A stretch of 64,000 nucleotides of DNA, taken from contig JBAQLU010000202.1 in NCBI GenBank assembly GCA_049302065.1, positions 254 to 64,253 on the forward strand, read 5' to 3'. The notes below the pieces were generated by a model. The model did not search any database. It saw only the letters and a program-made list of their open reading frames with translations, and was not told where the DNA came from. This DNA comes from Thermodesulfovibrionales bacterium (GTDB lineage: Bacteria; Nitrospirota; Thermodesulfovibrionia; Thermodesulfovibrionales; SM23-35). This document shows, in pieces, positions 1 to 64,000 of this stretch (positions are counted from its first letter, which is position 1; every line of letters begins with the position of its first letter). Both the position numbers and the translations under genes were made by a program.

Positions 1-114
1 GGTATTTTTGCTATGTGCACCTACAAGCAGAGAGAATCGTTTTATACAGCAATATTGCGAATTCCCGCTTATAATCTTCATTCTTGCAGGGATTCAGGAA
101 GCAAGAAAACCAGT

Positions 115-141
115 AAAAAAGGGCTTGGTTATTCCAAGCCC
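115..141 (-). terminator. Rho-independent terminator downstream of the 177-620 gene
   Basis: GGGCTTGG (121-128) / CCAAGCCC (134-141) hairpin with a 5-nt loop. On the minus strand it is followed by a T6 run (115-120). It lies 36 nt past the stop codon. Confidence 0.6.
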
Positions 142-176
142 CTTCTTATTCGTTAGTAAATAAATAAGGCCTTAAA

Positions 177-620
177 TCAATCTATAGGCTCTATAATACA
201 AGGAACTTTCATCCCTTGAACTGTGTATCTGGTGTTTTCAGTGCGTACTCCTTCACCTGTGAGCATCAATCCTTCGCCTATGGGTTGTAAGAAACCGGAT
301 TCATCTTCGCCACGGGCTATCCATGTCGTCCATCTGGGATTTCCATTAACAAATCCGGGATACCCGCTCGTATTAAACCATCCAGGACCGCCACCGAATA
401 AATAAAGATCATAGGAGGTCTCTGCATTGTCACTATACAATGAACCAGTACCGTCATTGTTAAGACACACTTCCCAGTAATCACTGTCCGTATTGCCATA
501 TTCATCAGTTGCAATAATGTCATAGCAAATCAATTGATCAATTGAACATTTAGCAAATGCCATATTAGTGACTAATAACAAGGCTGCAACTAAAATTGCC
601 AGTCTAACCGCTACTTTCAT
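177..620 (-). CDS. Secreted/periplasmic hypothetical protein
   Basis: Track ORF 177..647. A GGAGAG Shine-Dalgarno 7 nt before the ATG at 620 favours the shorter start. MKVAVRLAILVAALLLVTNMAFA is a classical signal peptide. No family recognised. Confidence 0.6.
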   Translation of the reverse strand: MKVAVRLAILVAALLLVTNMAFAKCSIDQLICYDIIATDEYGNTDSDYWEVCLNNDGTGSLYSDNAETSYDLYLFGGGPGWFNTSGYPGFVNGNPRWTTWIARGEDESGFLQPIGEGLMLTGEGVRTENTRYTVQGMKVPCIIEPID

Positions 621-850
621 TTCTTTACTCTCCTTTCTTTTTTGCAAGATTTATCAAAATTACATAATTTGTGCAATGCACAAAAACTTTGTAAATTAAA
701 GCACACAAGGATGCCTTTGTCAATGAAATAGAATGAAGACCACAGGAAACCTTATCTTATTGATTTCCATTTGTAATGAGGTATTTTAAGGCAGGATTCA
801 AACATCAACATTTCAGGAAGGAGTGTTGCCTAATACTTATGAAAGGTACT

Positions 851-1825
851 CTATTCTTTTCGTTCTCCCATAATGAGAACTGTCTCCGGTAGATACTTTA
901 TAACAATATTCTTAAACCCTGTTTCTGCCAACCAGCGTTTTATCTCTCTGGGACTATAACACCGTCCTTTTTCTGTTCCTACAAGCATGTTTACTGAAAA
1001 TAGTGCGCTATGGGGCGGAGTTGTCCTTGTCTCGTTGATGGGGAATTCCTGAACCACAACCCTGCCACCAGGATTAATAGCTGTTTTACATTTACGAAGG
1101 AGAGCGATGTTCTCTTCTGCGGAAAAGGCATGGAAGATCTGGCTCAACAGAATCAGATCATACCCGGAACCAATGCTGTCAACATGAAAGTCGCCGGCAA
1201 TGAATCTGATCCCTCTCACGCCCTCACGACGGGCGACTTTTTTGGCAATTTTAATTGTCTCAGGAAGGTCAAAGACGGTTGATTTTACCCCTTTCCTTGC
1301 CATGGCAATAGCGTTCGTGCCCGGTCCTCCTCCCAGGTCAAGCATTGTTTTTACACCTTTAAGTCCTAATGCTTTGGATAGACTTTCCGTGCGGAGTACA
1401 GTGAGGTTATGCATCCCCATGATGAATGACTCGTGATCAAAACCACGCCGTGCAGGGCCGCCTCTCCTGACCACTTCATCCAAAGCAGAAAAGTTCTGCC
1501 ACATGGTAGAAGCATGTTTGACGATATCTCCCTGGTAAAGATGGGAACCTTTTACCAGATAGCGATTGCTTACCGGAGCATTCCGGTACCTGCCCATTCT
1601 GCTCTTACTGACGAGTCCGATACCCGTAAGAGCATCAAGCAGTATCTCTGTTGCCCGCAAGTCAATTCTCAGCTTTCTTGCAATCTCCGTTGCAGATGAT
1701 GCCTTTTTTAGGTTGTCAAATATCCTGAGGTTATTTGCTGTTAATATAACCCTTGATGAGATGAATCCCATATAGAGCTTTCTCAGTCCTGCCAAATCAT
1801 CCGGCACCATTTTTATTCCTCCCAT
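851..1825 (-). CDS. Class I SAM-dependent O-methyltransferase with N-terminal winged-helix/dimerisation domain
   Basis: 324-aa ORF. It has the glycine-rich SAM loop DLGGGPGTNAIAMA, followed by FDLPE and AGDFH motifs. The N-terminal ~100 aa resemble the dimerisation domain of Methyltransf_2-type O-methyltransferases. Confidence 0.75.
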   Translation of the reverse strand: MGGIKMVPDDLAGLRKLYMGFISSRVILTANNLRIFDNLKKASSATEIARKLRIDLRATEILLDALTGIGLVSKSRMGRYRNAPVSNRYLVKGSHLYQGDIVKHASTMWQNFSALDEVVRRGGPARRGFDHESFIMGMHNLTVLRTESLSKALGLKGVKTMLDLGGGPGTNAIAMARKGVKSTVFDLPETIKIAKKVARREGVRGIRFIAGDFHVDSIGSGYDLILLSQIFHAFSAEENIALLRKCKTAINPGGRVVVQEFPINETRTTPPHSALFSVNMLVGTEKGRCYSPREIKRWLAETGFKNIVIKYLPETVLIMGERKE

Positions 1826-1919
1826 GTGATCAGTTATCCTTTGAATCCTATTATAAATAATCCGGCACGACGATTCTATAACTCTCAGGGAGATGGCAGA
1901 AATCTTCCTTAAATCTCGC

Positions 1920-1956
1920 TTGACTTAATTATGGGCATATGCCTATAATTAACCAA
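1920..1956 (+). promoter_or_regulatory. Sigma70-type promoter (TTGACT-N18-TATAAT) with an embedded 28-bp palindromic operator; predicted leaderless transcript
   Basis: -35 TTGACT at 1920-1925 and -10 TATAAT at 1944-1949. The ATG at 1956 is 7 nt past the -10 and has no SD. Palindrome TTAATTATGGGC-ATAT-GCCTATAATTAA spans 1925-1952 with 1 mismatch. It is a near copy of the promoter at 10832. Confidence 0.55.
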
Positions 1957-2519
1957 TGCCAAGACCGAAGAAATATAGCTGTATCAAATGCAAACCTGAT
2001 GCTACCTATTTTAAGCCGATAGGCATTATTCATTCCCCGTTCAAGGATGTGCGTGGTATGCCCATCCAGCCGGCAGGCGCCAAGGGTGTTGCGGGAACTA
2101 TAGAAATTGAACCAGACTATATTGATGGCCTCAGAGATATCGAAGGCTTTTCTCATATTATCCTCATTTATCATTTCCACCTCTCCGGCGCATATTCTCT
2201 CTTGGTGAAACCTTTCCTGGATGACACGCTACGCGGTGTTTTTTCGACAAGGGCGCCGAGACGGCCAAATTCTATAGGCGTATCCGTAGTCAGACTGACA
2301 AGGGTGGAGGGGTGCATGCTTTTCATTGAAGATGTGGATATCGCAGATGGTACGCCTCTGCTGGATATAAAGCCTTATGTGCCGGAATTCGATGATAGAA
2401 AAGACGTGCGGACAGGGTGGCTCGCTCACAAGGCAGATAACGTACAATCGGCAAAAGCGGATGAAAGGTTTGGAAGAACAAAAGATACGGTTCAACAGAA
2501 CTCAAATAAAGGAACATGA
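1956..2519 (+). CDS. TsaA/YaeB (TrmO)-family methyltransferase-fold protein carrying a DUF134-like N-terminal 21-aa module
   Basis: Family blocks PIGIIHSPF, GFSHIILIYHFH, RRPNSIGVSVVRL and GTPLLDIKPY. The first 21 aa, MPRPKKYSCIKCKPDATYFKP, mirror MPRPKKFRCVKCKPDTNYFKP of the DUF134 protein at 10866. The stop overlaps the next start (ATGA). Confidence 0.7.
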   Translation: MPRPKKYSCIKCKPDATYFKPIGIIHSPFKDVRGMPIQPAGAKGVAGTIEIEPDYIDGLRDIEGFSHIILIYHFHLSGAYSLLVKPFLDDTLRGVFSTRAPRRPNSIGVSVVRLTRVEGCMLFIEDVDIADGTPLLDIKPYVPEFDDRKDVRTGWLAHKADNVQSAKADERFGRTKDTVQQNSNKGT

Positions 2520-3853
2520 TTCAGTCAATTACGACAAAAATTATTTTGGACAGTATTGCAGACGGGGTGTTTACTGTTGACGGAGATTGGAATATAACCT
2601 CTTTTAACCGGGCTGCCGAGCGAATAACAGGCATAACTTTCCAAAAGGCGATCGGCCAGAAATGCTTTGATGTTTTTCACGCCAATATTTGTCAGACGGC
2701 GTGTGCGTTGCGAGAGACGCTGAAGACCGGCAAAGAGATCATAGACCGGACGGTGAATATCCTTAACCATGAAGGAAAAGTTATTCCGGTCTCCATCAGC
2801 ACCGCTGTCTTGAAAGACGAAAGACGCAACATTATAGGCGGGGTGGAGACATTCAGGGATCTCTCAGCGTTGGAGGCTCTGAAAAAAGAAATCTCACGTC
2901 AATATTCAGTCGATGATATTATCAGCAAGAATCATAAAATCCAGGAGATTTTCGATATCCTTCAGGACATTGCTGAGAGTGAAAGCACTGTCCTGATTCA
3001 TGGAGAAAGCGGCACCGGCAAAGAACTTTTTGCCAGGGCAATCCATAATCTCAGCAGACGGAAAAAGTTCCCGTTTGTCGCAATAAATTGCGGAGCACTG
3101 CCTGACAACCTCCTGGAATCAGAACTCTTTGGATATAAAAAAGGCGCTTTTACCGATGCCAGAAAAGATAAGCCGGGTCGCTTTGCTATTGCTGAAGGTG
3201 GCACTATTTTTTTAGATGAAATCGGGGACCTCCCGCTTTTCCTTCAGGCCAAGCTTCTCCGTGTCCTGCAGGAGAAAGAGTATGAACCCCTGGGCGCTAT
3301 AAGCCCTGTAAAAGCAAATGTGCGTATCATTGCGGCCACAAATAAGAATCTTCAGTCGATGATTACCCAGGAAAAATTCAGAGAAGATCTTTTCTATCGC
3401 CTCAATATCGTAAAATTGGAACTCCCGCCACTTCGGGGCAGGAAAGAGGACATCCCTCTCCTTGTTGAGCACGTGATAAAAAAATTGAACCTGAAAAAAG
3501 GCAGGAATATAACGGGAATCTCGGACAGTGCACTACAGCTTTTTATGACCTATGATTTCCCTGGTAATATCAGGGAGCTTGAAAATCTTTTGGAGCATGC
3601 TTTTGTTATGTGCCGGAGCGGGGAGATCGGAAGCGGGCATCTGCCCGTGGAATTTCGAGATGCGGTAACAGTACCAAAAACCTCCGAAAATAATATCTCG
3701 TTGCGAGGCCGTTTCAAGGAATCCGAAGCAGAAATCGTCAGGGACACGTTAAAGAGGAACCATGGTCACCGTGGTCAAACGGCCAGAGAACTGGGGATAG
3801 ATTCAAGCACGCTCTGGAGGAAAATGAAACGGCTTGGCATAACGGACACGTAA
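2516..3853 (+). CDS. Sigma54-dependent transcriptional activator (PAS - AAA+ - Fis-type HTH)
   Basis: 445 aa. N-terminal PAS domain, Walker A GESGTGKE and Walker B TIFLDEIG. The sigma54-contact loop reads GAFTDA (canonical GAFTGA). C-terminal HTH TARELGIDSSTLWRKMKRLGI. Confidence 0.9.
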   Translation: MIQSITTKIILDSIADGVFTVDGDWNITSFNRAAERITGITFQKAIGQKCFDVFHANICQTACALRETLKTGKEIIDRTVNILNHEGKVIPVSISTAVLKDERRNIIGGVETFRDLSALEALKKEISRQYSVDDIISKNHKIQEIFDILQDIAESESTVLIHGESGTGKELFARAIHNLSRRKKFPFVAINCGALPDNLLESELFGYKKGAFTDARKDKPGRFAIAEGGTIFLDEIGDLPLFLQAKLLRVLQEKEYEPLGAISPVKANVRIIAATNKNLQSMITQEKFREDLFYRLNIVKLELPPLRGRKEDIPLLVEHVIKKLNLKKGRNITGISDSALQLFMTYDFPGNIRELENLLEHAFVMCRSGEIGSGHLPVEFRDAVTVPKTSENNISLRGRFKESEAEIVRDTLKRNHGHRGQTARELGIDSSTLWRKMKRLGITDT

Positions 3854-3860
3854 TAATTTT

Positions 3861-3901
3861 ATATTGCAATCCTGCATTGTCTCTTTGCAAGACATTGCAT
3901 T
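3861..3901. promoter_or_regulatory. Putative enhancer (UAS) for the sigma54 promoter at 3984
   Basis: ATATTGCAAT (3861-3870) plus the imperfect palindrome TTTGCAAG-AC-ATTGCATT (3884-3901). This is the same motif as at 8780-8816. Its centre lies about 93 bp upstream of the -24 GG. Confidence 0.5.
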
Positions 3902-3983
3902 TTAGCAGTATATTACTCAGCTTAAAATTGTTTCGTCAACTTAACCTTTTGATTTAGTTGGCTTATTTCGCTTAATCCCCATC

Positions 3984-3999
3984 TGGTATTTTTTTTGCT
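3984..3999 (+). promoter_or_regulatory. Sigma54 (-24/-12) promoter
   Basis: TGGTAT-TTTTT-TTGCT, with GG-N10-GC spacing exact. Intergenic and oriented toward the mrp/apbC-like gene. The conserved positions match the site at 8898. Confidence 0.6.
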
Positions 4000-4039
4000 T
4001 TATTCGGAGAGATACATATGTGATTCCCTGTATTCCTGT

Positions 4040-4135
4040 CGCAGGGATCCCATTTAGTACCTCCCCCTTGATGGAGAAACGAGGGATAGAGGACCGGTTG
4101 TTCAGTTTTCCCCCTCCTCTATCACCTCCCCTCAA
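4040..4135. repeat. C-run/G-run hairpin-rich repeat in the 5' UTR of the mrp-like gene
   Basis: CCCCC/GGGG-type segments (ctcccccttgatgg..., ttttccccctcctctatcacctcccctcaaggg) related to elements at 5371, 12739 and 61758. Track ORF 3941..4135 (-) is just a translation of this repeat. Confidence 0.35.
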
Positions 4136-4207
4136 GGGCGGTAGTGTATTATCAATATGCCTTGAGCCTGCTGAAGGATATAAAAATAAATAGTAAGGAG
4201 CTATGCA

Positions 4208-5098
4208 ATGGACAACGTTAGTGAAGGAAAAGAAGCCGCGAACATTTGTTCGTCAAAAAAACGTATCAGCAAGGATGATATCGAGGAACTTAAAGAGAAG
4301 CTTATGCTTGAGCAAAACCTTTGCGATGTAGACCATAAGATAATGGTCATGTCAGGTAAAGGCGGAGTAGGCAAGAGTTCTATTGCCGCGAATATCGCTG
4401 TCGGTCTTTCCCTGAAAGGGAAACAGGTCGGACTCATGGACATTGATATCCACGGACCGAGTATCCCGAAGATGGTCGGGCTTGAAGGGACACCGCTGAA
4501 ACAGTCTGAGGAAGGAATGATGCCTGTTGAATACAGCAATAATCTGAAAGTCATGTCTATCGGATTCCTGATCCGCGACAAGAAAGATGCGGTCATATGG
4601 AGGGCGCCGCTCAAGCACAGCATCATCAGGCAGTTTTTGACCGATGTCAGATGGGGAGATCTCGATTATCTTATTATTGATTGCCCGCCTGGGACCGGAG
4701 ACGAACTCATTTCGATAGCCCAGCTCCTTGAAGGAGCAGATGGCGCCGTTATTGTGACCACTCCTCAGGATGTTGCGCTCAACGATGTCAGGAAATCAAT
4801 TTCTTTCTGCCGTCACGTTGAGGTGCCTATTATCGGCGTAATAGAAAATATGAGCGGTTTTGTCTGTCCGCATTGCGGTATGTCTACTGATATTTTCAAA
4901 ACGGGCGGGGGAGAAAAAATGGCTTCGGAAATGGAAGTCCCTTTTTTGGGAAGGATACCGATCGACGCGAAAATAGTCGAACACAGTGATAGCGGAAGAC
5001 CTTTCTTACAATATGTTTCCGACTCTGAAACAGCGAAGGCGTTTGAATCCGTCATAGGCCCTCTTTTAAACCTGAACAAAGAGAAGGAGAGAAAATAA
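4208..5098 (+). CDS. Mrp/NBP35/ApbC-family Fe-S cluster carrier ATPase
   Basis: Deviant Walker A VMSGKGGVGKSS, DCPPGTGDE, and the CPHCG cluster-ligand motif. AAGGAG SD 7 nt upstream. Confidence 0.9.
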   Translation: MDNVSEGKEAANICSSKKRISKDDIEELKEKLMLEQNLCDVDHKIMVMSGKGGVGKSSIAANIAVGLSLKGKQVGLMDIDIHGPSIPKMVGLEGTPLKQSEEGMMPVEYSNNLKVMSIGFLIRDKKDAVIWRAPLKHSIIRQFLTDVRWGDLDYLIIDCPPGTGDELISIAQLLEGADGAVIVTTPQDVALNDVRKSISFCRHVEVPIIGVIENMSGFVCPHCGMSTDIFKTGGGEKMASEMEVPFLGRIPIDAKIVEHSDSGRPFLQYVSDSETAKAFESVIGPLLNLNKEKERK

Positions 5099-5099
5099 A

Positions 5100-5348
5100 G
5101 TGCCGATCTATGAATATCTTTGTGATGACTGCGGCAGGCGATTCGAGATAAACCAGTCGATGCGCGATCTTCCGATTGAAATATGTCCTGAATGCAAGGG
5201 AACTGTACGGAGGATCATTTCAGGAGGAAGCGGCTTTATTTTAAAGAGCCCCGGTTCCGAACCCCCTCTTCAGCCGCGCTGCGGGAAGAGCGAAACCTGC
5301 TGTGGCAGCAAAACACCCTGTGAGACGCCTTCCTGTGAATCCGGATAA
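5100..5348 (+). CDS. FmdB-family zinc-ribbon protein
   Basis: MPIYEYLCDDCGRRFE...CPECKG is the family signature. Cys-rich C-terminal tail. GTG start 1 nt after the mrp stop. Confidence 0.8.
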   Translation: MPIYEYLCDDCGRRFEINQSMRDLPIEICPECKGTVRRIISGGSGFILKSPGSEPPLQPRCGKSETCCGSKTPCETPSCESG

Positions 5349-5370
5349 TGGGATTAAGATAATTACTTTT

Positions 5371-5388
5371 CCCCTCTATCAAGAGGGG
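5371..5388. repeat. CCCCTCT-N4-AGAGGGG hairpin repeat (possible terminator after the FmdB-like gene)
   Basis: Perfect 7-bp stem. The same stem sequence recurs at 61758-61773. Confidence 0.5.
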
Positions 5389-5856
5389 ATTAAGGAGTGT
5401 GTTCCCGGCAGCAGTAGATGCAAGACTTCACCCTGTAAGGAATAAGCTCTTATTACGGCTAACACAAAGAAAGAGAGAATCTGAGGTATTCAAAATGTGT
5501 CTCACTTTCTCCCTAAAGTTGACAGGGCAGACACATCATCCGAAATTTTAAATACACCTGAAAACCCTCAGGTAGCGTGACATGCAACTTGTGCGGTTTT
5601 CCGGCACAAACCGACAGTCGTGCCGAGAACGGCGCCCACAGCATAAACCTCCATTCTCTTTGGCGCGGCGTGGGACGATGCCGTCTTGACACAACAGAAA
5701 ATAATCCTTGTCTTCCATAGGCATAACGAATTATCATTAAGCACTTTTTTGACTCGAAGAGGTCGGATAGACAGTGATAGCCCAAGCCGTTAATTTGATG
5801 AACTTCCTGAAGGGGCCGAAGCAGTTCATTATTCCCATCGTATTCAAGGCGGGTAG

Positions 5857-6545
5857 ATGAAAGAACTTATTCCCGTCGAAATAATCGAGAAAAAATCTAT
5901 CTGATTCGAGGCCACAAGGTCATGCTTGACAGCGATCTTGCCGAACTTTACGGCGTGGAAACGAAGCGACTCAATGAACAGGTTCACAGGAATCTAAAGC
6001 GATTTCCGGATGATTTCATGTTTCAGCTTACAGAGGAAGAAGCGGAATCTCTAAGGTCGCATTTTGCGACCTTAAAAAGCGGCAGGGGAAGACATCGAAA
6101 ATACTTACCCTATGCTTTTACCGAGCAGGGCGTTTCTATGCTCTCAAGTGTGTTGAACAGCGATCTGGCAATTGAGGTAAATGTCCAGATCATACGGACG
6201 TTTGTGAAGCTCCGCGAGATGCTGGAGCTTTTTAATCAATTCAGAGAGCGGGTCTTGAATCTCGATTCTTCCGTAACCGAGGAAATCCTGAAGCTTTATA
6301 TAGCGTACAAATCCTCAACGAACTTTGTTGATGTTGTGCCCCAGAAAAGCAGGTTGAGGCTCTCTATCAATATGCGTTTCAGCGAGATGGACGACCCGAA
6401 GGGTCTGTGCAAGGATGTGACGAATCTTGGCAGCTGGGGTAATGGAGACGTGGAGGACGGCCTCAGTTCAGCGGAGCAACTTGACGATGTAATGTATCTC
6501 GTTACTCAGTCGTTTGAGAAGAATCTGGATAATGAGGGGCAGTGA
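5857..6545 (+). pseudogene. Frameshifted, chimeric ORF6N (KilA-N-like) / DUF5655-like gene remnant
   Basis: ATG at 5857 gives MKELIPVEIIEKK, then a stop. The family sequence continues as IYLIRGHKVMLDSDLAELYGV in the next frame. The break is an A6 run (5890-5895) where A7 would restore the frame. The C-terminal half (YIAYKSSTNFVDVVPQKSRLRLSINM...DPKGL...WGNGD) resembles DUF5655 rather than an ORF6N C-terminus. Confidence 0.7.
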
Positions 6546-6762
6546 GGTTGATGAGAGGGGGAATTAAGTGATTGGAAAATGCAGAATGCAAGAAACAAGA
6601 CTTGACCCCACGCGTGCGTGGTGATAATCGATATAACAAATGTCATTGGAATCTCAGAGGTAAATGCTGAACAATGGGTGAATAGTCTGAAAGAAGCAGG
6701 TAAGCTTAAAGAAAGGCAATATAAGGAGAAAAAATATTATTCATGCCCTTTGGGGCGATAAA

Positions 6763-7512
6763 ATGGGAGGTATGAAGTCTGAAAGGTATGCAATCTTGAA
6801 TATGAAAATAACAGTCATATATGACAATAACTCTTATAAGGCAGGATTAGACGCCTCATGGGGTTTTTCCTGTTTTATAGAGGGAACTGAGAAAACTATA
6901 CTTTTTGATACCGGCAGTAACCCTTTTTTACTTTTGAGGAATATAAAGTGTTTGAAAATCGATCCTGGAGATATTGATTTGATTTTTCTTTCCCATATGC
7001 ATTGGGATCATATAGGTGGATTATATGGAATTATTGAAAATAACCCTGCTGTTACTGTTTTTCTGTTAGAATCTTTTTCCAAACGATATAAAGATGATAT
7101 TAAGAAATTTGGAACAAAAATATTTGAAGCCGGAAAACCTGTTAGAATCTGCAAGGATGTTTTTTCTACCGGTGAATTAGGGAAATCGATAAAAGAGCAA
7201 TCCTTGATTGTCCATACGAACAGAGGTTCAGTAGTGATAACCGGATGTGCGCATCCAGGCATTGTAACAATAATAAAAAAGGCAAAAGACATTATTAAGG
7301 ATGAAATATTATTGGTAATTGGTGGTTTTCATTTAGGAGCCGAAACTAAAATGGAAAAGATTGTCTCAAATATTAGGAAATTGGGTGTCCGATATGTCGG
7401 TCCCTGTCATTGTACAGGAGATAATGCAAAACAATTGTTCCAAAGAGTATATGGTGAAAATTCTATCCATGTAGGCGCAGGAAAAGTAATAAACATAAAT
7501 GATTTGAAATGA
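6763..7512 (+). CDS. MBL-fold metallo-hydrolase
   Basis: SHMHWDHIGG (HxHxDH) with later conserved His/Cys residues. The start is uncertain; MKITVIYDN at 6802 is an alternative. Confidence 0.8.
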   Translation: MGGMKSERYAILNMKITVIYDNNSYKAGLDASWGFSCFIEGTEKTILFDTGSNPFLLLRNIKCLKIDPGDIDLIFLSHMHWDHIGGLYGIIENNPAVTVFLLESFSKRYKDDIKKFGTKIFEAGKPVRICKDVFSTGELGKSIKEQSLIVHTNRGSVVITGCAHPGIVTIIKKAKDIIKDEILLVIGGFHLGAETKMEKIVSNIRKLGVRYVGPCHCTGDNAKQLFQRVYGENSIHVGAGKVININDLK

Positions 7513-7719
7513 AAACCTTGAATGAGATAGAAGATGGTATGAGTAACGGTAATCCTTGACGGTTTAGATGTGAGACAGCATTTTCATATTCTACAAACAA
7601 TCTTTCATAAACCAGAGGAAATAACCGCTTTGGAGCCTATAAGAGATGGATACGGAGAGGGCCTTTTTGTTGTACTTTCTGCTCAAAAAGAAGAAACAAT
7701 TTCAAGGAGGTAGTTCAAG

Positions 7720-8712
7720 TTGGTAAAGGACATCATCACGAAATCGTTAGACAGAAACATGCTCACCAAAGAAGAGATTGCTTTATTATTTAAGGTTCCC
7801 CTGTTCTCTGAAGAATCGGCGATGATCATTGCAGCATCCCGAAAAAAGAGCGAGTCAGCAAGCAGCGGGTTAGCTGAAGTTCATGCACAGGTGGGATTAA
7901 ATATAGCCCCATGTCCCAAGAACTGTGCTTTCTGTTCTTTCGCAGTCAGAAATAAGGTTTTCACTGAAAAGATTGAGATTTCGGTCGATGAAGCTGTTCA
8001 AAAAGCACAGCAGTTCGAAACCGATGGAGCAAATGCTGTTTTTGTTATGAGCACAGCGGATTATCCATTTGAAAAGTTTATCGATATTTCCCAGGAAATC
8101 AGAAAATCTCTTCATTCAGAAACAATACTTGTTGCAAATGTCGGTGATTTCACCAAAGAACAGGCAAGAAAATTGAAAGATACCGGGTTCTCTGGCATTT
8201 ATCATGCTGTTCGACTGGGCGAAGGAAAAGATACGAACATCCAGGTTGAAACAAGGCTGGAGACATTTAGAAATGCAAGAGAAGTCGGTTTGTCATTAGG
8301 AACGTGTGTAGAACCGGTTGGGAATGAACACAGCGTTGAGGAGTTAGTCGAAAAAACGATCATCACCCGTGATGCGAAACCTGTATACAGTGGTTCAGCA
8401 AGACGCATACCCATCCCTAATACCCAAATGGCGGAATACGGCATTGTCAGCGAGGCCAGGATGGCGCATATACTTGCTGTTGTGAGATTGGCGCTTGGAT
8501 ATGATATCCCAGGGAACTGTACTCATGAACCTAATGTCATAGGAGCAGCAGCCGGAGCGAATCTCTTGTGGGCTGAGGCTGGATCTAACCCCCGTGATAC
8601 GGAGAAGGAAACGGAAGGCAAACGTGGCATGACTGTAAGGGATTGTATGAAAGTATTAGAAGAAGCAGAATGGAAGGCGCTACAAGGTCCGTCAAAATTT
8701 TATGGAGCATAG
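7720..8712 (+). CDS. Radical SAM protein (BioB/HydE-like subgroup)
   Basis: CPKNCAFCSF (CxxxCxxC) near residue 65 and a TIM-barrel-length body. TTG start with an AAGGAGG SD 9 nt upstream. Confidence 0.8.
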   Translation: MVKDIITKSLDRNMLTKEEIALLFKVPLFSEESAMIIAASRKKSESASSGLAEVHAQVGLNIAPCPKNCAFCSFAVRNKVFTEKIEISVDEAVQKAQQFETDGANAVFVMSTADYPFEKFIDISQEIRKSLHSETILVANVGDFTKEQARKLKDTGFSGIYHAVRLGEGKDTNIQVETRLETFRNAREVGLSLGTCVEPVGNEHSVEELVEKTIITRDAKPVYSGSARRIPIPNTQMAEYGIVSEARMAHILAVVRLALGYDIPGNCTHEPNVIGAAAGANLLWAEAGSNPRDTEKETEGKRGMTVRDCMKVLEEAEWKALQGPSKFYGA

Positions 8713-8779
8713 ATTCTTTATTACAATAGCTAATCATCTCACCCTTACTTTTTAAATAATCGCACGTCAGGTTTATTGT

Positions 8780-8816
8780 GATATTGCATTCTATATTTGC
8801 AATACATTGCAAATAT
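8780..8816. promoter_or_regulatory. Putative enhancer (UAS): 24-bp perfect palindrome plus a half-site
   Basis: ATATTTGCAAT-AC-ATTGCAAATAT at 8793-8816 (11-2-11, perfect), preceded by the half-site ATATTGCAT (8781-8789). The centre lies about 95 bp upstream of the -24 GG at 8899. Confidence 0.55.
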
Positions 8817-8897
8817 GCAGTAGGTGATTTTTTATCCGCAAACATCCTCTATACGCTAACGTTTTGATTAATCTGCATATTTCAAATTATTCCTTCC

Positions 8898-8913
8898 TGG
8901 TATATTGTTTGCT
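8898..8913 (+). promoter_or_regulatory. Sigma54 (-24/-12) promoter
   Basis: TGGTAT-ATTGT-TTGCT with exact GG-N10-GC spacing, intergenic. The predicted TSS (about 8923-8926) falls almost on the ATG at 8928, so the mRNA would be nearly leaderless. Confidence 0.6.
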
Positions 8914-8927
8914 TTATGTATTTTGTT

Positions 8928-9293
8928 ATGAAAATAGCCATCCCAATATTCGAAAACAGGATTTCTCCACGGTTTGATTGTGCTCCGGGTTTCAGATTAT
9001 GCGAAATGGAAGGAGACAGGATAACGGGTATCCATGAGATATCCTGTGAGGGATGGAATGATATGGACAGGGTTTCCCGATTAAAGGTACTGGGAATTGA
9101 TACCCTTATTTGCGGTGGTATTCCGGATTATCTGCTCAGCGTCCTTGCGAACAGCGGTATCAAGGTTATCCCCTGGGTAGCGGGCGATACCAGCGAGGCA
9201 TTAACCCTTTTTCTCCGGGGGCAATTGAACTCGGGTACGGTCATCTGCCCGGGAAGGAAAAGACGCCGCTGCAAGAGAGGCATAAAGGTTTAG
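8928..9293 (+). CDS. NifX/NifB-C-terminal-family (FeMo-cofactor-binding fold) protein 1
   Basis: MKIAIPIFENRISPRFDCAPGF is a typical N-terminus for the family. The track start at 8916 adds 4 aa and is less likely. Confidence 0.75.
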   Translation: MKIAIPIFENRISPRFDCAPGFRLCEMEGDRITGIHEISCEGWNDMDRVSRLKVLGIDTLICGGIPDYLLSVLANSGIKVIPWVAGDTSEALTLFLRGQLNSGTVICPGRKRRRCKRGIKV

Positions 9294-9352
9294 ATGGATT
9301 TGATTGAGTTGAGGATTAAAACTGTGAAGCAGAAGAAAGAAGGTGGACAGAA

Positions 9353-9721
9353 ATGAAACTCTGTATTAGTTCTACGGGAAGTGGTCTGGAGTCAACGGTT
9401 GACCCCAGATTTGGAAGGTGTCGGTACTTTCTTTTGATTGACACCGAAACGATGAATGTCGAGACTGTGGGAAATCCCGCTTTTATAGCAGGCGGCGGAG
9501 CAGGGATACAGGCTGCCCAGTTGGTAGTTAATAAAGGGGCAAAAGTGGTTCTCACCGGAGATGTCGGACCGAATGCCTTTCAGGCCCTTCAAGCCGGCGG
9601 TGTAAAGATAGTTACAGGCGCTCAGGGTTCGGTCAAAGATGTAATTGAAAGATTTAACAAAGGTGAACTCGGGTATGCCGGAGCCGCTTCAGTTGAATCG
9701 CACGCCGGGATGAGGAGGTGA
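9353..9721 (+). CDS. NifX/NifB-C-terminal-family protein 2
   Basis: MKLCISSTG...VDPRFGRCRYFLLID...VVLTGDVGPNA are typical family blocks. Confidence 0.8.
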   Translation: MKLCISSTGSGLESTVDPRFGRCRYFLLIDTETMNVETVGNPAFIAGGGAGIQAAQLVVNKGAKVVLTGDVGPNAFQALQAGGVKIVTGAQGSVKDVIERFNKGELGYAGAASVESHAGMRR

Positions 9722-9726
9722 AGACT

Positions 9727-9942
9727 ATGCCGAGAGGAACTGGATCAGGATCAACGAATGCAGGAACTGGAATGGGATCGGGTAAGGGAAGGTGTGGAGG
9801 AGGAAGGGGAGGCAGCAGGTCCGGCGGTCCCGGAGGTGAATGCATCTGCCTCTCCTGCGGAGCGACAGCAATCCACCAGGCAGGCACTCCCTGTTATCAG
9901 GTGAAATGCCCCAAGTGTGGGGTAAGTATGGCAAGGAAATAA
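9727..9942 (+). CDS. DUF5320-family small Gly/Cys-rich protein
   Basis: MPRGTGSGSTNAGTGMGSGKGRCGGGRGG, then CICLSCG...CPKCG. GGAGG SD 8 nt upstream of the ATG at 9727. Confidence 0.7.
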   Translation: MPRGTGSGSTNAGTGMGSGKGRCGGGRGGSRSGGPGGECICLSCGATAIHQAGTPCYQVKCPKCGVSMARK

Positions 9943-9956
9943 GGAGACCGTCTTTT

Positions 9957-10835
9957 ATGATTATCTCAATTGCGAGCGGAAAAGGAGGAACGGGCAAGAC
10001 TACCTTAACCGCTGCATTCGCCCATCTTGCCGATAATGCCATGATTGCTGATTGCGACGTTGATGCAGCCGACCTTCATCTTATACTGACACCGGATATC
10101 ATCAGACAGGAGCCATTTTACGGAGGCCAACTGCCTTCTATTGATTATGATCGATGCACCCAGTGCGGGTTATGTGAACAACAATGCCGTTTTGGAGCCA
10201 TCCAGGCTGTAAAGGTCGATCCTGTCTCCTGCGAAGGTTGCGGGGTCTGTGCTTACGTTTGTCCTGAACAGGCCATATCCATGAAGGAAAGACTTTCCGG
10301 CAACTGGTTTTTATCTGAAACAAGAGAAGGCTGGATGGTTCACGCACGGCTGGGAATAGCAGCGGAAAATTCCGGGAAGCTTGTCTCCATGGTCCGTCAG
10401 CAGGCGAAGGAACTGGCTGAAAAGGAGAAGAAGAATCTCGTTATCATTGACGGTCCGCCCGGCATTGGTTGTCCGGTAATAGCCTCAATAGGCGGTGTAA
10501 ACCTTGTTCTTGTTGTGACAGAGCCGACCCTTTCGGGAATCCACGATTTAAAAAGGATTCTCGAAGTAGCAACCCATTTTAATATCCCGGCGATGGTATG
10601 CGTCAATAAATGTGATATCAATGCTGAAAATACCCTCGCCATAGAAGGTTATTGTGCGGGAAAAGGGATTGCTATAGCAGGCAGCATCCCATATGCACCG
10701 GAAGTAACCAAGGCTATGCTGAACGGGCTCTCCGTAGTGGAATATCCCTGTGCTCAAGTGACCGTCGAAGTGAAAAGGATATGGAGAAAGGTTGAAGAGT
10801 ATCTTTTTGCCGAGTCGCATAATCTTTTCGCTTGA
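9957..10835 (+). CDS. MinD/ParA-type P-loop ATPase with inserted 2x[4Fe-4S] ferredoxin domain
   Basis: IASGKGGTGKTT Walker A, plus CTQCGLCEQQC and CEGCGVCAYVCP ferredoxin motifs. The in-frame ATG at 9957 has an AAGGAGA SD. The track extension back to 9840 overlaps the DUF5320 gene. Confidence 0.85.
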   Translation: MIISIASGKGGTGKTTLTAAFAHLADNAMIADCDVDAADLHLILTPDIIRQEPFYGGQLPSIDYDRCTQCGLCEQQCRFGAIQAVKVDPVSCEGCGVCAYVCPEQAISMKERLSGNWFLSETREGWMVHARLGIAAENSGKLVSMVRQQAKELAEKEKKNLVIIDGPPGIGCPVIASIGGVNLVLVVTEPTLSGIHDLKRILEVATHFNIPAMVCVNKCDINAENTLAIEGYCAGKGIAIAGSIPYAPEVTKAMLNGLSVVEYPCAQVTVEVKRIWRKVEEYLFAESHNLFA

Positions 10836-10866
10836 TTTATTATGAGCTTATGCTCATAATAAACAA
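10832..10866 (+). promoter_or_regulatory. Sigma70-type promoter (TTGATT-N17-CATAAT) with an embedded 28-bp palindromic operator; predicted leaderless transcript
   Basis: -35 at 10832-10837 and -10 at 10855-10860. The ATG at 10866 has no SD. Perfect palindrome TTTATTATGAGC-TTAT-GCTCATAATAAA spans 10836-10863. Confidence 0.55.
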
Positions 10867-11156
10867 TGCCTCGGCCAAAAAAATTCAGATGTGTGAAGTG
10901 CAAACCAGATACTAATTATTTCAAACCAAGGGGAATTCCCCTGATAGAACTTGAGGAAGTCTCGATCTCAATGGATGAACTGGAGGCGCTCAGGCTTGCA
11001 GATTATGAAGAATTCTATCATGAAGAAGCCGCTGCAAATATGAAGATATCAAGGCAGACATTCGGAAGAATCTTGAATGCTGCACACAAAAAAGTTGCTG
11101 AATGTCTGTTAAAGGGCAAGGCATTGAAAATAGAGACTCAAAAAAAGGAGGAATAA
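10866..11156 (+). CDS. DUF134-family predicted DNA-binding protein
   Basis: N-terminus MPRPKKFRCVKCKPDTNYFKPRGIP, followed by an HTH-like ELEALRLADYEEFYHEEAAANMKISRQTFGRIL. Confidence 0.8.
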   Translation: MPRPKKFRCVKCKPDTNYFKPRGIPLIELEEVSISMDELEALRLADYEEFYHEEAAANMKISRQTFGRILNAAHKKVAECLLKGKALKIETQKKEE

Positions 11157-11158
11157 AG

Positions 11159-11539
11159 ATGAAAATATGTTTTCCGGTATCAAAAGTTAATGGGATGGAG
11201 AGCGAGGTTTACGGTCATTTCGGATCAGCGCCCGCATTCCTTGTTATCGAGACGGATGCTAACACCATAACAACAATTAATAACAAAGACCAGCATCATG
11301 TACACGGCGCGTGTAATCCAATGAAAGCCCTGAACAATCAGAACGTCGATGCAATCGTAGTTGGCGGAATCGGTGCAGGTGCATTGAGCAAGCTGAATCA
11401 ATTAGGGATTAAGGTTTTTCAGGCAAAGGCGTCAACTATTAAGGAAAATATTGCGATATTAAAGAATCAGAGCCTGCCTGAATTTTCAACATCACACTGT
11501 TGTTCAGGTCATAGCAAAATCGGTGGCTGTGGACATTAA
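11159..11539 (+). CDS. NifX/NifB-C-terminal-family protein 3
   Basis: MKICFPV...VYGHFGSAPAFLVIE...AIVVGGIGAGA. AAGGAGG SD upstream of the in-frame ATG at 11159. Confidence 0.8.
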   Translation: MKICFPVSKVNGMESEVYGHFGSAPAFLVIETDANTITTINNKDQHHVHGACNPMKALNNQNVDAIVVGGIGAGALSKLNQLGIKVFQAKASTIKENIAILKNQSLPEFSTSHCCSGHSKIGGCGH

Positions 11540-11563
11540 AATTTACCTCAGCAACTTTGTTAT

Positions 11564-11626
11564 TCCTGGAAAGCAGGAATCCAGAAAAAAGAAAAAACTG
11601 GATTCCGCATCAAGTGCGGAATGACA
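11564..11626. repeat. Intergenic hairpin repeat of the GGATTCCG...CGGAATGAC family
   Basis: CTGGAaagcaggaaTCCAG, then GGATTCCGCATCAAGTGCGGAATGAC. Related copies at 14572-14652 and 60544-60619. Confidence 0.6.
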
Positions 11627-11684
11627 AACTTGATCATTCATCTGAGCTTTACAGTATTACATAATAAATAAAAAGGAGGATTTT

Positions 11685-12056
11685 ATGGCAAAGAAAAGAA
11701 TTGCAATACTCGCATGCAAAAACATCAAGGGTATCAGTTGCGTAGCCGGCTGTCTGAAATGTTTTAAGGGCATTTCCGAGAAGGCGGGGGAATACGAGCG
11801 CTGGAAGGATTATGATATAGAAGTCATTGGCATGGATGACTGTGGCGGTTGTCCTGGTATCCTCATGCCGAAAGTTGCACTAATGATGGATATGGGTAAA
11901 TTATATGAAAGGGATTTTGATGCTATTCATCTTGGAACTTGTGTTATGAAGGCTACCCAGACTGCAAAGTGCCCCATTGATGTTGAAGATATTAAGAAAA
12001 AGATTGAAACAAAGTTTAAGAAAGAGGTGATCTTCGGCACGCATCCTTATGCGTAG
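11685..12056 (+). CDS. CGGC-domain protein
   Basis: DDCGGCPG motif plus N-terminal Cys residues. AAGGAGG SD. Confidence 0.75.
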   Translation: MAKKRIAILACKNIKGISCVAGCLKCFKGISEKAGEYERWKDYDIEVIGMDDCGGCPGILMPKVALMMDMGKLYERDFDAIHLGTCVMKATQTAKCPIDVEDIKKKIETKFKKEVIFGTHPYA

Positions 12057-12090
12057 CTGATCTGATTAACTTTCCTGGATACTTTAAACA

Positions 12091-12546
12091 ATGAGCATTT
12101 TAGTCTTCGGCATAGGTAACTTACTGCGCTCTGACGATGGAGTGGGTTTGCAGGTAATTGGAGCTCTCGGGGAGGAAAAGTTAGGAGATACTATTGATGT
12201 AATAGAAGGGTCTTCCTGTATCGATATCCTCGATGCATTAAAAGGTTACAGGAGAATCATTATTGTTGATGCGATACAGACCGGAGGTGAGCCTGGTACA
12301 ATCTATAAATTTTCCCTGGAAGATTTTAAAGATAAGCATACGATCCATTCTTACTCAACCCACCTGAATATGGATTTCCCCACTATGCTCGAATTGAGGG
12401 AAAAACTCTTTCCCGGTGAAATACCCTTAGATATCATAGTTATCGCAATAGAGGCAGAGGACATAACAACGATTTCGGATACCTGCACACCAAAGGTTCG
12501 GAAAGCTATACCAGAAGCTGTTGATATGATTAAGGGATTGATATAA
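12091..12546 (+). CDS. Hydrogenase maturation endopeptidase (HyaD/HybD/FrhD family)
   Basis: ILVFGIGNLLRSDDGVG N-terminal signature, IIIVDA and a downstream His. No hydrogenase structural gene in the window. Confidence 0.8.
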   Translation: MSILVFGIGNLLRSDDGVGLQVIGALGEEKLGDTIDVIEGSSCIDILDALKGYRRIIIVDAIQTGGEPGTIYKFSLEDFKDKHTIHSYSTHLNMDFPTMLELREKLFPGEIPLDIIVIAIEAEDITTISDTCTPKVRKAIPEAVDMIKGLI

Positions 12547-14548
12547 CGAGTTTATATAATTTCGGATATTCGTCTTTTGCAAGATATATATCTTCTTTTA
12601 AAAGCCTTACCCCCTCAGGCACATATTTCAAAAAATACTTCTTGCCTTTTGCAGAGGATAGAAAACCATATGCACCGAGTGCCTGCATATGACGCTGCAG
12701 GCGGCAAGGAAGTATGGATTCTCTGAATTCATTTTCAGTAATCCCCCTTAGTCCCCCTTTAGTAAATGGGGATTGAAGGGGATTTTGTGAGGCCGCATCC
12801 CCCTCAGCATTCAGAATAACATTCCCCCCCTTTTCTAAAGGGGGGGGAGGGGGGATTACTTGTTTAAGATAATAATCCAAAAGCCTTTCTCTCATATCAT
12901 CATTAAGGCGAAAATATGGATCCCATAAGAGTGAGACAACATCATAGGCTGGCGGGCCGATTCTTGCCCCCTGATAATCTATTATTCGTGGATTCCCTCC
13001 CTTTGTAATCATGATATTCTGTGACTGAAAATCACGGTGTATTACCGTCCTATGAAAAGAGTCGACCTTTTCAGCAAGTTTGTGGAAATCATCATTGAGT
13101 AAAAGCTCATTTGCTATTTTAATGTTTCTGATACCCCTGATAAATCTCTCAACAAAATAGCCTGTCTCCCATCTGAGATGTTCATAATCAAATATTCTCT
13201 TCCGGAGCAGAGGGCACTCTGATATATGTTCAGTCACTTCTGTGTGTATTAGGATGAGGATATCAATAACCTTTTTGTACATCTTTTCTATCATTCCCCG
13301 GTCTCGTGGACATTTCAGCCAGCTGTATAAAGAGAGATCACCAAAGTCTTCAAATAATGCGGTCTTGTTATCGGATGATATATCGATTAATTCAGGGACA
13401 GGAATAGAATGCCCTCTGAAGAAGTGTGTGTATTCAATATGCCTCTGAAAATCAGGATCTCCATCAGGAGACTGCATAAGCACTACTGAGTGTTTGTCGA
13501 GCTTGACCCTGGAATATTTCCTGTCAGATCCTCCTGTGCCAATGAGGAAAGAATTGCCTTCAGCTGAATCAAACAAATCTGACTCGCCGAGATCAATCTT
13601 GAATCCGGGACCGAGGATGCAGTTTTCGTAAAATTGCCCTTTATATGGATCAGGTCCTGTCCCCTGGAATGAAGTTAAAAAACATTGAGGAGTCTTGTCA
13701 TCCTGCCCCATTTTTGCGATCTCGGTTCCAGGCAGTACAATACAATTTCTCAGCGAAATGCCTTGACCTAATCTGCTGCCATTTTCAATAACCACATAGC
13801 CATCCATCTCAATATGCCCGCAGCCTTTTGCTGTTGGATGTATATAGACCATCTCGCCATTCCTTCTGAGTTCATTGATGACTGCTTTGGTATACGAAGA
13901 TGGTGTCCCGATGTCAGTCCAGTAACATCCACTTACATGAAATGTCCCGACTGTACCGCCTGCAGTTACAGCTTTCAACCAGGCATCTGTTACACTGGAA
14001 ACACCGGATGGGAGGAATCGGAGGAATTCCGGCTGGTAAACAGCTATGCCGGTAAAGGCCAAATTCTTTTTTTCCCCTGATGATGAGCTAAAACCTCTGA
14101 AGAAACCTCTTTCATCTATCGCAAGTTTATTAAATTCAGGATAATCATGCACAGCAAGGGTTACAAGATTATGGGATGTCAAATGAAAATCAATCAATTG
14201 CTGCAAATCAATATCAGAGACAATGTCTGCATTATGTACAAGGAACGTGCCGTCTTTGAGAAAATCCTCAGCATTTTTTAAAGCGCCACCTGTTCCGAGG
14301 ACAGGGTCTTCGGGAAAGAGTCTAATCTTATTACTGAATGCTGACTGCCTTATCCACTGCCTGATTGCCTCTTTTTTGTAATGAAGATTGACTCCTATTG
14401 ATGTGACAGGCAGTGCGGATATTTTTTTGAGGACGGATTCGAGCACAGGTTTCCCGAGAACCGGAAGTAATGGCTTCGGGATATTATTTGTGATCGGACG
14501 CAGCCTTTCCCCAAGTCCGGCAGCCAAAATGAATACTGAAAGGTTCAA
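12530..14548 (-). CDS. Bifunctional sugar-1-phosphate nucleotidyltransferase / anomeric sugar kinase (MurU/AmgK-like fusion), carrying an in-frame repeat insertion
   Basis: N-terminal ILAAGLGERLRPITNNIPKPLLPV (NTP-transferase), a central hexapeptide-like segment, and a C-terminal APH-type kinase (HRDFQSQNIMI, IDYQGARIGPPAYD). Adjacent to a DUF1343/NamZ-like gene. Confidence 0.65.
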   Translation of the reverse strand: MNLSVFILAAGLGERLRPITNNIPKPLLPVLGKPVLESVLKKISALPVTSIGVNLHYKKEAIRQWIRQSAFSNKIRLFPEDPVLGTGGALKNAEDFLKDGTFLVHNADIVSDIDLQQLIDFHLTSHNLVTLAVHDYPEFNKLAIDERGFFRGFSSSSGEKKNLAFTGIAVYQPEFLRFLPSGVSSVTDAWLKAVTAGGTVGTFHVSGCYWTDIGTPSSYTKAVINELRRNGEMVYIHPTAKGCGHIEMDGYVVIENGSRLGQGISLRNCIVLPGTEIAKMGQDDKTPQCFLTSFQGTGPDPYKGQFYENCILGPGFKIDLGESDLFDSAEGNSFLIGTGGSDRKYSRVKLDKHSVVLMQSPDGDPDFQRHIEYTHFFRGHSIPVPELIDISSDNKTALFEDFGDLSLYSWLKCPRDRGMIEKMYKKVIDILILIHTEVTEHISECPLLRKRIFDYEHLRWETGYFVERFIRGIRNIKIANELLLNDDFHKLAEKVDSFHRTVIHRDFQSQNIMITKGGNPRIIDYQGARIGPPAYDVVSLLWDPYFRLNDDMRERLLDYYLKQVIPPPPPLEKGGNVILNAEGDAASQNPLQSPFTKGGLRGITENEFRESILPCRLQRHMQALGAYGFLSSAKGKKYFLKYVPEGVRLLKEDIYLAKDEYPKLYKLVISIP
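12739..12858. repeat. 120-bp MITE-like element with 9-bp terminal inverted repeats, inserted in-frame in the kinase domain
   Basis: TAATCCCCC (12739-12747) and GGGGGATTA (12850-12858), with internal C-run/G-run hairpins. It translates to ...PPPPPLEKGGNVILNAEGDAASQNPLQSPFTKGGLRGI... Confidence 0.6.
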
Positions 14549-14571
14549 TGGTAATTCCTTTGCTGTTTTAC

Positions 14572-14652
14572 GTCATTCCGACTTATTCGGAATCTTTTTC
14601 TATATTTCCAGTGTAGCAATGAAGAAGGATTCCGGACAAGCTGGAATGACGG
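14572..14652. repeat. About 80-bp MITE-like repeat bounded by GTCATTCCG ... GGAATGAC
   Basis: GTCATTCCGACTTATTCGGAATC ... GGATTCCGGACAAGCTGGAATGAC. Same architecture as 60544-60619. Confidence 0.6.
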
Positions 14653-14676
14653 CTACACAAGATTTAACAATTCATT

Positions 14677-15870
14677 TTATTTGTACATCAAATATTTTTT
14701 TCTATACTGCTTATTGAATTGTAAACACTCTTCCTGCCACCATGCTTCCATCTTATCAAGTTTTTCACCTTTTTCTATATCTTTTCTCAGTCTGTCTGTT
14801 CCTGCGAGGATGTCAATTGGCATCTTCTCATGTTCATATTCGTACGGCGGTTGTTTCCATACAAAGTGCTCTGGATAAAGGTCATGAACAGCTTTAAGGA
14901 CAGCTACTCCGGTTTTAAATGGTTTAAATTTTCCCCTGTGAGTAACGTGGATCTGCGCTCCCCCGCACAATGTGACGGCGTGTTTCTGAAAGGTAGGCTG
15001 GAAATACATCGGCCTGAAAACAAGACCGGGAAGCTTGCATTCCTTAAGATGTCTTACAAGTCTGTCTGGCTCTATAAAAGGAGCGCCGAATATTTCAAAC
15101 GGCTTTGTGGTGCCTCTTCCTTCGCTGAGGTTCGTGCCTTCAAGCAGGCACATACCAGGATATACCAGAGAAGTATCAAGTGTCGGCATATTCGGTGAGG
15201 GCATGACCCAGGGGAGACCGGTTTCATCAAACCAGGTTTTTCTCTTCCAGCCCCGCATAGGAATGACATGAAAATCCAGAGACGGGTAAAATTCATTCCT
15301 CAGATAATTGCCAATTTCTCCGATTGTCATCCCATGCCGGACAGGAAGAGGACGCTGTCCGACAAATGAAGCAAAAGCCATATCTAAAACAGGGCCCTCT
15401 GTAAGATGACCGTTAATGGGATTCGGCCTGTCGATAATTATTACAGATTTGTTCATTTCCATGCATGCCTGCATGCAGAGTTCCATCGTCCATATGAATG
15501 TATAATAGCGCGAGCCGGCATCCTGCATATCTATCACCAGTACATCAATGTCTTTCAGCATAGATGGTCCAGGTTTGCGGGCATGACCATAGAGGCTGAA
15601 TACGGGAAGTCCTGTTTTTGTGTCACGAAAACCCTCCCATTCAATCATGTTGTCCTGTGTCTCACCACGGATGCCATGCTGTGGCCCGAAGAGCGCCTTT
15701 AATTTAAATTTATTAGATTTAATAAACAGGGGGACAGCGTGTTCGAGATTCTTATTAACAGACGCGGGATGAACAAGAAGACCGACCCGTGAGCCCTTTA
15801 ATTTTTTCGGCCATTTTTTATCGATTAAATCAAGTCCGATTCGAACTGCTAAATCAGCCATTTTGCTCAA
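14677..15870 (-). CDS. DUF1343 family protein (NamZ-type exo-beta-N-acetylmuramidase family)
   Basis: 397 aa. Blocks VGLLVHPASV, LFGPQHGIRG and DMQDAGSRYYTF are typical of DUF1343. Confidence 0.75.
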   Translation of the reverse strand: MSKMADLAVRIGLDLIDKKWPKKLKGSRVGLLVHPASVNKNLEHAVPLFIKSNKFKLKALFGPQHGIRGETQDNMIEWEGFRDTKTGLPVFSLYGHARKPGPSMLKDIDVLVIDMQDAGSRYYTFIWTMELCMQACMEMNKSVIIIDRPNPINGHLTEGPVLDMAFASFVGQRPLPVRHGMTIGEIGNYLRNEFYPSLDFHVIPMRGWKRKTWFDETGLPWVMPSPNMPTLDTSLVYPGMCLLEGTNLSEGRGTTKPFEIFGAPFIEPDRLVRHLKECKLPGLVFRPMYFQPTFQKHAVTLCGGAQIHVTHRGKFKPFKTGVAVLKAVHDLYPEHFVWKQPPYEYEHEKMPIDILAGTDRLRKDIEKGEKLDKMEAWWQEECLQFNKQYRKKYLMYK

Positions 15871-16342
15871 TTACATAACTTACCTTAATATCCATATCTT
15901 TTCGCAATGAGTGATAAACAGAGCAATATTTTTCCTGAGAAAGTGAGATTGCCCGGTCAAGCTTTTTGGGAGTTATGCCTTTGCCTGCAATGCGGATTTT
16001 CATATCAACGCCACTGAAATATTTCGGCGGGACAGGATTTCTCTCTCCGATGGTTTCGATCTCGAATTTTGTTATCTCAACCTTCATCTTCTTCAGAAAT
16101 AAAACTACATCTATGGCGAGGCAACCCGGAATGCTCATCAAAAGGCTGTCAGTCGGGATGCACCCCTCCTTTGCATCAGCATCGAAGTCAATTGCATAAC
16201 CGCGGATCCTTGCAGTGAAGACCAGGTCCTTCTCCCAGGTTAAAATTCCTCTGCTAATATTGGCGACATTTTCCTTGTATCCCTCTCCCTTTAGGGTTTT
16301 GTCCAAACCGGTAAGGGAACCTTCAGCTTCCTTTTCCTGCAT
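15854..16342 (-). CDS. OsmC/Ohr-family peroxiredoxin-like protein
   Basis: 162 aa with the OsmC fold pattern and Cys residues in EGCIPTD, PGCLAIDV and EKYCSVYHSL. Confidence 0.75.
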   Translation of the reverse strand: MQEKEAEGSLTGLDKTLKGEGYKENVANISRGILTWEKDLVFTARIRGYAIDFDADAKEGCIPTDSLLMSIPGCLAIDVVLFLKKMKVEITKFEIETIGERNPVPPKYFSGVDMKIRIAGKGITPKKLDRAISLSQEKYCSVYHSLRKDMDIKVSYVIEQNG

Positions 16343-16366
16343 ATTGTTTATTCTCCTTTAGTTTAC

Positions 16367-17125
16367 TTAAGGAATTGTATCAATTGAGGCAAACTTGGGT
16401 TCATGAAGCGGCAAGAGAATATCTGCCATATTTTTCACTTTAAGCACGATATCGTAAGCATCATATACATTGACATGAGTTCCGGGAGGTATTACTTCCA
16501 TCTCCATTGCCTTTATCTTTGGAGGCGGATTGAAATTTTCCATGATTAGACAGAAGCCTGTTATAGCAGCTTTCCCCTGTTCGGTGTCTATGAGGACTGT
16601 CATGCCACCTTCAGTATGTGCAGGGGTGTGAATCATTTTAATGCCGGGAAGGATTTCCGTATCCCCTGTGAGCTTTTTTATCTGACCTTTTTTTTCCACA
16701 TCTGTAATAAAATCTTCGTTGTAGCGGAAATCCAGCGGATGGGGATTATGTATTCTCTCCAGTTCTTTTTCATGGACATAGAATGTAGCGTTAATGCATT
16801 TATCATCGTTTTCACAATGGTCGTTATGTAAATGGGTATGTATAACAATATCGATATCTTCAGGCTTCAATCCCCATCGGCTCAACCCTTCCTCAAACTT
16901 GTAAATTTTTCCGCCGATTCCTTCCTCCCTGTCCCTGGTCTGCATTGGCGCCATTTCTCCTGTATCAACCAGTATTTTCTTGTCACCGCCCTCGAGATAC
17001 CAGCAATAGATGGGTATGGTATAAGGTTTTCCATAGTCATGCTGGTATGTCATCATGCCTTTATCAAAAGCCTTTGTCCCCATAACTATAGGATGTATTT
17101 TGTAGGTCTTAGCTTGCAAATTCAT
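16367..17125 (-). CDS. MBL-fold hydrolase (N-acyl-homoserine-lactonase-like subgroup)
   Basis: HTHLHNDHCEN (HxHxDH), plus later HTPAHTEG and a conserved Asp/His. Confidence 0.75.
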   Translation of the reverse strand: MNLQAKTYKIHPIVMGTKAFDKGMMTYQHDYGKPYTIPIYCWYLEGGDKKILVDTGEMAPMQTRDREEGIGGKIYKFEEGLSRWGLKPEDIDIVIHTHLHNDHCENDDKCINATFYVHEKELERIHNPHPLDFRYNEDFITDVEKKGQIKKLTGDTEILPGIKMIHTPAHTEGGMTVLIDTEQGKAAITGFCLIMENFNPPPKIKAMEMEVIPPGTHVNVYDAYDIVLKVKNMADILLPLHEPKFASIDTIP

Positions 17126-17137
17126 TGTCTTCTCTCC

Positions 17138-17407
17138 TTATCTTTTTATTATATCAAATCTTGCTATCTCTACCTTCATCTTCTTTAAAAATAACCTTAC
17201 GTCAATAGCCAGACAACTTGGTAGGCCCATCAATAGACTATCCGTTGGAATATATCCTTCCTTTGCATCAGCGTCAAAATCAATTGCATATCCACAAATC
17301 CTTGCCGTAAAGACTATGTCTTTTCCCCAGGTTAAAATCCCTCTGCTTGTGTTCGCTGCGTTTTTCTTATAGAGGTTTCGAGTTGAGCGGAGAACCCCGA
17401 ACTTCAT
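17138..17407 (-). pseudogene. Truncated paralogue of the OsmC gene (covers roughly residues 20-105 only)
   Basis: NTSRGILTWGKDIVFTARICGYAIDFDADAKEGYIPTDSLLMGLPSCLAIDVRLFLKKMKVEIARFDI aligns colinearly with the 15854-16342 product. It lacks the C-terminal third. Confidence 0.65.
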
Positions 17408-17689
17408 AGTCTTGCTACAACTTGTCTTTGATGTGGTAATATTATGTGTAAAATGTTAAGGGAGTAAGAAAAGGATATCTTGTGCATAGCAGATTCTTTA
17501 TCACATTGTCTTTCCCGTGAAATACAGGAAAGCGCAATATAAAGTTGACCTAAAATCCATGATGAATAAAAAGTTCTTTATAGTTTGGAAAAAGGAAATA
17601 TGTTATAAATTGTGTTACTATGTTGCTCAATTGACGAAAGAGTTATTTGATTATAGAAATATCCTAATTAATTAGGGGGGCAAGCAAAG

Positions 17690-17914
17690 ATGTCAGTGGT
17701 AAAATTAGACACAACCGGACTCAGATGTCCCGAGCCGATACTGAAGATTGCTGCAAAATTAATGGATATGAAGCCCGGTGATGTTCTTGAAGTGATCGGA
17801 GATTGTTCGACCTTTGAGCGAGATGTCCGTAACTGGTGTAAGAGGATGAAGAAGACACTTTTGTTTATCAAGGATGAAGGCGCCGGCAGGATAAGTTGTC
17901 AGATACAGTTTTAG
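17690..17914 (+). CDS. TusA/SirA-family sulfur-carrier protein
   Basis: 74 aa with LDTTGLRCPEPILK (the CPxP active-site motif). Confidence 0.85.
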   Translation: MSVVKLDTTGLRCPEPILKIAAKLMDMKPGDVLEVIGDCSTFERDVRNWCKRMKKTLLFIKDEGAGRISCQIQF

Positions 17915-18285
17915 ATATCTGGTGAGGAAATCAAGGCTTATCGAAAAAATGAGATGCTGGGGGTTTCTTAAATGCACTGAAAGGGAAGTCCTGTTTACAG
18001 GATGAATAATGATTTCTTCCGGTGATCCGACAGTCAAAATTCCTGAGAGATCGAGAGTCGAGTTGATTACCAAACTGGAGCATATGGCGAACATGAGCTT
18101 TTCTCTCCGGATTATTTTAGCAATATACTTAAACTTGTGAATAGAAAACAACCTATAAACTGAAATATTAGGATTTGTAATCTAATAAAAAGCTATTGAC
18201 ATTTTCAAAGGAACTATGATATTTTTTCACCTATCCAACGAATAGTACAAGTTCTCATATAGAATTTAAGGAAGGGGAACGGTTT

Positions 18286-19542
18286 ATGAGCGAATCAGCA
18301 AAATGGGATTGGGATACAAAAGATAAATTAGTAGCAAACCTCAATGATTGGAAAAAGAAGTTTATCGACCTTCGTGAATTAACCCCCTCTGATGACGGTG
18401 AAAAAATAGCCGCAGTAGTCCAGCCGGAAAAAGGAAAATTTACCACCTGTGTCAATGGAGATGTCTGGGAAGAGAAGTTTGAGAGAGTATACTCGCTTAA
18501 GTTCAAACCTGATAATCAGCTTATATCTTCAACATACAGAGATTATATATGGGCTTTAGCTGTTGATCATGAGATGTGGGAAGAAACATTTGATTTCATA
18601 TGGAACCTGACATTAACTCAGGATGGAAAAGGTATTGCCGTGAACATCAAACGGGATCCGCAACTTGGAGCTGCATTGAATGGACAGGTGTGGGAGGCCC
18701 TATATATGGATGCAAGACATCTTGCTGTAAGCCCAGATGGACAGAAGACTGCTTCATGTATTCAGACACAACCCATGAAGACATTAGATATTTTTACCTA
18801 TCAGAAAGGTATCTGGACCGTTGCAGTAGATGGAACTCCTTGGGAAAAGACTTTCTGGACTGTCTGGGGACCTGTCTTTAGCTCTGATAGTAATCATATA
18901 GCTGCATGCGTAAGGACAGGGTTTGCTCAATATAATATCGCAGTAGATGGAAACACATGGGAAGGGCCATTTGGTTTAGTGTGGGAGCCAATTTTTAAAC
19001 CAAATAGCAATGATGTCATTGCGCCTATCAGAACTCCGAAGGGCACTACACTCGCAATGAACGGAAAGCCGATCTGGGGATTTTTCTTCAATGTATGGCG
19101 TCAGAGATTCAGTCCCGATGGTCAAAAGTTAGCTGCGGTTGTTGTCCCCGCATTTTCTCGGTGGACAATTGCGGTTGATGGTACACCCTGGGGCACTACA
19201 TTCAGCGATGCAGTTCTCTCTCCAGTATTCAGCCCGAATAACAAACGGGTCGCTGCAGTAGTAAAAGATAACAACAGGTGGTTAGTTGCCATTGATGGTA
19301 CACCATGGGCAGAAAAATTCGATAACGTATGGGACCCTGTCTTTAGCCCTGATAGCAATACAGTGATAGCAAAGGCTGAAAGAAACGGTAAGTTTTATAT
19401 AGTTGTTGACGGTAAGGTTGGCAAAAAAGGGTACGAATATCTGTGGAATCCTGTTTTTAGCTCGGACGGAAAGAAATTGTTAATCCGCTGCGTTGATGGT
19501 GGAAAGTATTACCGGAAAGTAATTCCAATCAATGAAATATAA
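18286..19542 (+). CDS. Cytoplasmic beta-propeller-like protein built from about 9-10 PD40-like repeats
   Basis: Roughly 40-aa periodicity of (S/K)PD(G/S)xxIAxxV...(V/I)AVDGxPWxxxFxxVWxPVF. No signal peptide. Only 14 bp upstream of the HmcE-like gene. Confidence 0.6.
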   Translation: MSESAKWDWDTKDKLVANLNDWKKKFIDLRELTPSDDGEKIAAVVQPEKGKFTTCVNGDVWEEKFERVYSLKFKPDNQLISSTYRDYIWALAVDHEMWEETFDFIWNLTLTQDGKGIAVNIKRDPQLGAALNGQVWEALYMDARHLAVSPDGQKTASCIQTQPMKTLDIFTYQKGIWTVAVDGTPWEKTFWTVWGPVFSSDSNHIAACVRTGFAQYNIAVDGNTWEGPFGLVWEPIFKPNSNDVIAPIRTPKGTTLAMNGKPIWGFFFNVWRQRFSPDGQKLAAVVVPAFSRWTIAVDGTPWGTTFSDAVLSPVFSPNNKRVAAVVKDNNRWLVAIDGTPWAEKFDNVWDPVFSPDSNTVIAKAERNGKFYIVVDGKVGKKGYEYLWNPVFSSDGKKLLIRCVDGGKYYRKVIPINEI

Positions 19543-19556
19543 TGCAGGAGTGAGAA

Positions 19557-20231
19557 ATGTATGACTTTATAAAAGACCCGTCATTATATAATTTCGTGAG
19601 AGGACCATTAGTTTGGATTGCATTTTTTGTATTCATTGGTGGCAGTATCTATAAAATAAGAGAACTGCTTTTACTCGCCAAGAAAGAGAAAGTTGTTTAC
19701 CCCTACATGAGTTTAAAATTTACCCTCCGTTCCCTTTTACACTGGTTCGTACCATTTGCCAGTGCTAACTGGAGAAGGCGCCCTGTAATTACAATAGTGA
19801 CCTTTCTCTTCCATATCGGTCTTGTTTTGCTCCCCATATTCCTCCTTGCACATAACATCCTTATCTACGAATCCTGGAGGATAAGTTGGTGGACAGTTTC
19901 CGAAGGATTGGCAGATATCATGACTATGATAGTCATTGGTTGCTGCATTTTCTTTTTCCTGCGGAGAATTTTTGCTCCAGAAGTAAGATTTGTTACCTTT
20001 GCTGATGATTATTTAATACTCGCAATCGCCTTTTTACCTTTCCTTACCGGGTTCCTCGCATATCACCAGTGGTTATTGCCTCATAAAACCATAGTGATAC
20101 TTCATATGCTTTTTGGGGAAGTTATGTTAATTGCTATTCCGTTTACCAGGTTAGGGCATATGTTTTATTTCTTTTTAACACGGGCATATATGGGTTCTGA
20201 TCATGGTTATCGTCATTCAAAGGACTGGTAA
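19557..20231 (+). CDS. NarI/DsrM/HmcE-like dihaem cytochrome b membrane subunit
   Basis: 224 aa with five hydrophobic helices and conserved His residues (FLFHIG, LLAHN, ILHMLFGE, RLGHMFYF). Confidence 0.75.
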   Translation: MYDFIKDPSLYNFVRGPLVWIAFFVFIGGSIYKIRELLLLAKKEKVVYPYMSLKFTLRSLLHWFVPFASANWRRRPVITIVTFLFHIGLVLLPIFLLAHNILIYESWRISWWTVSEGLADIMTMIVIGCCIFFFLRRIFAPEVRFVTFADDYLILAIAFLPFLTGFLAYHQWLLPHKTIVILHMLFGEVMLIAIPFTRLGHMFYFFLTRAYMGSDHGYRHSKDW

Positions 20232-20256
20232 TTTTAAATTATGGAGGATTATATAG

Positions 20257-21639
20257 ATGGCTGAAGTAAGCATTAAAGAAAGCGTCAAGACAAAAGATTG
20301 GATTGAGCTGAAAAGAAAACCGGTTGCTGATCCAGGCTTTGATATAACTGTTAAAGATCTTACTCCGGAAAAGATAGAAAAAGCAGTAAATGCTGTTTTG
20401 AATATTGGGAAAAATGCAGGACGTTTCATGGCACCCTTAGAGACGTGTATTCACTGTGCGCTCTGTTCTGATGCATGTCATTGGTATCTCTCCCATGACA
20501 AAGACCCTACTTATGCACCTGTTGCCAAAGTTAAAATGACTCTTTGGGAGCTGATCAAAAGAAAAGGGAAGGTAAGCCCTGAATTCATGAAACAGGTTGC
20601 AAGGATTGTCTTTTGTGAATGCAATCTCTGCCGTCGTTGCAGCATGTATTGTCCCTTTGGGCTTGATATAGCCTATCAATTGGGCATGGTCCGCCGCATA
20701 TGTTTTATTCTTGGGTTAGTTCCTCAAAACATACTGGATCAGACCCATAGCCTTTCAGCTACCTTAACCCAGTTATGGATCACCCAGGGTGACTGGATCG
20801 ATACCATGCAGTGGCAGGAGGAGGAGGTAAGGGGGGAGATCAAGAATGTCCGGATTCCTATTGATAAGGAAGGGGCAGAGGTAATGTGGTGTCCTCTGGG
20901 AACAGAACCGAAAGTGGCAACCTATCATATTGCCCGTACAGCGAAGATCATGAATGTTGCGGGGATTGACTGGACTGTAGCTGCCCAGGATGGCTGGGAC
21001 AGTGCAAACATGGGGATGTTTATCCGTGACATGGAGACGATGCAGAGGGTTGTACGGGGCATTTATGACAATGCCATGAGGTTAAAGATCAAACGAATAG
21101 TACTGACTGAGTGAGGGCATCCACTGAATGCCACATGTTATGTGGCACCGCCGCTGATGGGATGGAAGGATAGTCCGATAGAGACATTGCATCCGATTGA
21201 GTTTTATTATGAGCTTGTTAGCACTGGAAAAATAAAGATAGATAAAAATAAGAAGATTAAAGGCCCTATTACCATTCAAGATCCGTGTAATCTTGTAAGG
21301 CTGAGAGGGAGAGCAGAGATGATCCGGTACCTTGTAAACGAGACATGTGAAGGTCCTATTATAGAAATGCAACCAAACCGTGAATATAATTATTGCTGTA
21401 ATGGCGGTGGAGGTGGAAATGCCATTGGCTCGCCATGGAAAGGCAATAGATGTGCAGGAGCCCGTATTAAGGCTGAGCAGATTAAGGCTACTGGGTGTCA
21501 CAATATTTGCGCCCCATGTCATAACTGTTATACCAGCATCAATGATGTAATAAAGTATTACAATCTCGAAGGTCATGCCATGTTTATGGATGAAATAATA
21601 ACCAATACCATGGAAGTTCCCGATGAATTTAAACCATGA
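20257..21639 (+). CDS. HdrD/DsrK/HmcF-like Fe-S (CCG-domain) oxidoreductase with an in-frame TGA (putative selenocysteine) at 21112-21114
   Basis: Track ORFs 20257..21114 and 21142..21639 are in the same frame, separated only by TGA. N-terminal half has CIHCALCSDAC and CNLCRRCSMYCP. C-terminal half has DPCNLVR...YCCNGGGG...CAPCHNC. The context is RIVLTE-[TGA]-GHPLNA. There is no SD or ATG for an independent second ORF. Confidence 0.65.
21129..21147 (+). other. SECIS-like hairpin 14 nt downstream of the in-frame TGA
   Basis: TGCCACAT-GTT-ATGTGGCA, an 8-bp perfect stem with a GUU loop. An alternative 5-bp hairpin GGCAT-ccactga-ATGCC lies at 21116-21132. Confidence 0.5.
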
Positions 21640-21666
21640 TAATAAGCCGGGAAGGATGAGAATATT

Positions 21667-23343
21667 ATGAAAAAAGGGTGGATTGTTTTTATTGTTGGAC
21701 TGTGCTATCTCATCTTGATTATTTACGGCATCGGCAGTATATATTCCAATGAAACCCCAATGGAGGTGAAGAAACCTGTTCAGAAAATCCCTGTTCAAAA
21801 ACTGGATGATAAAATTTCTATTGCCCATACAGCTATCTTTGGGGCATTGGAACGTCCGCAGGTGATTTTCGACCATAAGAAACATATTGATGAATTGATA
21901 AAGGATGGCAAAAAAGAATGGGAGACCTGTGACTCCTGCCATCCCTGGAATGAGGACAAAACGCAAATGTCCTTTATCTTCCCCAAAAAAGTTGCGAAAA
22001 AAGATAAAGATTCCTATATGAATGCTTACCACGATGAGTGCATGAATTGTCATAAAGAGAGAAGCCAGCAGAAAAAGAAGGGTGGCCCGGTGACCTGTGG
22101 CGATTGCCATCCGGAAAAGCTTTCCACAGTGCAATATAAATATCCGATCATGGAGTTCACTTACGAACATCATGACAACCACGATAAAAAATTAAAAGAA
22201 AAGAATATTCAGGATAGCTGTATTTACTGCCATCATATATATAATGAAGAAAGTGTTTATGAAAAAGGAAAGGAATGGTCATGTTATTACTGCCACGAGA
22301 TAGGTAGGAAGACAGGACCGGTTCTTGCAGTTGAGACAAGAATTATCGGTAAGAAAGGCCTCGGTTTAGAAAAAGTCTCCCACATGCGCTGCCTGAACTG
22401 CCATCTTTACTTTAAAAAGCAAGATGAAGGAAAGATCAAGGCAAAAGACGAAAAAGAAGCTCCCCTTGAATGTGTGAAATGCCATACTGGCAAATACAAG
22501 ACAGTTGCCGAACTGGAAAAGGTTCCACGCCCTGACAGCGGGCAGTCTGAAAAGGCATTTTTAGAGATAGAAAAGTCCAAGATGAAGGGGGTTCCGTTTG
22601 ACCATAAGGCCCATCAAACCAAATCCAAGACATGCAGGGGATGCCATCACGAAACACTGAACGCATGCAAGGAATGTCATACGCTTGTTGGAAATCCTGA
22701 CGGTAATAACGTCAATCTTGCCGGCGCTTACCATGATATTTCCTCTGAAAAAAGCTGTTCAGGATGTCATTTTGTGCAGCAATCTGCAAAAGATTGTAAT
22801 GGGTGCCACCATGCTCTTATGCCTGTTGATGCCCAGACAAAAGGACCAAAGAAAGCAATCTGTGCAATCTGCCATTCCGGAAAGCGCGAACTTCTTCCTG
22901 CAACAAAGCTTTCTGTGAAAGGACTCGATACAGAGAAGGTCAAAAAGGAGGTTGAAGTAAAGATTCTTGAGAGAGAATATGACCCTTCAAAATTACCTCA
23001 TGTGAAGATCATCGAAAAAATGACACAGATCTCGAACGATGACAAATTGGCTTCCTATTTCCACAGGAATCTCCAGACTCTCTGTGAAGGATGCCACCAC
23101 CAGAGCAGGGCCGAGGCTGAAGCCAAGAAAGACGAGCCGCCCTATTGCAGGAACTGCCATTCCATTGCTTTTGATCCGCAGCGCCTTAACAGGCCGCGGC
23201 TTCTTGCTGCTTATCATCGCCAGTGTATACAGTGTCATGAAAAGATGGAACTCAAGAAACCAAAGGAATGTAAGGAATGTCATAAGGAAAAGGAAGTGCG
23301 CCCGACGGATATTCTTTCAAAACCAGCGGAAACAAGCCGGTAG
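21667..23343 (+). CDS. 16-haem c-type cytochrome (HmcA-like) with N-terminal signal/anchor helix
   Basis: 558 aa. I count sixteen CxxCH motifs (CDSCH, CMNCH, CGDCH, CIYCH, CYYCH, CLNCH, CVKCH, CRGCH, CKECH, CSGCH, CNGCH, CAICH, CEGCH, CRNCH, CIQCH, CKECH). Hydrophobic N-terminus. Confidence 0.85.
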   Translation: MKKGWIVFIVGLCYLILIIYGIGSIYSNETPMEVKKPVQKIPVQKLDDKISIAHTAIFGALERPQVIFDHKKHIDELIKDGKKEWETCDSCHPWNEDKTQMSFIFPKKVAKKDKDSYMNAYHDECMNCHKERSQQKKKGGPVTCGDCHPEKLSTVQYKYPIMEFTYEHHDNHDKKLKEKNIQDSCIYCHHIYNEESVYEKGKEWSCYYCHEIGRKTGPVLAVETRIIGKKGLGLEKVSHMRCLNCHLYFKKQDEGKIKAKDEKEAPLECVKCHTGKYKTVAELEKVPRPDSGQSEKAFLEIEKSKMKGVPFDHKAHQTKSKTCRGCHHETLNACKECHTLVGNPDGNNVNLAGAYHDISSEKSCSGCHFVQQSAKDCNGCHHALMPVDAQTKGPKKAICAICHSGKRELLPATKLSVKGLDTEKVKKEVEVKILEREYDPSKLPHVKIIEKMTQISNDDKLASYFHRNLQTLCEGCHHQSRAEAEAKKDEPPYCRNCHSIAFDPQRLNRPRLLAAYHRQCIQCHEKMELKKPKECKECHKEKEVRPTDILSKPAETSR

Positions 23344-23369
23344 AAATCCGGTAGAAAGAGGAGGATTGG

Positions 23370-23483
23370 ATGTATATCTTTGAACAACTATTTTCCCATC
23401 ACGGATACGAATATGCTGTTGCCGTTTTGGCAATGTTTATTTTTATATTATTCTATTTTATCCTCACTTCAGAAAGAAAATAA
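23370..23483 (+). CDS. 37-aa single-helix membrane peptide (possible HmcD-like small subunit)
   Basis: Absent from the ORF track because it is under 60 aa. AGAGGAGG SD 5-6 nt before the ATG. MYIFEQLFSHHGYEYAVAVLAMFIFILFYFILTSERK has one hydrophobic helix. Confidence 0.45.
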   Translation: MYIFEQLFSHHGYEYAVAVLAMFIFILFYFILTSERK

Positions 23484-23502
23484 ATGGCATGGAGGCTAAC
23501 TC

Positions 23503-24531
23503 ATGAGTATTGATAGAAGAGAATTCCTGAAGCGCTCTTTAACCATGGCAGGCACTACATTGCTCAGTGGTGGAACCATAGCCCATGCTATAGATAAACG
23601 TGATCCGTCCATTCTCTCTACCGGCAACACAGCCAATGAAAGAAACTGGAAGTTATGGGTTGAGAAGTCTGAGACCCTTGTTCCTGAAAAATATGGAGTT
23701 CTTGTTGATACAACGGTCTGTATCGGATGCCGGAGATGTGAGTGGGCATGCAATGAATGGAATAAAAATCCAAACAGACCGATAAAAGAGTTTGAAGCGT
23801 CGGTATCTCAGCAAAAATCTGCTTTCGATACGGTGCGGAGAATGCACGCCGGAAATTTTACCGTAGTAAATCGCTATATGAGCTCCAAAGACGGAAAACC
23901 TATATATGTAAAAAGGCAGTGTATGCACTGCGATGATCCGGGGTGTTTATCTTCGTGCTTTGTTGATGCATACAGGAAGGCGAAAAACGGTCCGGTTCTC
24001 CATAATGCAGGAGTGTGTATAGGGTGCCGTTATTGTATGGTAGCCTGTCCTTTTGACGTGCCTGCCTATGAGTATTACGCACCCCTGAATCCGCAAATCA
24101 CAAAATGTACGTTCTGCTTCGATAGAATCTCGAAAGGAAGTGTGCCGGCCTGTGTCGAGATTTGCCCCGCCGGAGTACTGACCTTCGGAAAAAGAAACGA
24201 TCTCATGAAGCTTGCTTACGAAAGGATAGGAAATAGCCCTAATAAATATGTCGATCATGTATATGGAGAGCACGAGGTAGGAGGTACAAGCTGGCTCTAT
24301 CTGTCATCAGTTCCTTTCCACGAAATAGGTCTGAGAACAGATCTCGGGAAAACACCTATACCGGAACTAACCAAGGGGTTTCTTCTTGGAGTAAAGGTGT
24401 TCGAGATAGTCGCTGCATGGCCTCTTGTTTTCGGGGCCTATTATGCAATCTCAAAGGCTCGTGAAAAAACAAGATCGGGACATGAAACGTCTGTTGAAGG
24501 AAAGGGAGAAGGTCATGGCGAAAAACACTAA
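23503..24531 (+). CDS. Periplasmic 4x[4Fe-4S] ferredoxin subunit (HmcB/DsrO/NrfC-like) with Tat signal and C-terminal anchor helix
   Basis: DRREFLKRSL twin-arginine motif. Cys clusters CIGCRRCEWAC, CMHCDDPGCLSSC, CIGCRYCMVACP and CTFC...CVEICP. Hydrophobic VFEIVAAWPLVFGAYYAI near the C-terminus. Confidence 0.85.
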   Translation: MSIDRREFLKRSLTMAGTTLLSGGTIAHAIDKRDPSILSTGNTANERNWKLWVEKSETLVPEKYGVLVDTTVCIGCRRCEWACNEWNKNPNRPIKEFEASVSQQKSAFDTVRRMHAGNFTVVNRYMSSKDGKPIYVKRQCMHCDDPGCLSSCFVDAYRKAKNGPVLHNAGVCIGCRYCMVACPFDVPAYEYYAPLNPQITKCTFCFDRISKGSVPACVEICPAGVLTFGKRNDLMKLAYERIGNSPNKYVDHVYGEHEVGGTSWLYLSSVPFHEIGLRTDLGKTPIPELTKGFLLGVKVFEIVAAWPLVFGAYYAISKAREKTRSGHETSVEGKGEGHGEKH

Positions 24532-25729
24532 TTCTTGGTTTAGAGAAAAGATACTTCTTGGAAAATCCAATAGAGATTTTATTATCAGTTGTGCTACACC
24601 GGGGAATTTCATTGCAGGTTTTATTCTGTTCTATGCGGTTATCGTAATGATTTATCGTCTTTTCTTTGGCCTTGGACCAGCGACAAATCTAACAGATAAC
24701 TATCCATGGGGTTTCTGGATCGGATTTGATATACTTGTCGGAATCGCGTTAGCAGCTCCGGGTTTAACCCTTGGAACAGCAGTACATCTCTTTGGGATGA
24801 AGCAATATCACCATTTTGTACGTCCGGCGATTCTCTCAAGCCTTCTCGGGTATATTTTTGCGGTATTTGCACTTCTGTTTGACCTTGGCCGTTATTATCG
24901 CATCCCTTACCTCTTAGTATGGTCGTGGGGATTTTCTTCAGTATTGTTCTTAATAGGTTGGCACTTTACGCTTTATATTAATATTTGTCTCATTGAGTGG
25001 AGTCCTGCTCTCTTTGAATGGTTGAATCTCAGGAAGCTCCGGGAATTTTTTCAAAAGATGGCGATATGGGCAACCATTTTCGGAGTCATTATAGCCGGTG
25101 GCCATCAGTCTGCACTTGGTGGTTTGTATCTTATTGCTCCTGCAAAACTCCATCCCCTCTGGTATTCAATGTTCTTGCCTGTATTTTTCCTCCTGTCCGC
25201 TGTATTCGCAGGAATTTCTATGGTGATTTTTGAGAGTACCATTACCCACAGAGTTTTCAAAAGTCAGCTTAAAAATTTCAATCAAGCTGAATTTGACAAA
25301 CGCACCATTGGCCTCGGTACGGCAGCAGCAGCAGGTTTGTTCATCTATTTTATTCTAAAAATATTTGATATTGCTCATTATGGCAACTGGGCATATCTGA
25401 ATACTTTCTATGGATTCTGGTATTTGGTTGAGGTAATTGGGTTTGTTCTCCTGCCGGCTATGCTCTTTACATCGGGAGTAAGAAACCGGAATGCAAAGCT
25501 TATACGTCTTACAGGATTTTTGACCGTATGTGGTGTTATATTAAACCGATTGAATATATCTATCTTTGCATATAATTGGCAATTCCCCGCCTCAATGAAG
25601 TATTACCCAAAATGGATGGAGATTATGCTGTCAATCGGCGTGGTTACTATGGTAGTTATTGCCTATCGGTTTATTGTAAAACGGATGGCTATCATGCACG
25701 ATCACCCTGATTATGAATCAGGGCACTAA
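24515..25729 (+). CDS. NrfD/PsrC/HmcC/DsrP-like polytopic quinone-interacting membrane subunit
   Basis: Highly hydrophobic multi-helix protein. The in-frame ATG at 24515 with a GGGAGAAGG SD gives a 17-nt overlap with the upstream gene. The track start at 24425 is rejected. Confidence 0.8.
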   Translation: MAKNTNSWFREKILLGKSNRDFIISCATPGNFIAGFILFYAVIVMIYRLFFGLGPATNLTDNYPWGFWIGFDILVGIALAAPGLTLGTAVHLFGMKQYHHFVRPAILSSLLGYIFAVFALLFDLGRYYRIPYLLVWSWGFSSVLFLIGWHFTLYINICLIEWSPALFEWLNLRKLREFFQKMAIWATIFGVIIAGGHQSALGGLYLIAPAKLHPLWYSMFLPVFFLLSAVFAGISMVIFESTITHRVFKSQLKNFNQAEFDKRTIGLGTAAAAGLFIYFILKIFDIAHYGNWAYLNTFYGFWYLVEVIGFVLLPAMLFTSGVRNRNAKLIRLTGFLTVCGVILNRLNISIFAYNWQFPASMKYYPKWMEIMLSIGVVTMVVIAYRFIVKRMAIMHDHPDYESGH

Positions 25730-25833
25730 GTTGCTTAGATATTCTTTCTAATCATACCGTTACGAACGATAGAAAGAACTTACTGATAAGTTTATAACTA
25801 AGGATAGGTTGAATGTATTCCCTCAAGATAAAG

Positions 25834-25864
25834 CTATGCAAAAGGTCATTTACCTTCTGCATAG
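25834..25864. terminator. Hairpin between convergent genes (possible bidirectional terminator)
   Basis: CTATGCA-A-AAGGT-cattt-ACCTT-C-TGCATAG. T-rich only on the minus-strand side. Confidence 0.35.
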
Positions 25865-25886
25865 CTCCACACACTCCGGATAAACA

Positions 25887-26255
25887 TTATTTGAGAGAAA
25901 TACTTTTTGCGAGATTCACTTCGCCTTTCTTAGTGTAAACGACAACAACTTTGCCGCCGGCTTTGATATCCTGAAGGCTCTTTTTTTCGTTACCCTTCGC
26001 TATCTTTGTTTCCTTGTCTGTAACTGCAATAACCTCTATTGTCTTATCCTTAAATTTCTTTGTTACTGTAATAGTACCGGCGCCTTCATTTAGTGATTTT
26101 ACCACCCCGGTAATCTGAAATGTTTTAGATGCTTGCTGAAGCTTAAAATCTTGTGACTGCGCCTTTTGATTTTCAGACGCATAAGAAACTGTTGCGATAC
26201 AAAATACAAAAGAAAGAGCCAACAGAACACGTATGCATTTTTTCATGGAAATCAC
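25887..26255 (-). CDS. Small periplasmic hypothetical protein
   Basis: Signal peptide MKKCIRVLLALSFVFCIATVSYA. Lys-rich, beta-strand-like body. GGAGG SD. Confidence 0.6.
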   Translation of the reverse strand: MISMKKCIRVLLALSFVFCIATVSYASENQKAQSQDFKLQQASKTFQITGVVKSLNEGAGTITVTKKFKDKTIEVIAVTDKETKIAKGNEKKSLQDIKAGGKVVVVYTKKGEVNLAKSISLK

Positions 26256-26570
26256 CTCCTTTCGTGTATATGGTAATTAATACATTATTAATCTGATCTT
26301 TATTATGTGTTACAATTATACAAAAAATAAGCATTTCTGGAAAGATTTTTCTTAACAAGATTGATATCTTATTATGGTTCTTCACGCAATTGAGTGGGTG
26401 AATTTCTATCTTCGGAATCTTTCCTGCTTTTGAAGAAAGATTTCCAACACGCTTCGCTTGCGGAAATGACATGCACAATTAGTTATGACGACGTTATGTT
26501 TAAATGCTACATCTTAAATATAATTTTATGGTAAAATCTATGTAATTTTTTAAAGGAGTAATAAAGGCTT

Positions 26571-28301
26571 ATGAAAATGACAGGGGCTGAGATATTCATT
26601 GAAAGTCTGAAGAGAGAAGGGGTAAAGCATATTTTCGGGTATCCCGGTGGCGTGATTTTGAATATCTTTGACCTGCTTTATGATGACAAAGATATACAGT
26701 TAATTCTTACCAGACACGAACAGGGCGCAGTGCATGCAGCTGATGGTTATGCCCGCTCTACAGGGAAAGCGGGTGTCGTGCTGGTGACTTCAGGTCCGGG
26801 TGCTACCAATACGATTACCGGACTTGCTACAGCATCTATGGATTCAATACCGCTCGTTGTTTTTTCAGGGCAGGTTCCGACTATGCTCATCGGGAATGAT
26901 GCTTTCCAGGAAGCTGATATTGTGGGCATTTCCAGACCCTGTACAAAATATAATTTTCTTGCAAAAGATGTAAAAGACATTTCAAAGATTGTCAGAGAAT
27001 CTTTTCATATCGCTACAACAGGACGTCCGGGGCCGGTGCTTATTGATCTTCCCAAGGATGTAACATCAGCCAAGGCAGAGTTCACCTGGCCGGAAATCAA
27101 GATCAGGAGCTATAATCCAACACTTGAAGGCAACAAGTGGATGATCAACCAGGCAGCACAGTTAATAGCCAAGTCAAAGAGGGCTCTCATTGTTGCAGGT
27201 GGCGGTGTCATACTATCGGGAGCACACAGGGAGCTAAAGGAACTTGCTGAAATAGCGAACATACCTGTTACCATGACTCTCATGGGACTGGGAGGATTCC
27301 CCGGCACCCATTCACTTTCCCTCGGTATGCCGGGAATGCATGGGACATATTATGCGAATAAATCCATTCAGGAGTCTGATTTATTAATCGCTATAGGAAT
27401 GCGCTTTGATGACAGAGTGACCGGCAAACTCGATGCCTTTGCGCCAAATGCAAAAATTGTCCATATTGATATTGATCCGACTTCAATAAGGAAAAACGTA
27501 CGTGTTGATGTCCCTATCGTCGGTGATGTGAAAAAGGTGCTGACAGTTTTAAACAGGATAATGAAGGAAGATATCAAAGAGCAGTGGGAAGAAGTCCGAA
27601 AGGCCTGGCTGAAGCAGATAGAGGCCTGGAAACAGGAAAGGCCCATGAGCTATACATACGACGAAGAAGTAATAAAGCCTCAGTTTGTGGTCGAAAAGAT
27701 TTTTGAGCTTACCAAAGGAGATGCAATAATTTCTACCGAAGTCGGTCAGAACCAGATGTGGGCAGCCCAGTTCTATAAATTCGATAAACCCAGAATGTGG
27801 CTGACATCGGGGGGACTGGGCACCATGGGATATGGTTTCCCTGCTGCAATCGGCGCTCAGATTGCTCATCCGAACAAGCTGGTTATTGATATCGCTGGTG
27901 ATGGCAGCATACAGATGAATATTCAGGAACTTGCAACCGCGGTCATTAACAAGCTGCCGGTAAAGGTTGCAATACTCAATAACCGTTATCTCGGGATGGT
28001 ACGTCAGTGGCAGGAACTCTTCTTCGGGGAGCGATATTCACACACACATCTTGAAGTAGTCCCGGATTTTGTGAAACTGGCTGAAGCATATGGTGCAATA
28101 GGTCTCAGGGCTACGAAACCGAGTGAGGTTGAACCTGTCCTGAAAGAGGCTTTTAAGATAAAGAAGACGGTATTTATGGATTTTGTTGTTTACTGGAAGG
28201 AGAAAGTTTACCCCATGGTGCCTGCGGGCGCGCCGATCGATCAGATGCTCTTTGAGGAGAAGAAAGAGAAGGAAGAAAAGAAACTAAAGGCGGTGAAGTA
28301 G
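26571..28301 (+). CDS. ilvB: Acetolactate synthase (biosynthetic), large subunit
   Basis: 576 aa ThDP enzyme. Blocks [13 protein letters not shown], and [16 protein letters not shown]...NN for ThDP-Mg binding. Followed directly by the small subunit. Confidence 0.92.
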
Positions 28302-28790
28302 ATGCGGCATACAATATCACTTCTTGTAGAAAATAAATTTGGTGTCCTTTCCAGGATTTCCGGGCTTTTCAGCGGCAGAGGATATAACATAGAAAGTCTT
28401 TCAGTTGGTGAGACCATTGATCCTCTGATATCAAACATGACAATCGTTACAAGCGGCGATGACCAGATAATAGAACAGATAACAAAGCAGCTCAATAAGC
28501 TTATTGATGTCATAAAGGTTGTTGATATAACCGAACTTGACCATGTCGAAAGAGAGATGGTCCTGATTAAAGTTGCACCGAGGCAGCAGGATAAGGCAGA
28601 GGTTCTCAGGATTGCCGACATATTCAGGGGCAGGGTTGTAGATTCAAGCCAGAAAACATATACCATTGAGATCACCGGCGATGAAAAGAAGATAGAGGCT
28701 ATCATTGAGCTATTCAAACCAATGGGGATCAAGGAATTCGTTAGAACGGGAAAGATCGCCATTGCGCGCGAGGGTATTAAGAAAGTCTGA
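28302..28790 (+). CDS. ilvN: Acetolactate synthase small (regulatory, ACT-domain) subunit
   Basis: [33 protein letters not shown] is the family signature. The start abuts the ilvB stop. Confidence 0.92.
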
Positions 28791-29012
28791 TCCCCATCAG
28801 AAAATCCTGTAAACCTTAAATCCGTAAGCTCACGGTATAAATAATTTCGTATAGAAAGACTCAGCACACTTCTCAGTCGACTGGCGCGATGTTCTCAAAG
28901 AAACAAACACTCCAGGGCATCCTGATAATACTGCGGAGTACGACTCGGAATGGTCAAGTAAGCCCATAAAAGAAAGCCGCCCCCCTATCGACTAAACATT
29001 CCTCAACGTCAG

Positions 29013-29696
29013 TTATATCGCTTGTTCCAGCAGTTGACCATGCTCCTTTAACCAGGCCTTTGCCTTATCCATGGTCGAAGTTCGTGCGCGGACGATGTTC
29101 CAGAACCTGGGCGTGTGGTTGGCCTCCATGAGGTGGGCGAGTTCATGGACGATGACGTAGTCGATGACAAACATCGGCGCTTTAATCAGGCGCCAGTTAA
29201 AATTGACGTTGTCATTCAGGGTGCAGGAACCCCAACGGTAACGGTTGTCCACGATCTTGACCCCGGCAATATCAACGCCGAGGTCGCGGGCGTGAAGCTT
29301 CACTCGTGGGACAAGCTTTTCTTTGGCCTTGCCGATATACCATTCCAACAAGGCCTCTGTCCGCTTCTCCCCACGTGCAGCCGGAATAAGGAACCGCTGG
29401 CTGAACTGAACCCCGGCCAGCCCCGTTTTGACTACCTCGATCCGGTATTGACGGCCCAGATAGAGCGCAGATTCGCCGCTGACCAGTTCCTTCCCAGGGG
29501 CATGGGGCAGGTCCTGATATTTCTGCGAATGACCGATTTTTTCGTAAATCCATTGGCGCTTTGATTCCACCACCTGTTGGATTGTTTCGTCGGATATTCC
29601 TTCCGGAGCATGTACCGCTACCCTACGATCTCGCTCGACGGTGATGGTCAGTTTGCGTCGCTTGACAGATTTTTGGATGGTGTATACCAATTTCAT
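29013..29696 (-). CDS. DUF45/YgjP-type zinc metallopeptidase (M48-like)
   Basis: HELAHLMEANH (HExxH) near the C-terminus. Immediately downstream of hsdR, a common association. Confidence 0.8.
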   Translation of the reverse strand: MKLVYTIQKSVKRRKLTITVERDRRVAVHAPEGISDETIQQVVESKRQWIYEKIGHSQKYQDLPHAPGKELVSGESALYLGRQYRIEVVKTGLAGVQFSQRFLIPAARGEKRTEALLEWYIGKAKEKLVPRVKLHARDLGVDIAGVKIVDNRYRWGSCTLNDNVNFNWRLIKAPMFVIDYVIVHELAHLMEANHTPRFWNIVRARTSTMDKAKAWLKEHGQLLEQAI

Positions 29697-29700
29697 TCAA

Positions 29701-32700
29701 CTATTCCGCGTAGAGAATGATATCGTTTTTCTTCTCTGCGATTTCCATGAGCCGGCTGATGATATGTGCACGGTTCTTCACGATACGGGGGAGCTTTGCA
29801 AACTCCGGCGCAAGCAATATCTTTTGAAGCTCCGCCCTTAATTTACTGCGCGCAGGAATGCTCTCCCAGAAACCGGTGAGTTTCAACTCTCGCTCTACAG
29901 CCAGAAAAGCCTTCTGCGTCAGGTCAACCAAATGGCTGATCCTGTCCTCCCGGCTTATACCATAGGGCGGTGTCGCCTCAGCAACCTTCAACAGATCAAA
30001 GACATTTCCTGCAGTTCCTTCACCAAATATCTCCCGCTCAAACATACGGAAGAACGGCATTTGCTTCTTCCGGTGAAGCCCATAAGTCGGCTCCTTTCCG
30101 GCGTTGATGATCCGTGCCCTGAGCTTTTCGAGCTCTTCGTAAATCTTTTTCCAGTTGTTGCGGAACTCCTCAAAGATCTTCGCCAATGCCTCGGCAAAAG
30201 AGGCCTGCAAATCCGGGTCGTCGTCCAATTCTATGTCGAGGTGGTGGCGAATGGCGTGTTCAACCTCCGCAGCCTTGGTCTTGGTGCGGTTTCGTTTGCC
30301 CACCTGCTTCTCAAAGTCTTGATCAAGGATCGAGATCGGTTCGATCTTCACGTCGATCCCTTTTGACTCAAGCCAGGCGTCAGTAATACTACGCAGCTTG
30401 GGCGGGATGCCTTTCATGCTCAGCCGCTCGTCCCGAAAGTGCTTCCCGGCCAGCACATTGATCTCGTTAAGTGCATTGTAGTCACGCATGTACTCCAGAG
30501 CCTGCCTGGCAGGGAAAACCAGATTCAGGCACTTGGTCAGCTTCTTGAACGCCAGCATGAAGTCGAACCGCAGGTCTTCGTCATAAAACAGGTCGAAAAA
30601 CGCATCATGATCGGTCAGGTCTGTCAGGCCGTGCTTTTTGAGCAGGTCCATGATCGCCGCATGGCTCGCCTTGAGTTCGCGCAGTTCTTCCTCGGGAAAA
30701 CTGAGGGCATCGAGCACTTCCTTCTGTTCCCGCTCGTCGTAGTTGTCGATCGCCTTTTTGAGGTGGTGCCCGACACCGACATAATCGACCACAAAGCCCT
30801 TGTCCTTGGCTTCACCTGCCACGCGGTTCACACGGGCAATGGCCTGAAGGAGGCTGTGCGCAACGATCACCTTATCGAGATACATCACCTGTTCCACCGG
30901 CGCATCGAAGCCTGTCAGGAGCATGTTATTGACGATCACAATACCCATATCGCCCGTAACCCCTTCATCTTCATTACCAAAGGCCATCTTAAAGCTCTTG
31001 ATGCTGGTCTCGTGCTTTGACCTGTCCGAAAAGGCCTTGAGGTGCGGCAGGTCATTGTGGCTGCCAGAGATGATAACGTCTGTTTTCAGCCTTTTGAGTT
31101 GGTCAAGATCGAGCTTCTGCGGGTTGGCCTTTTCCAGATCAACAAAGGTATCCGCCAAGGCGGCATCGATATATGTTTTATATCGCACCGCAGCCTCTCG
31201 TGAGGTGGCAACTACCTGTGCCTTATATCCGTTGGGGAAGACATGCGTCAGGTAGTGGTCCACCATGTCTTTGGCCTTGGCCTCGATGGTAGTCTTGGAT
31301 TCCAGATAGGCATCGCGGGAGCCGTAACCAAGGATCTCCATACGCTGCTTCAGGTTATAGTCGCTGAACACATCCTCAAACGCCGCGTCCATCCCTTGCC
31401 GGTCCTTGACCTCGGCCTTATGCGTCCGGCCTTCATAAACGATCTCCAGGGTCACTCCGTCTTCGATAGACTGGCGCATGGTGTACTTGTCTATGTAGTC
31501 GCCGAAGACCCGTTCGGTCTTGTCAATGGGAGTGCCGGTGTAGCCTATCCGGGCAGCATTGGGCAGGCCTTTGTCAAAGTTTGCGCCAAGCTGCGCGTAT
31601 TGGGAACGGTGCGCCTCGTCGGTCATCACCAGAATGTTAGGGCTGGTGTTCAGCTCTGGGAAGACCTCGGTCAAGTCGGCTTCGCGGAACTTGTGGATCA
31701 TAGCCATGACCAGATCAGAGGAGTCTGAACGCAGGAGTTCCTTCAACTTTTTAATGCTGTCAGCTACTTTCACGGTAAAGCCGATGCTCTGGCTGGTCTC
31801 GGAGAGCTGGCCTTCCAGTTGGGTCCGGTCAGTAACAAAGACCACCTTCCAATGCGATAGATGGGCGTGGCGATACATCTCGCGCACCATAAACATCATG
31901 GTCAGCGATTTGCCCGATCCCTGAGTATGCCAGATGACGCCACTCCTCTCGCGCGGGCTCTTTCCTTCCAACAGTCGCTTGACCGCCAGTTTGACGGCGC
32001 GGAATTGCTGGTAGCGACCCACGATCTTGATGGTCTCGCCCTTATCGTTCGTTCCGAAGAGGGTAAAGGTTCGAATGAGGTCAAGCAGGTTGTCGCGGTC
32101 CAGCATCCCTGCAACCAGTCGCTGCTGATCATTCGGTCCGCTCGTGCCGTGATACAGGTCGTCAACGGTTCGGGGATAAGGGTCAGCCCAGCGATAGAAG
32201 TATTTCTCGCTGTGGGTTGTGATGGTGCCGAACTTTGCTTCCTGGCGGCAGGTGGCGATAACGATCTGGTTGTAATAAAACAGCGGTGCGCTGCCTTCGC
32301 CTTTTGCACCGCGCTGTTCGCTATATCGAAGCATCTGGTCAATGGCTTCAGGAATGGCGTCTTTCACCTTGGGTGATTTGCACTCGATTACAACCACAGG
32401 CAGGCCGTTCAGAAACAGCACGATGTCTGGGACGATGTGGTATTCAGTGCCAAGGATGCGCACCTTGAATTGGCAGACAGCAATAAAGCGGTTGTTGTAC
32501 CGATGTGTGAAGTCCACAAAACGAACTGTCGGACTTTTCTCGCCGGTCTGGCGGTTTTCGCTGACACTGGTGTTTTCGAGCAAGAGGGTGAAGACGTGGC
32601 GGTTGTTCTGGATCAGGCCAGTGCCAGGGAAACTGGCAGTGAGTTGCTTGACAACCTCTTCCACCTGATCGTCTTCCAACCAGTCATTGATGACTTTGAT

Positions 32701-32892
32701 TTGCTCACGCAAGACCGACAGCATCACCACTTCGGTAAAGCTCTGGCGAAAGCTGTCACTCGGGTGCTGTTTGCTGTCGAGGTCGAGGATTTCCCAGCCC
32801 AAGCCCGCAAGCTGGTCGAGTAAGGGTTTCTCGACGTGCTTGCGCTCGTCTATTCTCAAGTACGAAGTTTGAGGGGTAAAGTTTGAAGTCAC
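29701..32892 (-). CDS. hsdR: Type I restriction enzyme R subunit
   Basis: 1063 aa. N-terminal PD-(D/E)xK region VPDIVLFLNGLPVVVIECK, SF2 motifs HTQGSGKS and MTDEAHRSQ, and a helical C-terminus. GTG start overlaps the upstream stop (GTGA). Confidence 0.92.
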   Translation of the reverse strand: MTSNFTPQTSYLRIDERKHVEKPLLDQLAGLGWEILDLDSKQHPSDSFRQSFTEVVMLSVLREQIKVINDWLEDDQVEEVVKQLTASFPGTGLIQNNRHVFTLLLENTSVSENRQTGEKSPTVRFVDFTHRYNNRFIAVCQFKVRILGTEYHIVPDIVLFLNGLPVVVIECKSPKVKDAIPEAIDQMLRYSEQRGAKGEGSAPLFYYNQIVIATCRQEAKFGTITTHSEKYFYRWADPYPRTVDDLYHGTSGPNDQQRLVAGMLDRDNLLDLIRTFTLFGTNDKGETIKIVGRYQQFRAVKLAVKRLLEGKSPRERSGVIWHTQGSGKSLTMMFMVREMYRHAHLSHWKVVFVTDRTQLEGQLSETSQSIGFTVKVADSIKKLKELLRSDSSDLVMAMIHKFREADLTEVFPELNTSPNILVMTDEAHRSQYAQLGANFDKGLPNAARIGYTGTPIDKTERVFGDYIDKYTMRQSIEDGVTLEIVYEGRTHKAEVKDRQGMDAAFEDVFSDYNLKQRMEILGYGSRDAYLESKTTIEAKAKDMVDHYLTHVFPNGYKAQVVATSREAAVRYKTYIDAALADTFVDLEKANPQKLDLDQLKRLKTDVIISGSHNDLPHLKAFSDRSKHETSIKSFKMAFGNEDEGVTGDMGIVIVNNMLLTGFDAPVEQVMYLDKVIVAHSLLQAIARVNRVAGEAKDKGFVVDYVGVGHHLKKAIDNYDEREQKEVLDALSFPEEELRELKASHAAIMDLLKKHGLTDLTDHDAFFDLFYDEDLRFDFMLAFKKLTKCLNLVFPARQALEYMRDYNALNEINVLAGKHFRDERLSMKGIPPKLRSITDAWLESKGIDVKIEPISILDQDFEKQVGKRNRTKTKAAEVEHAIRHHLDIELDDDPDLQASFAEALAKIFEEFRNNWKKIYEELEKLRARIINAGKEPTYGLHRKKQMPFFRMFEREIFGEGTAGNVFDLLKVAEATPPYGISREDRISHLVDLTQKAFLAVERELKLTGFWESIPARSKLRAELQKILLAPEFAKLPRIVKNRAHIISRLMEIAEKKNDIILYAE

Positions 32893-33743
32893 GTTTTTTT
32901 CCTGGATAGTGGCAATGCCTTTTTTGATCCCGGCGGCAGGAAGCTCTCTCCGGTAACAATCTTTTTACCTGTTTTTGCTTCCAGTTCACGCCTTGCCTTT
33001 TTGGCAATGCCGCCGCCTTTTTTACCGGCAACCTTGTTTTCTTTCATTCCGGCGGCTTTCATGGTCTCCGCTATTTGCCGCGTGGAAAGTTCGGCAAGAG
33101 CGGTAAAGATCAGTTCGGCCTCGGTCATATGATCTCTGAGGTTTTGCGTTTTCAGCCCTTTCATTTCCTTATGCTTTTTTACGGAGACATCAGCCCATTC
33201 CTGATGAATAATATTGATCAATATAGCGTATTCCTCTTCTTCTTTAATCTCATGATCTTTCCAATAATCCGTCAGTTTGTTGCGGGTCTCCTGCCCCATC
33301 ATCCGCTGCTGAATCCATTTTTCGCTTCTTCCATGCTGTTGCCAGTATTCCCGCGCCCTGTCTAAAGAACGCGCCGGGTCCGCCATGTCCTGCATACGTT
33401 CATAGCCGACTTTAGCCAGCCATAGTTTGATCGGCTCCGCCTTGGGGCTGGGAACGGACTGGATAAGACGCAAAAGCGTTTCAGGATCAGCGACATCGGT
33501 AAGGTATTTTTTACCGTCGGCCGCTTCCATTTTCAGTCGGTGACAATTTGTCACCGACTGACTTCCTTCCTTTTTCAGCCGTTCCTTCAGTTTGTTCCAG
33601 TATTTCCGCGCAGTCTGGTAATCAGGCTGCTGGATTAACACCTGAATAATATCCACTACAGAGAAATACCATGTTTCAGATTTCTCATCATAAACTCTCC
33701 GTATTTTATAATCTTCAAATACAGCCAGCGAGTTTTCTTTCAT
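32889..33743 (-). CDS. Bro-N domain protein (antirepressor-like)
   Basis: LAVFEDYKIRRVYDEKSETWYFSVVDIIQVL matches the Bro-N pattern. Long helical C-terminal part. Translationally coupled to hsdR. Confidence 0.65.
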   Translation of the reverse strand: MKENSLAVFEDYKIRRVYDEKSETWYFSVVDIIQVLIQQPDYQTARKYWNKLKERLKKEGSQSVTNCHRLKMEAADGKKYLTDVADPETLLRLIQSVPSPKAEPIKLWLAKVGYERMQDMADPARSLDRAREYWQQHGRSEKWIQQRMMGQETRNKLTDYWKDHEIKEEEEYAILINIIHQEWADVSVKKHKEMKGLKTQNLRDHMTEAELIFTALAELSTRQIAETMKAAGMKENKVAGKKGGGIAKKARRELEAKTGKKIVTGESFLPPGSKKALPLSRKKT

Positions 33744-33769
33744 CTTCCGCTCCCTTTATCCCTTTTCTA

Positions 33770-33952
33770 TCAGGGTTTGATATAGGCATTCAGGCCGATG
33801 ATGACAGGTTTGTCGTTTACTTTGGCGGTGGTAACAGCATTTCCCCTCGTGCTCGCAACCACAAGTGTTTTGCCGGATGCCGACGGAGTGGGCGTTTCCA
33901 GGTCAATTTCGATATAAAGCTTGTTGTCCTTGATTTCAACTTTCATTGCCAT
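33770..33952 (-). CDS. 60-aa hypothetical protein
   Basis: AAGGAGA SD 7 nt before the ATG at 33952. MAMKVEIKDNKLYIEIDLETPTPSASGKTLVVAST... The track ORF upstream extension is read-through from the hsdR fragment. Confidence 0.5.
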   Translation of the reverse strand: MAMKVEIKDNKLYIEIDLETPTPSASGKTLVVASTRGNAVTTAKVNDKPVIIGLNAYIKP

Positions 33953-34016
33953 TGGTATATCTCCTTTTCTTGATTGATTTTGATTCCATTGCTTTGCTGC
34001 GTGCCTCAATGAAGCC

Positions 34017-34127
34017 GTCGAGGTCGAGAATCTCCCAGCCCAGCCCGGCAAGCTGGTCGAGCAAGGGTTCCTCGACGTGGTTGCGTTCGTCGAGTTTGAT
34101 GTGCTGATGTGTTTTGTCCAGGGTCAT
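34017..34127 (-). pseudogene. Remnant of an hsdR 5' end (first ~37 codons)
   Basis: MTLDKTHQHIKLDERNHVEEPLLDQLAGLGWEILDLD compares with hsdR ...YLRIDERKHVEKPLLDQLAGLGWEILDLD. The nucleotide sequences of 34017-34090 and 32775-32850 are visibly near-identical. Confidence 0.75.
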
Positions 34128-34159
34128 ATATTTGCCTATTTTAATAACCTACAGACCGC

Positions 34160-35269
34160 TTATCGTAAAGTTCTCGTCTCGATCTCTCGAACGAGGCTTT
34201 CGATGTCCTGCCCAGCAAAGGTATTATTTCTTCGCCAGCCAGATCTGATTTGTTTCTCAACATAAAGTTCCCTGTCCCTAGCACTTGCGCAGATGCGGTA
34301 GCTGGTTTTAGCAATTAATGTTGGGAACCCGTCCACAACCTGCCAGTCATGGATAGACGGAGCCAGTCTTCCGAGATGCGCGAGAAAAGCAGCTGTGGAC
34401 TCAAAGCGCTGTCGTGGTAACCTGTTACATGCTTTTGTAACCGTGCGACGTAATGGACCGCAAACCCACGGTGGTAGCGTCCCGCTATCAATGACACGGC
34501 CTCGCTCAATCTTAGCTGAGATGGTTTGAGTAGCGTAGATTGATCTATCAACATCTCCTTGAATTGCAAAATACTTCTTCTTTTCCCTCTTATTGAGCCA
34601 GGCGTTCTCGTCATATGGTAAGTAGCCTCCCAGAAGTTGAAACAGTAGTACCCCAACCTGGTAGAGATCGCCTGCGACACCGTACTGATTGCTGCTGATC
34701 GATTCCGGTGGTCGATATATTAGCGAGTGGCCAGACCCTGGAACTGTTTCCATTCCATGTGGTATTGCTTTGACCGATCCGAAATCGCCAATAAGTGCCC
34801 GTCCTCTTTGATCGATCAGGATGTTCTGTGGTTTCAAGTCCCGATGAAGAAGTCTATGGGAGTGTAAATCAACAAGCCCGGCCAAAACTTCCTGTGTGAG
34901 TTTCACTGCATGCTTGTTGCCAGAGACACCTCCCGTGCCAATGAGATCTTCCATGTCGCCGTTCGGATAAAACGGAGTAACGAAATAGGCGTACTCATGG
35001 TCGACGTATGCAGCATCGAGAATCTGAACCACGTGATCGGACCGAATGGCTGCCAAGTTACGTGGTTCTGCGTGGTACTGAGGGTCGTTTCCCCAGTAGT
35101 AAAATTTGACTGCGACTCTGCGATTATGGACCCGATTCTTGCCGAAGAACGTGTATCCGTTCGCTCCCTTGTCGCAGACCTTGTCAATGTCAATGCTTGC
35201 GGACAGGTCACCGAGCTTCAGTTTGATACTCTCCGGAATAGCGAGAAGATTTACATTAATTTTGCTCAT
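34160..35269 (-). CDS. Hanks-type Ser/Thr protein kinase with a unique C-terminal domain
   Basis: VAVKFY (catalytic Lys), HRDLKPQNILI, GDFGS and YRPPE. About 100 aa of C-terminal sequence with no recognised family. Confidence 0.85.
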   Translation of the reverse strand: MSKINVNLLAIPESIKLKLGDLSASIDIDKVCDKGANGYTFFGKNRVHNRRVAVKFYYWGNDPQYHAEPRNLAAIRSDHVVQILDAAYVDHEYAYFVTPFYPNGDMEDLIGTGGVSGNKHAVKLTQEVLAGLVDLHSHRLLHRDLKPQNILIDQRGRALIGDFGSVKAIPHGMETVPGSGHSLIYRPPESISSNQYGVAGDLYQVGVLLFQLLGGYLPYDENAWLNKREKKKYFAIQGDVDRSIYATQTISAKIERGRVIDSGTLPPWVCGPLRRTVTKACNRLPRQRFESTAAFLAHLGRLAPSIHDWQVVDGFPTLIAKTSYRICASARDRELYVEKQIRSGWRRNNTFAGQDIESLVREIETRTLR

Positions 35270-35682
35270 TCATCTTCCAGTGCGGTAAGGGCCGTGAAGA
35301 AGGCATCGCGTTGGTACTGATTGAGAGCAGCGGGCGCTGCATCGGGATTCTTCTTTGATACAGTTGCTATTGTCTGTGGTGACAACAGGTGTGTATCGCA
35401 TATTTCAATGAGCTGAATGATCCCCTCCATCTTAAAACTGACAGGTCCCCCCGCGAATTTACCCTTTCTCCCTCGCTTTTTGATCGCGATCCGGTCAATT
35501 CCATGGTATTTGATTAACGCAGTCATCGCATCCCGGAAGGCCCGTACTTGTCCAGAGTCCTCATCATCAGGTAGAGTGATCTTCCGTGGTTCGCTGTCAA
35601 TCAAGCTCCATGACGTCTGTGTGCCATCCAGAATAACAACTATTGCATCATGCCCTACCAATTCAATTCCGCAAATCTTCAT
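35266..35682 (-). CDS. 138-aa hypothetical protein (DUF3010-like by recollection)
   Basis: MKICGIELVGHDAIVVILDG... AGGGAGA SD. The stop overlaps the kinase start by 4 nt. The family assignment is from memory only. Confidence 0.5.
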   Translation of the reverse strand: MKICGIELVGHDAIVVILDGTQTSWSLIDSEPRKITLPDDEDSGQVRAFRDAMTALIKYHGIDRIAIKKRGRKGKFAGGPVSFKMEGIIQLIEICDTHLLSPQTIATVSKKNPDAAPAALNQYQRDAFFTALTALEDE

Positions 35683-35762
35683 TATCTCCCTTGCGAACGG
35701 GGCAATTCACGGCTTACCCCGAAGTCTTTTATGTTGGGTAGTTGCCCAATTGCCCAAACGAC

Positions 35763-36929
35763 TCAACCTCTACCCTTGGTATATTTCACGATTCGTGCCT
35801 TCTTTTCTTCAAAAGCTTTGATCGGCTCAGGGATCGGCGGAAATAGCTGATGGAAGCCGCCGTGGATATTGCAGGCCATCTTTAATAGTGAACTCAACAG
35901 ATTGTGTGAGCTTTGCTGCGTCTCGTGTATGTGCTGCTTCAAGCGTACAGTTGTGTCGCCGCTGTCATCAATATACTGTTGATCCACCTCGCCACCGTTG
36001 TGTTCGTACACGTGGCGACGATGAAACATCAGGGAGACGAAACGGCATTCGTTTTCTTTCATGCCCGAGCATACATCGATATCAAACCAGTTCCGGAGGG
36101 TCTCGCGCACCTCTGATAGATTGTGAAAGCGCTGCTTTAACAACCGGTTTTTTCGGCGCTCCGTTAGAGGTACCCTATCGGCCAGTTGTTTTGCATACTG
36201 CGCCACGAAGGAATCGAAAGATGACACAGCATCCCTGACGCAATCCTCTGGAGCATTGCCAGCGTTGAGGCGTTCACGTATGGTCGGCACTGTTTCGCCT
36301 TCGAAGTCTGCCAGATCATTGCGGGTTCCACACTTTGAGCAGTAGCCAAATCGGCCTAAGATATCGTTGAATTCCTCACAGGCCCTACAGGTGAATTTGC
36401 GCTGTTGACTTTGTTCGGACACATAGAAGCTGGGCTTTTCGCCTTCCTTGCCCACGGCTTCGGCGACCGCATCCATGTCGATCACGACTTCGCCATCCTC
36501 CACGGAATCCAGAGCCTCGCTCAGGACTTCACAGTAGTGACGCACATAGCGTAGTTGAGCTTCCGAAAGGAATTGATAGCCAGGTTCCGTGGTAGCGCAA
36601 TAAGGGCATATGTTGGGCAATGGGCCACTGCGCCAATACCCGTTGCAGTGCGGGCAGTGCTGCCCAAACTTGCCTTGACTATCGGAGGCAATGAATACAG
36701 GAAAGCAGCCGGGGATAGGCGGAGGGTTCCACGGCTGCCCTATTCCACCTAGTTGGATCTGAGCGACGGGCACACCTTGTGGCAAAGCGTATATCGCGAA
36801 GATCACCAGCGGCACAGGACGGCTTGAGCTAAAGCCCACTTGATACGAGCGATGGCCTTTATCGTCAGTCTTAATGCCGAAAGTGATTTTGCCCCCTGAG
36901 TGACCGATTTCCTCAAATTCGCTGACCAC
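35763..36929 (-). CDS. 388-aa hypothetical protein with two zinc-ribbon motifs
   Basis: CPHCNGYW-x-CPYC and CRACEEF-x-CSKCG pairs, with a helical C-terminal half. GTG start with a GGAGAG SD. Confidence 0.6.
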   Translation of the reverse strand: MVSEFEEIGHSGGKITFGIKTDDKGHRSYQVGFSSSRPVPLVIFAIYALPQGVPVAQIQLGGIGQPWNPPPIPGCFPVFIASDSQGKFGQHCPHCNGYWRSGPLPNICPYCATTEPGYQFLSEAQLRYVRHYCEVLSEALDSVEDGEVVIDMDAVAEAVGKEGEKPSFYVSEQSQQRKFTCRACEEFNDILGRFGYCSKCGTRNDLADFEGETVPTIRERLNAGNAPEDCVRDAVSSFDSFVAQYAKQLADRVPLTERRKNRLLKQRFHNLSEVRETLRNWFDIDVCSGMKENECRFVSLMFHRRHVYEHNGGEVDQQYIDDSGDTTVRLKQHIHETQQSSHNLLSSLLKMACNIHGGFHQLFPPIPEPIKAFEEKKARIVKYTKGRG

Positions 36930-36987
36930 GTTGCTCTCCTAATATACAAAGTCTAATAGAATTTATCGTATAATCCATGGTTTCCCA

Positions 36988-38265
36988 TCAAATCGCACTC
37001 TTCAGCAAAGCAGTAACGCGTTTCTTGCCCGTGAGCAGATCTTGCATGAGAGCGGTTTTGAGTCGCATCAGCTTCTCAAGATCAGCAGAAGATCTCTGAA
37101 GTGCACGGTCTGCATTACTCAAGGTTTTCGAAATCTGTGTTTGTTCCGCAACTGTTATAGGGACGGCGATTACGTACTCTCTGAAGAACTGAAGGCCAAT
37201 GGTGACAATAGTGCTACCAGAAGCGATGCCTTCGAACTTGGGTTTATCTCGCTGTAGCCAATAATACAGATAGTAATTATCGAGTTTTGCAGGTTTGCAG
37301 CGCCACGCCATGAAATGCTGGCTAACAGCCATATCGTCTGCGAGTATCGCGCTTTTTCCTACACCAGCATCTCGTGACAATACCACTGTCCCTTTCGGGT
37401 GTAAGACGGCGGACGAGTATCTGATTCCGAGGGCGCTGATTTTTTTATCTGTCTCTGTAATCAATACTTGATCAAGCTTGCTTGAATCAGCGAGGGAAAC
37501 CCATTTGATGCCACCGTTCCAATAAGCTGCCTTTCTCTTATTTGGAGTATGACCGCTACCTCGTGTAGCTAATGCGTCGAGCTGAACCACGTCCCACTCC
37601 ACCGGAATCCTGCCCAGCGAAGAGTCTTTGAATTTATGGGTTTGTTCGGAGCGGAGGTTGCCGTGTTCGTCGATGCCACGGGTGAGAAGGTCTTGCATCA
37701 GGCCGGTCTTGATGCGCTGCTGCTTGGCAATCAACGCCTCGGTCTGTTCAATCGCTCGGTCCACCGTCGAGAGTATCTCGGCGATTTTGGTTTGTTCGGG
37801 TTTCGACTGCGGCAACTCAAAAGAGATGCAAGATAGCTGAGCCTGATTTATCGATGGAACAGCACCGGACTGAACAAAAATAGCAAAGTCTAAATCTTCA
37901 AGTAAATAAAACAAAAATAAGGGAGCAATACCATGTGGTACAGCCGCCATCATATTATTATCAATACATGTTGGCCTTGTTAAAATTCGCCTGCGATTGA
38001 GTAAAAGAGCAGCTCCGACTTTAGCAAAGACAACAGAATTTTCCGGAAATGCTTTGAACGCATCGTTCCTTCTTGTTTTTTCGTCTATCCAATTATTAGC
38101 TTCTACAATCATCTTCTTGTTGCTCGGCAATTCCATATCACTAACTTTGATAAATGGATAATCGCCATCTTTCTGTCCTTGAAGTTCCTCTCGAAATCCA
38201 TTACCACCGGTAAATTTACAGACCTCGCCAAATGTTATGGATCGCCAGCCTTCCACGGCACTCAT
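36988..38265 (-). CDS. hsdS: Type I restriction enzyme specificity subunit
   Basis: Two target-recognition domains separated by conserved helices (EQTKIAEILSTVDRAIEQTEALIAKQQRIKTGLMQDLLTRG and ...LEKLMRLKTALMQDLLTGK). The ATG at 38265 is chosen because the track start at 38403 overlaps the fic gene. Confidence 0.88.
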   Translation of the reverse strand: MSAVEGWRSITFGEVCKFTGGNGFREELQGQKDGDYPFIKVSDMELPSNKKMIVEANNWIDEKTRRNDAFKAFPENSVVFAKVGAALLLNRRRILTRPTCIDNNMMAAVPHGIAPLFLFYLLEDLDFAIFVQSGAVPSINQAQLSCISFELPQSKPEQTKIAEILSTVDRAIEQTEALIAKQQRIKTGLMQDLLTRGIDEHGNLRSEQTHKFKDSSLGRIPVEWDVVQLDALATRGSGHTPNKRKAAYWNGGIKWVSLADSSKLDQVLITETDKKISALGIRYSSAVLHPKGTVVLSRDAGVGKSAILADDMAVSQHFMAWRCKPAKLDNYYLYYWLQRDKPKFEGIASGSTIVTIGLQFFREYVIAVPITVAEQTQISKTLSNADRALQRSSADLEKLMRLKTALMQDLLTGKKRVTALLKSAI

Positions 38266-38305
38266 TTCACTCTTCCCCCTGCAAACTTCACCCCTGATCC
38301 TGCAC

Positions 38306-39523
38306 TCATCTCGCCAATGTCGGATACAGGTCCGGGAAAAAAAATCCTGCCGCATGGATGGGAAATCCCAATCTGACCTCTCCCTTCGGAGTGTCCGAAA
38401 CAAGCAATCCCTCCTCGAGAAGCAGCCCTAGAAGATTTCGTCCTGTCCGTTCCTTCAGACCGGAGGCATGAATGACGTCACCCCGCGTTGAAACACCGTG
38501 TATCAGGACTTCCTGAAGCATCCGGGACGCCTCGGGCCGGAGCGGTTGTTTTTTCCCCGACGGGCCGGGGACCATGCCCCTGTTTCGAAGATCGACATAG
38601 TGCCTGATCCGTTGGATGAGTTCTTCCAACTTAAGTAGATTGCCCATATATTCCACCTGGTCAAGGCAGATTTCGAGAAAAAAACGGCAGAACAGTATCA
38701 GCCCTTCATTCGACAGATTCCCCCTGCCGTCGAGGTCATTTTGCCGGGGTGCATCCGCCCAGGTCAGCGCCGCCTTATAATCGACGTTCCGGCGGGCAAG
38801 TCCGCGGCTCACTGACCAGAGACCGTAACCAAGGACGGGAATCCGTTGGAAATAGGCCTCTGTGAAAAGACGTGCAACACGGCCGTTGCCGTCAAGAAAG
38901 GGATGAATCCACATGAGTCGATGGTGTGCGGCTGCTGCCGCAACGAGCTTTGTCGCGCCATGATGACGGTCCGGCGCATAAAATTCCTTGAACCGGTCAA
39001 GAAATGTATCCAGAGAGTCGCTTTCCGGCGGCAGATGGCGTCCGACTTTTACCGCTTCTTTGCGAAACTCGCCCGGGAAAACCCGGCTTTCGCGCCCTGT
39101 ATCAGGGTCTTTCACGATCAGATATTCCTCCGGCAGTTGCTTATAAAATTCCCTGTGAAGATGGCAAAGGAATGTTCGACCAGCGATATTGATTCCGGGT
39201 TCTTCCTGTAATCTTTTTTCCATATCCCTTTGAACGGTAATATGGGCAACACTCTCCAACTGGAGGTTATGCTTTGCCGGTTCGGTATCGTACTGCCTCT
39301 GCATTGCGCGGACAATGTCATAAGGATGCGTGTTATGGCCCTCGATCAGATTGGAATAATAACTGTTAATGATCCGGAGCAATTCATGCAGAGAATTGAG
39401 CGTGACAGGATGCTGCCGGCTGCCAAGGGCCGCTGATTTCTGGATTACAACAAGGGCAAGGTCATGAAGCTCCTCAGCCCTTTCGGGATACAGGGGTGTC
39501 ATTTTGTGTATTTGCGAAGTCAT
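38306..39523 (-). CDS. Fic-family protein with C-terminal winged-helix
   Basis: HPFLDGNGRVARL (HxFx[D/E]GNGRxxR). The start is uncertain. The track start at 39565 is a TTG lying in a repeat-bearing AT-rich spacer, and the first ATG is at 39523. Confidence 0.85.
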   Translation of the reverse strand: MTSQIHKMTPLYPERAEELHDLALVVIQKSAALGSRQHPVTLNSLHELLRIINSYYSNLIEGHNTHPYDIVRAMQRQYDTEPAKHNLQLESVAHITVQRDMEKRLQEEPGINIAGRTFLCHLHREFYKQLPEEYLIVKDPDTGRESRVFPGEFRKEAVKVGRHLPPESDSLDTFLDRFKEFYAPDRHHGATKLVAAAAAHHRLMWIHPFLDGNGRVARLFTEAYFQRIPVLGYGLWSVSRGLARRNVDYKAALTWADAPRQNDLDGRGNLSNEGLILFCRFFLEICLDQVEYMGNLLKLEELIQRIRHYVDLRNRGMVPGPSGKKQPLRPEASRMLQEVLIHGVSTRGDVIHASGLKERTGRNLLGLLLEEGLLVSDTPKGEVRLGFPIHAAGFFFPDLYPTLAR

Positions 39524-39570
39524 ATCTATCGTATTATTGCCGATATTATTACCTATTCTTAACAATTCTA

Positions 39571-39599
39571 AGTATATATTAAATAATAATAATTAACAA
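39571..39599 (-). promoter_or_regulatory. Possible internal sigma70-type promoter in the AT-rich hsdM-fic spacer
   Basis: On the minus strand, TTGTTA-N17-TATACT. Flanked by three ATCGGCAA(A/T)A direct repeats. Confidence 0.3.
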
Positions 39600-39650
39600 T
39601 ACAAAAGAATACTATTGATACTTTATTGCCGATATATTTGCCGATGTTTT

Positions 39651-42341
39651 TCAAGCCTCCCCCAAATACCCCAACCCTGCCAGGAACCCCTCAAGCACCT
39701 TCAGCGTCTCACCACGCGCACGTTCCAACTCCCGGCTTGAGACGGCGTATTTGTCCCAAAGGTTTTCAACGACCTGAACCAGCCCACGCTTTTCGGCGTT
39801 GAGGTAACGATTCAGTTCGCTGTTGGCCAAGTCGTAGATCTTTTTCAGGATTAACTGACGAGCCTGTTCCTCGGTAAGCTGCCCGCCGATGGAGGCGAAA
39901 AGGGCGTCGGTTTTGGCAAGGCGTTCTTCGAGTACTGTCTTGTCCTTGTTCAGGGCTGTGATCTTCTTCTTGTCGACCTTGTTGGCGCTATCGAGATTTG
40001 TCAGTTGGGTGTCCACCTGTTGGATCAATTCCCGGCTCTCTGCCTTGAACTCATCGCCACCCAGGCGCTTGAGCTGGAGCTTGAGTTCCAGTTCATCGGC
40101 TTTGGTTTTGAGCGCGGACTTGCTGTCCTTGATGCGCTTCTCTATGGTGGTGACGGCCTTTTCCTGTGCTTGCAGATTTTTCAGCTCTTTGAGGGCAGAA
40201 TCGCCCTTGCTGTTTTGCAGATCGTCGATCAGTTCCTTAAGCGCTTTTTTAATGACAGCGGCAGTAACTGTCTCATCCTCTTCCGGTTCATAAGCAGCCA
40301 CTTCCTGCGCTGCTTCTACTGCCTCGGCAAGTTCACTCTGGGCCTCGCTGATCTGCGCTTCCAGCTTTTCGATATCATCGGCTTCCTTCTGGAAAAACTC
40401 CGCTATCAGGTAATCATCGGGAATCAGGCTGTGATGCCAGCCAATGGAGATGATGGTCTTGAGGTCGTAGCGTATCTGCTGCCACCAGTTCACGAACACT
40501 CCGGCGCTCTTGAATTCATCGAGTACGCTCAAGGGAATGAGCTTGGTCTTAAGCGTGGTCAATAGCTCGTGCCGCACCTCGGGCATCTTTTTGCCGTCGC
40601 GCAACTGGGCAAAGTCATTTCGGGCTACATTCCACCAGGCTTCGAGCGCGTCGTGATGGCTTGTAAGAGTTTGCTGGAGAGCGGGGTTGTCTTCGAGAGT
40701 GGTTTTGATCGCGTGCCTGGCCTCGATTCCCGCATTGAAAACAAGATAGCCAGGGCGCGCGGGCTTAAAGAGCGTGTCAGGATTTATCCCGAAGCGGCTG
40801 AAATCATCATTCAGCGCATAGACTTCGGACTCGGGTGTGCCACCAATGAGATGTGCCTGCACATCCTCGGGTTCAGGATCTGGAGTGTTGTCCACGTAGC
40901 GCCGGATGTTCAGGTTGTAGTCGTGCTTATTAACAATCTCATCCTTACTGACCAGGCGGCTGTATTTGGGAATCTCCAGCTTGCGGGTAAAGACAAAATC
41001 TATCTTCTCTATGTCTTCAGGTCGCAGTTTGTTCTGGGCCTTGCCCTCGGCGTATTCGCGGTCAGCATTGATGAACAGCACCTTGTCCTTCATGATGTCA
41101 GGTTTGTTCTTGCTACATAGGAGCACACAGGCGGGGATGCCCGTGCCGTAGAACAGGCCCGGGGGCAAGCTTATGATAGCCTCGATCATATCGTCATTGA
41201 TAAAGATCTCGCGGATCAGCTTTTCCTTACCCCCGCGAAACAGCACGCCGTGGGGCATGATGGTGGCCATGTGGCCGCGGGTCTTGAGGCTGGCGAGCAT
41301 GTGTTGCACGAACATCAGGTCTGCTTTCTTGCCGGTCTCAGGGCACCATTCGCGGAAGCGGCTGGGGAATTTCATGTTCGCCCTGCTGTAGTTCTGCGAG
41401 AAGGGTGGATTGGCTAACACGCGGTCAAACTTTCTCACCTGCCCTTTATCAAGGATCAGAGGGTCCTCCAGGGTGTCCCCGTTCTCGATCGTGAAGCGGG
41501 TGATGTTGTGGAGGATCATGTTCATGTTGCAGATCGACCAGACCGTGCCGTTTGAGTCCTGGCCAAAGAGGGCGAGATCGTTCGGGTCCTGCCCCTGTTC
41601 TTCCACATACTGATGAGACTGTATCAGGAAGCCGCCGGAACCGCACGTGGGGTCGTAGATTTCATTGCCTGCCTTGGGCTTGGTGAGCTGCACCAGCAAG
41701 CGGACCACTTCTGCAGGCGTATAGAATTCACCCCCTTTCTTGCCGGCACTGTCAGCAAAGTACTTGATCAAATATTCGTAGGCCGCGCCAAGGAGATCGG
41801 GGAATTCGAAGTTTTCATTCACCAGCACGAACCGGGGATCATTGAAGTGATCGAGCAAATCCTTCCACTTCTGGTCCGGGATTTTGGTCTTGCCTTTGAC
41901 CGCGTTGAAGTCGATGTTGTTTTTGAGCACGCCGGCAAGGGCATCGTTCTCCTCTTCCACCGCTGCGATTGCCTTGTTCAGCATGTTGCCGATGTCGTGC
42001 TTGAGGTCCTTCAATGCCGGTACCCGGTCGCCGTTCTCGTCGATCCAGGACTCATGCCAGCGGGCGCGCACAGGAACGAAAAACGTCTCGCCATAGGAGG
42101 TCTTGTCTTCCAGCAGTTCCTTAATCAGCTCGGGCTTGTCTTTCAGATGGGCGAAATCCTTCTTGCGCAATTGCTCGCGCTTGCGGTCGAACTCGTCAGA
42201 GAGGCGCTTCAGAAACAGCATCCCGAAGATGAATTCTTTGAATTCAGAGGCATCCATCTTACCACGCAGGATGTCTGCGGCTTTGAACAGAAATGATTCG
42301 AGCTGGGAGAGGGTGATTTTATCAGTGATCAAGACTGGCAA
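39651..42341 (-). CDS. hsdM: Type I R-M N6-adenine DNA methyltransferase subunit with a ~400-aa coiled-coil C-terminal extension
   Basis: HsdM_N-like N-terminus, [13 protein letters not shown] motif and LANPPFS catalytic motif. The C-terminal half is Glu/Lys/Leu-rich heptad-like sequence. Confidence 0.9.
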
Positions 42342-42567
42342 CCTTTCAGAAAGTTCAACATATTAACGGCCTGTCTTCTCACTTTCTATCTTATCCCCAT
42401 GTTGAAAAAGTGATTAATGATAATACGTTATGTCGATCAAAGACAAGGCCTATTTGCTTTTTGGGTCAAGACGAAAGTGTTCCGTGCCTATCAAAAGCAG
42501 GGACGAGGGCTTTTTTATTGCACATCATTGGATGATGCAGGTTCAACACTGGCTTTCAAATCTGAAT

Positions 42568-43614
42568 TTACAATAGTTGTCCTGATTTAATTATTCCGTA
42601 AACCTTTTCGACAGATAAGTCCTTCATACACTTCATGTCGTCACATGATTTCCTGAAACAGGGTGAACAAAGAATGTCTTCCCTAATAATAGTATGCCCT
42701 TTACCGTAGGGGCCTGTTCTGAATGGATCGGTGGGACCGAAAACAGCAAAGACCGGGACATTCAGTGCTGCAGCAATATGCATCGGACCTGAGTCATTGC
42801 TGACAGTAAAATTCGCTCTGCTTATTATGGCTATCAGTTCTCTGAGATTCGTTTTGCCTGCTAATGATACAGCCCTGCCACCTGACAGGGAAACGATTTC
42901 ATCAGCAATAGCTTTATCACTTTTGCTCCCGACAATAATTGATTCGATAGGAAGAAGAGAAGCAAGTTTCCCGAACTTTTCTGCAGGCCATATTTTTGTC
43001 TTCCACCGCGCACCGGGGACTATGACGATATAGTCTTTTAAGGATGAGAGATCAGGGATGAAGGATAAAGAAGAGTCAGAAGGAGGGAACGGGAAAGAGA
43101 TATCTGCAATATTGCATCCTAAAGATTCAGCGACTTTCAGATATCTGTCGACAGCATGGATATCCTTTCCGCCTGCAACTTTATGGGTATAGAAAACACT
43201 GCTTCCCTCTCTTGCCTCCCTAAACCCAATTCTTACCGGAGCACCGGTAGCGCCAGTAATGACACCACTTCTCAGGAGACCCTGCAGATCGACTACAAGG
43301 TCGTATTTTTCCTGTTTCAACTTTTTAAACAAGACTTTGATTTCCTGGATTGTGCTCTTTACATTCTGAATGTTTTTCCAGGAGTCTTTATCGATTACCC
43401 ATAGCTTGTTGATCATTGGATGGCTTTCAAGAATGCCTTCAAGCCCTTTTGCAATAATCCAGTGTATCTCAGATTTTGGCAAACAGGTTTTCACTGCATT
43501 TAGAAAAGGAAGGCTGTGTATAACATCACCGAGAGAGCTTGGTTTGACAATGAGGATTTTCTGAATTTGCGATGTCAGCTCTGTAAGTTCTTGGTTCATA
43601 AAACTTTTACTCAC
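42568..43614 (-). CDS. Glycosyltransferase family 9 (LPS heptosyltransferase)
   Basis: ILIVKPSSLGDVIHSLP and VSNDSGPMHIAAAL blocks. Confidence 0.85.
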   Translation of the reverse strand: MSKSFMNQELTELTSQIQKILIVKPSSLGDVIHSLPFLNAVKTCLPKSEIHWIIAKGLEGILESHPMINKLWVIDKDSWKNIQNVKSTIQEIKVLFKKLKQEKYDLVVDLQGLLRSGVITGATGAPVRIGFREAREGSSVFYTHKVAGGKDIHAVDRYLKVAESLGCNIADISFPFPPSDSSLSFIPDLSSLKDYIVIVPGARWKTKIWPAEKFGKLASLLPIESIIVGSKSDKAIADEIVSLSGGRAVSLAGKTNLRELIAIISRANFTVSNDSGPMHIAAALNVPVFAVFGPTDPFRTGPYGKGHTIIREDILCSPCFRKSCDDMKCMKDLSVEKVYGIIKSGQLL

Positions 43615-43651
43615 CCCCGGCCCCTCTTTTTAGAAGGGACACGTCTTAACC

Positions 43652-45208
43652 TTAACTCCTATTCTTTTGCTTTATTATCCAATTGACTGTCTCTGTAAGG
43701 TTCTTCGCAATAAAATCAGCATCTTGTGATTCTTTCAATTCTCCTGTCTGAACCAGTATGCCTTTTGCACCGACAGCCTTCGCAAGGAGCATATCAGCTT
43801 CTTTATCACCAACTACGTATGATTTTTTCAGGTTGATTCCATGTTGGGCCCTTGCCCTGAGAAGCATCTCAGGCTCGGGTTTTCTGCATGGGCAATGTTC
43901 ATCAGGATGATGAGGGCAGTAATAAAAATCATCAAATCCATACTCTTTCATGAACATATTGTTAACGTCTTTCACAAACCCCTCGTCAACTATGCCTCTT
44001 GCAATACCGGATTGATTGGAAATGCCGATAAGTTGCATGCTTTTTTCTTTTAAACGATTTATTGTATTTATGTCTTCAAAGATATGAAGGTCATCATACT
44101 TATTTGTATACCCTTTGTCTCTATTTAAGGTCCCGTCTCTGTCAAAAAACACTGCAGAGTTATTCGGCAGTATCTTTTTAATATCATAATAAACTTCATC
44201 TGATGTTATCGCATACATGCATCTCAGATCATTCGTTTTACATGAGCGCTCAAAACATGGACTGCATGAAAGATCAGGCTTTATTACTATGCGGTTATTC
44301 CCATCAACTCCGGGAGGCGGCCCTGTTAATACAGGATCGGTTGACCCGAATATTGCTATCAGAGGTGTTCTGACTGCATATGCAATATGCATTGGCCCTG
44401 AATCATTTGTGACAAAGACATCACATTCTGAAATCAGAGAAATAAGCTCTCTGAGGGATGTCTTTCCAGCCAGGCTCAGGAGGGAGTCCGGTGTCCGGAA
44501 GCCGGGTATCACTTTTTTGTATATCTCATCTGCGATATCGACTTCTGTCTTTCCACCAAAAATAATTGCACTTCCACCTGTATCACTTATAAACCAGGTT
44601 GCAATTTCGGCAAACCTGTCAGGAAACCATCTCTTTGCTGAGCCATATGTAGCACCAGGGTTAATCGCTAATATTGGTTTCCTTATGTGTTTTAACATTT
44701 CACGCGCATGCAATCTCTCTTCAAGCTTAAGGTAAATGTATGGTTCTGAATATCCGGATTTTAATCCTAACTGTTCAAGAAGGTTCAGGTAGTAATAAAT
44801 TTGATGTGCTTTATCTTTAGTATGAGGCAGTGGCAGGGCAGAGGTTAAAAGAAAGCCTCTGCCATCTCTGTTATACCCAAAACGGTTCCTTATCCCTGCA
44901 AGAAAGGTTATCAGGGCGGCATCAAAGGCATTCTGGAACAGGATAGCACTGCAAAAATCTTTTTTGTTCAACATTCTTGAGAGTTTCAGCTTTCCGATAA
45001 TCCCTTTGTGGTTATCATCATAGAGGATAACTTCATCAATATTCGGATTATTCTCAAAAACAGGAGCCACCCATGGTTTCACGAGGAGAGAGATTTTTGT
45101 CTCCGGCAAAGCCTTCCTCAAAGCTGTTAATGCAGGAAGGGTCATAACACCATCCCCTATCCAGTTTACTCCTCTCACGAGAAGATTCCTGCAAGATCTG
45201 TCAAACAT
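43652..45208 (-). CDS. Fusion of GT9 heptosyltransferase (WaaF-like) and D,D-heptose 1,7-bisphosphate phosphatase (GmhB-like HAD)
   Basis: N-terminal part has LVRGVNWIGDGVMTLPAL and VTNDSGPMHIAYAV. C-terminal part has FFDRDGTLN, GISNQSG, CPHHPDEHCPCRKP and VVGDKEADM. Confidence 0.85.
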   Translation of the reverse strand: MFDRSCRNLLVRGVNWIGDGVMTLPALTALRKALPETKISLLVKPWVAPVFENNPNIDEVILYDDNHKGIIGKLKLSRMLNKKDFCSAILFQNAFDAALITFLAGIRNRFGYNRDGRGFLLTSALPLPHTKDKAHQIYYYLNLLEQLGLKSGYSEPYIYLKLEERLHAREMLKHIRKPILAINPGATYGSAKRWFPDRFAEIATWFISDTGGSAIIFGGKTEVDIADEIYKKVIPGFRTPDSLLSLAGKTSLRELISLISECDVFVTNDSGPMHIAYAVRTPLIAIFGSTDPVLTGPPPGVDGNNRIVIKPDLSCSPCFERSCKTNDLRCMYAITSDEVYYDIKKILPNNSAVFFDRDGTLNRDKGYTNKYDDLHIFEDINTINRLKEKSMQLIGISNQSGIARGIVDEGFVKDVNNMFMKEYGFDDFYYCPHHPDEHCPCRKPEPEMLLRARAQHGINLKKSYVVGDKEADMLLAKAVGAKGILVQTGELKESQDADFIAKNLTETVNWIIKQKNRS

Positions 45209-45273
45209 AAATTATTGTAACATTTCGTTGCTGTTTTCTTGAGATTCCCAAGAGGTATCGCTATACTTTAACT

Positions 45274-46116
45274 ATGTACAAAAGGATCCTTGCTGCGGTG
45301 AACGAGTTTACCAATTCAGAGATAGCAGCGAGGTATGCCATAGCCCTTGCGAAATCCAGCCAGGCCAAGCTCTCCCTGGTATTTGTTGCTGAAGATAAAC
45401 TGAACGGCGCCGCATTCAGACATGCTGAGAATGCGCTTGAGAGACTTTTCATAGATGCTGAAGATCAGGGCATTGAGGTCGAAAGTATAACTGAAAAGGG
45501 AAGTCCATTCGAAAAAATAAGTGATATTGTGAGGAAAGGCAGGATTGATATTGTTTTTACAGCTACAAGAAGAGAGGATATAGAGAAAAGATATTTTAAA
45601 AAAACACTTGCAAGAGAGTTTATGGTTAAACTGCCGTGCTCTGTGGCAATGGCAAGGATAGTCCACATGGGAAGGACACATCCCAAAAATATCCTTGTGC
45701 CGTTGAGAGGTCAAATGACTCATCTTGAAGAAAGAGGGTGCTTTGCAGCAAGGCTTGCAGAGGTGTTCAATGCCTCAGTAACGCTTTTCCATTTATCAAA
45801 TCCTATAACAAGCTTTTTCCATGGAGAGATCCACCTGAAACCTGCCCAGAGAGATAAGCGAATCCCAAGGGATATAGAGCAGTTCACTGAATGCTTATAC
45901 AGATATCAAATACACCATGAGAAAAAGACAGGGTATGGCGCTGTTTCAAGATCTATAACCATAGAAGCTGCCCATAGACGAAATGACCTTATCATCATGG
46001 GAGCAAGTGAACGGTCCATTTTGAGAAGTATTATAAGCGGCAATCCTGTTGAAGAAGTCCTCCGGGAAACTCCCTCGAATCTGATAATCCTCAAACCAAG
46101 ACTTGAACATCTGTGA
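45274..46116 (+). CDS. Tandem universal stress protein (UspA-family) domains
   Basis: 280 aa with two Usp-like halves, each ending in a G-x2-G...S motif region (IIMGASERSILRSIISGNPVEEV). Confidence 0.75.
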   Translation: MYKRILAAVNEFTNSEIAARYAIALAKSSQAKLSLVFVAEDKLNGAAFRHAENALERLFIDAEDQGIEVESITEKGSPFEKISDIVRKGRIDIVFTATRREDIEKRYFKKTLAREFMVKLPCSVAMARIVHMGRTHPKNILVPLRGQMTHLEERGCFAARLAEVFNASVTLFHLSNPITSFFHGEIHLKPAQRDKRIPRDIEQFTECLYRYQIHHEKKTGYGAVSRSITIEAAHRRNDLIIMGASERSILRSIISGNPVEEVLRETPSNLIILKPRLEHL

Positions 46117-48779
46117 AAATACAAAGCCTGTCAAAAGCAGAAGTTTTAAGAACCCTTGTTAGTTCTGATAAAGGTCTATCTCATGAAGACGCTCAGAGAC
46201 GTCTCAATGAGTACGGTCTTAATGAAATAAAAGATGTCAGAAAAAAGCCTCTTTATTTGAAGCTTGTCTCTCAATTCATTCATTTCTTAGCCATCCTCCT
46301 CTGGATCGCCGCTGCCTTAAGTTTTTTATCAGAGTATCTCCATCCCGGTGAAGGTATGCTCACCCTCGGTTTTGCAATCATAGCGGTTATATTTATAAAT
46401 GCGGTTTTTACTTTTATTCAGGAATACCGTGCTGAAAAGGCGCTTGAAGCTCTCAAGAAGATGTTGCCTTTTTATGTAAAGGTTTTCAGAGACGGAAATG
46501 AAAAAGAGATTCATGCAAGAGAAGTAGTCCCCGGTGATGTTTTCCTCTTGAATGAAGGGGACAAGATTCCTGCTGATTCGAGACTTATAGATGCCTCTGA
46601 ATTAAAGGTGAATAATGCACCGCTCACAGGTGAATCTGAACCAGTGATGCGGGATCCACAGTCTTTTGATGGTGAACTTATCGAAAGTCCGAATATTCTC
46701 TTCGCAGGGACAACGGTTATCAGTGGCTCAGGAAAGGCAGTAGCATTTGCAACAGGGATGACTACGGAGTTCGGCCGCATCGCTCACTTAACAAGTGCTG
46801 TTGAGGCAGGGATCAGCCCTCTCCAGAAAGAGATTACAAGGGCGACGAGACTTGTTGCCACAATAGCTTCGGCAGTTGGTCTGTCCTTTTTTGTTCTCGG
46901 TTTTTTGATAGGCAGAAATTTCTGGGACAATTTTATCTTTGCTATTGGAATAACCGTTGCCCTTATCCCTGAAGGCATGCTTCCCACAATGACGCTCTCT
47001 CTTGCGATGGGAAGTCAGAGGATGGCGAAGAGAAAGGCGTTAATAAAAACGCTTACGTCTGTTGAGACACTCGGCGCTGTAAGCGTCATCTGCACAGATA
47101 AGACAGGTACACTTACACAGAATAAAATGGCTGTAACAAAATTATGGGTTAATGACAGGATAGTTGATGTAAAAGATTTATATTTATATAAGGATAAGAC
47201 ATATGAACTCTTAAGAATAGCCTATTATTGCAACAATGCTCGATTCATGGACGGGCAATATAAGGGCGAGCCGACTGAAGTTGCGCTTCTGAAGGCTGTG
47301 AGGGAAGCCCTTGGGGATTTAAAGTCAGAACGGATAAAAGAGTTTCCGTTTGATTCAGAGCGGAAACGGATGACGACAGTTAATATGATCGAAGGGAAAC
47401 AATTTGTTTTCACAAAGGGGGCTATAGAAGGGCTTTTGCCGTTATGCAGTCACTTGCTGATGAACGGAGAAAAAGTGCCTGCAGACGAAGACCTCGCAAA
47501 AAATATTATTGATGCATCTCATGCAATGATGGATATGGGACTGAGGGTGCTCTCATTTGCTTATAGAGAGATAGAAAGCATTAATAATATAAGCATGGTT
47601 AAGGGGGCAGACATTGAAAACAGCATGGTATTTGCCGGATTGATTGGCCTTGAAGACCCTCCAAGACCGGAAGTTTCTGAAGCAATAAAAAAATGTACTG
47701 AAGCAGGGATAAAAGTAATCATGATTACCGGAGACGGGAGCAGAACTGCGGGCGCAATTGCAAGGGAAATAGGTCTTATTAAAGGTGCCCCTGTTGTTGT
47801 TGAAGGACATGGATTCAATCAGATGAGTGATACTGAACTGAGAGCAAAACTCCTGGAAAAAGAAGTCATATTTGCGCGAATGACGCCGAAAGATAAAATG
47901 AGGATTGTCTCGATCTTGAAAGACGAAGGTGAGATAGTTGCTGTAACAGGTGACGGCGTGAATGATGCACCTGCTCTCAAGAAGGCAGATATCGGCATAG
48001 CAATGGGGATATCAGGCACTGATGTGGCTAAAGAGGCCTCGGACATGATTCTCCTTGATGACAATTTTGCGACTATTGTCAATGCAGTTGAAGAGGGGAG
48101 GACTGTATATGAGAATATAAAAAAATTCATCACCTATATCTTTGCATCAAATATACCGGAGGCAGTACCTTATCTTGCTTATATCCTGTTCAAAATTCCA
48201 CTTCCTCTGACAATAATCCAGATACTTGCAGTAGACCTCGGTACTGATATGCTGCCTGCACTTGCGCTTGGGGCAGAGAAGCCAACACCCGGTATAATGA
48301 AACAGCCACCGCGAAAATTAAAAGAACGGCTTTTGGACCTTCCCTTAATCATCAGGTCCTATCTATTTCTCGGTCCTATGGAGGCTATCGCATGTATGTT
48401 CGGATTTTTCTGGATTTTGTATAATGGTGGATGGATATGGGGAGTAATGCTCCATCCAAATGACATGCTTTATCTTCAGGCAACAACAGCATGCCTTACA
48501 GCAATAATAATCACGCAGATAGGGAATGTCTTTGCATGTCGTTCGTCAAAGGACTCTATATTCAGCATAGGGTTTTTCTCAAACAAGCTTATATTCGCTG
48601 CTATCATGGCTGAACTCCTGCTTCAGCTGTTTATCGTGTACCATCCCTTTGGAAACAGGATTTTTGGTACAGCTCCATTAGGTCTGGATGTTTGGCTGAT
48701 TCTTATTCCCTTCAGCATTCTGTTGCTTGCAGCAGAAGAACTGAGGAAAGTTTATGTAAGGAAACATGAAGTTAAATAA
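46113..48779 (+). CDS. P2-type cation-transporting P-type ATPase
   Basis: LTGESEP, CTDKTGTLTQN, TGDGVNDAPALKKADIG and IPEGMLPT, with 10 predicted helices. GTG start overlaps the usp stop. Confidence 0.9.
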   Translation: MKIQSLSKAEVLRTLVSSDKGLSHEDAQRRLNEYGLNEIKDVRKKPLYLKLVSQFIHFLAILLWIAAALSFLSEYLHPGEGMLTLGFAIIAVIFINAVFTFIQEYRAEKALEALKKMLPFYVKVFRDGNEKEIHAREVVPGDVFLLNEGDKIPADSRLIDASELKVNNAPLTGESEPVMRDPQSFDGELIESPNILFAGTTVISGSGKAVAFATGMTTEFGRIAHLTSAVEAGISPLQKEITRATRLVATIASAVGLSFFVLGFLIGRNFWDNFIFAIGITVALIPEGMLPTMTLSLAMGSQRMAKRKALIKTLTSVETLGAVSVICTDKTGTLTQNKMAVTKLWVNDRIVDVKDLYLYKDKTYELLRIAYYCNNARFMDGQYKGEPTEVALLKAVREALGDLKSERIKEFPFDSERKRMTTVNMIEGKQFVFTKGAIEGLLPLCSHLLMNGEKVPADEDLAKNIIDASHAMMDMGLRVLSFAYREIESINNISMVKGADIENSMVFAGLIGLEDPPRPEVSEAIKKCTEAGIKVIMITGDGSRTAGAIAREIGLIKGAPVVVEGHGFNQMSDTELRAKLLEKEVIFARMTPKDKMRIVSILKDEGEIVAVTGDGVNDAPALKKADIGIAMGISGTDVAKEASDMILLDDNFATIVNAVEEGRTVYENIKKFITYIFASNIPEAVPYLAYILFKIPLPLTIIQILAVDLGTDMLPALALGAEKPTPGIMKQPPRKLKERLLDLPLIIRSYLFLGPMEAIACMFGFFWILYNGGWIWGVMLHPNDMLYLQATTACLTAIIITQIGNVFACRSSKDSIFSIGFFSNKLIFAAIMAELLLQLFIVYHPFGNRIFGTAPLGLDVWLILIPFSILLLAAEELRKVYVRKHEVK

Positions 48780-48807
48780 AAGTTAGCTGTTCCCCTTGCC
48801 CGGATCA

Positions 48808-49872
48808 TTATTTTCTTAAGCGGATGACTTTTTCAGTGTTCTCCAGTATCAGTTGAGGAAAACCATGTGCCTGTTTGATTCTCACATCTCTGTCAAAAGG
48901 ATTTTTTGTCCTGCATATCTTTATATATTCCCCGGGTGTAATATCATGGGTAACCAGGGGAAGATGCGGCCAGCTGTCGATGGGGATAGGGAAATCAGAG
49001 CCGTGCACAAGCCACTCAGATGGAAAGGTTTCGAGGATTTCGGATATGAACGGCAGCCTTGTTGATAAGGAGAGTGCAGAAGTATCTGCCCACAGCCGTA
49101 TGCCGTCTGAATTTACACTCTTCATGAAGGAATAAAAGTCCCGAATCATATTTTTGTCGATAATAGGGAATACCGGGGTGGCACAATGTGCTGCGATCAC
49201 AGTAACCCCGCACTCAAGCGGTCTTTCAAGGTTCCTGTAATTATCCAGTCCCTTTTCCCGAATGCCTTCAGGAAAGGAATACTCAGGCCCCACATGACAG
49301 AGGAGGGGTATATTTGCTGAATGCAGTGCGTTATAGAAATCCCTGTGGCTTGCGTCCATTAGATGCACATGCTGTGTTGAGGGGATCAGTTTTATGAGAA
49401 CGGCTTCTGTCCGGTTAAGAACATATTCGAGTTCCTTATCCCAGTCTTTCCTGTTTGGGCTTACCGATGCTCCAAAGAAAAACCTTTTGGCTGATCCTTC
49501 ATCCTGCAGCCGCCTGTTCAACTCCTTAACTTTCTCTGATAGAAACCTGTTTGAAACCCACAGGTCTGTTTTCCGTTCATCGAGCTCTCCTGTTTTTGGT
49601 GAATAGACCGCATCAAGAGCGAGAAGAACGATCCCATCAATTTCTTCAGACGTAAGCAGCAATTTATGAATAAATCCGAAATATTCATCTGTTGAAATTG
49701 TCCGGTCATTGTTTAAATCAGCTTCCATCCTCACCAGGTCATCTTCAAGCAGGTTATAGAGAATCCTCGTGAACCAGTGCTGGTTATCTTCTGCATTAAA
49801 GTAGACTTCTGTGTCGACCTTGCGTATATCTGTTCCTTTACCGGTTGCGTGACAATGTATGTCTATCCTCAT
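48808..49872 (-). CDS. Amidohydrolase-2-type (TIM-barrel) metal-dependent hydrolase
   Basis: MRIDIHCHA N-terminal metal motif. GAGAGGA SD before the ATG at 49872. Further conserved His/Asp residues (AAHCATP, HGSDFP). Confidence 0.7.
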   Translation of the reverse strand: MRIDIHCHATGKGTDIRKVDTEVYFNAEDNQHWFTRILYNLLEDDLVRMEADLNNDRTISTDEYFGFIHKLLLTSEEIDGIVLLALDAVYSPKTGELDERKTDLWVSNRFLSEKVKELNRRLQDEGSAKRFFFGASVSPNRKDWDKELEYVLNRTEAVLIKLIPSTQHVHLMDASHRDFYNALHSANIPLLCHVGPEYSFPEGIREKGLDNYRNLERPLECGVTVIAAHCATPVFPIIDKNMIRDFYSFMKSVNSDGIRLWADTSALSLSTRLPFISEILETFPSEWLVHGSDFPIPIDSWPHLPLVTHDITPGEYIKICRTKNPFDRDVRIKQAHGFPQLILENTEKVIRLRK

Positions 49873-49922
49873 ATTTATTCCTCTCAATCAGGTCTTATGC
49901 AAAATAGTCTTTCAGATAATGC

Positions 49923-51032
49923 TTAGAAATCTACATGTTCTTCACCTAATTGTTTAATCGCACCATCTTCCCACGCCATCAATCTGACGTAGTGAATTCT
50001 GTTTTTATTGTTCTTTTGAGTTTCAATAAATGTGTACGGTTTATTTTTGTCACACCATGAACCACAGTTCGCATATATTCTATCCTCTACAAACCAGGAA
50101 TCTTTATCAATCTCACTGTCGTGAGAGTGTCCAAAAATAATGATATTCGTATCCCCTTTTTTGCTGATCGTATCTGCAAGATCGCCGAGATACCCGATCT
50201 CTGCCATTACAGATTTGAAGGCTATGCCCTTCCCATGATATGTTTCCCACTGTTCATACAGATTTGCATATTTATCTTTAATATCCTTTACCTTAACAGC
50301 ATATGCCCTGTTCATTCTTATCTCTTCATTTTCACTTATATGCGCCTCTTCCAAAATAGCTTCAAATACTGATTCCGGGAGTTTCTGTGGGCCGAGCATC
50401 TCCAAAAAATCATCAATATATGTCCAGTAATGACGATCTGCACTCCCTGTTTTGGATGCTTTTGTTGCGACAACACGAGATATGAAATACCCGATTGGCA
50501 ATCTGTTTCCAGGGTTATTAACCGGATCCGGTGCATTGAACATTGCATGTGCGCTTCCGTGTTCTGCCAGGAGACGACTGGTTCTATAGATGCTCTTATT
50601 TGCTGCGCTTCCGCCAAAAACGATTCCCGGAAAGTATTTCTTGATAATTTCCCCGGTAATATGCATATCATGATTGCCTGGCATATAAATGACTTTTTTA
50701 CCTTCCTTTGAAGCAAGAGCCCTGAGGTTTTCAACAATATCTTTATTATGTTCAGCTTCTATAATCTCATTGAATGTGGGAGGCACTTCATTGATTGGGC
50801 AGACCCAGTTATCCATAGTGTCACCGAGCAAGATTATTTCCTGAACATCACCTGCTGAAATTAAGTAGCCCAAAAAATCTGCAAAGGCTTTTGCCTCTTT
50901 CTGCCCAAGCCAGTCATAGACATTTTCTGAATTCAGACTTCTGCCTGCTCCCATATGAATATCGCTGACATAAATGCGCTTTTCTGATTTAGAATCCGGA
51001 GATATTTTTGTTTTTGCCATTCTCGCCTCCAT
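49923..51032 (-). CDS. Calcineurin-like metallophosphoesterase (LpxH-like layout)
   Basis: SDIHMG, LLGDTMDNW, PGNHD and FGHSH motifs. Confidence 0.8.
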   Translation of the reverse strand: MEARMAKTKISPDSKSEKRIYVSDIHMGAGRSLNSENVYDWLGQKEAKAFADFLGYLISAGDVQEIILLGDTMDNWVCPINEVPPTFNEIIEAEHNKDIVENLRALASKEGKKVIYMPGNHDMHITGEIIKKYFPGIVFGGSAANKSIYRTSRLLAEHGSAHAMFNAPDPVNNPGNRLPIGYFISRVVATKASKTGSADRHYWTYIDDFLEMLGPQKLPESVFEAILEEAHISENEEIRMNRAYAVKVKDIKDKYANLYEQWETYHGKGIAFKSVMAEIGYLGDLADTISKKGDTNIIIFGHSHDSEIDKDSWFVEDRIYANCGSWCDKNKPYTFIETQKNNKNRIHYVRLMAWEDGAIKQLGEEHVDF

Positions 51033-51068
51033 ATATGATTACGTTAAAGTTTCCCAATTATTCATACT

Positions 51069-52400
51069 TCAGGACCTTTTCAGTGTGATGTGCATGGTAT
51101 CTTCCACGCCGATATAAATAAGACCGTACCCGTTTGTTGTTCTTTTAGTGACATCCAGACGGAACTGATAGGCGCATGTCGGCATCTTGGCAGCAGTGTA
51201 TGTTGCCGCAGCATAATTAACTGTGAATACCCCGCCGTTCCAATGCCGTGTGGGGCCGATATGGTTTGGGTTTGAATAATTGTCTGTTCCATTAGCGGGT
51301 ACGGGAGATACAACGACATTGTGCCCGTACATAGCATTCAGCACATACTCTCTGAGATGGCCATTGCTGTCGCTTGCCTCAAATTCGATGCTCAGATCCC
51401 CTGAGGTGAAATCAACAATGTCGCAGACGTTTACATCGCTACCGTTGTGTTTAATCTTGTTTAACTTTGATACAGGAGGAGTGTTATCAAGCATGAGTTT
51501 CAGGGTTCCATAGGATGGGTCGATGAACAATGCAACAGAAGGCGCCAGGACAGTACCTGCTGCATTCCATTTAAATCCCTGTATCCTGAGCGTAACCCTT
51601 CCATTAATGACTTTTGTTGTATCCCATTTGGCAATCAGGTCAGGGAATATCCATGGCTGTCCCGGCTTTTCAATATAAGGCATCTTGTAGACATTGCTTT
51701 GCCCGCCCTCAGTAAAAGGCCCCATGGCCACTGTTATCCAGTTTCCGCCATCCGGGCTGAACTCATAGTAACTGTTGTAAAGAGGGTCTGAGATGTCGGA
51801 AAAGTTTATGCCGTCTGATGAATACTGTATCTTGTACCGTACAGTATCAGTAAACTGTCCGAACCATCCTGCTATATCAATGGTTGAGCCAAAAGGCGAA
51901 TTTGCCTCTCTGCTGTTGGGCGCAGCCGGATTGATATCAGGATAAGCATAGCCGCTTGCTCCTGCGCCGGTTGTGTGTATATTATTGACTCCGATAACAC
52001 CAACCCTTGTAAAAACGAAAAGGGTGTCATACGGTCTCCCTGTGGGCGTAGGCATAATGGATATGCAGTTTTCCGCTTCTAATGTAACAGAGAGAATATC
52101 GCCGATGTTCCATCTCGTCTCTGTTGCCGGATTTTCATTGTAGATAACCTTGTCAGCTCCATCTATTTTTTGGGTTGCCTTAAATATAATATCCGGCCGG
52201 TTCCCCGGGATTGAGATATCATAAGACCATGCAAAGGTCAGATTAAAATTGCCGTTAAGATCCGTTAGTCCCTCAACTACTAAATCGGTGTTATATCCTG
52301 CGCCGACTTTGTCTATTTCATATGCTTTCACAAGGGCCATGGGAACGCCTAACTTAGTATCTTTATTTACAACCTTTCCCTGGATATTAAAAGTAGCCAT
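51069..52400 (-). CDS. Hypothetical protein with N-terminal carboxypeptidase-regulatory-like beta-sandwich
   Basis: AAGGAGA SD 6 nt before the ATG at 52400. NIQGKVVNKDTKLGVPMALVKAY pattern. No signal peptide. The remainder is unrecognised. Confidence 0.55.
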   Translation of the reverse strand: MATFNIQGKVVNKDTKLGVPMALVKAYEIDKVGAGYNTDLVVEGLTDLNGNFNLTFAWSYDISIPGNRPDIIFKATQKIDGADKVIYNENPATETRWNIGDILSVTLEAENCISIMPTPTGRPYDTLFVFTRVGVIGVNNIHTTGAGASGYAYPDINPAAPNSREANSPFGSTIDIAGWFGQFTDTVRYKIQYSSDGINFSDISDPLYNSYYEFSPDGGNWITVAMGPFTEGGQSNVYKMPYIEKPGQPWIFPDLIAKWDTTKVINGRVTLRIQGFKWNAAGTVLAPSVALFIDPSYGTLKLMLDNTPPVSKLNKIKHNGSDVNVCDIVDFTSGDLSIEFEASDSNGHLREYVLNAMYGHNVVVSPVPANGTDNYSNPNHIGPTRHWNGGVFTVNYAAATYTAAKMPTCAYQFRLDVTKRTTNGYGLIYIGVEDTMHITLKRS

Positions 52401-52446
52401 GTTCAATCTCCTTTTTTCTCAATAACTGTTAAATGTAAGATTTATT

Positions 52447-53727
52447 TTATTTGCAAATTTTCCAGATATATTTGAGATCATCCGTCAGTATCTCCGCAGG
52501 TATTTGATGCAAAGCAGTTTCTGTAGCGCCCATTTCTTTAAAGAAAATCCTTTGGTTTCCAACCAGTCCTGTTTCCGGTATGTCTTCCTTCTCATTTAAT
52601 GAGACAACCTTCACAACACCGAACTTGGCAGGAAGCTCAATTTTGCGCACGTCTATCTCCAGCAGATCATTTGGGCTCAGCTTATCTTTAATACACTTTA
52701 AAGGCTTCTCATTATCATCAAAAAAGGCTGCCATTATCCTGAGATATTTTGCTGTCGGATTGATGATCTGGAGAATAGTTTTTGCGCCTTCCCTTGAGTC
52801 AAATGTGCCTATTATATAAGGACTTAAGATCCCGCCAGATGGTGTGAATATTATGGGACGCTCTTTTTCCACAGTCGCCACAAAGGAAATGCCGCCGGCA
52901 ACATCCTTATTGAGCTTTAAAGAGATATCCACATTCTTTTTTATCCGTTCCGATGCGCCTTTAAGTGGAGGCGTGAATGTTAGCGTAAGCAACCTGAATT
53001 CCCTCGGCTTCAGTACAAAATTTCCGTGATTTTCAACACCTTTAACCGATGGTTTCCAGTCCTCAGGCAGACCCTTAATGATCAATTCAGCGTTCATCTT
53101 TTCTTTTTTTGGATTTGCAACGATAAATTTCAATGAATACGGTTGACCAAAGACCGTCTGGACATTGGTAAAGTTATTCCTTGCATCATTGTTGCTGGTA
53201 TTCGAATCTCCTGAGTGCTCAATCTTCACCCAAACACAAAAGTGATCAAAATCACCAACTGTATAGCCTCCCCATTTACCTGCGTTGCTTTCAGACAAAT
53301 CCCTCAGGTCCCATTCAACCTCTATTGTCTTTTCTGCATCTGCAGTCCCTGCCTGGGTCAGGTTAATGCCTGTTACAGCGCTGATCTCCTTGAAATCCGG
53401 GTATGATGCCCATCCCCATGCCCCGTAAGGTGCGTATGCAAATCTTACGGTGATATTGCTTACAGAAGTTGATCCCAGATTTCTGATTTTTGCAAAGAGC
53501 CTGTTCTTTATCCCTTTTGAAGGCTCGCCGGCTTCATTAAGTATCCCGTCTCCATCATTGTCTGTCCAGATATCTGTTGTCTGCCAAGGTGGTGGTGAGC
53601 CCGGAGGACTGCCCCAGTCGTTAATTGATGGGTCAGTGGCTGTAAGACCTGAGGATGCAAGAAAGCATGATAATACAAAGGACAATACAGTCAGGATTAA
53701 TACCTTCTGATTTCTGCACGGTTTCAT
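52447..53727 (-). CDS. Secreted hypothetical multi-domain protein
   Basis: Signal peptide, a DNDGDGILNE calcium-binding-like loop, and a CARDB/Ig-like segment (IRNLGSTSVSNITVRFAY). Confidence 0.6.
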   Translation of the reverse strand: MKPCRNQKVLILTVLSFVLSCFLASSGLTATDPSINDWGSPPGSPPPWQTTDIWTDNDGDGILNEAGEPSKGIKNRLFAKIRNLGSTSVSNITVRFAYAPYGAWGWASYPDFKEISAVTGINLTQAGTADAEKTIEVEWDLRDLSESNAGKWGGYTVGDFDHFCVWVKIEHSGDSNTSNNDARNNFTNVQTVFGQPYSLKFIVANPKKEKMNAELIIKGLPEDWKPSVKGVENHGNFVLKPREFRLLTLTFTPPLKGASERIKKNVDISLKLNKDVAGGISFVATVEKERPIIFTPSGGILSPYIIGTFDSREGAKTILQIINPTAKYLRIMAAFFDDNEKPLKCIKDKLSPNDLLEIDVRKIELPAKFGVVKVVSLNEKEDIPETGLVGNQRIFFKEMGATETALHQIPAEILTDDLKYIWKICK

Positions 53728-53785
53728 CTTATTTCCCTCCTTGGGGTTTTTCTGTTTATAAAATGCCCTAAAAATCTCCTGAAAA

Positions 53786-54574
53786 CTATTTCATTTCTTT
53801 CACACACCTGAAACCCAGCCACTCGGCGCCGTTCCTTTCGTTCTCTGCTTTTGTACACCAGCGTACGGTTGTGCGTACAAATACCGCCCTGCTTAAAAAG
53901 GCGCCACCCCGCATGACTTTGCATCTCTCACCTCTGAATCCCCACTCACCATCGCACATTTCCCAGACATTACCTGCCATATCATGAACACCGTATGGAC
54001 TGACACCCTTTGGGAATTGGCCAACAGGCGAGGGTAGAGCCAGGCCATATTCTGCTGTGTTTGCATAACCCACCCTGAATTCATTTCCCCATGGCCACCA
54101 CCTTTCATCTGTCCCCCGGGCTGCCTTCTCCCATTCAGATTCTTTGGGAAGCCTCTTCCGTGCCCAATTGCAGTAAGCCGCTGCATCTGCCCAGTTGACT
54201 CCTACCACCGGCTGAGCCGGCTGATTGTATGACCTCCAGCCCCAGTACCTCGGCATCCTGTGCCCTGTTTCCCTCATGAACTTCTCATACTGTCTGTTTG
54301 TAACCTCATATTTATCTATATAGAAGCCTGGAAGGTGTATGATTTTTTTGTAGAGTTCCGACTCAAAGATATCCACCCTGTAGCCATCATATCTATAGAC
54401 CTTCTCAAGGGTTGCCTTATCAATTCCCATGGTAAAGCTGCCGGCAGGGATGAAGACCATAGTGGACTCATCTCGGGGTGTATTAATATCTCTGTTCTGT
54501 CCGTATGCAGAGGGTAATAACATGACCAGAATGATCAAGCATAGGGCAAGGATGATACCTGAGACATTGTTCAT
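53786..54574 (-). CDS. Formylglycine-generating-enzyme (SUMF1) fold protein, exported/anchored
   Basis: FYIDKYEVTNRQY, PVVGVNW, GVHDMAGNVWEM and RGGAF blocks, with an N-terminal hydrophobic helix. Confidence 0.8.
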   Translation of the reverse strand: MNNVSGIILALCLIILVMLLPSAYGQNRDINTPRDESTMVFIPAGSFTMGIDKATLEKVYRYDGYRVDIFESELYKKIIHLPGFYIDKYEVTNRQYEKFMRETGHRMPRYWGWRSYNQPAQPVVGVNWADAAAYCNWARKRLPKESEWEKAARGTDERWWPWGNEFRVGYANTAEYGLALPSPVGQFPKGVSPYGVHDMAGNVWEMCDGEWGFRGERCKVMRGGAFLSRAVFVRTTVRWCTKAENERNGAEWLGFRCVKEMK

Positions 54575-54575
54575 C

Positions 54576-55073
54576 TCAATGCCCTCCTTTAGGTGTCAGT
54601 TCCCACAGGATGGTGCGTTGCCCTAAAGAAGCTCCCTTTGTTACCTCTTCATATCCTTCTTTTTCGAGTTTAACCGTAAACTGTTTACCCCATGCATTCG
54701 AGATAGTGAGAGAAACCACGCCTTCAGAGTCTGTGATCCCTTCAGATATCTTTTTATCCCCTTCGTATATGCTTACTCTTACATCCTTGATTTTCGTTAT
54801 TACGTTCAGATCCATCTGAATGTCGGATTTAAGGATGTAGTCTTTCTTTACCGTTGATTCAGGTATTTTTTTGCATATAGTCGAATAGGAATAGTAAAGG
54901 GTGCTGTAGATTATAATGAACCCTGCCAATGCACCGCCTGCCTGATAACCTGCCTTTTTGATTATGGCTGTAGATTTGAGAACCTTAAAAAGGACTATGG
55001 CAGCTATAAGGCTCAGAGAAAAAATAAGGGTCAGTATGAATACTATGTCATAGGTATCTTTTATCTTCTCCAT
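54576..55073 (-). CDS. Two-helix membrane protein with C-terminal beta-sandwich (carboxypeptidase-regulatory-like) domain
   Basis: Hydrophobic segments IVFILTLIFSLSLIAAIVLF and GGALAGFIIIYSTLYY. C-terminal VRVSIYEGDKKISEGITDSEGVVSLTI. Confidence 0.55.
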   Translation of the reverse strand: MEKIKDTYDIVFILTLIFSLSLIAAIVLFKVLKSTAIIKKAGYQAGGALAGFIIIYSTLYYSYSTICKKIPESTVKKDYILKSDIQMDLNVITKIKDVRVSIYEGDKKISEGITDSEGVVSLTISNAWGKQFTVKLEKEGYEEVTKGASLGQRTILWELTPKGGH

Positions 55074-55176
55074 ATGCTACTCCGAAGTCGATTATTACAG
55101 TAACCAGTTCCGGCATGGTACAAATACTTTTAAGGTACCAATGCTTATAATCTCCTATAGAAAATATCATCCATAT

Positions 55177-56052
55177 TTAAACCTTAAACTCTCCTGTATC
55201 CACCCACTCTTTCTTCAATATTGACCAAAAGTCTACAGCAAGACCTTTTAGAACATATTCATATGGTAACCAGCCATAGCCTGCATTTCCCCAGTCGGTT
55301 CCCCAGGAATTTCTTATGAGGAGAGCGCCTGTTGTTTCTGCTCCGCATGAACCTGAATTTTTGATTTTCATCTTGTCATCATATCCGGCGGCAACGATGG
55401 CATGCCCTCCTAATATCTTTTCTCCCTTGCACGGATAAGGTATCTTCCCTGTCTTATTCGCCTGACTTATGGAGCTGTATACAGTGAAGCCGAACATTGA
55501 AGGATGACCTGCTGCGAGGTATGACTTTATTTGATTCAGCAGGATATTCTTTGCGATACCCGGAGGATCATGTCTGAAATATTTCAGGGTCTGGTAATTT
55601 TGTGCGAACGCATAACAGAATGCAGTTGGTTCAATATCAAAGTCCGATATTTCATATGGCCAGTACTCCTCCGGCGGAACCCCGAATAAAACAAGTGCAC
55701 CCATAGTGCTGCGCAGAAATGCGCCGGTATCTCCAGTCCAGTGAAGAAGGTTACGGGTAATCTTGTAAAGAAACAGTCGTGACGCATCAATATATTTTCC
55801 AAATGCCCTGTTTTCATAATATTCCACAACTCCAGCTCCTGCCTGAGCAGTACATGATCCGAGTGATCCCTGATCATCAACAGGTGAGCACCATACCCTT
55901 AAATCAACTGCTGCAGGAATTTTCAGAGTTCTCTTAAGAAGCCTTGTCGGCGCAAGGACTTGATAAATCTCCTCGTGCTTTTCCGTGTAATCCCTGAAAT
56001 CCGGATAGTCAGGAAGCCAACCCATGCCTGATATTTCACTAAAATGGTGCAT
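55177..56052 (-). CDS. Papain-like (C1 family) cysteine peptidase, no signal peptide
   Basis: DQGSLGSCTAQA (catalytic Cys), GGHAIVAAGYD (His) and IRNSWG. Confidence 0.85.
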   Translation of the reverse strand: MHHFSEISGMGWLPDYPDFRDYTEKHEEIYQVLAPTRLLKRTLKIPAAVDLRVWCSPVDDQGSLGSCTAQAGAGVVEYYENRAFGKYIDASRLFLYKITRNLLHWTGDTGAFLRSTMGALVLFGVPPEEYWPYEISDFDIEPTAFCYAFAQNYQTLKYFRHDPPGIAKNILLNQIKSYLAAGHPSMFGFTVYSSISQANKTGKIPYPCKGEKILGGHAIVAAGYDDKMKIKNSGSCGAETTGALLIRNSWGTDWGNAGYGWLPYEYVLKGLAVDFWSILKKEWVDTGEFKV

Positions 56053-56371
56053 AATACCTCCTTGTCAGAAACATTGTTTAGGTACATTAATAAAATAAAG
56101 CACTTGCTAATATTATTATAAAGAATAAAACACAAATGTAAAGCAATATTTTTAGTTAAATTATCTGTTTGAATGTTTTTATCGAAAGTATTTTGTGAAA
56201 TAAATTGGCATGTTGGAAGGATACACAGCTTTTATCATATTTATTCTAATTAATTTAATTTCAATAAACAGAATAAATGATAATTATCTTATGCTTAATT
56301 ATTATAGTGGGTATAAAAGAAGTGATTTTTACAATCTAATGAAACTAAAGTGTAAAAAGGCGGAGAAAAAA

Positions 56372-57127
56372 CTAAGAAGATTTGTCGATCAGAGCTATTA
56401 AGGAATCGGCATCTTTGGAGCCGGGGATAACAAGACCATTCGGAAGAATAATTGCCGGGGTGCCTCTTATACCGAGTTTTTCAGCAAGCTTTATATTTTC
56501 ATCAAGTGCAGATGTCTCACACTTTGGCGCAGGTAAAGTTTTCTTTGCAAAAGCATCCTCAAGGAGGGCAAGGGATTTTTCACATACGATTGTTTTAGAT
56601 TTCTCATATGCACCTTTGTGCATTGGCAACGGATATAATTTTATAAAAAAGGCAATATCTTTTCTTTTCTCTATGACCTTCTTCATCTCCTGATGAAGTT
56701 TTTCACAGTAGGGTCAGTCAGGGTCATCGAAGACAATGACACGATACTTCGCATCCTTATCTCCTAATACAAGGGCGTCATCGAGTGGAATTGATGACAC
56801 ATCTACTTTATTAAGTTCGCTGGTTCTCTCCTGTGTTAAATTTGTTTTTGTCTTCAAGTCTAGAACAGAACCAAAAACAGCGAAATTCCTGGAAGAATCA
56901 AGATAAATTATCCCTTTCTGGCCTTTTGCTTCTACAGCGATCTCCCATAATCCCTGAATCTTTGCCGGACGAACCTCGAGAATCTTTACATCAGGGATTA
57001 CGTCCTTTAGTGCATTTTGCGCATCTTCATTTGTTATCTTCGCACTCTCTTCTGCACCAAATACGTAAGGAATATTTGAGATTATGGCTGTAGTTGCCAG
57101 GAGAAGAATAATAAGTAATTTTTGCAT
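56372..57127 (-). CDS. DsbC/DsbG-like periplasmic thiol:disulfide interchange protein with an in-frame TGA (putative Sec) giving a UxxC redox motif
   Basis: Track ORFs 56714..57184 and 56372..56686 share a frame. Read-through gives VIVFDDPD-[TGA]-PYCEKLHQEM, which is the CxxC position of DsbC/G. Signal peptide MQKLLIILLLATTAIISNIPYVFG starts at 57127. Confidence 0.7.
56681..56698 (-). other. SECIS-like hairpin 15 nt downstream of the in-frame TGA
   Basis: mRNA sequence CUUCAUC-AGGA-GAUGAAG, a perfect 7-bp stem with a G-containing tetraloop. Confidence 0.5.
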
Positions 57128-57202
57128 TGAGTAGTATAACATACTTCTATAATAAAAAGTAAATAAAAATTTCATGAACATCAATTTGTATAAATAGTTT
57201 GA

Positions 57203-58264
57203 TCAAAGTTCCTTGAGCCTTTCAGTCTGGTAATGGGTAATCAGGCTTTCCAGTATCTCATCAATGTCTCCCTCAAGCACGCGGTCAAGTTTATGAAGTG
57301 TAAAGCCAATCCTGTGGTCAGTAACGCGGTTCTGGGGGAAATTGTATGTCCTTATCTTTTCACTCCTGTCTCCTGAGCCTACCTGTGATTTCCTATCTGA
57401 TGCCCTCTCTTTTTCCTGCCTTTCCATCTCGATCTCATAAAGCCTTGAACGGAGAACCTTCATGGCTTTTTCCCTATTCTTGATCTGTGAGCGTTCGTCC
57501 TGGCACTGGACAACCAGTCCTGTAGGGACATGGACAATCCTGACAGCAGAATATGTGGTGTTAACCCCCTGTCCACCGGGACCTGAGGAGCAGAATGTAT
57601 CTACTCTCAGATCTTTTTCTTCAACCTTGATGTCAACCTCCTGGGCTTCGGGCAGGACAGCAACTGTTGCTGCAGATGTATGAATCCTTCCGGAGGCTTC
57701 TGTGACAGGTACCCGCTGAACTCTGTGAACGCCGCTTTCATACTTGAGCCTGCTGTATGCGTTTTTACCTAATATTGAAATTATTACTTCCTTGATCCCC
57801 CCAAGGCCTGTTGAGTTAAGATCAATTGTCTCAATCTTCCATCTTCTTTGTTCAGCGTATTTCATATACATGCGAAGGAGCTCTGCTGCAAAGAGGGCAG
57901 CTTCTTCACCGCCGGTGCCTGCCCGTATCTCAAGTATTACATTCTTTTCATCACGGGGATCTTTTGGAAGCAGCATTAGCTTGAGTTCTTCTTCTATCCC
58001 GGGTTTTTTCTCTCTGAGTTCATGAAGTTCTGCCTCTGCAAGTTCACGCAGGTCTCCGTCACCACTTTTCAGGATATCTTCTGCGCCTTCAATATCAGAG
58101 AGGAGCTTGTTGTATTCCCTTATCTTCCCGACAAGCGGCAGAAGATCAGACTGTTCTTTTGCATATTTCTGGAGTTCAGAGGGTTTTGAGAAGATCTCCG
58201 GTTCCATCAGCAGTCTCGTCAATTCTTCATATTTGTTTTCTATGGTTTTAAGTTTCTCAAACAT
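57203..58264 (-). CDS. prfA: Peptide chain release factor 1
   Basis: PVT tripeptide ([14 protein letters not shown]) and a GGQ motif ([10 protein letters not shown]). The start is probably [12 protein letters not shown] at 58264; the track gives 58282. Confidence 0.92.
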
Positions 58265-59135
58265 TTGCGTCCTCAAGTACAAGAACTTCTTCGAGCGCTT
58301 TAATAGCTACCTCGATCTGCGCTTCGTCAGGCTCTCTTGTTGTGAGCCGCTGCAGGAATAAACCGGGCTGTATTAATATATGCATAATCTGATTATGTTT
58401 CATCTTTGCAGAGAGTCTAAGAAATTCATATGAGAGTCCGGCAATCAAAGGAATGAGGACGAGCCTTGAAAGGAATTTATAAATGAACGACCATGACTGC
58501 GGAATAAATGAAAATGTAAAAATACTTATGACCATAACAATAAGAAGAAAACTCGTTCCGCAGCGGGGATGCAGGGGGCTGTAATCTTTTATATTCTTTA
58601 ACGTCAGTTCTTTCCCATTCTCATAAGCATGGATTACCTTGTGCTCAGCGCCGTGGTACTCGAATATCCTCCTCATTTCTTTCCACGTGCCGATTGCAAT
58701 AATATAGAGCAGAAAAATGAATACCCTGATGATGCCGTCAACAAGATTGAACATGAATGAGCTTGTTGCTACAGATGCAAATACAGCTCCGAGGAGTTTT
58801 GTTGCATACAGCGGGAGGAGTATAAACAGGGCTATCCCTATAATAATGGATAAACCGATAGTAGCAGTGATCGCAACAGGACTTAAAGGTTTTCCTTCTT
58901 CCTCTTCATACGCCTTGTTTGCCGAAAATTCAATCGCCTTAATGCCAATAAACATAGCGTGAAACAGGGCAATAAAACCCCTTACTATGGGGAGAAGTAG
59001 AATCTTCGGAAGTTCTGACAGCTTCTCCTTTTTTACGTGGATTTCCCCTTTAGGGCCCCGGACTGCAACTGTCCAGCCCTTTTTGCCCTTCATCATGACA
59101 CCTTCAATAACTGCCTGTCCGCCTACGTTTTTCAT
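58257..59135 (-). CDS. DUF1385-family membrane protein
   Basis: [15 protein letters not shown]-terminus and [13 protein letters not shown] motif. Classic position upstream of prfA. Confidence 0.85.
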
Positions 59136-59146
59136 ATCAAATTCTA

Positions 59147-59345
59147 AACCACAGAGAACACAGAGGAAAAATTAGGTAATTTGAAAACCCCTGATAGTTT
59201 TGAGTATCGTCCTATGTTCTCAACAGAATCGATGCGTAATATACTATTCATTGAGTAAAAAACAATGAGTTCACCGGGTAGAAGATGTAAGGATATCTTA
59301 TTGATTCCACGAGGTATAGTTTTTTACTCTGTGTGCTCTGTGGTT
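59147..59345. repeat. About 200-bp element bounded by 17-19-bp inverted repeats (MITE-like)
   Basis: AACCACAGAGAACACAGAG (59147-59165) versus CTCTGTGTGCTCTGTGGTT (59327-59345), with 1 mismatch. AT-rich, non-coding interior. Confidence 0.5.
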
Positions 59346-59372
59346 AATCGCCTTTCTCTTATCTCGTTATTC

Positions 59373-59411
59373 AAAAAAAAGCCGTTAGCCATAAAACAAT
59401 AGACTAACGAC
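59373..59411 (-). terminator. Rho-independent terminator of rpmE
   Basis: The minus strand reads GTCGTTAG-loop-CTAACGGC followed by T8. It begins 19 nt after the stop. Confidence 0.55.
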
Positions 59412-59429
59412 TATTCCCTGTTAGCGTAT

Positions 59430-59651
59430 CTACTTTTTGGTGCGCGCAGCTTCAGCCTTTGCGTACTTTCTCTTGAACTTCTCTACTCTTCCTTCAGCGT
59501 CAACGATCTTCTGTTTCCCTGTGAAAAACGGATGACACTTAGAGCAGATATCTACCTGGATCTGCTGCCTTGTTGACTTTGTTGTGAATTTCTCACCGCA
59601 GGCACAGACAACCACCGTTTCTTTATATGCTGGATGAATACCTTCTTTCAA
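59430..59651 (-). CDS. rpmE: 50S ribosomal protein L31
   Basis: [27 protein letters not shown]...[13 protein letters not shown]. Confidence 0.95.
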
Positions 59652-59833
59652 ACTGAACCTCCTTAGAATTAGGTTGAACTATATATTAATAAATTGAATA
59701 TATTTTTCGCAAGATACCTTGTAGGAAAAGATTATAGCTGGTATTATTTAGAGTATGAATATACCAGAACTGCTTGAAATAATAAAGAAAACCGAATCTG
59801 CCATAGGATATCGAAGAAGAAAAGAAAAATTCC

Positions 59834-60250
59834 ATGAAGAGTTATCGTAAAGAATTGTGGTTCAATGTTCCGGCACGCCGGGCTTTTATCAATATTACTC
59901 CTGAGGTAGAGAAGTGTCTCAGGGAAAGTGATATTAAGGAGGGGTTAATCCTTGTCAATGCCATGCATATAACCGCATCTGTTTTTATAAACGATGATGA
60001 ATCAGGACTTCACCATGATTATGATATCTGGCTTGAGAAACTCGCACCCCATGAACCGGTTTCTCAATACCGTCATAACGTTGGAGAGGATAATGCCGAT
60101 GCCCATATGAAGCGCCAGATCATGGGCAGGGAGGTTGTGGTTGCTATCACAAATGGAAAACTCGACTTCGGCCCATGGGAGCAGATATTTTACGGTGAAT
60201 TTGACGGCAGACGGAAAAAGAGGGTGCTTGTGAAGATAATCGGGGAATGA
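59834..60250 (+). CDS. YjbQ/UPF0047-family protein (secondary thiamine-phosphate synthase family)
   Basis: 138 aa with [34 protein letters not shown] and [16 protein letters not shown] blocks. Confidence 0.85.
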
Positions 60251-60346
60251 AGTTTGCGTTGCTTCCTTCATGTAAGCTTCCTGAATAAATTTGCTAAAAT
60301 AGTAAATATTTCAACTAATAATCAATGAGCGTAAAGGAGTAGCGAT

Positions 60347-60478
60347 ATGGTGAAAAAATTAATTTTAGCAGTCTTAATCATTATTCATTTGACAGCATTA
60401 ACAGGTTGCCACACATTTCATGGAGTAGGGCAGGATATAGAAAGTGCTGGAGAGTCGATTCAAAAAGCTACTGATTAA
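60347..60478 (+). CDS. Entericidin-type small lipoprotein (43 aa)
   Basis: Not in the ORF track. AAAGGAG SD. MVKKLILAVLIIIHLTALTGC has the LTGC lipobox, followed by HTFHGVGQDIESAGESIQKATD, typical of EcnA/B. Confidence 0.7.
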   Translation: MVKKLILAVLIIIHLTALTGCHTFHGVGQDIESAGESIQKATD

Positions 60479-60543
60479 AAAATAAAGGCTATTCAATAAC
60501 TATTATTTTTTAAAGATTATTAATAAACTACAGCGTATTTTTT

Positions 60544-60619
60544 GTCATTCCCGAAGTTCGTAATCGGGAATCCATAGTTTTTAATGCTTTCTGGATTCCG
60601 GATCAAGTCCGGAATGACG
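60544..60619. repeat. About 76-bp MITE-like repeat bounded by GTCATTCC ... GGAATGAC
   Basis: GTCATTCCCGAAGTTCGTAATCGGGAATCC ... GGATTCCGGATCAAGTCCGGAATGAC. Confidence 0.6.
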
Positions 60620-60684
60620 ACTAAAAGCCATTGATTAGCGGTTTTTATTGAAAAGTTCGTTGTAGTGATAAATATAATCGTGAT

Positions 60685-61731
60685 ATGAAAAAACTTGCTA
60701 TCACAATGGGAGACCCGGGAGGGGTAGGGCCGGAGATAATTGTAAAGGCACTGAACTCTCCTGAGGTAAAAAATCTTTGTGTCCCAATAGTTATTGGGGA
60801 TGCATCTGTAATAGAAGAAGCGTTAAAGCTTTGCAAAAGCCCTCTGAGTTTACGGATTATCAGATCACCGGAAGAAGCAATTACAACTAAAGGACTTATA
60901 AATTTTATTCATGTACCGCCGCCTCACCCTCCTTTTCCGCACTCGGGCGGATTCGCTGAGGCGAAACAAAAGTGGGGAAAGGAAAAATCCAAAGTTGAAA
61001 CTTTTAAGAAGAATAAACCTACTGCAGAGGGTGGCAGGGCTTGCGTGGGCTATATAAGAAAGGCCGCTAAGTTTGCGTTGAGCAAGCAGGTTGATGGCAT
61101 GGTTACTGCTCCGATATCGAAGGAAGCTTTAAAAATGGCTGGTTTAAAATGGCCGGGGCACACAGAGATGCTTGCTGATCTCACCAGAACAAGGGATTAT
61201 GCAATGATGCTTGTTGGCGGGCCTTTGAGGGTTATTCTTGTCACCATTCATACTGCATTAAAGAATGTACCTGATCTGATTACCAAACAAAAAATAGCAA
61301 AAACACTCCATCTTGCTCAAAGGGCATGTGACATGCTCAGGATTAAAAAGCCAAAGATTGCTGTTGCAGGGCTGAATCCTCATGCTGGAGAGGCAGGAAT
61401 ATTCGGAGATGAGGAAATAAAAAAAATTATTCCAGCAATCAGACAAGCAATGAATGAAGGCATTCCTGTCTCTGGCCCTTATCCGCCGGACACTATTTTC
61501 CATAAGGCATATAAAGGTGAAGTGGATATCATTGTCTGCATGTATCATGACCAGGGATTGATTCCCTTGAAGATGATTGCCTTTGATAAAGGTGTGAATG
61601 TTACAGTCGGCCTGCCTTTTATCCGTACTTCACCAGACCACGGGACAGCATATGATATAGCATGGAAGGGTATTGCAGATCCATCGAGCATGAGTGAGGC
61701 GATAAAACTGGCGGTAAAGTTAAAGGCATAG
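60685..61731 (+). CDS. pdxA: 4-hydroxythreonine-4-phosphate dehydrogenase, with a ~29-aa in-frame insertion
   Basis: GDPGGVGPEI, TAPISKEA, GHTEML, NPHAGE and FIRTSPDHGTA blocks. The segment PPPHPPFPHSGGFAEAKQKWGKEKSKVET has no counterpart in the PdxA sequences I recall. Confidence 0.88.
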   Translation: MKKLAITMGDPGGVGPEIIVKALNSPEVKNLCVPIVIGDASVIEEALKLCKSPLSLRIIRSPEEAITTKGLINFIHVPPPHPPFPHSGGFAEAKQKWGKEKSKVETFKKNKPTAEGGRACVGYIRKAAKFALSKQVDGMVTAPISKEALKMAGLKWPGHTEMLADLTRTRDYAMMLVGGPLRVILVTIHTALKNVPDLITKQKIAKTLHLAQRACDMLRIKKPKIAVAGLNPHAGEAGIFGDEEIKKIIPAIRQAMNEGIPVSGPYPPDTIFHKAYKGEVDIIVCMYHDQGLIPLKMIAFDKGVNVTVGLPFIRTSPDHGTAYDIAWKGIADPSSMSEAIKLAVKLKA

Positions 61732-61757
61732 TAAGGAAAGGGATACACACCCCTGCA

Positions 61758-61773
61758 CCCCTCTCAAGAGGGG
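61758..61773. repeat. CCCCTCT-CA-AGAGGGG hairpin repeat after pdxA
   Basis: Same stem as 5371-5388. Confidence 0.5.
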
Positions 61774-61907
61774 ACTAAGAAAGATTCCGGACCCTCCACA
61801 CAGACGGCCGGACAAGCAAGCCGGACAACGACAAACCAAGACTTTATGGACAGGCTCATATTAACCATTTTTTATAAATGTTATGATAACTGGAATATTG
61901 TCATAAA

Positions 61908-63134
61908 ATGGGCCTGAATAAAAAACATATTATCAGTTGGACACTCTTTGATTTTGCAAACTCGAGCTACTCTGCTGTAATAATTGCTGTTGTATTCCCT
62001 GTATATTACGCCAATGTTATTGTTGGAAATGATGCAGGCATTGGAGACTTGTGGTGGGGAAGGGCTATATCAGTCAGTATGGCGGTTGTTGCCTTAAGTT
62101 CACCTTTCCTTGGCGGTATATCAGATTATGGAGGCCTCAGAAAAAAATTCCTGTTCCTCTATACCGCTTTAAGTGTAAGCGCAATCGCGAGTCTCTTCAT
62201 TCTTGAAAAAGGAATGGTCGTGGAAGGATTCATGTTGATTGTCGCTGCTAACATCGGCATGGAAGGAGGTCTTGTCTTCTACAACTCTTTCCTGCCGCGG
62301 ATAGCGCCTCGTGAATATCAGGGCAGGGTCTCTGCCTGGGGATTCATGGTCGGTTATGCAGGCTCTATCTTATCGCTCCTGATAGCCATCCCGTTAGTGA
62401 AGGCAGGTCAATTTAAGGTAACATGGGTTATGGTTGCTTTTTTCTTTGCGATTTGCTCTTTGCCAGCCTTTGCTTTTTTACCTGCAGACAGAAGGACAAA
62501 TCTCTCAATGGTTCATTCAGCAATGATGGGTCTTCGATATACCACAAAAACTCTGAAGGAAATATGGAAAAGAACAGAGCCGAGAAAGTTTTTGTTTTCT
62601 TATCTTATATATGAAGACGGAGTAAACACTGTAATAGTATTTTCAAGCATATTTGCGGCTACTACCCTTGGATTCAAACCGCAGGAGTTGATTTTTCTTT
62701 ATCTTGTTGTTCAGTCAACAGCCCTTCTGGGTTCTTTGGTCATGGCGAAACCAATTGATTCCTGGGGACCGAAAAAGGTTGTTGTACTGTCACTCCTCAT
62801 GTGGTCATCTGTTGCAATTCTTGCCTTCTTTATTCAGACAAAAACCCATTTCTGGATGCTTGCTTCATTGGCTGGACTTGGACTTGGAACAGTCCAGGCA
62901 GCTTCACGGGCATTTTATACCCAGTTTATCCCGGAAGGAAGGGAAGCCGAATATTTTGGCGTTTATTCTTTGGTTGGTAAATCATCTGCTATTCTCGGGC
63001 CATTGGTCTTTGGGTATATATCGACAACATTTGGCAGTCAAAGGCCTGCTATACTTTCAGTAGCTGCATTTTTTCTCATTGGTTTAGTAATCCTGAAATT
63101 TGTGAGAGGAGGCGGACCGAACGTTAAGACCTGA
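61908..63134 (+). CDS. MFS transporter (UMF1/Atg22-like subgroup)
   Basis: 408 aa, about 12 hydrophobic helices. WTLFDFANSSYS N-terminal motif. Confidence 0.8.
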   Translation: MGLNKKHIISWTLFDFANSSYSAVIIAVVFPVYYANVIVGNDAGIGDLWWGRAISVSMAVVALSSPFLGGISDYGGLRKKFLFLYTALSVSAIASLFILEKGMVVEGFMLIVAANIGMEGGLVFYNSFLPRIAPREYQGRVSAWGFMVGYAGSILSLLIAIPLVKAGQFKVTWVMVAFFFAICSLPAFAFLPADRRTNLSMVHSAMMGLRYTTKTLKEIWKRTEPRKFLFSYLIYEDGVNTVIVFSSIFAATTLGFKPQELIFLYLVVQSTALLGSLVMAKPIDSWGPKKVVVLSLLMWSSVAILAFFIQTKTHFWMLASLAGLGLGTVQAASRAFYTQFIPEGREAEYFGVYSLVGKSSAILGPLVFGYISTTFGSQRPAILSVAAFFLIGLVILKFVRGGGPNVKT

Positions 63135-63154
63135 ATTGGATAATCTTTGTAGCC

Positions 63155-63197
63155 GCAGGCTTCCCGCCTCGGCGGGTCGCCCGAGGAGACAGCCTGC
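63155..63197. repeat. GC-rich nested hairpin element
   Basis: GCAGGCT...AGCCTGC outer stem enclosing CCCGCC-tc-GGCGGG / CCTCGG...CCGAGG. Sharply GC-rich in an AT-rich spacer. Confidence 0.45.
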
Positions 63198-63233
63198 GTT
63201 TCAATGGAAATCAAAGAAAGATAAAATTATCAA

Positions 63234-63995
63234 ATGGCAAAAAAACATCTTGGACAACACTTTCTTTATGATCCTTCAATAATCGAAAGGATTATTGAGG
63301 CTGCACAGCTTGATCCTGAGGATCTTGTCGTTGAGATAGGGCCTGGACCGGGTAAAATGACAAGGGTACTATCTGGAAAGGCAGAACAGGTCATTGCAAT
63401 TGAACTTGACGACAAATTGTATGAAAAATTAAAGACCGGACTTGCCGGTTACAATAATATCCAGCTAATACATGGAGATGCCCTTGAATATCCTTACGAG
63501 AACCTTCCTGAGTTCAAGGTTGTTGCGAATATACCTTACTATATTACTACTCCCATTATCTTCAAACTCCTCGATGCAAGAAAATACCTCAGGACCATAA
63601 CTCTGACTGTCCAGAAAGAGATTGCTGAGAGAATAGTGGCAGGGCCTGGTGGCAAAGATTACGGTGTGCTTTCGATCATGGTTCAGTATTATGCAAAACC
63701 AAGCCTTAAATTCATGATACCTAAAGAGGCATTCAGACCGGTTCCAAAGGTTGACTCTGCTGTTGTTCATATTAGAATCCTTAAGGAACCTTCTGTTTAT
63801 GTGAAAGATCAGGAATTTTTCTTCAAGGTGGTAAAAACTGCTTTCTCCCAAAGACGAAAAATGATCTCAAATTCACTAAAGAGTATAAGGTTAGATGTTA
63901 CTGAATGGCTGGATAAGGCGGGAATAGATCCGCAGAGAAGACCTGAGACACTGAGTATCGAGGAATTTGCACGTCTTGCGGATATGCCTCTTTGA
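63234..63995 (+). CDS. rsmA: 16S rRNA (adenine1518/1519-N6)-dimethyltransferase
   Basis: LGQHFL, VVEIGPGPGKMT and ANIPYYITTP. pdxA-rsmA linkage is conserved in many bacteria. Confidence 0.92.
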   Translation: MAKKHLGQHFLYDPSIIERIIEAAQLDPEDLVVEIGPGPGKMTRVLSGKAEQVIAIELDDKLYEKLKTGLAGYNNIQLIHGDALEYPYENLPEFKVVANIPYYITTPIIFKLLDARKYLRTITLTVQKEIAERIVAGPGGKDYGVLSIMVQYYAKPSLKFMIPKEAFRPVPKVDSAVVHIRILKEPSVYVKDQEFFFKVVKTAFSQRRKMISNSLKSIRLDVTEWLDKAGIDPQRRPETLSIEEFARLADMPL

Positions 63996-64000
63996 AAGCA

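Follow-up and report, generated by a model that had tools for sequence, protein, structure and literature searches.

An orp ("orange protein") gene cluster of Thermodesulfovibrionales with putative OrpR-type sigma54 regulation

The seven-gene set located between positions 8916 and 12056 of the 64-kb stretch of DNA analyzed here (the window) is the Thermodesulfovibrionales version of the orp or "orange protein" (ORP) system known from work on Desulfovibrio. That system is specific to anaerobes and redox-switched, comprises proteins that bind iron-sulfur and metal-sulfide clusters, and is partly understood in its regulation and biochemistry. The best reading of the locus is that of a redox-gated, ATP-dependent carrier complex for Fe-S or metal-sulfide clusters and, taken whole, the combination of an orp locus, OrpR-type sigma54 regulation and an ATP-gated cluster holder/dispenser provides the best explanation, to which we assign a probability of about 0.85. 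Directly observed are the gene content, the homology to ORP, MrpORP and OrpR, the architecture of the promoters and the co-conservation of the genes. All seven open reading frames are co-oriented on the + strand, with spacing that ranges from a 4-nt overlap to 59-nt gaps, the exception being the 145 nt ahead of the CGGC gene. In agreement with an initial sequence-only reading, their products are three NifX/"Di-Nase"-fold proteins, a peptide with Gly and Cys, a MinD-type ATPase into which a 2x[4Fe-4S] segment is inserted, and one protein each of the DUF134 and CGGC types, and Pfam matches were obtained for every product except the peptide. The metallocluster role proposed in that reading is also the most reasonable one for this gene set. 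The claim that no experimental work exists, on the other hand, does not hold. For the Desulfovibrio vulgaris orp system, an Orp3/4/5/8/9 complex, control by OrpR, sigma54 and IHF, and Fe-S transfer from MrpORP to Orp3/4 have been published (PMC6345978, PMC8359166, PMC3897727), as have the redox-sensing [4Fe-4S] PAS domain of OrpR and the Mo-Cu-S cluster of ORP (PMC6345978, PMC8359166, PMC3897727, PMC4641369). The label "functionally undefined" is thus half right, because the Desulfovibrio authors themselves call the cellular role unclear (PMC8359166), but it overlooks the published part of the regulation and biochemistry.

Gene-neighborhood analysis encompassed 80 related loci from many bacterial and archaeal phyla, in which genes up to 5 kb from the ATPase were considered near and those at 5-10 kb far. 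The core of the set is found again in these loci, in line with its suggested recurrence in anaerobes, and consists of a tandem ATPase pair (75/80), NifX-like genes (71/80), Mrp (38/80) and the peptide (33/80), the density of which within 5 kb is 5-12 times that at 5-10 kb. The closest relative of D. gigas ORP is encoded in a locus with the gene order DUF134, an unannotated 112-aa gene, ORP, two ATPases, NifX and a zinc ribbon.

Regulation by sigma54, also anticipated from the sequence, is supported by a promoter, a cognate activator and a common upstream palindrome. Only two sigma54-like -24/-12 sites occur in the 64 kb (0.23 expected by chance), one ahead of each of two operons: TGGTATTTTTTTTGCT (3984-3999, + strand), preceding the mrp/zinc-ribbon operon and with TGGCATCTTCCTTGCT (L083) and TGGCACCTTTTTTGCT (L087) as equivalents in related loci, and TGGTATATTGTTTGCT (8898-8913, + strand), preceding the orp operon. 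The two 160-bp promoter regions align almost gap-free, with palindrome, IHF-like and -24/-12 blocks in common, and a TGGTAT-N5-TTGCT module is present in both. Upstream of the orp operon, the perfect 11+11 palindrome ATATTTGCAAT-AC-ATTGCAAATAT (8793-8816), kept in L083, L085 and L086, is a candidate activator-binding site. Its TTGCAA-N3-ATTGCA core (8797-8811) is shared with the candidate upstream activating sequence of the mrp operon (3860-3899, + strand), which harbors TTGCA repeats and TTGCAAGACATTGCA at 3885-3899, and each copy lies ~95 bp from its -24 element. A putative IHF site upstream of mrp, AATCAAAAGGTTA (WATCARNNNNTTR; 3942-3954, - strand), is a consensus match read from the sequence and aligns with its equivalent in the second promoter and in relatives; the second, AATCAAAACGTTA (8857-8869, - strand), differs by one base across three genomes. 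Region 8757-8930 as a whole is ~94% identical to that of two relatives, the ATPase proteins of which are 75-77% identical.

The presumed activator of both promoters is an OrpR-like enhancer-binding protein (2516-3853, + strand; Pfam PAS_9, Sigma54_activat with E 6e-71, and HTH_8). Its PAS domain carries the motif C50-x-D52-x6-C59-x3-C63, and a GAFTDA loop is present as well; both the Cys triad with an acidic residue and the GAFTDA variant match those of OrpR (C52/E-D54/C61/C65 and GAFTDA; PMC8359166, PMC4641369). The same PAS Cys motif was identified in 14 of the 16 top-scoring activators adjoining orp-like clusters elsewhere. The candidate activator site does not have the sequence of the OrpR site of D. 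vulgaris, GGGCGYRTTTTGCGCCC (PMC8359166), which counts against the orp reading.

The first gene of the upstream operon encodes an Mrp/NBP35 Fe-S carrier of the MrpORP type (4208-5098, + strand) with a CPHC (CXXC) motif. It matches the NCBIfam MrpORP model NF041136 with 399.9 bits over profile positions 3-257 of 365, the P-loop part, as compared with 242 bits for ApbC; the score is nevertheless below the MrpORP cut-off of 450 bits and the fused C-terminal Di-Nase domain is absent, which also counts against the orp reading. The ~200-nt mrp leader (4000-4207, + strand) displays conserved hairpins with 6 pairs changing on both sides among 4 sequences, a weak indication of a conserved RNA structure, and a search of Rfam returned no family match for it. 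The second gene encodes an FmdB-type zinc-ribbon protein with a Cys-rich tail (5100-5348, + strand; Pfam Zn_ribbon_8 E 5e-16; TIGR02605), a family that yields 5.3 near versus 1.1 far hits per 100 kb around orp-like clusters.

Within the orp operon, the MinD-type ATPase (9957-10835, + strand; Pfam CbiA/MinD plus two Fer4 motifs) is of the Orp3/Orp4 type. From its likely start at 9957, within an ORF spanning 9840-10835, it comprises 292 aa, identical to NCBI protein P0001, and presents a deviant Walker A (GKGGTGKT) and two CxxCxxCxxxC motifs. The 5' flank and approximately the first 17 codons of the gene match paralogue A of its relatives and the remainder matches paralogue B. The single ATPase is hence a chimera of A and B, the two members of the usual tandem pair, with the junction inside the Walker-A codons, and stems either from a real deletion or from assembly collapse in the MAG. 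The presence of one ATPase instead of the Orp3/Orp4 pair speaks against the orp reading, and the chimera may be an assembly artefact. The sequence-only reading had noticed neither the chimeric nature of the lone ATPase nor the activator 5 kb upstream, nor that Mrp belongs to the system.

The AF2 model of the ATPase has a core closest to MinD (1HYQ), FlhG and FleN, followed by NifH, and ends in a long C-terminal helix; the PDB contains no structure of a MinD-type ATPase into which such a 2x[4Fe-4S] ferredoxin domain is inserted. The predicted features of the model would fit a system for positioning the septum or polar structures, with the MinD-like ATPases as spatial regulators at the membrane and the metal clusters confined to redox sensing. 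In D. vulgaris, cells that have lost OrpR are morphologically defective, MrpORP has a polar location and the C-terminus of Orp3/4 is amphipathic as in MinD (PMC6345978, PMC8359166). Yet the conserved genes are mostly cluster-binding modules (NifX-fold, Mrp, Cys-rich peptides, CGGC), no MinC, MinE or other division genes were seen among annotated neighbors in the window and in those loci of relatives that were looked up, and the D. vulgaris authors still term the role unclear. As the main explanation, positioning therefore seems unlikely, if worth keeping in mind. It is the hypothesis advanced for D. vulgaris and is compatible with the cluster-carrier reading.

All three NifX-like proteins match the Di-Nase part of the NCBIfam MrpORP model. 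The second (9353-9721, + strand; PF02579 E 4e-25) is the orange protein (Orp8) homolog, with D. gigas ORP (PDB 2WFB) as its top PDB match (E 4e-23; 49/108 residues identical, 45%). The third (PF02579 E 2e-21; + strand) probably starts at 11159 in an ORF spanning 11102-11539, is closest in the PDB to TM1816 (1T3V/1O13) and MTH1175, and bears a Cys/His-rich tail (HCCSGHSKIGGCGH), the His/Cys positions of which are kept in L083. The first is divergent (PF02579, or Nitro_FeMo-Co, E 1e-9; + strand), with a likely true start at 8928 in an ORF spanning 8916-9293. It lacks a Shine-Dalgarno sequence and starts ~15 nt past the -12 element, and the predicted transcription start would leave an unusual leader of only ~4 nt, a further point against the orp reading. 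Its C-terminal VICPGRKRRRCKRG is conserved, and its cationic two-Cys tail, with the stretch RKRRRCKRG, is kept in relatives.

The Gly-rich peptide (9727-9942, + strand), the likely ATG of which follows a GAGGAGG Shine-Dalgarno sequence, is usually encoded directly 5' of the ATPases where present. It had been named DUF5320; the 74-aa Gly/Cys peptide does exist, but has no Pfam match even at E<=10. Relatives with a canonical MPRGDGTGP N-terminus match positions 1-39 of DUF5320 only, at 26.1 bits and hence below the cut-off of 27, and present a C4 zinc ribbon in place of the DUF5320 C-terminus; the peptide is therefore DUF5320-related at best. Together with the tail of the first NifX-like protein, it is central to a further explanation, that of a store of iron and sulfide as a thioferrate-type polymer, nucleated by the NifX fold, neutralized by cationic Gly/Arg-rich tails and peptides and mobilized by the ATPase. 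Pyrococcus furiosus IssA, an IPR003731 domain with a cationic Gly-rich tail, rebuilds [4Fe-4S] ferredoxin (PMC5524996), and the conserved RKRRRCKRG tail, the Gly/Arg-rich associated peptides and the Gly/Arg/aromatic-rich classical DUF5320 neighbors may be akin to it in composition. The tail, however, spans ~15 residues rather than 70, the aromatic/Gly pattern is absent and the peptide of the window ends in a C4 zinc ribbon, making such a store quite improbable.

The remaining genes of the operon recur less often. A sigma70-like promoter (TTGATT-17-CATAAT; 10832-10860, + strand), ~80% identical in DNA sequence to the region before a TrmO-like gene at 1916-2030, directly precedes the gene for the putative DNA-binding DUF134 protein (10866-11156, + strand; PF02001 E 1e-23), which lacks a Shine-Dalgarno sequence. 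DUF134 recurs in the same orientation and at most 5 kb away in 10/80 loci, one further instance being the gene beside the closest relative of D. gigas ORP. The CGGC protein (11685-12056, + strand; PF08821 E 1e-22; 8 conserved Cys) is present in 8/80 loci, and its AF2 model (pLDDT 83), an alpha/beta sandwich with four parallel strands, has no significant neighbor in the PDB.

The flanking genes are those initially reported: Mrp, an MBL-fold protein (6763-7512, + strand; Pfam Lactamase_B), a BioB/HydE-like radical SAM gene (7720-8712) and a HycI-type hydrogenase maturation protease (12091-12546, + strand; TIGR00072 E 3e-31). The MBL-fold gene is a recurrent but optional neighbor (same strand within 5 kb in 14/80 loci; 16 near versus 5 far hits). 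As HycI follows the cluster after 34 nt in the same orientation and the radical SAM gene lies just 5' of the promoter region, the cluster could be dedicated to the maturation of a neighboring metalloenzyme, for example a hydrogenase or one with a radical-SAM-dependent cofactor. Nevertheless, in none of the 80 loci is either family encoded within 5 kb of the ATPase (radical SAM has one hit at 5-10 kb, HycI none), both positions are differently occupied in the closest relatives, with HycI missing from its place in L083 and L086, the radical SAM gene sits upstream of the sigma54 promoter and no hydrogenase structural genes were detected among the annotated ORFs of the window. The functional tie first drawn to these neighbors is thus unsupported, HycI adjoining the cluster without being a conserved part of the system, and a dedicated maturation role is highly improbable. 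A remnant or variant of FeMo-co biosynthesis, suggested by the three NifX/NifB C-terminal folds and the weak match of the third protein to NifB (E 0.002), is scarcely credible given that, as first noted, the large ORFs of the 64-kb window include no nitrogenase (nif) genes, that the nearest characterized relatives are ORP, MTH1175 and TM1816 rather than NifX/NafY, and that the set is present in many non-diazotrophic lineages.

Under the cluster-carrier reading, low redox potential would be sensed by a [4Fe-4S] cluster that the OrpR-type activator carries in its PAS domain. The activator would bind the palindrome ~95 bp upstream of the two sigma54 promoters, assisted by IHF-type bending, and switch on mrp with the zinc-ribbon gene, on the one hand, and the two first nifX-like genes, the peptide, the MinD-ferredoxin ATPase, DUF134, the third nifX-like gene and CGGC, on the other. 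Mrp would load [4Fe-4S] clusters onto the ATPase, which may dimerize on ATP as other MinD/NifH-class proteins do and assemble into a complex with the small proteins of the NifX fold. Labile inorganic clusters would be held by these small proteins, Mo/Cu-sulfide in the case of ORP and Fe-S in the rest. Redox sensing, Fe-S transfer and complex formation are here carried over from the Desulfovibrio literature. We infer that the complex, produced solely under reducing conditions, holds or dispenses preformed metal-sulfide clusters in an ATP-gated manner and that the DUF134, CGGC and peptide products may take part in this.

Among known systems, the closest is orp1/orp2 of D. vulgaris Hildenborough (Orp3, Orp4, Orp5, Orp8, Orp9/MrpORP and OrpR), which likewise combines a MinD-like ATPase with two [4Fe-4S] motifs, an ORP homolog (here 45% identical to D. 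gigas ORP), further single-domain Di-Nase proteins, an MrpORP-type Mrp, a sigma54 activator with the PAS Cys triad and GAFTDA, and two sigma54 promoters, each preceded by a palindrome and an IHF-like site. In this Nitrospirota host, however, the operons are co-directional and 5 kb apart, instead of divergent around orpR as in the Desulfobacterota D. vulgaris, a chimeric ATPase replaces the pair, Mrp is not fused to Di-Nase and the palindrome has a different sequence; the genes for DUF134, CGGC, the Gly/Cys zinc-ribbon peptide and the FmdB zinc ribbon would be additional to the D. vulgaris set as described. IssA (PF2025), the iron-sulfur storage protein of P. furiosus, shares a stand-alone IPR003731/NifX-fold domain, an anaerobic host and a cationic C-terminal extension, seen here on one paralog, but the long Gly/aromatic/Arg tail is missing here and sigma54/OrpR regulation takes the place of the sulfur response. 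NifX, NafY and the NifB C-terminal domain belong to the same PF02579 fold family and hold complex metal-sulfide clusters non-covalently or via few ligands, although the nif context is absent here and the sequences are nearer to ORP, MTH1175 and TM1816. Finally, the ATPase shares with the dimeric MinD/ParA-class (SIMIBI) ATPases, such as NifH, CooC, HypB and Mrp/NBP35, the deviant Walker A with its signature lysine and a MinD-like core fold, but differs from them in having a ~60-residue 2x[4Fe-4S] ferredoxin domain inserted past the segment aligned with switch I.

Seven plus-strand open reading frames between 8916 and 12056 make up the gene set of interest. Pfam assigns the Nitro_FeMo-Co domain (PF02579) to 8916-9293, 9353-9721 and 11102-11539, a CbiA/MinD domain with two 4Fe-4S motifs to 9840-10835, DUF134 to 10866-11156 and CGGC to 11685-12056, and the seventh frame (9718-9942) encodes a Gly/Cys-rich product of 74 aa without a Pfam match. 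These assignments, and those of the flanking genes for Mrp (4208-5098), an MBL protein (6763-7512), a radical-SAM protein (7720-8712) and HycI (12091-12546), agree with the sequence-only reading of the region. Judging from the N-termini of homologues, from Shine-Dalgarno sequences and from an NCBI protein of identical sequence, the likely true starts of NifX1, the peptide, the ATPase and NifX3 lie at 8928, 9727, 9957 and 11159, respectively; the NCBI protein, P0001 (292 aa), is identical to the window ATPase.

The lead to the identity of the system is the NCBIfam model MrpORP, part of the orange protein (ORP) complex of Desulfovibrio, which is matched weakly by all three NifX-like proteins and by the ATPase. 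In the Desulfovibrio orp system, Orp3 and Orp4 are MinD-like proteins with two [4Fe-4S] motifs each, Orp5 and Orp8 are single-domain "Di-Nase" proteins, with Orp8 being the orange protein that holds a Mo-Cu-sulfide cluster, and two sigma54 operons are controlled by OrpR and IHF, OrpR sensing redox through a PAS [4Fe-4S] cluster on C52, C61 and C65 (PMC6345978, PMC8359166, PMC3897727, PMC4641369). The proteins of D. vulgaris occur in one complex, in which Orp9 (MrpORP) transfers Fe-S clusters to Orp3/Orp4 (PMC6345978). The cellular role of orp is nonetheless called unclear in this literature, which offers a cell-division hypothesis (PMC6345978, PMC8359166, PMC3897727, PMC4641369).

This identification was tested on the proteins encoded in the window. 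NifX2 (9353-9721) finds its best PDB match in D. gigas ORP (2WFB; E 4e-23, 49/108 residues identical, full length), with which it has no cysteines in common, as fits the non-covalently bound ORP cluster (PMC6345978); NifX3 is nearest to TM1816 and MTH1175 among PDB matches, and NifX1 is divergent. The Mrp protein, through its P-loop part, scores 399.9 bits against MrpORP (NF041136), over profile positions 3-257 of 365, and 242 bits against ApbC. It contains the CPHC (CXXC) motif and lacks the fused Di-Nase domain, which accounts for a score under the 450-bit MrpORP cut-off, and the window carries stand-alone Di-Nase genes instead. The activator encoded at 2516-3853 combines PAS, sigma54-AAA+ and HTH_8 domains, and its PAS domain presents the motif C50-x-D52-x6-C59-x3-C63 together with a GAFTDA loop. 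This cysteine motif is present in 14 of the 16 best-scoring activators adjoining related clusters in other phyla and in none of nine lower-scoring matches. As judged by sequence, the window cluster is an orp system lying outside the Desulfobacterota. The earlier interpretation of a conserved, sigma54-controlled, metallocluster-related gene set stands in these parts, but its novelty was overstated, since the set belongs to a known system that has been studied in Desulfovibrio (PMC6345978, PMC8359166, PMC3897727, PMC4641369).

The extent of the gene set was assessed in 80 loci fetched via alignment of ATPase homologues, on contigs from one genome per species, which include Clostridia, Dehalococcoidia, Acidobacteriota, Planctomycetota, Omnitrophota and Desulfobacterota as well as Methanosarcinales, Bathyarchaeia, Thermoplasmata and Altiarchaeota. 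Profiles built from the window proteins were searched against six-frame ORFs, counting loci with a same-strand match within 5 kb of the ATPase; because many loci are cut by contig ends, the counts are lower bounds. A tandem pair of ferredoxin-ATPases appears in 75/80 loci, at least one NifX-like protein in 71 and at least two in 58, followed by Mrp (38), the Gly/Cys peptide (33), the FmdB zinc ribbon (29; 5100-5348 in the window), MBL (14), DUF134 and the activator (10 each), CGGC (8) and a TrmO-like protein (7), with radical-SAM and HycI genes in 0/80 each. As an internal control, match densities per 100 kb at less than 5 kb from the ATPase were compared with those at 5-10 kb, and were higher for NifX-like proteins (22 vs 1.8), Mrp (5.9 vs 0.9), the peptide (5.4 vs 0.9), the zinc ribbon (5.3 vs 1.1) and CGGC (1.2 vs 0.23). 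Of the relatives of D. gigas ORP that have a contig on record, the closest displays the order DUF134, an unannotated 112-aa gene, ORP, ATPase, ATPase, NifX and zinc ribbon. This gene order and the recurrence across the 80 loci indicate that the gene set is real and ancient, bearing out its description as a conserved set of anaerobes, and the same evidence places Mrp inside the set and the radical-SAM and HycI genes outside it. The ATPase pair, the NifX-fold proteins, the Gly/Cys peptide and Mrp form the core, around which DUF134, CGGC, MBL and TrmO-like genes occur as optional parts; the radical-SAM and HycI genes count as incidental neighbours.

The proposed sigma54 control is likewise upheld at the sequence level by two sites, common upstream blocks and a conserved promoter. 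The relaxed pattern TGGYAY-N5-TTGCW occurs twice in 64 kb against 0.23 occurrences expected by chance, both times as TGGTAT-N5-TTGCT on the plus strand, before mrp (3984-3999) and before NifX1 (8898-8913), and sequence comparison reveals both sites to be conserved in relatives. The strict pattern TGGCAC-N5-TTGCW, with one mismatch allowed, has no match in the window, the two sites deviating from TGGCAC by T as the fourth and sixth base. Both upstream regions align almost without gaps over ~160 bp and have three blocks in common: TTGCA repeats (at 8793-8816 as a perfect 11+11 palindrome, at 3885-3899 as TTGCAAGACATTGCA), a minus-strand match to the IHF-type WATCARNNNNTTR consensus (8857-8869 and 3942-3954), conserved in position and loose in consensus, and the -24/-12 element. 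The same modules are found in relatives. Across three genomes (window 8757-8930 and the related loci L083 7952-8128 and L085 7888-8063) the orp promoter is ~94% identical, whereas the corresponding ATPase proteins are only 75-77% identical, which argues for strong selection on this non-coding module. Conservation of the promoter starts abruptly at TAATCGCACGTCA. The ~200-nt mrp leader (4000-4207) contains, besides a long hairpin, a small conserved one (CCCUGU...GCAGGG), and six pairs have changed on both sides among four related sequences. It may be a cis-regulatory RNA; it matches no Rfam family, and no Rfam family reaches the gathering threshold in the window.

Strong AGGAGG-type sites precede the genes for Mrp, the zinc ribbon, NifX2, the peptide, the ATPase, NifX3 and CGGC, and also the radical-SAM gene. 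NifX1, DUF134 and the TrmO-like gene are devoid of Shine-Dalgarno sequences (around their starts at 8913-8930, 10860-10868 and 1949-1958, respectively), and their starts fall 4-15 nt past a promoter element, so that their messages would be leaderless or almost so. The ATG at 8916, 3 nt past the -12 element and ahead of the predicted transcription start, is unlikely to be used. DUF134, again with no Shine-Dalgarno sequence, has a sigma70-like promoter of its own (10832-10860). It is ~80% identical in DNA to the TrmO-like gene (1956-2519) over 10826-10940 and 1916-2030, a region that takes in a sigma70-like promoter (TTGACT-18-TATAAT in the TrmO-like copy vs TTGATT-17-CATAAT), a small spacer palindrome (GGCATATGCC vs GAGCTTATGCTC) and the first 24 codons (MPRPKK.xC.KCKPD..YFKP). 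TrmO-like genes adjoining orp clusters elsewhere lack the MPRPKK-type N-terminal extension. This likeness suggests a local duplication of promoter plus leader peptide, and the two genes possibly have autoregulation in common.

A local peculiarity of the cluster is its ATPase, the only ferredoxin-ATPase gene within the 64-kb window. Its nearest relatives are 77-92% identical, and in all four relatives examined (L083, L085, L086 and L087) paralogue A (287-296 aa) is followed in tandem by paralogue B (292-294 aa). The window protein begins A-like, with MIISIASGKGG, where all close B homologues begin MKQLTIISGKGG, and is B-like from LTAAFAHLAD onward. The nucleotide sequence follows A through the 5' flank and over the opening ~55 bases of the coding region (~17 codons); across the start of the gene (9943-10020) it passes from A-specific (TCAATTGCGAGC) to B-specific (TTAACCGCTGCATTCGCC) bases, and the switch falls inside a stretch of 26-31 nt, identical in A and B, that encodes the Walker A box. 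This pattern would be explained either by an unequal-crossover deletion of ~870 bp or by a mis-join or collapse in MAG assembly. The exact junction had no matches in JGI metagenome contigs, an uninformative result, and when the chimeric ATPase was looked up as an exact protein, no record turned up. Elsewhere, a Myxococcales MAG (L077) encodes four ferredoxin motifs in one ORF, apparently an A-B fusion, and a Dehalococcoidaceae MAG (L013) has a lone ATPase, flanked by the peptide and a NifX-like gene.

Among the smaller products, the peptide family combines a Gly/Arg-rich N-terminus (MPRGDGTGP), degenerate in the window copy, with a C-terminal CxCPxCG...CPxCG zinc ribbon. Its designation as DUF5320 could be sustained only as an N-terminal resemblance of relatives: Pfam yields nothing for the window peptide even at E<=10, one relative reaches 26.1 bits against PF17253 (cut-off 27), and that only over the N-terminal 39 positions of the profile, and a weak DUF5320 neighbour in the related locus L086, compared directly by BLASTP, shows no similarity to the peptide. 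In NifX3, His/Cys positions are conserved and the tail reads CxGH...CGH, and NifX1 ends in a conserved, cationic tail with two cysteines (VICPGRKRRRCKRG). The CGGC model (pLDDT 83) is a small alpha/beta sandwich with four parallel strands and has no significant neighbour among PDB structures; neither the CGGC nor the DUF134 sequence matches PDB at E<=1, and literature searches turned up no additional studies of the accessory genes.

ORF6N/DUF5655 (phage anti-repressor-like), MBL and BioB/HydE-like radical-SAM genes (5922-8712) separate the mrp/zinc-ribbon and orp operons, a block that looks like an insertion because the two operons are contiguous in the related locus L087. Downstream, at 18286-25729, lies a membrane redox module encoding a beta-propeller protein, a NarI-like membrane protein, an HdrC/DsrK-like Fe-S protein, a multihaem cytochrome c, a 4-cluster ferredoxin and NrfD. 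In every close relative examined, this module comes after the orp cluster; in the window, a ~6-kb block of HycI and minus-strand genes (12091-17400), missing from L083, lies between the two. An OsmC-like gene (15854-16342, 162 aa) has a truncated second copy (17138-17407, an 89-aa ORF), with the stretch ...ANISRGILTWEKDLVFTARIRGYAIDFDADAKEG... in common, which looks like a partial local duplication. Farther on, a GC-rich (~50-54%) island at 29013-42341 carries type I restriction-modification genes (HsdR, HsdS, HsdM), among which Fic, Ser/Thr kinase, Bro-N and YgjP-like genes are interspersed.

By analogy with the Desulfovibrio experiments, the products would form a complex in which Mrp loads the ATPases with [4Fe-4S] clusters, and the activator would work at low redox potential only. 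The complex would then act as an ATP-gated carrier or store of preformed Fe-S or Mo/W/Cu-sulfide clusters, with DUF134 as a putative local regulator and CGGC and the peptide as candidate extra cluster- or zinc-binding partners. A bolder reading sees an ancient, ATP-driven store and dispenser of preformed Fe-S or Mo/W-sulfide clusters in anaerobes, in which Gly/Arg peptides serve as counter-ion scaffolds like the IssA tail; we give it a probability of roughly 0.15. The conserved core it invokes (two MinD-ferredoxin ATPases, 2-3 NifX-fold proteins, the Gly/Arg-rich zinc-ribbon peptide, Mrp and DUF134) ranges from Dehalococcoidia and Planctomycetes to Bathyarchaeia and methanogens, and, if the reading is true, the window genome shows that one homodimeric chimeric ATPase suffices.

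A role in septum positioning, which is compatible with a carrier or store, is unlikely. The window ATPase has the deviant Walker A box with signature lysine (GKGGTGKT) and a MinD-like fold; its predicted core models well, with 1HYQ, 4V03 and 4RZ2 as best structural matches, and is nearest to archaeal MinD, FlhG and FleN, then to NifH-type proteins. A C-terminal helix (267-290) is predicted, and the ferredoxin insert has pLDDT <50, so that the model is silent on its place relative to the dimer interface. No MinC or MinE partners are seen in the window annotation. Thioferrate storage of the IssA type, also compatible with a carrier or store, is rather improbable: IssA bears a long (~70 aa) cationic, Gly/aromatic-rich tail on its IPR003731 domain, while the window has the domain with only a 15-residue tail on NifX1 (RKRRRCKRG). 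Dedicated maturation of a hydrogenase or radical-SAM cofactor would give the HycI and radical-SAM neighbours a functional link to the cluster, which we reject given their absence (0/80 loci each) within 5 kb of the ATPase, and is very improbable. A nitrogenase remnant hardly merits belief, as no nif genes (nifHDK, nifEN, nifB context) are found among the large annotated ORFs of the window, just as had been stated from the sequence.

The orp genes are among the few conserved, anaerobe-specific gene sets with some experimental grounding, and to these the present analysis adds an extension to Nitrospirota, a parts list, a chimeric ATPase and a promoter of unusual conservation whose first gene is almost leaderless. 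The split between core and accessory genes in 80 loci provides a cleaner parts list for reconstitution and flags DUF134, CGGC and the peptide as three unstudied accessory proteins. The regulatory logic of an Fe-S PAS activator, a sigma54 promoter, an IHF-like site and a palindrome would likewise reach beyond the Desulfobacterota into Nitrospirota. Relative to Desulfovibrio, where Orp3 and Orp4 form an ATPase pair, the window has a single gene of that type in 64 kb and, if the chimera is real, would test the need for an Orp3/Orp4 heterodimer. The palindrome of D. vulgaris OrpR, GGGCGYRTTTTGCGCCC, is replaced at the analogous position by a different one, ATATTTGCAAT-AC-ATTGCAAATAT. The cysteine spacing and the GAFTDA loop variant of OrpR are the same in the window activator.

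Follow-up and report, generated by a model that had tools for sequence, protein, structure and literature searches.

A probable two-module Hmc/Tmc-family electron-transfer operon with a candidate selenocysteine TmcB in a Thermodesulfovibrionales bacterium

Tmc and Hmc are known complexes of Desulfovibrio, and both DsrC and ferredoxin have been proposed as their cytoplasmic partner (PMC4215793). In descriptions of canonical Hmc, encoded in Desulfovibrio by hmcABCDEF, the six subunits form one complex. Tmc operons that lack TmcA have been reported in Seep-SRB1a/g (PMC10553843), and genes THER_1440-1444 of Thermodesulfovibrio sp. N1 have been published simply as an 'Hmc complex' (PMC5165239). TmcB and HmcF have a T/GECGH motif in common, and the role of its Cys has been discussed (PMC10861901); in DsrK the conserved Cys becomes persulfidated, and a part in sulfur relay is proposed for it (bioRxiv 10.64898/2026.08.25.746951). 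A selenoprotein family of Fe-S oxidoreductases with a 'UGH' motif is already known (PMC13188914; PMC1794560).

The window analysed here is the whole stretch of 64,000 nucleotides (64 kb). An earlier note on this DNA described six genes at 19557-25729, and all six open reading frames are present at those coordinates on the plus strand. The unit begins at 18286 rather than 19557, with tmcD as an additional first gene, and 18286-25729 is one tightly packed seven-gene operon, tmcD-tmcC-tmcB(Sec)-hmcA-hmcD'-hmcB-hmcC, in which successive genes are separated by 14, 25, 27, 26, 19 and -17 nt. Its features are as follows.

18196..18225, plus strand: promoter-like site (TTGACA and GATATT/TATTTT with 16-18 nt between them), within the 371 nt that separate TusA from tmcD and about 60 nt ahead of the latter
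18286..19542, plus strand: tmcD, 418 aa, cytoplasmic Trp-rich beta-propeller subunit with no TM segment
19557..20231, plus strand: tmcC, 224 aa, NarI-like membrane cytochrome b anchor with 5 TM segments and 9 His
20257..21639, plus strand: tmcB, 460 aa with an in-frame UGA, cytoplasmic HdrD/DsrK-like iron-sulfur protein
21667..23343, plus strand: hmcA, 558 aa, periplasmic 16-haem cytochrome c whose hydrophobic N-terminus is a signal or anchor
23370..23483, plus strand: hmcD', 37 aa, one TM segment
23503..24531, plus strand: hmcB, 342 aa, Tat-exported periplasmic ferredoxin with a C-terminal TM anchor
24515..25729, plus strand: hmcC, 404 aa, NrfD-like integral membrane subunit, roughly 8 TM segments, its first 17 nt overlapping hmcB

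A ribosome-binding site, GGAAGGGG, precedes the tmcD ATG. The promoter-like site comes from a consensus scan only, and such sites are as numerous in the region as expected from shuffles, so it argues only weakly for a promoter. TusA is present as previously noted (17690-17914, with a CPEP motif), but it does not lie directly upstream: 371 nt and the promoter-like site intervene. TusA adjacency is not conserved in relatives, so a link between TusA and the operon is weak.

Family assignments were made from bit scores against curated NCBIfam models with their cutoffs, and by this measure the first three genes are Tmc-type. The propeller gene, in which (with TusA) the earlier note saw a hint of a sulfur-relay partner, is not such a separate partner but is assigned to TmcD at 486 bits (TmcD_fam; cutoff 440). 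Its product contains 22 Trp (5.3%), and its AlphaFold2 model is all-beta (pLDDT 95.4) and retrieves only WD40/beta-propellers with Foldseek, the best TM-scores being to 9-10-bladed propellers. The cytochrome b scores 295 bits on TmcC (cutoff 240) and 199 on HmcE (cutoff 275); its match to Pfam Nitrate_red_gam (E 2e-4) is below the family threshold. TmcB combines a pair of [4Fe-4S] motifs with a single CCG-type cluster site (CCN...CAPCHNC), matches Pfam Fer4_8 and CCG, and scores 547 bits on TmcB (cutoff 735) against 356 on HmcF. In related loci with the same order the CCG protein is always TmcB-type, at 605-774 bits versus 342-389 on HmcF, and it exceeds the TmcB cutoff in locus L002.

The last four genes are assigned to Hmc-type subunits: a 16-haem HmcA, an HmcD-like peptide, HmcB and HmcC. 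HmcA contains exactly 16 CxxCH motifs, scores 455 on the NCBIfam HmcA model (cutoff 400) and aligns over its full length with the solved HmcA structures 2e84, 1gws, 1h29 and 1z1n (E 1e-56 to 1e-70). The earlier assignment to an Hmc-family complex holds, with a true 16-haem HmcA. The hmcB product carries the Tat motif RREFLK, its four [4Fe-4S] motifs contain 16 Cys, and a TM segment spans 292-310; it matches Pfam Fer4_11 and scores best on HmcB (361 bits, cutoff 420; HybA 202). HmcC is likewise the best model for the last gene (472 bits, cutoff 550; HybB 246), which also matches Pfam NrfD (E 5e-16) and whose start is backed by full-length tblastn alignments in related loci. TmcB, HmcB and HmcC are divergent members of their families, because their scores fall under the NCBI equivalog cutoffs.

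The 37-aa peptide is probably a divergent HmcD relocated between hmcA and hmcB. It has no direct match in NCBIfam HmcD or Pfam and no BLASTP match. A peptide is nevertheless kept at this position in most loci at 55-97% identity, and a two-step profile chain connects such peptides to HmcD: canonical HmcD matches peptides encoded after hmcC (E 1e-6 to 1e-2), and these in turn match the peptides lying between hmcA and hmcB (E 5e-9 to 0.5), which rank over decoys among 7617 small ORFs. The window's own peptide gives E = 0.25 with the intermediate profile.

The locus could be regarded as a canonical Hmc merely reordered to hmcE-F-A-D-B-C, with an unrelated propeller gene upstream. Each of the six Hmc subunit types has a counterpart here, HmcE and HmcF are the second-best models for the cytochrome b and CCG genes, and the Thermodesulfovibrio N1 cluster was published under the Hmc name. 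Against this, the cytochrome b clears the TmcC cutoff and misses that of HmcE, and for the CCG protein the TmcB model outscores HmcF by about 190 bits. Cys-type TmcB orthologues with this gene arrangement score 716-774 bits on TmcB, above or just short of its cutoff, and only about half of what the HmcF model requires. A bona fide TmcD gene lies 14 nt upstream, a place immediately before tmcC that it keeps in nearly every related locus. Simple reordering is thus improbable. The TmcC, TmcB and TmcD scores identify the locus as TmcBCD plus HmcABC(D): the rearranged Hmc suggested earlier belongs to the Hmc family as supposed but is not merely rearranged, and the first two genes are not HmcE and HmcF. 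The gene order also differs from hmcABCDEF of Desulfovibrio.

That order, from cytochrome b and CCG protein through cytochrome c and FeS protein to the NrfD-like protein, parallels dsrM-K-J-O-P, as was first noticed, since in either system a cytochrome b/CCG module is joined to a cytochrome c/FeS/NrfD module. A Dsr/Hmc hybrid, in which DsrM/DsrK-like subunits would be joined to an Hmc cytochrome in the DsrJ position, could also account for the ECGH motif common to TmcB and DsrK. The likeness is confined to order, however, and none of the operon genes is Dsr-type: the CCG protein reaches 176 of the 400 bits required for DsrK, the ferredoxin 84 of the 200 required for DsrO, and there is no DsrM or DsrP match. 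In the TmcB tree, a genuine DsrK-like protein (L067, with a DsrK score of 361 bits) forms a remote outgroup to the whole set of TmcB sequences. A hybrid origin is therefore very unlikely and, by the model scores, already excluded.

The size given earlier for the CCG gene, about 460 aa, stands, but an in-frame TGA, which had been overlooked, interrupts it, and the plain ORF list breaks tmcB there into 285 + 165 aa. Two features define the site.

21112..21114, plus strand: UGA codon, predicted Sec in the motif L-T-E-U-G-H-P of tmcB
21129..21147, plus strand: SECIS-like hairpin, UGCCACAU-GUU-AUGUGGCA, 8-bp stem, beginning 14 nt past the UGA

The UGA falls where TmcB, HmcF and DsrK have the conserved T/G-E-C-G-H Cys, and it aligns with the GECGH Cys of Cys-type TmcB and of a DsrK-like protein. 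The homologous codon in related tmcB genes is TGA in 40 and TGC/TGT in 13. In an alignment of 35 loci, 95.7% of hairpin cells are paired and two pairs show compensatory changes, which alter the encoded residues (Ser-Phe to Cys-Tyr). None of 500 shuffles matched the observed pairing or covariation, and slid controls were 22-58% paired. The hairpin matches no Rfam family, and the 60-nt stretch containing it folds no better than shuffles (z = -0.24), so its support lies in conservation and not in energy. Because this conserved, covarying hairpin follows it, the UGA very probably encodes selenocysteine. The window protein sits in an all-Sec clade of the TmcB tree; a second clade switches between Sec and Cys and has its own hairpin. 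A second gene in the window likewise contains a UGA, accompanied by a strong hairpin.

The TGA might instead be a genuine stop, leaving a pseudogene or a split pair of dicluster (285 aa) and CCG (165 aa) proteins. Gene callers do divide tmcB, no selA, selB, selC or selD is visible in the 64-kb window and no tRNA was found there, and Cys-type relatives outscore the Sec-type protein on the TmcB model (605-774 versus 547). Such a stop would have to recur at the same codon in 40 loci of two phyla, always where homologues have Cys, with frame and sequence conserved on either side and conservation continuing across the gap. The earliest restart is a GTG 9 codons downstream. The conserved hairpin, the known 'UGH' family and the second Sec-type gene in the window also count against termination, which we regard as scarcely credible. 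The predicted Sec-containing TmcB remains the preferred product; the orthologue in GCA_014859105.1 appears as a single 462-aa product in the NCBI annotation.

A synteny survey of GTDB species representatives, covering 61 loci anchored on HmcA, found the same gene order in about 45 of them, spread over Nitrospirota/Thermodesulfovibrionia, Thermodesulfovibrio, Thermodesulfobacterium, Thermodesulfatator and Zixibacteria. Beyond these, the cultured Thermodesulfovibrio sp. 3907-1M and one Deltaproteobacteria MAG have it too. The order, already reported for Thermodesulfovibrio sp. N1, is thus largely documented, and the arrangement is a common yet poorly described variant, widespread and not a Dsr hybrid. 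Identity matrices of TmcD, TmcC and TmcB correlate with one another at r 0.71-0.88 and those of HmcB and HmcC at r 0.96, but Tmc subunits correlate with HmcB/C at only 0.2-0.4. Locus L066 has tmcDCB without any cytochrome c gene, L056 has hmcABCD with other cytoplasmic partners (HdrC/B-like proteins), and L002 has tandem tmcDCB sets ahead of a single hmcA-BC. These comparisons indicate that Tmc and Hmc modules recombine between genomes.

Such free recombination means that the Tmc and Hmc parts could be separate complexes. One operon would then encode an Nhc/Qrc-like cytochrome c:menaquinone oxidoreductase (HmcA-D'-B-C) and a DsrMK-like menaquinol:DsrC (or other thiol) oxidoreductase (the TmcA-less TmcBCD), linked only by the menaquinone pool and forming a redox loop. 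The independent evolution of the modules, the three exceptional loci and the TmcA-less operons of Seep-SRB1a/g are consistent with this arrangement, which we hold to be possible but doubtful. Tight packing and strict co-linearity over several phyla suggest stoichiometric co-assembly, canonical Hmc is described as one complex with this two-module layout, and HmcA identity partly tracks that of the Tmc subunits (r 0.47-0.73).

We consider it probable that the operon encodes one Hmc/Tmc-family transmembrane electron-transfer system with two modules and a Sec-containing TmcB. The periplasm-facing module would comprise HmcA (16 haems c), membrane-anchored HmcB (four [4Fe-4S]), quinone-interacting, NrfD-like HmcC and the HmcD-like peptide, and the cytoplasm-facing module TmcC (cytochrome b), TmcB (two [4Fe-4S] and a CCG-type non-cubane site) and the TmcD propeller. 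By homology, electrons from a periplasmic hydrogenase or formate dehydrogenase would pass through soluble cytochrome c3 to HmcA and cross the membrane either directly or by way of a menaquinone pool that links HmcC with TmcC. TmcB would then, at its CCG site, reduce a cytoplasmic sulfur-bridged thiol, most likely DsrC trisulfide or persulfide. DsrC/TusE-like genes adjoin the operon in 4 related loci. The host would be a sulfate-reducer-type Nitrospirota bacterium; the 64-kb window contains no dsr, apr, sat or DsrC genes, so both the sulfate-reducing lifestyle and the substrate are presumptive for the host genome.

In the window clade, Sec would replace a conserved non-ligating Cys (E-C-G-H) beside the cluster, a substitution that points to nucleophilic or sulfur-relay chemistry there. 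The complex would unite components of Tmc and Hmc, both known from Desulfovibrio, and would have Sec at its catalytic site, in the position of the proposed catalytic/sulfur-relay Cys of DsrK.

The redox genes at 18286-25729 form one unit of seven genes. Intergenic gaps through the set are 14, 25, 27, 26, 19 and -17 nt, whereas TusA lies 371 nt from tmcD with a promoter-like site in between; the small gaps, tmcD included, thus define the unit.

18286 to 25729, + strand: operon tmcD, tmcC, tmcB, hmcA, 37-aa peptide gene (hmcD'), hmcB, hmcC
21112 to 21114, + strand: in-frame TGA of tmcB (predicted Sec, residue 286)

All six open reading frames (ORFs) named in the earlier note were found on the + strand, with unchanged coordinates, and most of its descriptions of the products stand. 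The cytochrome b (224 aa) has five transmembrane (TM) segments; CxxCH occurs exactly 16 times in the 16-haem cytochrome, which starts with a single hydrophobic segment near its N terminus; the Tat-exported four-cluster ferredoxin (342 aa) combines a twin-arginine motif (RREFLK) with 16 Cys arranged as four cluster motifs and a TM segment near the C terminus; one TM segment is predicted for the 37-aa membrane peptide; and the NrfD-like last gene matches Pfam NrfD. A CCG gene of about 460 aa is likewise present, but its in-frame TGA, in the context L-T-E-TGA-G-H-P, had been missed; because of this codon, a mechanical ORF list gives pieces of 285 and 165 aa. The 418-aa product regarded as an upstream beta-propeller protein has that fold (AlphaFold2 model with pLDDT 95.4 and a large beta-propeller), but its gene is not a separate neighbor: it is TmcD, 14 nt from the cytochrome b gene. 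TusA, proposed as a sulfur-relay partner, has a CPEP motif yet no synteny with the operon in related loci, and was dropped as a partner of the complex. An antisense 366-aa GTG-initiated ORF (21082-22182, - strand) overlaps both tmcB and hmcA at their junction and most likely arose by chance opposite conserved coding sequence.

Subunits were assigned by bit scores on NCBIfam equivalog models against the cutoff of each model, which were used in place of a tree with curated Desulfovibrio HmcE/F and TmcB/C.

Equivalog model scores of the operon products (bits / cutoff of the best model; other models follow)
tmcD, 418 aa: TmcD 486 / 440; no other model listed
tmcC, cytochrome b: TmcC 295 / 240; HmcE 199 (cutoff 275)
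tmcB, CCG protein: TmcB 547 / 735; HmcF 356 (cutoff 750), DsrK 176 (cutoff 400)
hmcA, cytochrome c: HmcA 455 / 400; no other model in the table
hmcB, ferredoxin: HmcB 361 / 420; HybA 202, DsrO 84 (cutoff 200)
hmcC, NrfD protein: HmcC 472 / 550; no other model in the table

The scores per gene indicate that the locus joins the part of Tmc predicted to face the cytoplasm (B, C, D) to the part of Hmc predicted to face the periplasm (A, B, C). TmcD has 22 Trp and 0 TM segments. HmcA can be aligned over its full length to solved HmcA structures of three Desulfovibrio species (PDB 2e84, 1gws, 1h29, 1z1n), and its C-terminal half matches nine-haem cytochromes. The HmcB and HmcC models are the best matches for the ferredoxin and the NrfD protein, both with scores under the equivalog cutoff. 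The TmcB model is the best match for the CCG protein, also under its cutoff, and its motif reads T-E-U-G-H; in related locus L002, where the operon is arranged alike, a Cys-type orthologue scores 774 bits, above the TmcB cutoff. A PDB sequence search with the window TmcB gave no match. For TmcA, there is no small cytochrome gene at the operon, and a c3-like domain occurs within HmcA only (95 bits, cutoff 114).

The earlier note had read the locus as either a rearranged Hmc or a Dsr/Hmc hybrid. The hybrid reading is rejected: 0 subunits reach a Dsr model cutoff, and the DsrM and DsrP models have no match among the window operon proteins. A rearranged Hmc describes the HmcA/HmcB/HmcC-type half, but the cytochrome b and CCG protein are Tmc-type and TmcD is present. 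What recalls dsrMKJOP is the order of the modules (cytochrome b, CCG protein, cytochrome c, FeS protein, NrfD protein), not the identity of the subunits, none of which is Dsr-type. The ECGH catalytic motif, a single non-cubane cluster site and the likely substrate class (DsrC) are also shared with DsrMKJOP; differences are 16-haem HmcA for trihaem DsrJ, the additional TmcD and small peptide, and that no Dsr cutoff is reached. The window system is not a member of DsrMKJOP but an analogue, and no closer to it than a distant paralogue. The locus is best described as a Tmc/Hmc composite operon that is widespread and whose TmcB is predicted to depend on selenocysteine.

With Desulfovibrio vulgaris HmcABCDEF (Rossi et al. 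1993, as cited in PMC5165239 and PMC10861901), shared features are 16-haem HmcA, a four-cluster HmcB-type ferredoxin, an NrfD-like HmcC-type protein, a small hydrophobic peptide and a two-module transmembrane layout ending in a cytochrome b and a CCG protein. In contrast, the window cytochrome b and CCG subunits are Tmc-type rather than HmcE/HmcF, TmcD is added, the order is D-C-B-A-D'-B-C rather than A-B-C-D-E-F with the HmcD-like peptide relocated, HmcB and HmcC fall under their cutoffs, and the catalytic Cys is replaced by predicted Sec. Features in common with D. vulgaris TmcABCD (Pereira et al. 2006, as cited in PMC10861901 and PMC4215793) are TmcC and TmcD over cutoff, TmcB as best model, a Trp-rich cytoplasmic TmcD, and a TmcB with the T/GECGH motif and a single CCG site. 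However, the window lacks the tetrahaem type II cytochrome c3 TmcA and has HmcA, HmcB, HmcC and the small peptide instead, so an NrfD-type quinone module absent from Tmc is present; its TmcB (547 bits, cutoff 735) also falls in a divergent clade made up of Sec forms. NhcABCD likewise has a periplasmic Hmc-family multihaem cytochrome with FeS, NrfD and small subunits, but with 9 haems and no cytochrome b/CCG subunits, compared to 16 haems and a complete cytoplasmic module in the window. Three Desulfobacterota HmcA loci (L055-L057) were examined as possible canonical hmcEF references; no TmcB/HmcF-like gene was found within 9 kb. L056 (9001-15341, a Deltaproteobacteria MAG) has hmcA-hmcB-hmcC-hmcD followed by genes for a 501-aa HdrC-like-domain protein and a 331-aa HdrB-like protein; it is another Hmc variant, with HdrC/HdrB-like genes where hmcE/hmcF would stand.

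An HmcA-anchored scan of GTDB species representatives gave 61 loci, with the nearest representatives 87-89% identical to window HmcA. The order tmcD-tmcC-tmcB-hmcA-(peptide)-hmcB-hmcC was recovered by tblastn, given a long enough contig, in Nitrospirota/Thermodesulfovibrionia, Thermodesulfovibrio, Thermodesulfobacterium, Thermodesulfatator and one Zixibacteria MAG. Further carriers are Thermodesulfovibrio sp. 3907-1M, whose genome is complete (CP144373, L065), and a Deltaproteobacteria MAG. The CCG protein of these loci scores 605-774 bits on TmcB versus 342-389 on HmcF, and the cytochrome b is above the TmcC cutoff. The synteny survey proposed in the earlier note thus shows an order that recurs across many genomes, and it has been described before: the genome paper of Thermodesulfovibrio sp. 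N1 reports THER_1440-1444, with identical order, as an "Hmc complex" (PMC5165239). Public protein names for these genes are otherwise generic. Given the many carriers and the N1 description, the arrangement is common and was not first seen here. Both THER_1440-1444 and L065 share with the window the succession of CCG protein, 16-haem cytochrome, small gene, periplasmic ferredoxin and NrfD protein; tmcD and tmcC lie upstream in L065, as in the window. The phylum, Nitrospirota, is shared too. The Thermodesulfovibrio clusters are 42-64% identical to the window, and their TmcB has Cys (GECGHAF) rather than Sec. The published N1 description covers four subunits, with no mention of a Tmc-type cytochrome b, TmcD or Tmc affinity (PMC5165239). 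No analysis of the arrangement as a Tmc/Hmc composite was found in the literature searched; an earlier description may exist.

The Tmc and Hmc halves are exchangeable cassettes. Modularity was tested with pairwise-identity matrices for 30 complete loci: correlations are high among TmcD, TmcC and TmcB (r 0.71-0.88) and between HmcB and HmcC (r 0.96), weak between the Tmc subunits and HmcB/C (r 0.2-0.4), and intermediate for HmcA. The nearest HmcA/B/C relatives of the window (82-90% identity) have a TmcB that is only 55-57% identical. For its nearest TmcB relatives (91-92%), HmcA identity is 52-68%, and one of them (L029) has HmcB/C at 40-45%. In L066 tmcDCB stands by itself, and in L056 hmcABCD is paired with HdrC/B-like partners. 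Three loci (L002, L003, L009) have tandem tmcDCB sets, the first with Sec-type TmcB and the second with Cys-type TmcB that passes the TmcB cutoff, ahead of a single hmcA-peptide-hmcB-hmcC. About 2 kb downstream are genes for products with Pfam AIRS/AIRS_C (SelD-type), Se_S_carrier, TusA and Sulf_transp (YedE-type) domains.

L002 884 to 12037 (Nitrospirae bacterium Kmv42, JACUUX010000008.1): tandem tmcDCB sets with hmcA-peptide-hmcB-hmcC
L002 13892 to 17662 (same contig): downstream cluster

These tandem sets suggest exchangeable Sec and Cys modules tied to selenium supply. Two complete tmc-hmc loci lie in tandem on one contig in L025 (2-13003). Some Thermodesulfovibrionia have two complete loci, arranged in tandem or separated by about 15 kb (L026, L042; CAVWBP010000011.1), and paired loci differ by module type, with the peptide at hmcA-hmcB in one and after hmcC in the other.

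The 37-aa peptide is kept between hmcA and hmcB in most related loci; loci without it have a 39-55-aa ORF after hmcC instead. A bona fide HmcD (that of L056, 63 bits on NCBIfam HmcD) links the two positions: its profile retrieves the after-hmcC peptides (E 1e-6 to 1e-2), and their profile retrieves those between hmcA and hmcB (E 5e-9 to 0.5). With few exceptions, the linked peptides outrank every decoy (n=7617 small ORFs). The window copy itself reaches E = 0.25 in this transitive search and has no direct match in NCBIfam HmcD, Pfam or BLASTP searches, so that its identity as a relocated HmcD is probable on profile linkage, but not proven.

The tmcB TGA falls on the Cys of the T/G-E-C-G-H motif, which is conserved in DsrK, HmcF and TmcB and is probably essential for catalysis (Barbosa et al., PMC10861901). 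In the DsrMKJOP cryo-EM work, the motif Cys (Cys329, ahead of Gly and His331) carries a persulfide and has been proposed to relay sulfur to the non-cubane cluster (bioRxiv 10.64898/2026.08.25.746951). Across the 61 HmcA-anchored loci plus related loci, the homologous codon is TGA in 40 cases and TGC/TGT in 13; two further regex matches, in another gene, were excluded. A hairpin of 8 bp, UGCCACAN-GUU-NUGUGGCA, occurs 14 nt past the TGA in every TE-TGA-GHP gene. Aligned over 29 distinct sequences, it has 95.7% of cells paired and compensatory changes at two pairs; 0/500 shuffles reach the observed values, and slid controls are paired at 22-58%. The compensatory changes recode residues (Ser-Phe to Cys-Tyr), which argues that selection acts on RNA structure. 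Folding energy around the tmcB UGA is no better than in shuffles and is not counted as evidence. Rfam has no match across the whole window, and none around this UGA at E <= 10. In a neighbor-joining TmcB tree rooted on a DsrK-like protein, which is a distant outgroup, window TmcB is a divergent member of an all-Sec clade of Nitrospirota and Thermodesulfobacteria, sister to that of Cys-type orthologues. This second clade is mostly Cys, and one subclade (TSE[U/C]GHSF) mixes Sec and Cys members, with a different hairpin. MAGs L043-L045 and L052 are among the carriers of a Sec-type tmcB. With Cys homologues, Sec/Cys interleaving and a downstream SECIS-type hairpin, the tmcB UGA is read as a predicted selenocysteine. 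NCBI annotates a TmcB orthologue in GCA_014859105.1 as one 462-aa product.

Selenoprotein surveys list a "Fe-S oxidoreductase (GlpC)-like" family with the motif UGH (PMC1794560; PMC13188914), so that the predicted TmcB Sec extends an already known kind of selenoprotein to a new context at subfamily level. Members of this GlpC/HdrD-like family (PTHR43551) share with window TmcB the U-G-H motif in a CCG-domain protein, Cys homologues and a bacterial SECIS-type hairpin past the UGA; the window protein differs in its setting, a membrane Tmc/Hmc complex of Nitrospirota and Thermodesulfobacteria in which it would be the cytoplasmic subunit. Sec decoding in the source genome has indirect support from a second UGA-plus-hairpin gene in the window and from the SelD-type (AIRS-domain) gene near the L002/L003 operon; no tRNA was found in the 64-kb window.

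56372 to 57184, - strand: DsbC-like candidate selenoprotein gene, with UGA at 56714-56716 and hairpin at about 56681-56698

This candidate has Pfam DsbC_N and thioredoxin-like domains, an active site U-P-Y-C across the in-frame TGA, and a 7-bp hairpin after it; the surroundings fold much better than shuffled sequence (z = -2.9). Selenoproteins of the UxxC thiol:disulfide interchange type form a family that is already known. A third ORF (17138-17407, - strand; 89 aa) was rejected as a read-through selenoprotein. It nearly duplicates the N-terminal half of the OsmC-like gene at 15854-16342 (- strand) but is truncated, and has the look of a remnant of partial duplication; a metallo-beta-lactamase-fold gene (16367-17125) lies between the two copies.

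Two other regions of the window are distinctive.

2516 to 12546, + strand: "orange protein" (ORP)-like cluster, resembling the Desulfovibrio ORP region
about 28800 to 42500: higher-G+C block, G+C 0.49-0.54 versus about 0.42 elsewhere

The ORP-like cluster has genes for a sigma-54 activator, an MrpORP-like Fe-S carrier ATPase, a MinD-like ATPase with a ferredoxin insert, small proteins matching the MrpORP C-terminal/Nitro_FeMo-Co domain, a CGGC-domain protein and a HycI-type hydrogenase maturation protease. The higher-G+C block lies between ilvBN and two heptosyltransferase genes and has genes for a YgjP-like peptidase, type I restriction-modification (HsdR, HsdS, HsdM), a BRO-N protein, a Ser/Thr kinase and a Fic protein. 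In syntenic locus L001, ilvBN almost abuts those glycosyltransferase genes, which gives the block the look of an inserted island.

An electron path can be drawn by homology with Hmc and Tmc (PMC4215793) and with DsrMKJOP (PMC10861901; bioRxiv 10.64898/2026.08.25.746951). Electrons from periplasmic hydrogenase or formate dehydrogenase would pass through cytochrome c3 to HmcA, then to HmcB and the membrane subunits HmcC and TmcC, directly or via menaquinone. They would arrive at the TmcB clusters, where Sec beside the CCG cluster site would attack a sulfur-bridged substrate, most plausibly a DsrC trisulfide or persulfide. Among the related loci, four have DsrC/TusE-like genes adjoining the operon.

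L018 4186 to 4533: DsrC/TusE-like gene, directly after hmcC
L024 7815 to 8153: DsrC/TusE-like gene
L030 4340 to 4653: DsrC/TusE-like gene
L014 5147 to 5329: DsrC/TusE-like gene

The L018 product ends ...GRECG, without the usual DsrC C-terminal spacing. These neighbors are a modest hint of a DsrC-type substrate; the 64-kb window has no dsr, apr or sat genes and no DsrC/TusE-like gene. A wider evolutionary reading can be proposed. The tmcDCB-hmcAD'BC arrangement may be a widespread, possibly ancestral form of Hmc/Tmc. Desulfovibrio Hmc would have come from it by losing TmcD, whereas Tmc would have lost HmcBCD and kept a shortened cytochrome. TmcB of the all-Sec clade would act as a reductase of DsrC trisulfide or persulfide that depends on selenium, its Sec being the sulfur-relay nucleophile equivalent to DsrK Cys329. 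Tandem Sec/Cys tmcDCB sets such as those of L002 would be cytoplasmic modules swapped by selenium supply, by analogy with Vhu/Vhc in Methanococcus. Taken jointly, the ancestral-form, selenium-reductase and exchangeable-cassette readings are a tentative proposal that we consider rather doubtful as a whole.

Hmc and Tmc of sulfate reducers are classic but poorly understood complexes whose cytoplasmic substrate is not yet established (PMC4215793). The window operon is of interest mainly for its modular evolution and because Sec and Cys replace each other at the cysteine proposed to be catalytic. Natural exchange at the E-C-G-H cysteine is independent comparative evidence for a redox or nucleophilic role and speaks against a structural residue or cluster ligand; it supports the sulfur-relay role proposed from the DsrK structure (PMC10861901; bioRxiv 10.64898/2026.08.25.746951) and argues for reduction of a thiol, persulfide or trisulfide such as DsrC, not just of ferredoxin. 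Per-gene annotation in Nitrospirota/Thermodesulfobacteria genomes is inconsistent, with generic names, and gene callers split tmcB in most of these genomes, so that metabolic reconstructions of Thermodesulfovibrionia may miss the catalytic subunit. The composite HmcABC(D) + TmcBCD is the prevalent form outside Desulfovibrio, in Nitrospirota and Thermodesulfobacteria, and the textbook split between "Hmc" and "Tmc" thus reflects Desulfovibrio.

Follow-up and report, generated by a model that had tools for sequence, protein, structure and literature searches.

A TmcB-like iron-sulfur subunit from the Thermodesulfovibrionales very probably contains selenocysteine at a proposed catalytic position

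The two open reading frames (ORFs) located at 20257..21114 and 21142..21639 on the plus strand of the window (the whole 64,000-nt stretch of DNA that was analysed) are, as judged from their sequence, a single gene, whose product of 460 residues is an iron-sulfur subunit of a membrane complex for electron transfer. The UGA that interrupts this gene is accompanied by a conserved RNA hairpin and very probably encodes selenocysteine (Sec) at the position of a cysteine proposed to be catalytic; selenium would then be incorporated into the subunit itself. The complete reading, i.e. one gene whose UGA is decoded as Sec with the hairpin as SECIS element, in a TmcB-like subunit of a Tmc/Hmc-type complex, is given a probability of about 0.93.

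A single gene with an in-frame UGA

The gene (20257..21639, plus strand), recognized from its translation, its Pfam and NCBIfam matches and its Cys homologues, encodes a TmcB-like iron-sulfur protein of the HdrD/DsrK/HmcF family with a predicted Sec286. Its ATG at 20257 is preceded by GGAGGA, and the frame opened there contains a TGA at 21112-21114 and then no stop until the TGA at 21637-21639, for a total of 460 codons. The internal UGA (21112..21114, plus strand), found in the context ...KRIVLTE-[TGA]-GHPLNATCYVAPP..., is read as a putative Sec in TE-U-GH (residues 284-288) on the basis of the Cys column in homologues, the counts of TGA, TGC and TGT at this site and the open downstream frame. 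The preliminary description saw two ORFs in one frame, parted solely by this TGA, the second having neither an ATG nor a Shine-Dalgarno (SD) sequence, and the sequence bears it out on both points: GTG 21142, the mechanical start of the 'second ORF', sits within the 3' arm of the hairpin and lacks any SD-like motif (GGAG, GAGG or AGGA) in the 20 nt upstream.

The read-through protein carries two [4Fe-4S] ferredoxin motifs (Pfam Fer4_8/Fer4_17, residues 61-137) and one CCG domain (residues 338-428), in which a complete CCG motif, DPC...YCCNGGGG...CAPCHNC, can be read directly from the translation; the five CCG cysteines are C341, C378, C379, C424 and C427 of the read-through protein. Its best NCBIfam score is obtained with TmcB (NF045724, 547 bits, the match spanning 3-429 of the 430 model positions), ahead of HmcF (NF045711, 356 bits) and DsrK (NF045796, 176 bits). 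These scores are below the respective cut-offs (735 bits for the TmcB equivalog, 750 and 400), and the protein is therefore considered TmcB-like and not a curated equivalog. The HdrD/HmcF-like label of the preliminary description thus holds for the family, with TmcB, rather than HmcF or DsrK, as the closest member. The protein has one CCG stretch together with TE-U-GH, left from a lost second motif, which is the definition of the single-CCG group formed by TmcB, HmcF and DsrK (PMC10861901).

The neighbouring genes form with this one a hybrid operon, TmcD-TmcC-TmcB-HmcA-HmcB-HmcC, all on the plus strand. Directly upstream, a TusA-like sulfur carrier is encoded at 17690..17914 (Pfam TusA, 3.4e-19; NCBIfam TusA, 49 bits, below the cut-off of 78); a 74-aa gene occupies the matching place in a related locus (L001), where it adjoins dsrC. 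The operon includes genes for a TmcD-like subunit (18286..19542; NCBIfam TmcD_fam, 486 bits, above the cut-off of 440) and for a TmcC-like membrane cytochrome b anchor of the NarI/HdrE/DsrM type, the predicted partner of the selenoprotein (19557..20231; NCBIfam TmcC, 295 bits, above the cut-off of 240; weak Pfam Nitrate_red_gam match). Downstream of the UGA-containing gene are encoded a 558-aa HmcA-like periplasmic multihaem cytochrome c of the 16-haem type (21667..23343; NCBIfam HmcA, 455 bits, above the cut-off of 400; Pfam Cytochrom_CIII), an HmcB-like periplasmic iron-sulfur subunit (23503..24531; NCBIfam HmcB, 361 bits, below the cut-off of 420; Pfam Fer4_11) and an HmcC-like membrane subunit of the NrfD family (24425..25729; NCBIfam HmcC, 471 bits, below the cut-off of 550; Pfam NrfD), whose true start is probably downstream of TTG 24425, as the model alignment begins at residue 58. 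The tetrahaem TmcA is replaced by an HmcA-like cytochrome that comes with HmcB and HmcC, hence the order D-C-B-HmcA-B-C.

Cysteine homologues

All 21 full-length homologues (alignment A1) have a Cys, within xECGH, at the TGA column, and E282, C283, G284 and H285 are invariant across 55 sequences (alignment A3), in agreement with the preliminary description, which placed E-C-G-H there in related CCG-domain proteins. These homologues span 94-100% of the read-through product. When examined for an HdrC/HdrB-like split, the Cys forms were all found to be single proteins of 436-466 aa, none being divided at the UGA point. The closest relatives (79-95% identity) are annotated as proteins of about 285 aa, all ending in ...LTE. 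Among 104 related loci, the codon at the UGA site is TGA in 85, TGC or TGT in 19 and TAA or TAG in none. Sec/Cys exchange at T/GECGH has occurred repeatedly: it is seen in two clades of TmcB-like proteins and also in an HmcF-like relative (L116, P0248; 39% identity; TE-TGA-GGG-CAC). The latter was retrieved by a representative-library search with the N-terminal part, which otherwise gave mostly fragments.

A true split as in HdrC/HdrB, the TGA being a real stop and the CCG half being re-initiated at GTG 21142 or at a nearby start, would agree with the public gene callers, which annotate two genes at every TGA locus, and with methanogen Hdr, in which the ferredoxin and CCG modules are held by separate subunits, HdrC and HdrB. 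It is nevertheless very improbable. All 85 loci that have a stop codon here use TGA, and the nine codons that precede the first possible in-frame restart are conserved as protein (G-H-P-L/R-N/F-A-T..) and complete ECGH, while they vary synonymously (CCA/CCT/CCG/CCC; CTG/TTG/TTA). In 77 of 80 TGA loci, the frame extends 170-183 codons past the TGA without a stop, the corresponding values for Cys forms being 172-179. The starts called for the 'second gene' are inconsistent (28, 28 and 40 nt past the stop in L004, L005 and L001, respectively), the candidate start in the window has no SD and lies in a hairpin arm, and the Cys relatives, some of which are nested inside Sec clades, are all fused. 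Reassignment of UGA in the genetic code was also considered and was rejected because the gene itself ends on TGA, followed by TAA, and just 2 of the 31 long TGA-interrupted frames of the window look gene-like.

A hairpin with bacterial SECIS features

The preliminary description had pointed to a perfect 8-bp hairpin with a GUU loop 14 nt downstream of the TGA; this hairpin not only exists but also fits the bacterial SECIS (bSECIS) model and covaries. It is located at 21129..21147 (plus strand), reads TGCCACAT-GTT-ATGTGGCA in DNA and UGCCACAU-GUU-AUGUGGCA in RNA, and is proposed to be a SECIS element from its sequence, folding energy, covariation and frozen synonymous sites. Published bSECIS constraints (PMC13188914) comprise a loop of 3-9 nt with a G within its first two positions, then G or U, a stem of 4-16 bp, a UGA spacing of 16-37 nt and a minimum free energy of at most -7.5. 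With its GU-initiated triloop, its 8 bp, its apical loop 22 nt past the UGA and a dG of -9.9 kcal/mol when folded alone, the hairpin lies within all these limits. A perfect, bSECIS-compliant hairpin of at least 8 bp follows just 0.16% of the window positions and 4 of the 2635 TGA trinucleotides. The fold z-score of the whole 71-nt stretch is not significant (0.25), so that the evidence from the single sequence is the specific hairpin and the decisive evidence is comparative.

Across 61 distinct sequences, 97.5% of the cells of the hairpin are paired, with compensatory changes at three pairs: U-A to A-U (22 sequences), A-U to U-A and U-A to C-G. None of 500 shuffles reached the observed pairing and covariation values, and pairing drops to 19-59% in slid controls. 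Synonymous sites are frozen solely in Sec loci (GCC in 71 of 71, ACA in 70 of 72, GTG in 73 of 73), and the hairpin is absent from Cys loci. Three of the eight pairs never vary, and conservation of the stem is partly confounded with that of the protein sequence A-T-x-x-V-A. The HmcF-like relative L116 has a hairpin of equal 8-bp/GUU geometry and unrelated stem sequence, GCGCUUCG-GUU-CGAAGCGC, 15 nt past its TE-TGA-GGG-CAC. The spacer between UGA and hairpin (21115..21128, plus strand) codes for G-H-P-L-N, and its glycine codon is almost invariant in Sec loci (GGG in 72 of 73 sequences), Cys loci mixing GGA, GGG, GGT and GGC. A lower SECIS stem, formed by this frozen GGG with the CCG CCG found past the hairpin, was considered; it is 82.6% paired, shows no covariation, its departures being merely unpaired cells, and is not claimed.

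Evidence for selenocysteine decoding in the lineage

The second TGA/hairpin case noticed earlier at 56714 proved to be a Sec/Cys pair in a DsbC-like protein. The TGA (56716-56714, minus strand) lies in ...VIVFDDPD-[TGA]-PYCEKL..., giving U-P-Y-C where homologues all have C-P-Y/F-C, and is followed, likewise with a 22-nt spacing, by the hairpin CUUCAUC-AGGA-GAUGAAG (fold z-score -3.06). In a related metagenome-assembled genome (MAG; L115), the operon adjoins a gene for SelD (TIGR00476, 364 bits) whose own catalytic position coincides with an in-frame UGA. Support for Sec decoding in the lineage thus comes from a second predicted selenoprotein in the window, from the SelD of a relative and from reports on Nitrospirae (PMC13188914). 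Within the window, none of the 30 ORFs scanned with Pfam matched the selA, selB or selD families, no tRNA or tRNA-Sec (selC) was found by ARAGORN in the 64,000 nt and no Rfam family was recovered. In Nitrospirae, selC may lie within selB. The scanned ORFs encode unrelated proteins, including NTP-transferase/kinase, NamZ, HsdS, Fic, a sigma-54 activator, PdxA and RF.

Hairpins are generally able to stimulate read-through. The UGA might then be read without Sec, by a near-cognate Cys or Trp tRNA, or decoding might be facultative, yielding a truncated ferredoxin-only protein and a full-length one according to selenium supply. The lack of visible Sec machinery in the window would agree with such readings, as would the co-occurrence of a TGA form and a Cys paralogue in several MAGs (L013/L016, L018/L022, L021/L025), a pattern typical of settings with variable selenium availability. 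Both are highly unlikely in view of a SelB-type bSECIS geometry conserved in two unrelated stem sequences, of an aligned residue that is always Cys, the classic partner of Sec, of the Sec-type SelD beside the operon of a relative, of the UxxC gene with equal spacing in the same window and of a UGH motif that matches a published selenoprotein family. Lastly, a pseudogene or an assembly or sequencing error beside a chance palindrome, which one window could by itself conceal and which the z-score of 0.25 would suit, is practically dismissed by the rarity of such hairpins and by the recurrence of TGA and hairpin in 85 independent contigs, which stem from many samples and assemblers and keep the frame intact past the TGA; their 59-97% identity span excludes redundant copies of one assembly.

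Position of the predicted Sec residue and proposed mechanism

In a profile alignment with the mycobacterial EtfD (9ojn, E 2.4e-9), which has two CCG motifs, the Sec column falls on the first Cys of the CxxC of TCPHC. The AF2 model of a 72%-identical Cys homologue (pLDDT 90.6) matches the folds of EtfD, LutA and HdrB, the C-terminal 260-290 residues giving Foldseek E-values of 1e-12 to 1e-4 against folds of this type. A single-sequence PDB search returned the ferredoxin domain of succinate dehydrogenase as its sole match, EtfD and HdrB being reached by profile search. Comparison of the N-terminal pseudo-CCG half with the C-terminal CCG domain by hhalign did not reveal any significant internal repeat (E 0.05, probability 1%). 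This alignment sets E-C-G-H-A on P-C-H-N-C, which is treated as a hint alone.

Sec nearly always substitutes for redox-active or metal-binding cysteines. The Cys of T/GECGH in DsrK, HmcF and TmcB was proposed to be catalytic beside a single noncubane cluster (PMC10861901). Taken as a whole, the following model can be proposed. During translation of 20257..21639, the UGA at 21112-21114 would be decoded as Sec, the hairpin at 21129-21147 acting as a bacterial SECIS that would recruit SelB and Sec-tRNA(Sec) to the approaching ribosome. The product would serve as the TmcB-like subunit, on the cytoplasmic side, of a transmembrane electron-transfer complex of the Tmc/Hmc type, together with the TmcC cytochrome b anchor, TmcD, the multihaem cytochrome HmcA and, on the periplasmic/membrane side, HmcB and HmcC. 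Besides two [4Fe-4S] sites of the ferredoxin type, this subunit would bear one complete CCG motif, the site of a catalytic noncubane [4Fe-4S] cluster in relatives. Of the second, degenerate CCG motif a single cysteine (T/GECGH) survives, and Sec would take its place. The literature and homology suggest that Sec could act as a redox-active nucleophile with the noncubane cluster, reducing a disulfide or trisulfide via a transient selenosulfide; the substrate would most plausibly be DsrC-trisulfide or a sulfur carrier of the TusA/DsrC type.

Barbosa et al. (2024) tentatively proposed a cluster-ligand role for the Cys, which would account for the 'open' S=1/2 EPR signal seen in DsrK and TmcB as isolated. 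A more speculative and rather unlikely extension of the model is that the selenol of TE-U-GH ligates, or reversibly docks on, the unique iron of the single noncubane [4Fe-4S] cluster, within a Tmc/Hmc hybrid that reduces DsrC- or TusA-bound sulfur via a selenosulfide. If true, this would be a naturally Se-ligated noncubane cluster, a whole Nitrospirota clade would reduce carrier-bound sulfur in this way, and the pairs of Sec and Cys paralogues found in single genomes would be a ready natural experiment on the mechanism.

Significance

In at least 85 public contigs, NCBI MAG records labelled '4Fe-4S dicluster domain-containing protein' among them, the gene is split into ORFs of 285 aa and about 160-170 aa, and the catalytic subunit of a respiratory complex is thus likely to be mis-described across Thermodesulfovibrionales/Nitrospirota. 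The Sec/Cys exchange at T/GECGH would also provide independent natural evidence for the 2024 proposal that the lone cysteine of DsrK, HmcF and TmcB is catalytic; no link between the 'UGH' selenoprotein family and this proposal was found in the literature searched. It also points to a selenium dependence of sulfur-compound respiration in the lineage, the Cys paralogues being likely back-ups.

Comparison with known systems

A selenoprotein family of GlpC (COG0247) Fe-S oxidoreductases was reportedly described by Kryukov and Gladyshev in 2004. The preliminary description had named such a family, and the literature confirms it, with UGH as its motif (Zhang et al. 2006, PMC1794560; a 2026 review, PMC13188914). 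The protein studied here shares with these selenoproteins the ferredoxin and CCG architecture (Fer4_8/Fer4_17 and CCG), a single Sec in U-G-H, a Sec/Cys pair with Cys homologues and a bacterial SECIS directly past the UGA. Its Sec column may be equivalent to that of the GlpC reference members (reference sequence WP_174406253.1), as the identical motif and the HmcF-like L116, which shares the column, suggest. The protein differs from these members in being of the TmcB type and in its gene neighbours, which encode TmcD, a membrane cytochrome b and an HmcABC module, and is a new lineage, from Nitrospirota/Thermodesulfovibrionales, of this known family.

TmcB of TmcABCD (Desulfovibrio vulgaris) and HmcF of HmcABCDEF correspond to the best NCBIfam matches, have one CCG motif and T/GECGH and would play the same role, in which the electrons of periplasmic cytochromes c are passed on to a thiol/disulfide substrate in the cytoplasm. 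In the characterised proteins the T/GECGH residue is Cys (PMC10861901), whereas Sec is predicted here; moreover, TmcABCD has the tetrahaem TmcA instead of an HmcA-like 16-haem cytochrome with HmcB and HmcC, and the score of the subunit is under the equivalog cut-off. DsrMKJOP is a menadiol:DsrC-trisulfide oxidoreductase, in which DsrK likewise has a single noncubane-cluster CCG motif, together with a GECGH cysteine that is strictly conserved and has been proposed as the catalytic residue (PMC10861901). The M-K-J-O-P order parallels the succession of cytochrome b, HdrD-like protein, cytochrome c, FeS protein and NrfD found here, but the DsrK score is only 176 bits against a cut-off of 400, and a 558-aa multihaem cytochrome stands in for the trihaem DsrJ. 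No mention of DsrK together with selenocysteine was found in the literature searched. Methanogen HdrB/HdrD and mycobacterial EtfD (PDB 5odc, 9ojn) share the fold of the C-terminal 260-290 residues, the Sec column matching the first Cys of one of their CxxC. They have retained both CCG motifs in full, with two noncubane clusters, whereas in the protein described here one of the motifs is reduced to a lone Sec/Cys.

Reading frame and hairpin at the in-frame UGA

The TmcB-like gene at 20257..21639 (+) very probably encodes a selenoprotein that has been mis-split (probability about 0.93). This interpretation, already put forward in the preliminary description, is supported by a Sec/Cys pair among relatives and by a conserved, covarying hairpin. 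A GGAGGA Shine-Dalgarno sequence precedes the ATG at 20257, and the first ORF runs to the TGA at 21112-21114 (codon of Sec286), beyond which 174 further codons follow in the same frame, up to the TGA at 21637-21639. The sequence thus matches the description of two ORFs in one frame split only by a TGA. As also described, the second one (21142..21639) has no ribosome-binding motif before its start; this GTG sits within the 3' arm of the hairpin UGCCACAU-GUU-AUGUGGCA (21129-21147, +). The hairpin, whose 8-bp stem and GUU loop had been recognized, lies 14 nt downstream of the UGA and has by itself a fold energy of -9.9 kcal/mol. [quoted passage not shown] Perfect hairpins of at least 8 bp that satisfy them follow only 0.16% of window positions. 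Folded as a whole, a 71-nt stretch here has an energy within the usual range (z 0.25); the argument therefore relies on this particular hairpin and on comparison between loci. On the opposite strand, a 366-aa ORF (21082..22182, -) runs antisense to tmcB and hmcA and overlaps the Sec site. It is almost certainly non-coding, a shadow ORF of plus-strand genes that are themselves strongly supported.

Sec and Cys forms among relatives

In a search of 5.8 billion proteins, the full-length relatives (436-466 aa, 50-73% identity) cover 94-100% of the read-through product, and the closest ones (79-95% identity) are all called at 281-288 aa. In the alignment the truncated homologues all stop at ...LTE, and the full-length ones all place a Cys, within xECGH, in the UGA column. 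An alignment of 55 sequences shows no variation at E, C, G or H, as anticipated for related CCG-domain proteins.

The aligned codon was readable in 104 of the 114 related loci retrieved. It is TGA in 85, TGC in 10 and TGT in 9, and neither TAA nor TAG occurs in any of the 104, though TGA loci range over 59-97% identity. The frame stays open for 170-183 codons past the TGA in 77 of 80 TGA loci (172-179 in Cys loci); the others run into contig ends, except for one locus that has an additional TAG. In L021, such a TAG lies 17 codons past the UGA and points to decay or an assembly error. The nine codons from the TGA to the first possible restart (G-H-P-L/R-N/F-A-T-x-x) are conserved at the protein level with synonymous variation. 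This is not explicable by translation stopping at the TGA and makes a genuine split into two proteins at this point very improbable.

In a neighbour-joining tree the Sec forms make up two large clades. One has a Cys subclade nested inside it, the other has a Cys subclade as its sister, and the outgroups are Cys forms. Several MAGs carry both forms as paralogues (L013/L016 in MAG117, L018/L022 in MFD04408.bin.2.178, L021/L025 in MFD05942.bin.3.50), the Sec form in a tmcDCB context and the Cys form in other gene contexts. The latter may serve as a reserve when selenium is scarce.

A conserved SECIS-type element

In 73 distinct Sec sequences, stem codons are fixed at synonymous sites (GCC 71/71, ACA 70/72, GTG 73/73); codons for those amino acids a few positions off, taken as controls, vary among three or four synonyms. 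Neither this freeze nor the hairpin occurs in Cys loci. The eight stem pairs are 97.5% paired in 61 distinct sequences, with compensatory changes at three of them (apical U-A to A-U in 22 sequences, A-U to U-A, and outer U-A to C-G). In 500 shuffles of the columns the observed values were never reached, pairing falls to 19-59% when the 3' partner is slid by 1-3 columns, and RNAalifold predicts the identical helix. The GGG codon directly after the UGA (21115-21117; alignment columns 10-12) is kept in 72/73 Sec loci and free in Cys loci, and the CCG CCG pair that follows the hairpin (21148-21153; columns 43-48) is likewise biased. A lower stem joining these two segments was considered and rejected, as no covariation backs it.

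The strongest single item for a conserved RNA element is L116, a locus whose gene 114..1421 (+) encodes an HmcF-like homologue (39% identity) reading ...VSVTE-TGA-GGG-CAC-..., with the TGA in the same TE-x-GH column. Its hairpin GCGCUUCG-GUU-CGAAGCGC begins 15 nt past the UGA and shares with that of the window the 8-bp stem, the GUU loop and the spacing, but the two stems are unrelated in sequence. Sec at this site thus extends beyond the Nitrospirota TmcB clade. The L116 gene adjoins a PAS histidine kinase, a context that differs from that of the window.

Evidence on selenocysteine decoding

That the UGA is read through facultatively, or as a residue other than Sec, is about as improbable as a genuine split. 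No tRNA and no Rfam match was found in the window, nor selA, selB or selD among its scanned ORFs; indirect evidence for Sec decoding by the organism is good. Of all long frames in the window that a TGA interrupts, only two look like genes, tmcB and a 251-aa DsbC-like periplasmic thiol:disulfide isomerase (56372..57127, -; UGA 56716-56714), which is listed only as far as the UGA, as a 156-aa ORF. The latter, which corresponds to the second TGA/hairpin case invoked earlier for Sec usage and bears it out, reads ...FDDPD-U-PYC..., with a U-P-Y-C active site that is C-P-Y/F-C in 10/10 aligned homologues. Its hairpin CUUCAUC-AGGA-GAUGAAG (56698-56681, -; z -3.06) has a loop starting 22 nt past the UGA, equal to the tmcB spacing. 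Directly upstream on the same strand lies a release factor gene (57203..58282, -; 359 aa, PCRF and RF-1 domains, listed TTG start).

On the related MAG contig L115 (TmcB 79% identical), a SelD gene (2480..3530, -; TIGR00476, 364 bits) lies divergently upstream of tmcD and is followed by a TauE-family gene. An in-frame UGA occupies its catalytic position (...SSCAG-U-AAKFGP...), and the gene is called as an N-terminally truncated 322-aa AIRS protein. Sec decoding is on record in Nitrospirae (PMC13188914). Sequence error or a pseudogene, as the origin of the interrupted tmcB frame, has a negligible probability.

Protein family and operon

The 460-aa read-through product has a two-cluster ferredoxin domain (Fer4_8/Fer4_17, residues 61-137) and a single CCG domain (residues 338-428). 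Its best NCBIfam match is TmcB (547 bits), ahead of HmcF (356) and DsrK (176), all three under their equivalog cut-offs. The gene belongs to a hybrid operon (17690..25729, +) in which a TusA-like gene (17690-17914), immediately 5', is followed by TmcD (18286-19542), TmcC (19557-20231), the Sec subunit, an HmcA-like 16-haem-type cytochrome (21667-23343), HmcB-like (23503-24531) and HmcC-like (24425-25729) genes. TmcD, TmcC and the HmcA-like cytochrome score above NCBIfam cut-offs; tetrahaem TmcA and HmcD/E/F are absent from the operon. The same arrangement is found in the related loci L001, L004, L005 and L018. Elsewhere in the window, a cluster resembling a defence island (29701..42341, -) includes type I restriction HsdR (29701-32892), a Bro-N protein, a Ser/Thr kinase (34160-35269), HsdS (36988-38403), a Fic protein (38306-39565) and an 896-aa ORF (39651-42341).

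Proposed role of Sec286

According to Barbosa et al. 2024 (PMC10861901), DsrK, HmcF and TmcB retain a single CCG motif and with it a single noncubane [4Fe-4S] cluster, and their T/GECGH cysteine is a proposed catalytic residue. This cysteine position is the Sec column, and profile alignment to the two-motif EtfD (9ojn, E 2.4e-9) places it on the first Cys of TCPHC; an internal-repeat hhalign agrees in register, its match being non-significant. Matches to EtfD, LutA and HdrB were obtained with the AF2 model (pLDDT 90.6) of a Cys homologue at 72% identity. From this position, alignment and model, we infer that Sec286 would be a redox-active nucleophile working with the one noncubane cluster. Its substrate would probably be a protein di- or trisulfide, e.g. 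DsrC-trisulfide or a TusA/DsrC-type carrier, as TusA adjoins the operon in the window and dsrC does so in L001.

Comparison with known systems

In the literature searched, no paper links TmcB to a selenocysteine residue, and DsrK and selenocysteine are never mentioned together. Both the TmcB-type, membrane-complex setting in Nitrospirota/Thermodesulfovibrionales and the connection of UGH selenoproteins with the hypothesis of a catalytic cysteine in single-cluster HdrD-like enzymes appear unreported there. The present reading would correct a widespread annotation of split tmcB-like genes and offers evidence from nature on which residue is catalytic in DsrK/HmcF/TmcB-type enzymes. The operon order (cytochrome b, HdrD-like, cytochrome c, FeS, NrfD) runs parallel to that of dsrMKJOP. 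HdrD and HdrF of Desulfobacterium autotrophicum are annotated as Sec-containing (PMC2702500), and 'Fe-S oxidoreductase (GlpC)' has been on lists of bacterial selenoprotein families since 2004 (PMC1794560, PMC13188914), with UGH as its Sec motif (PMC13188914). As the window gene has the same UGH motif and architecture, Sec at the TmcB site is not new in kind.
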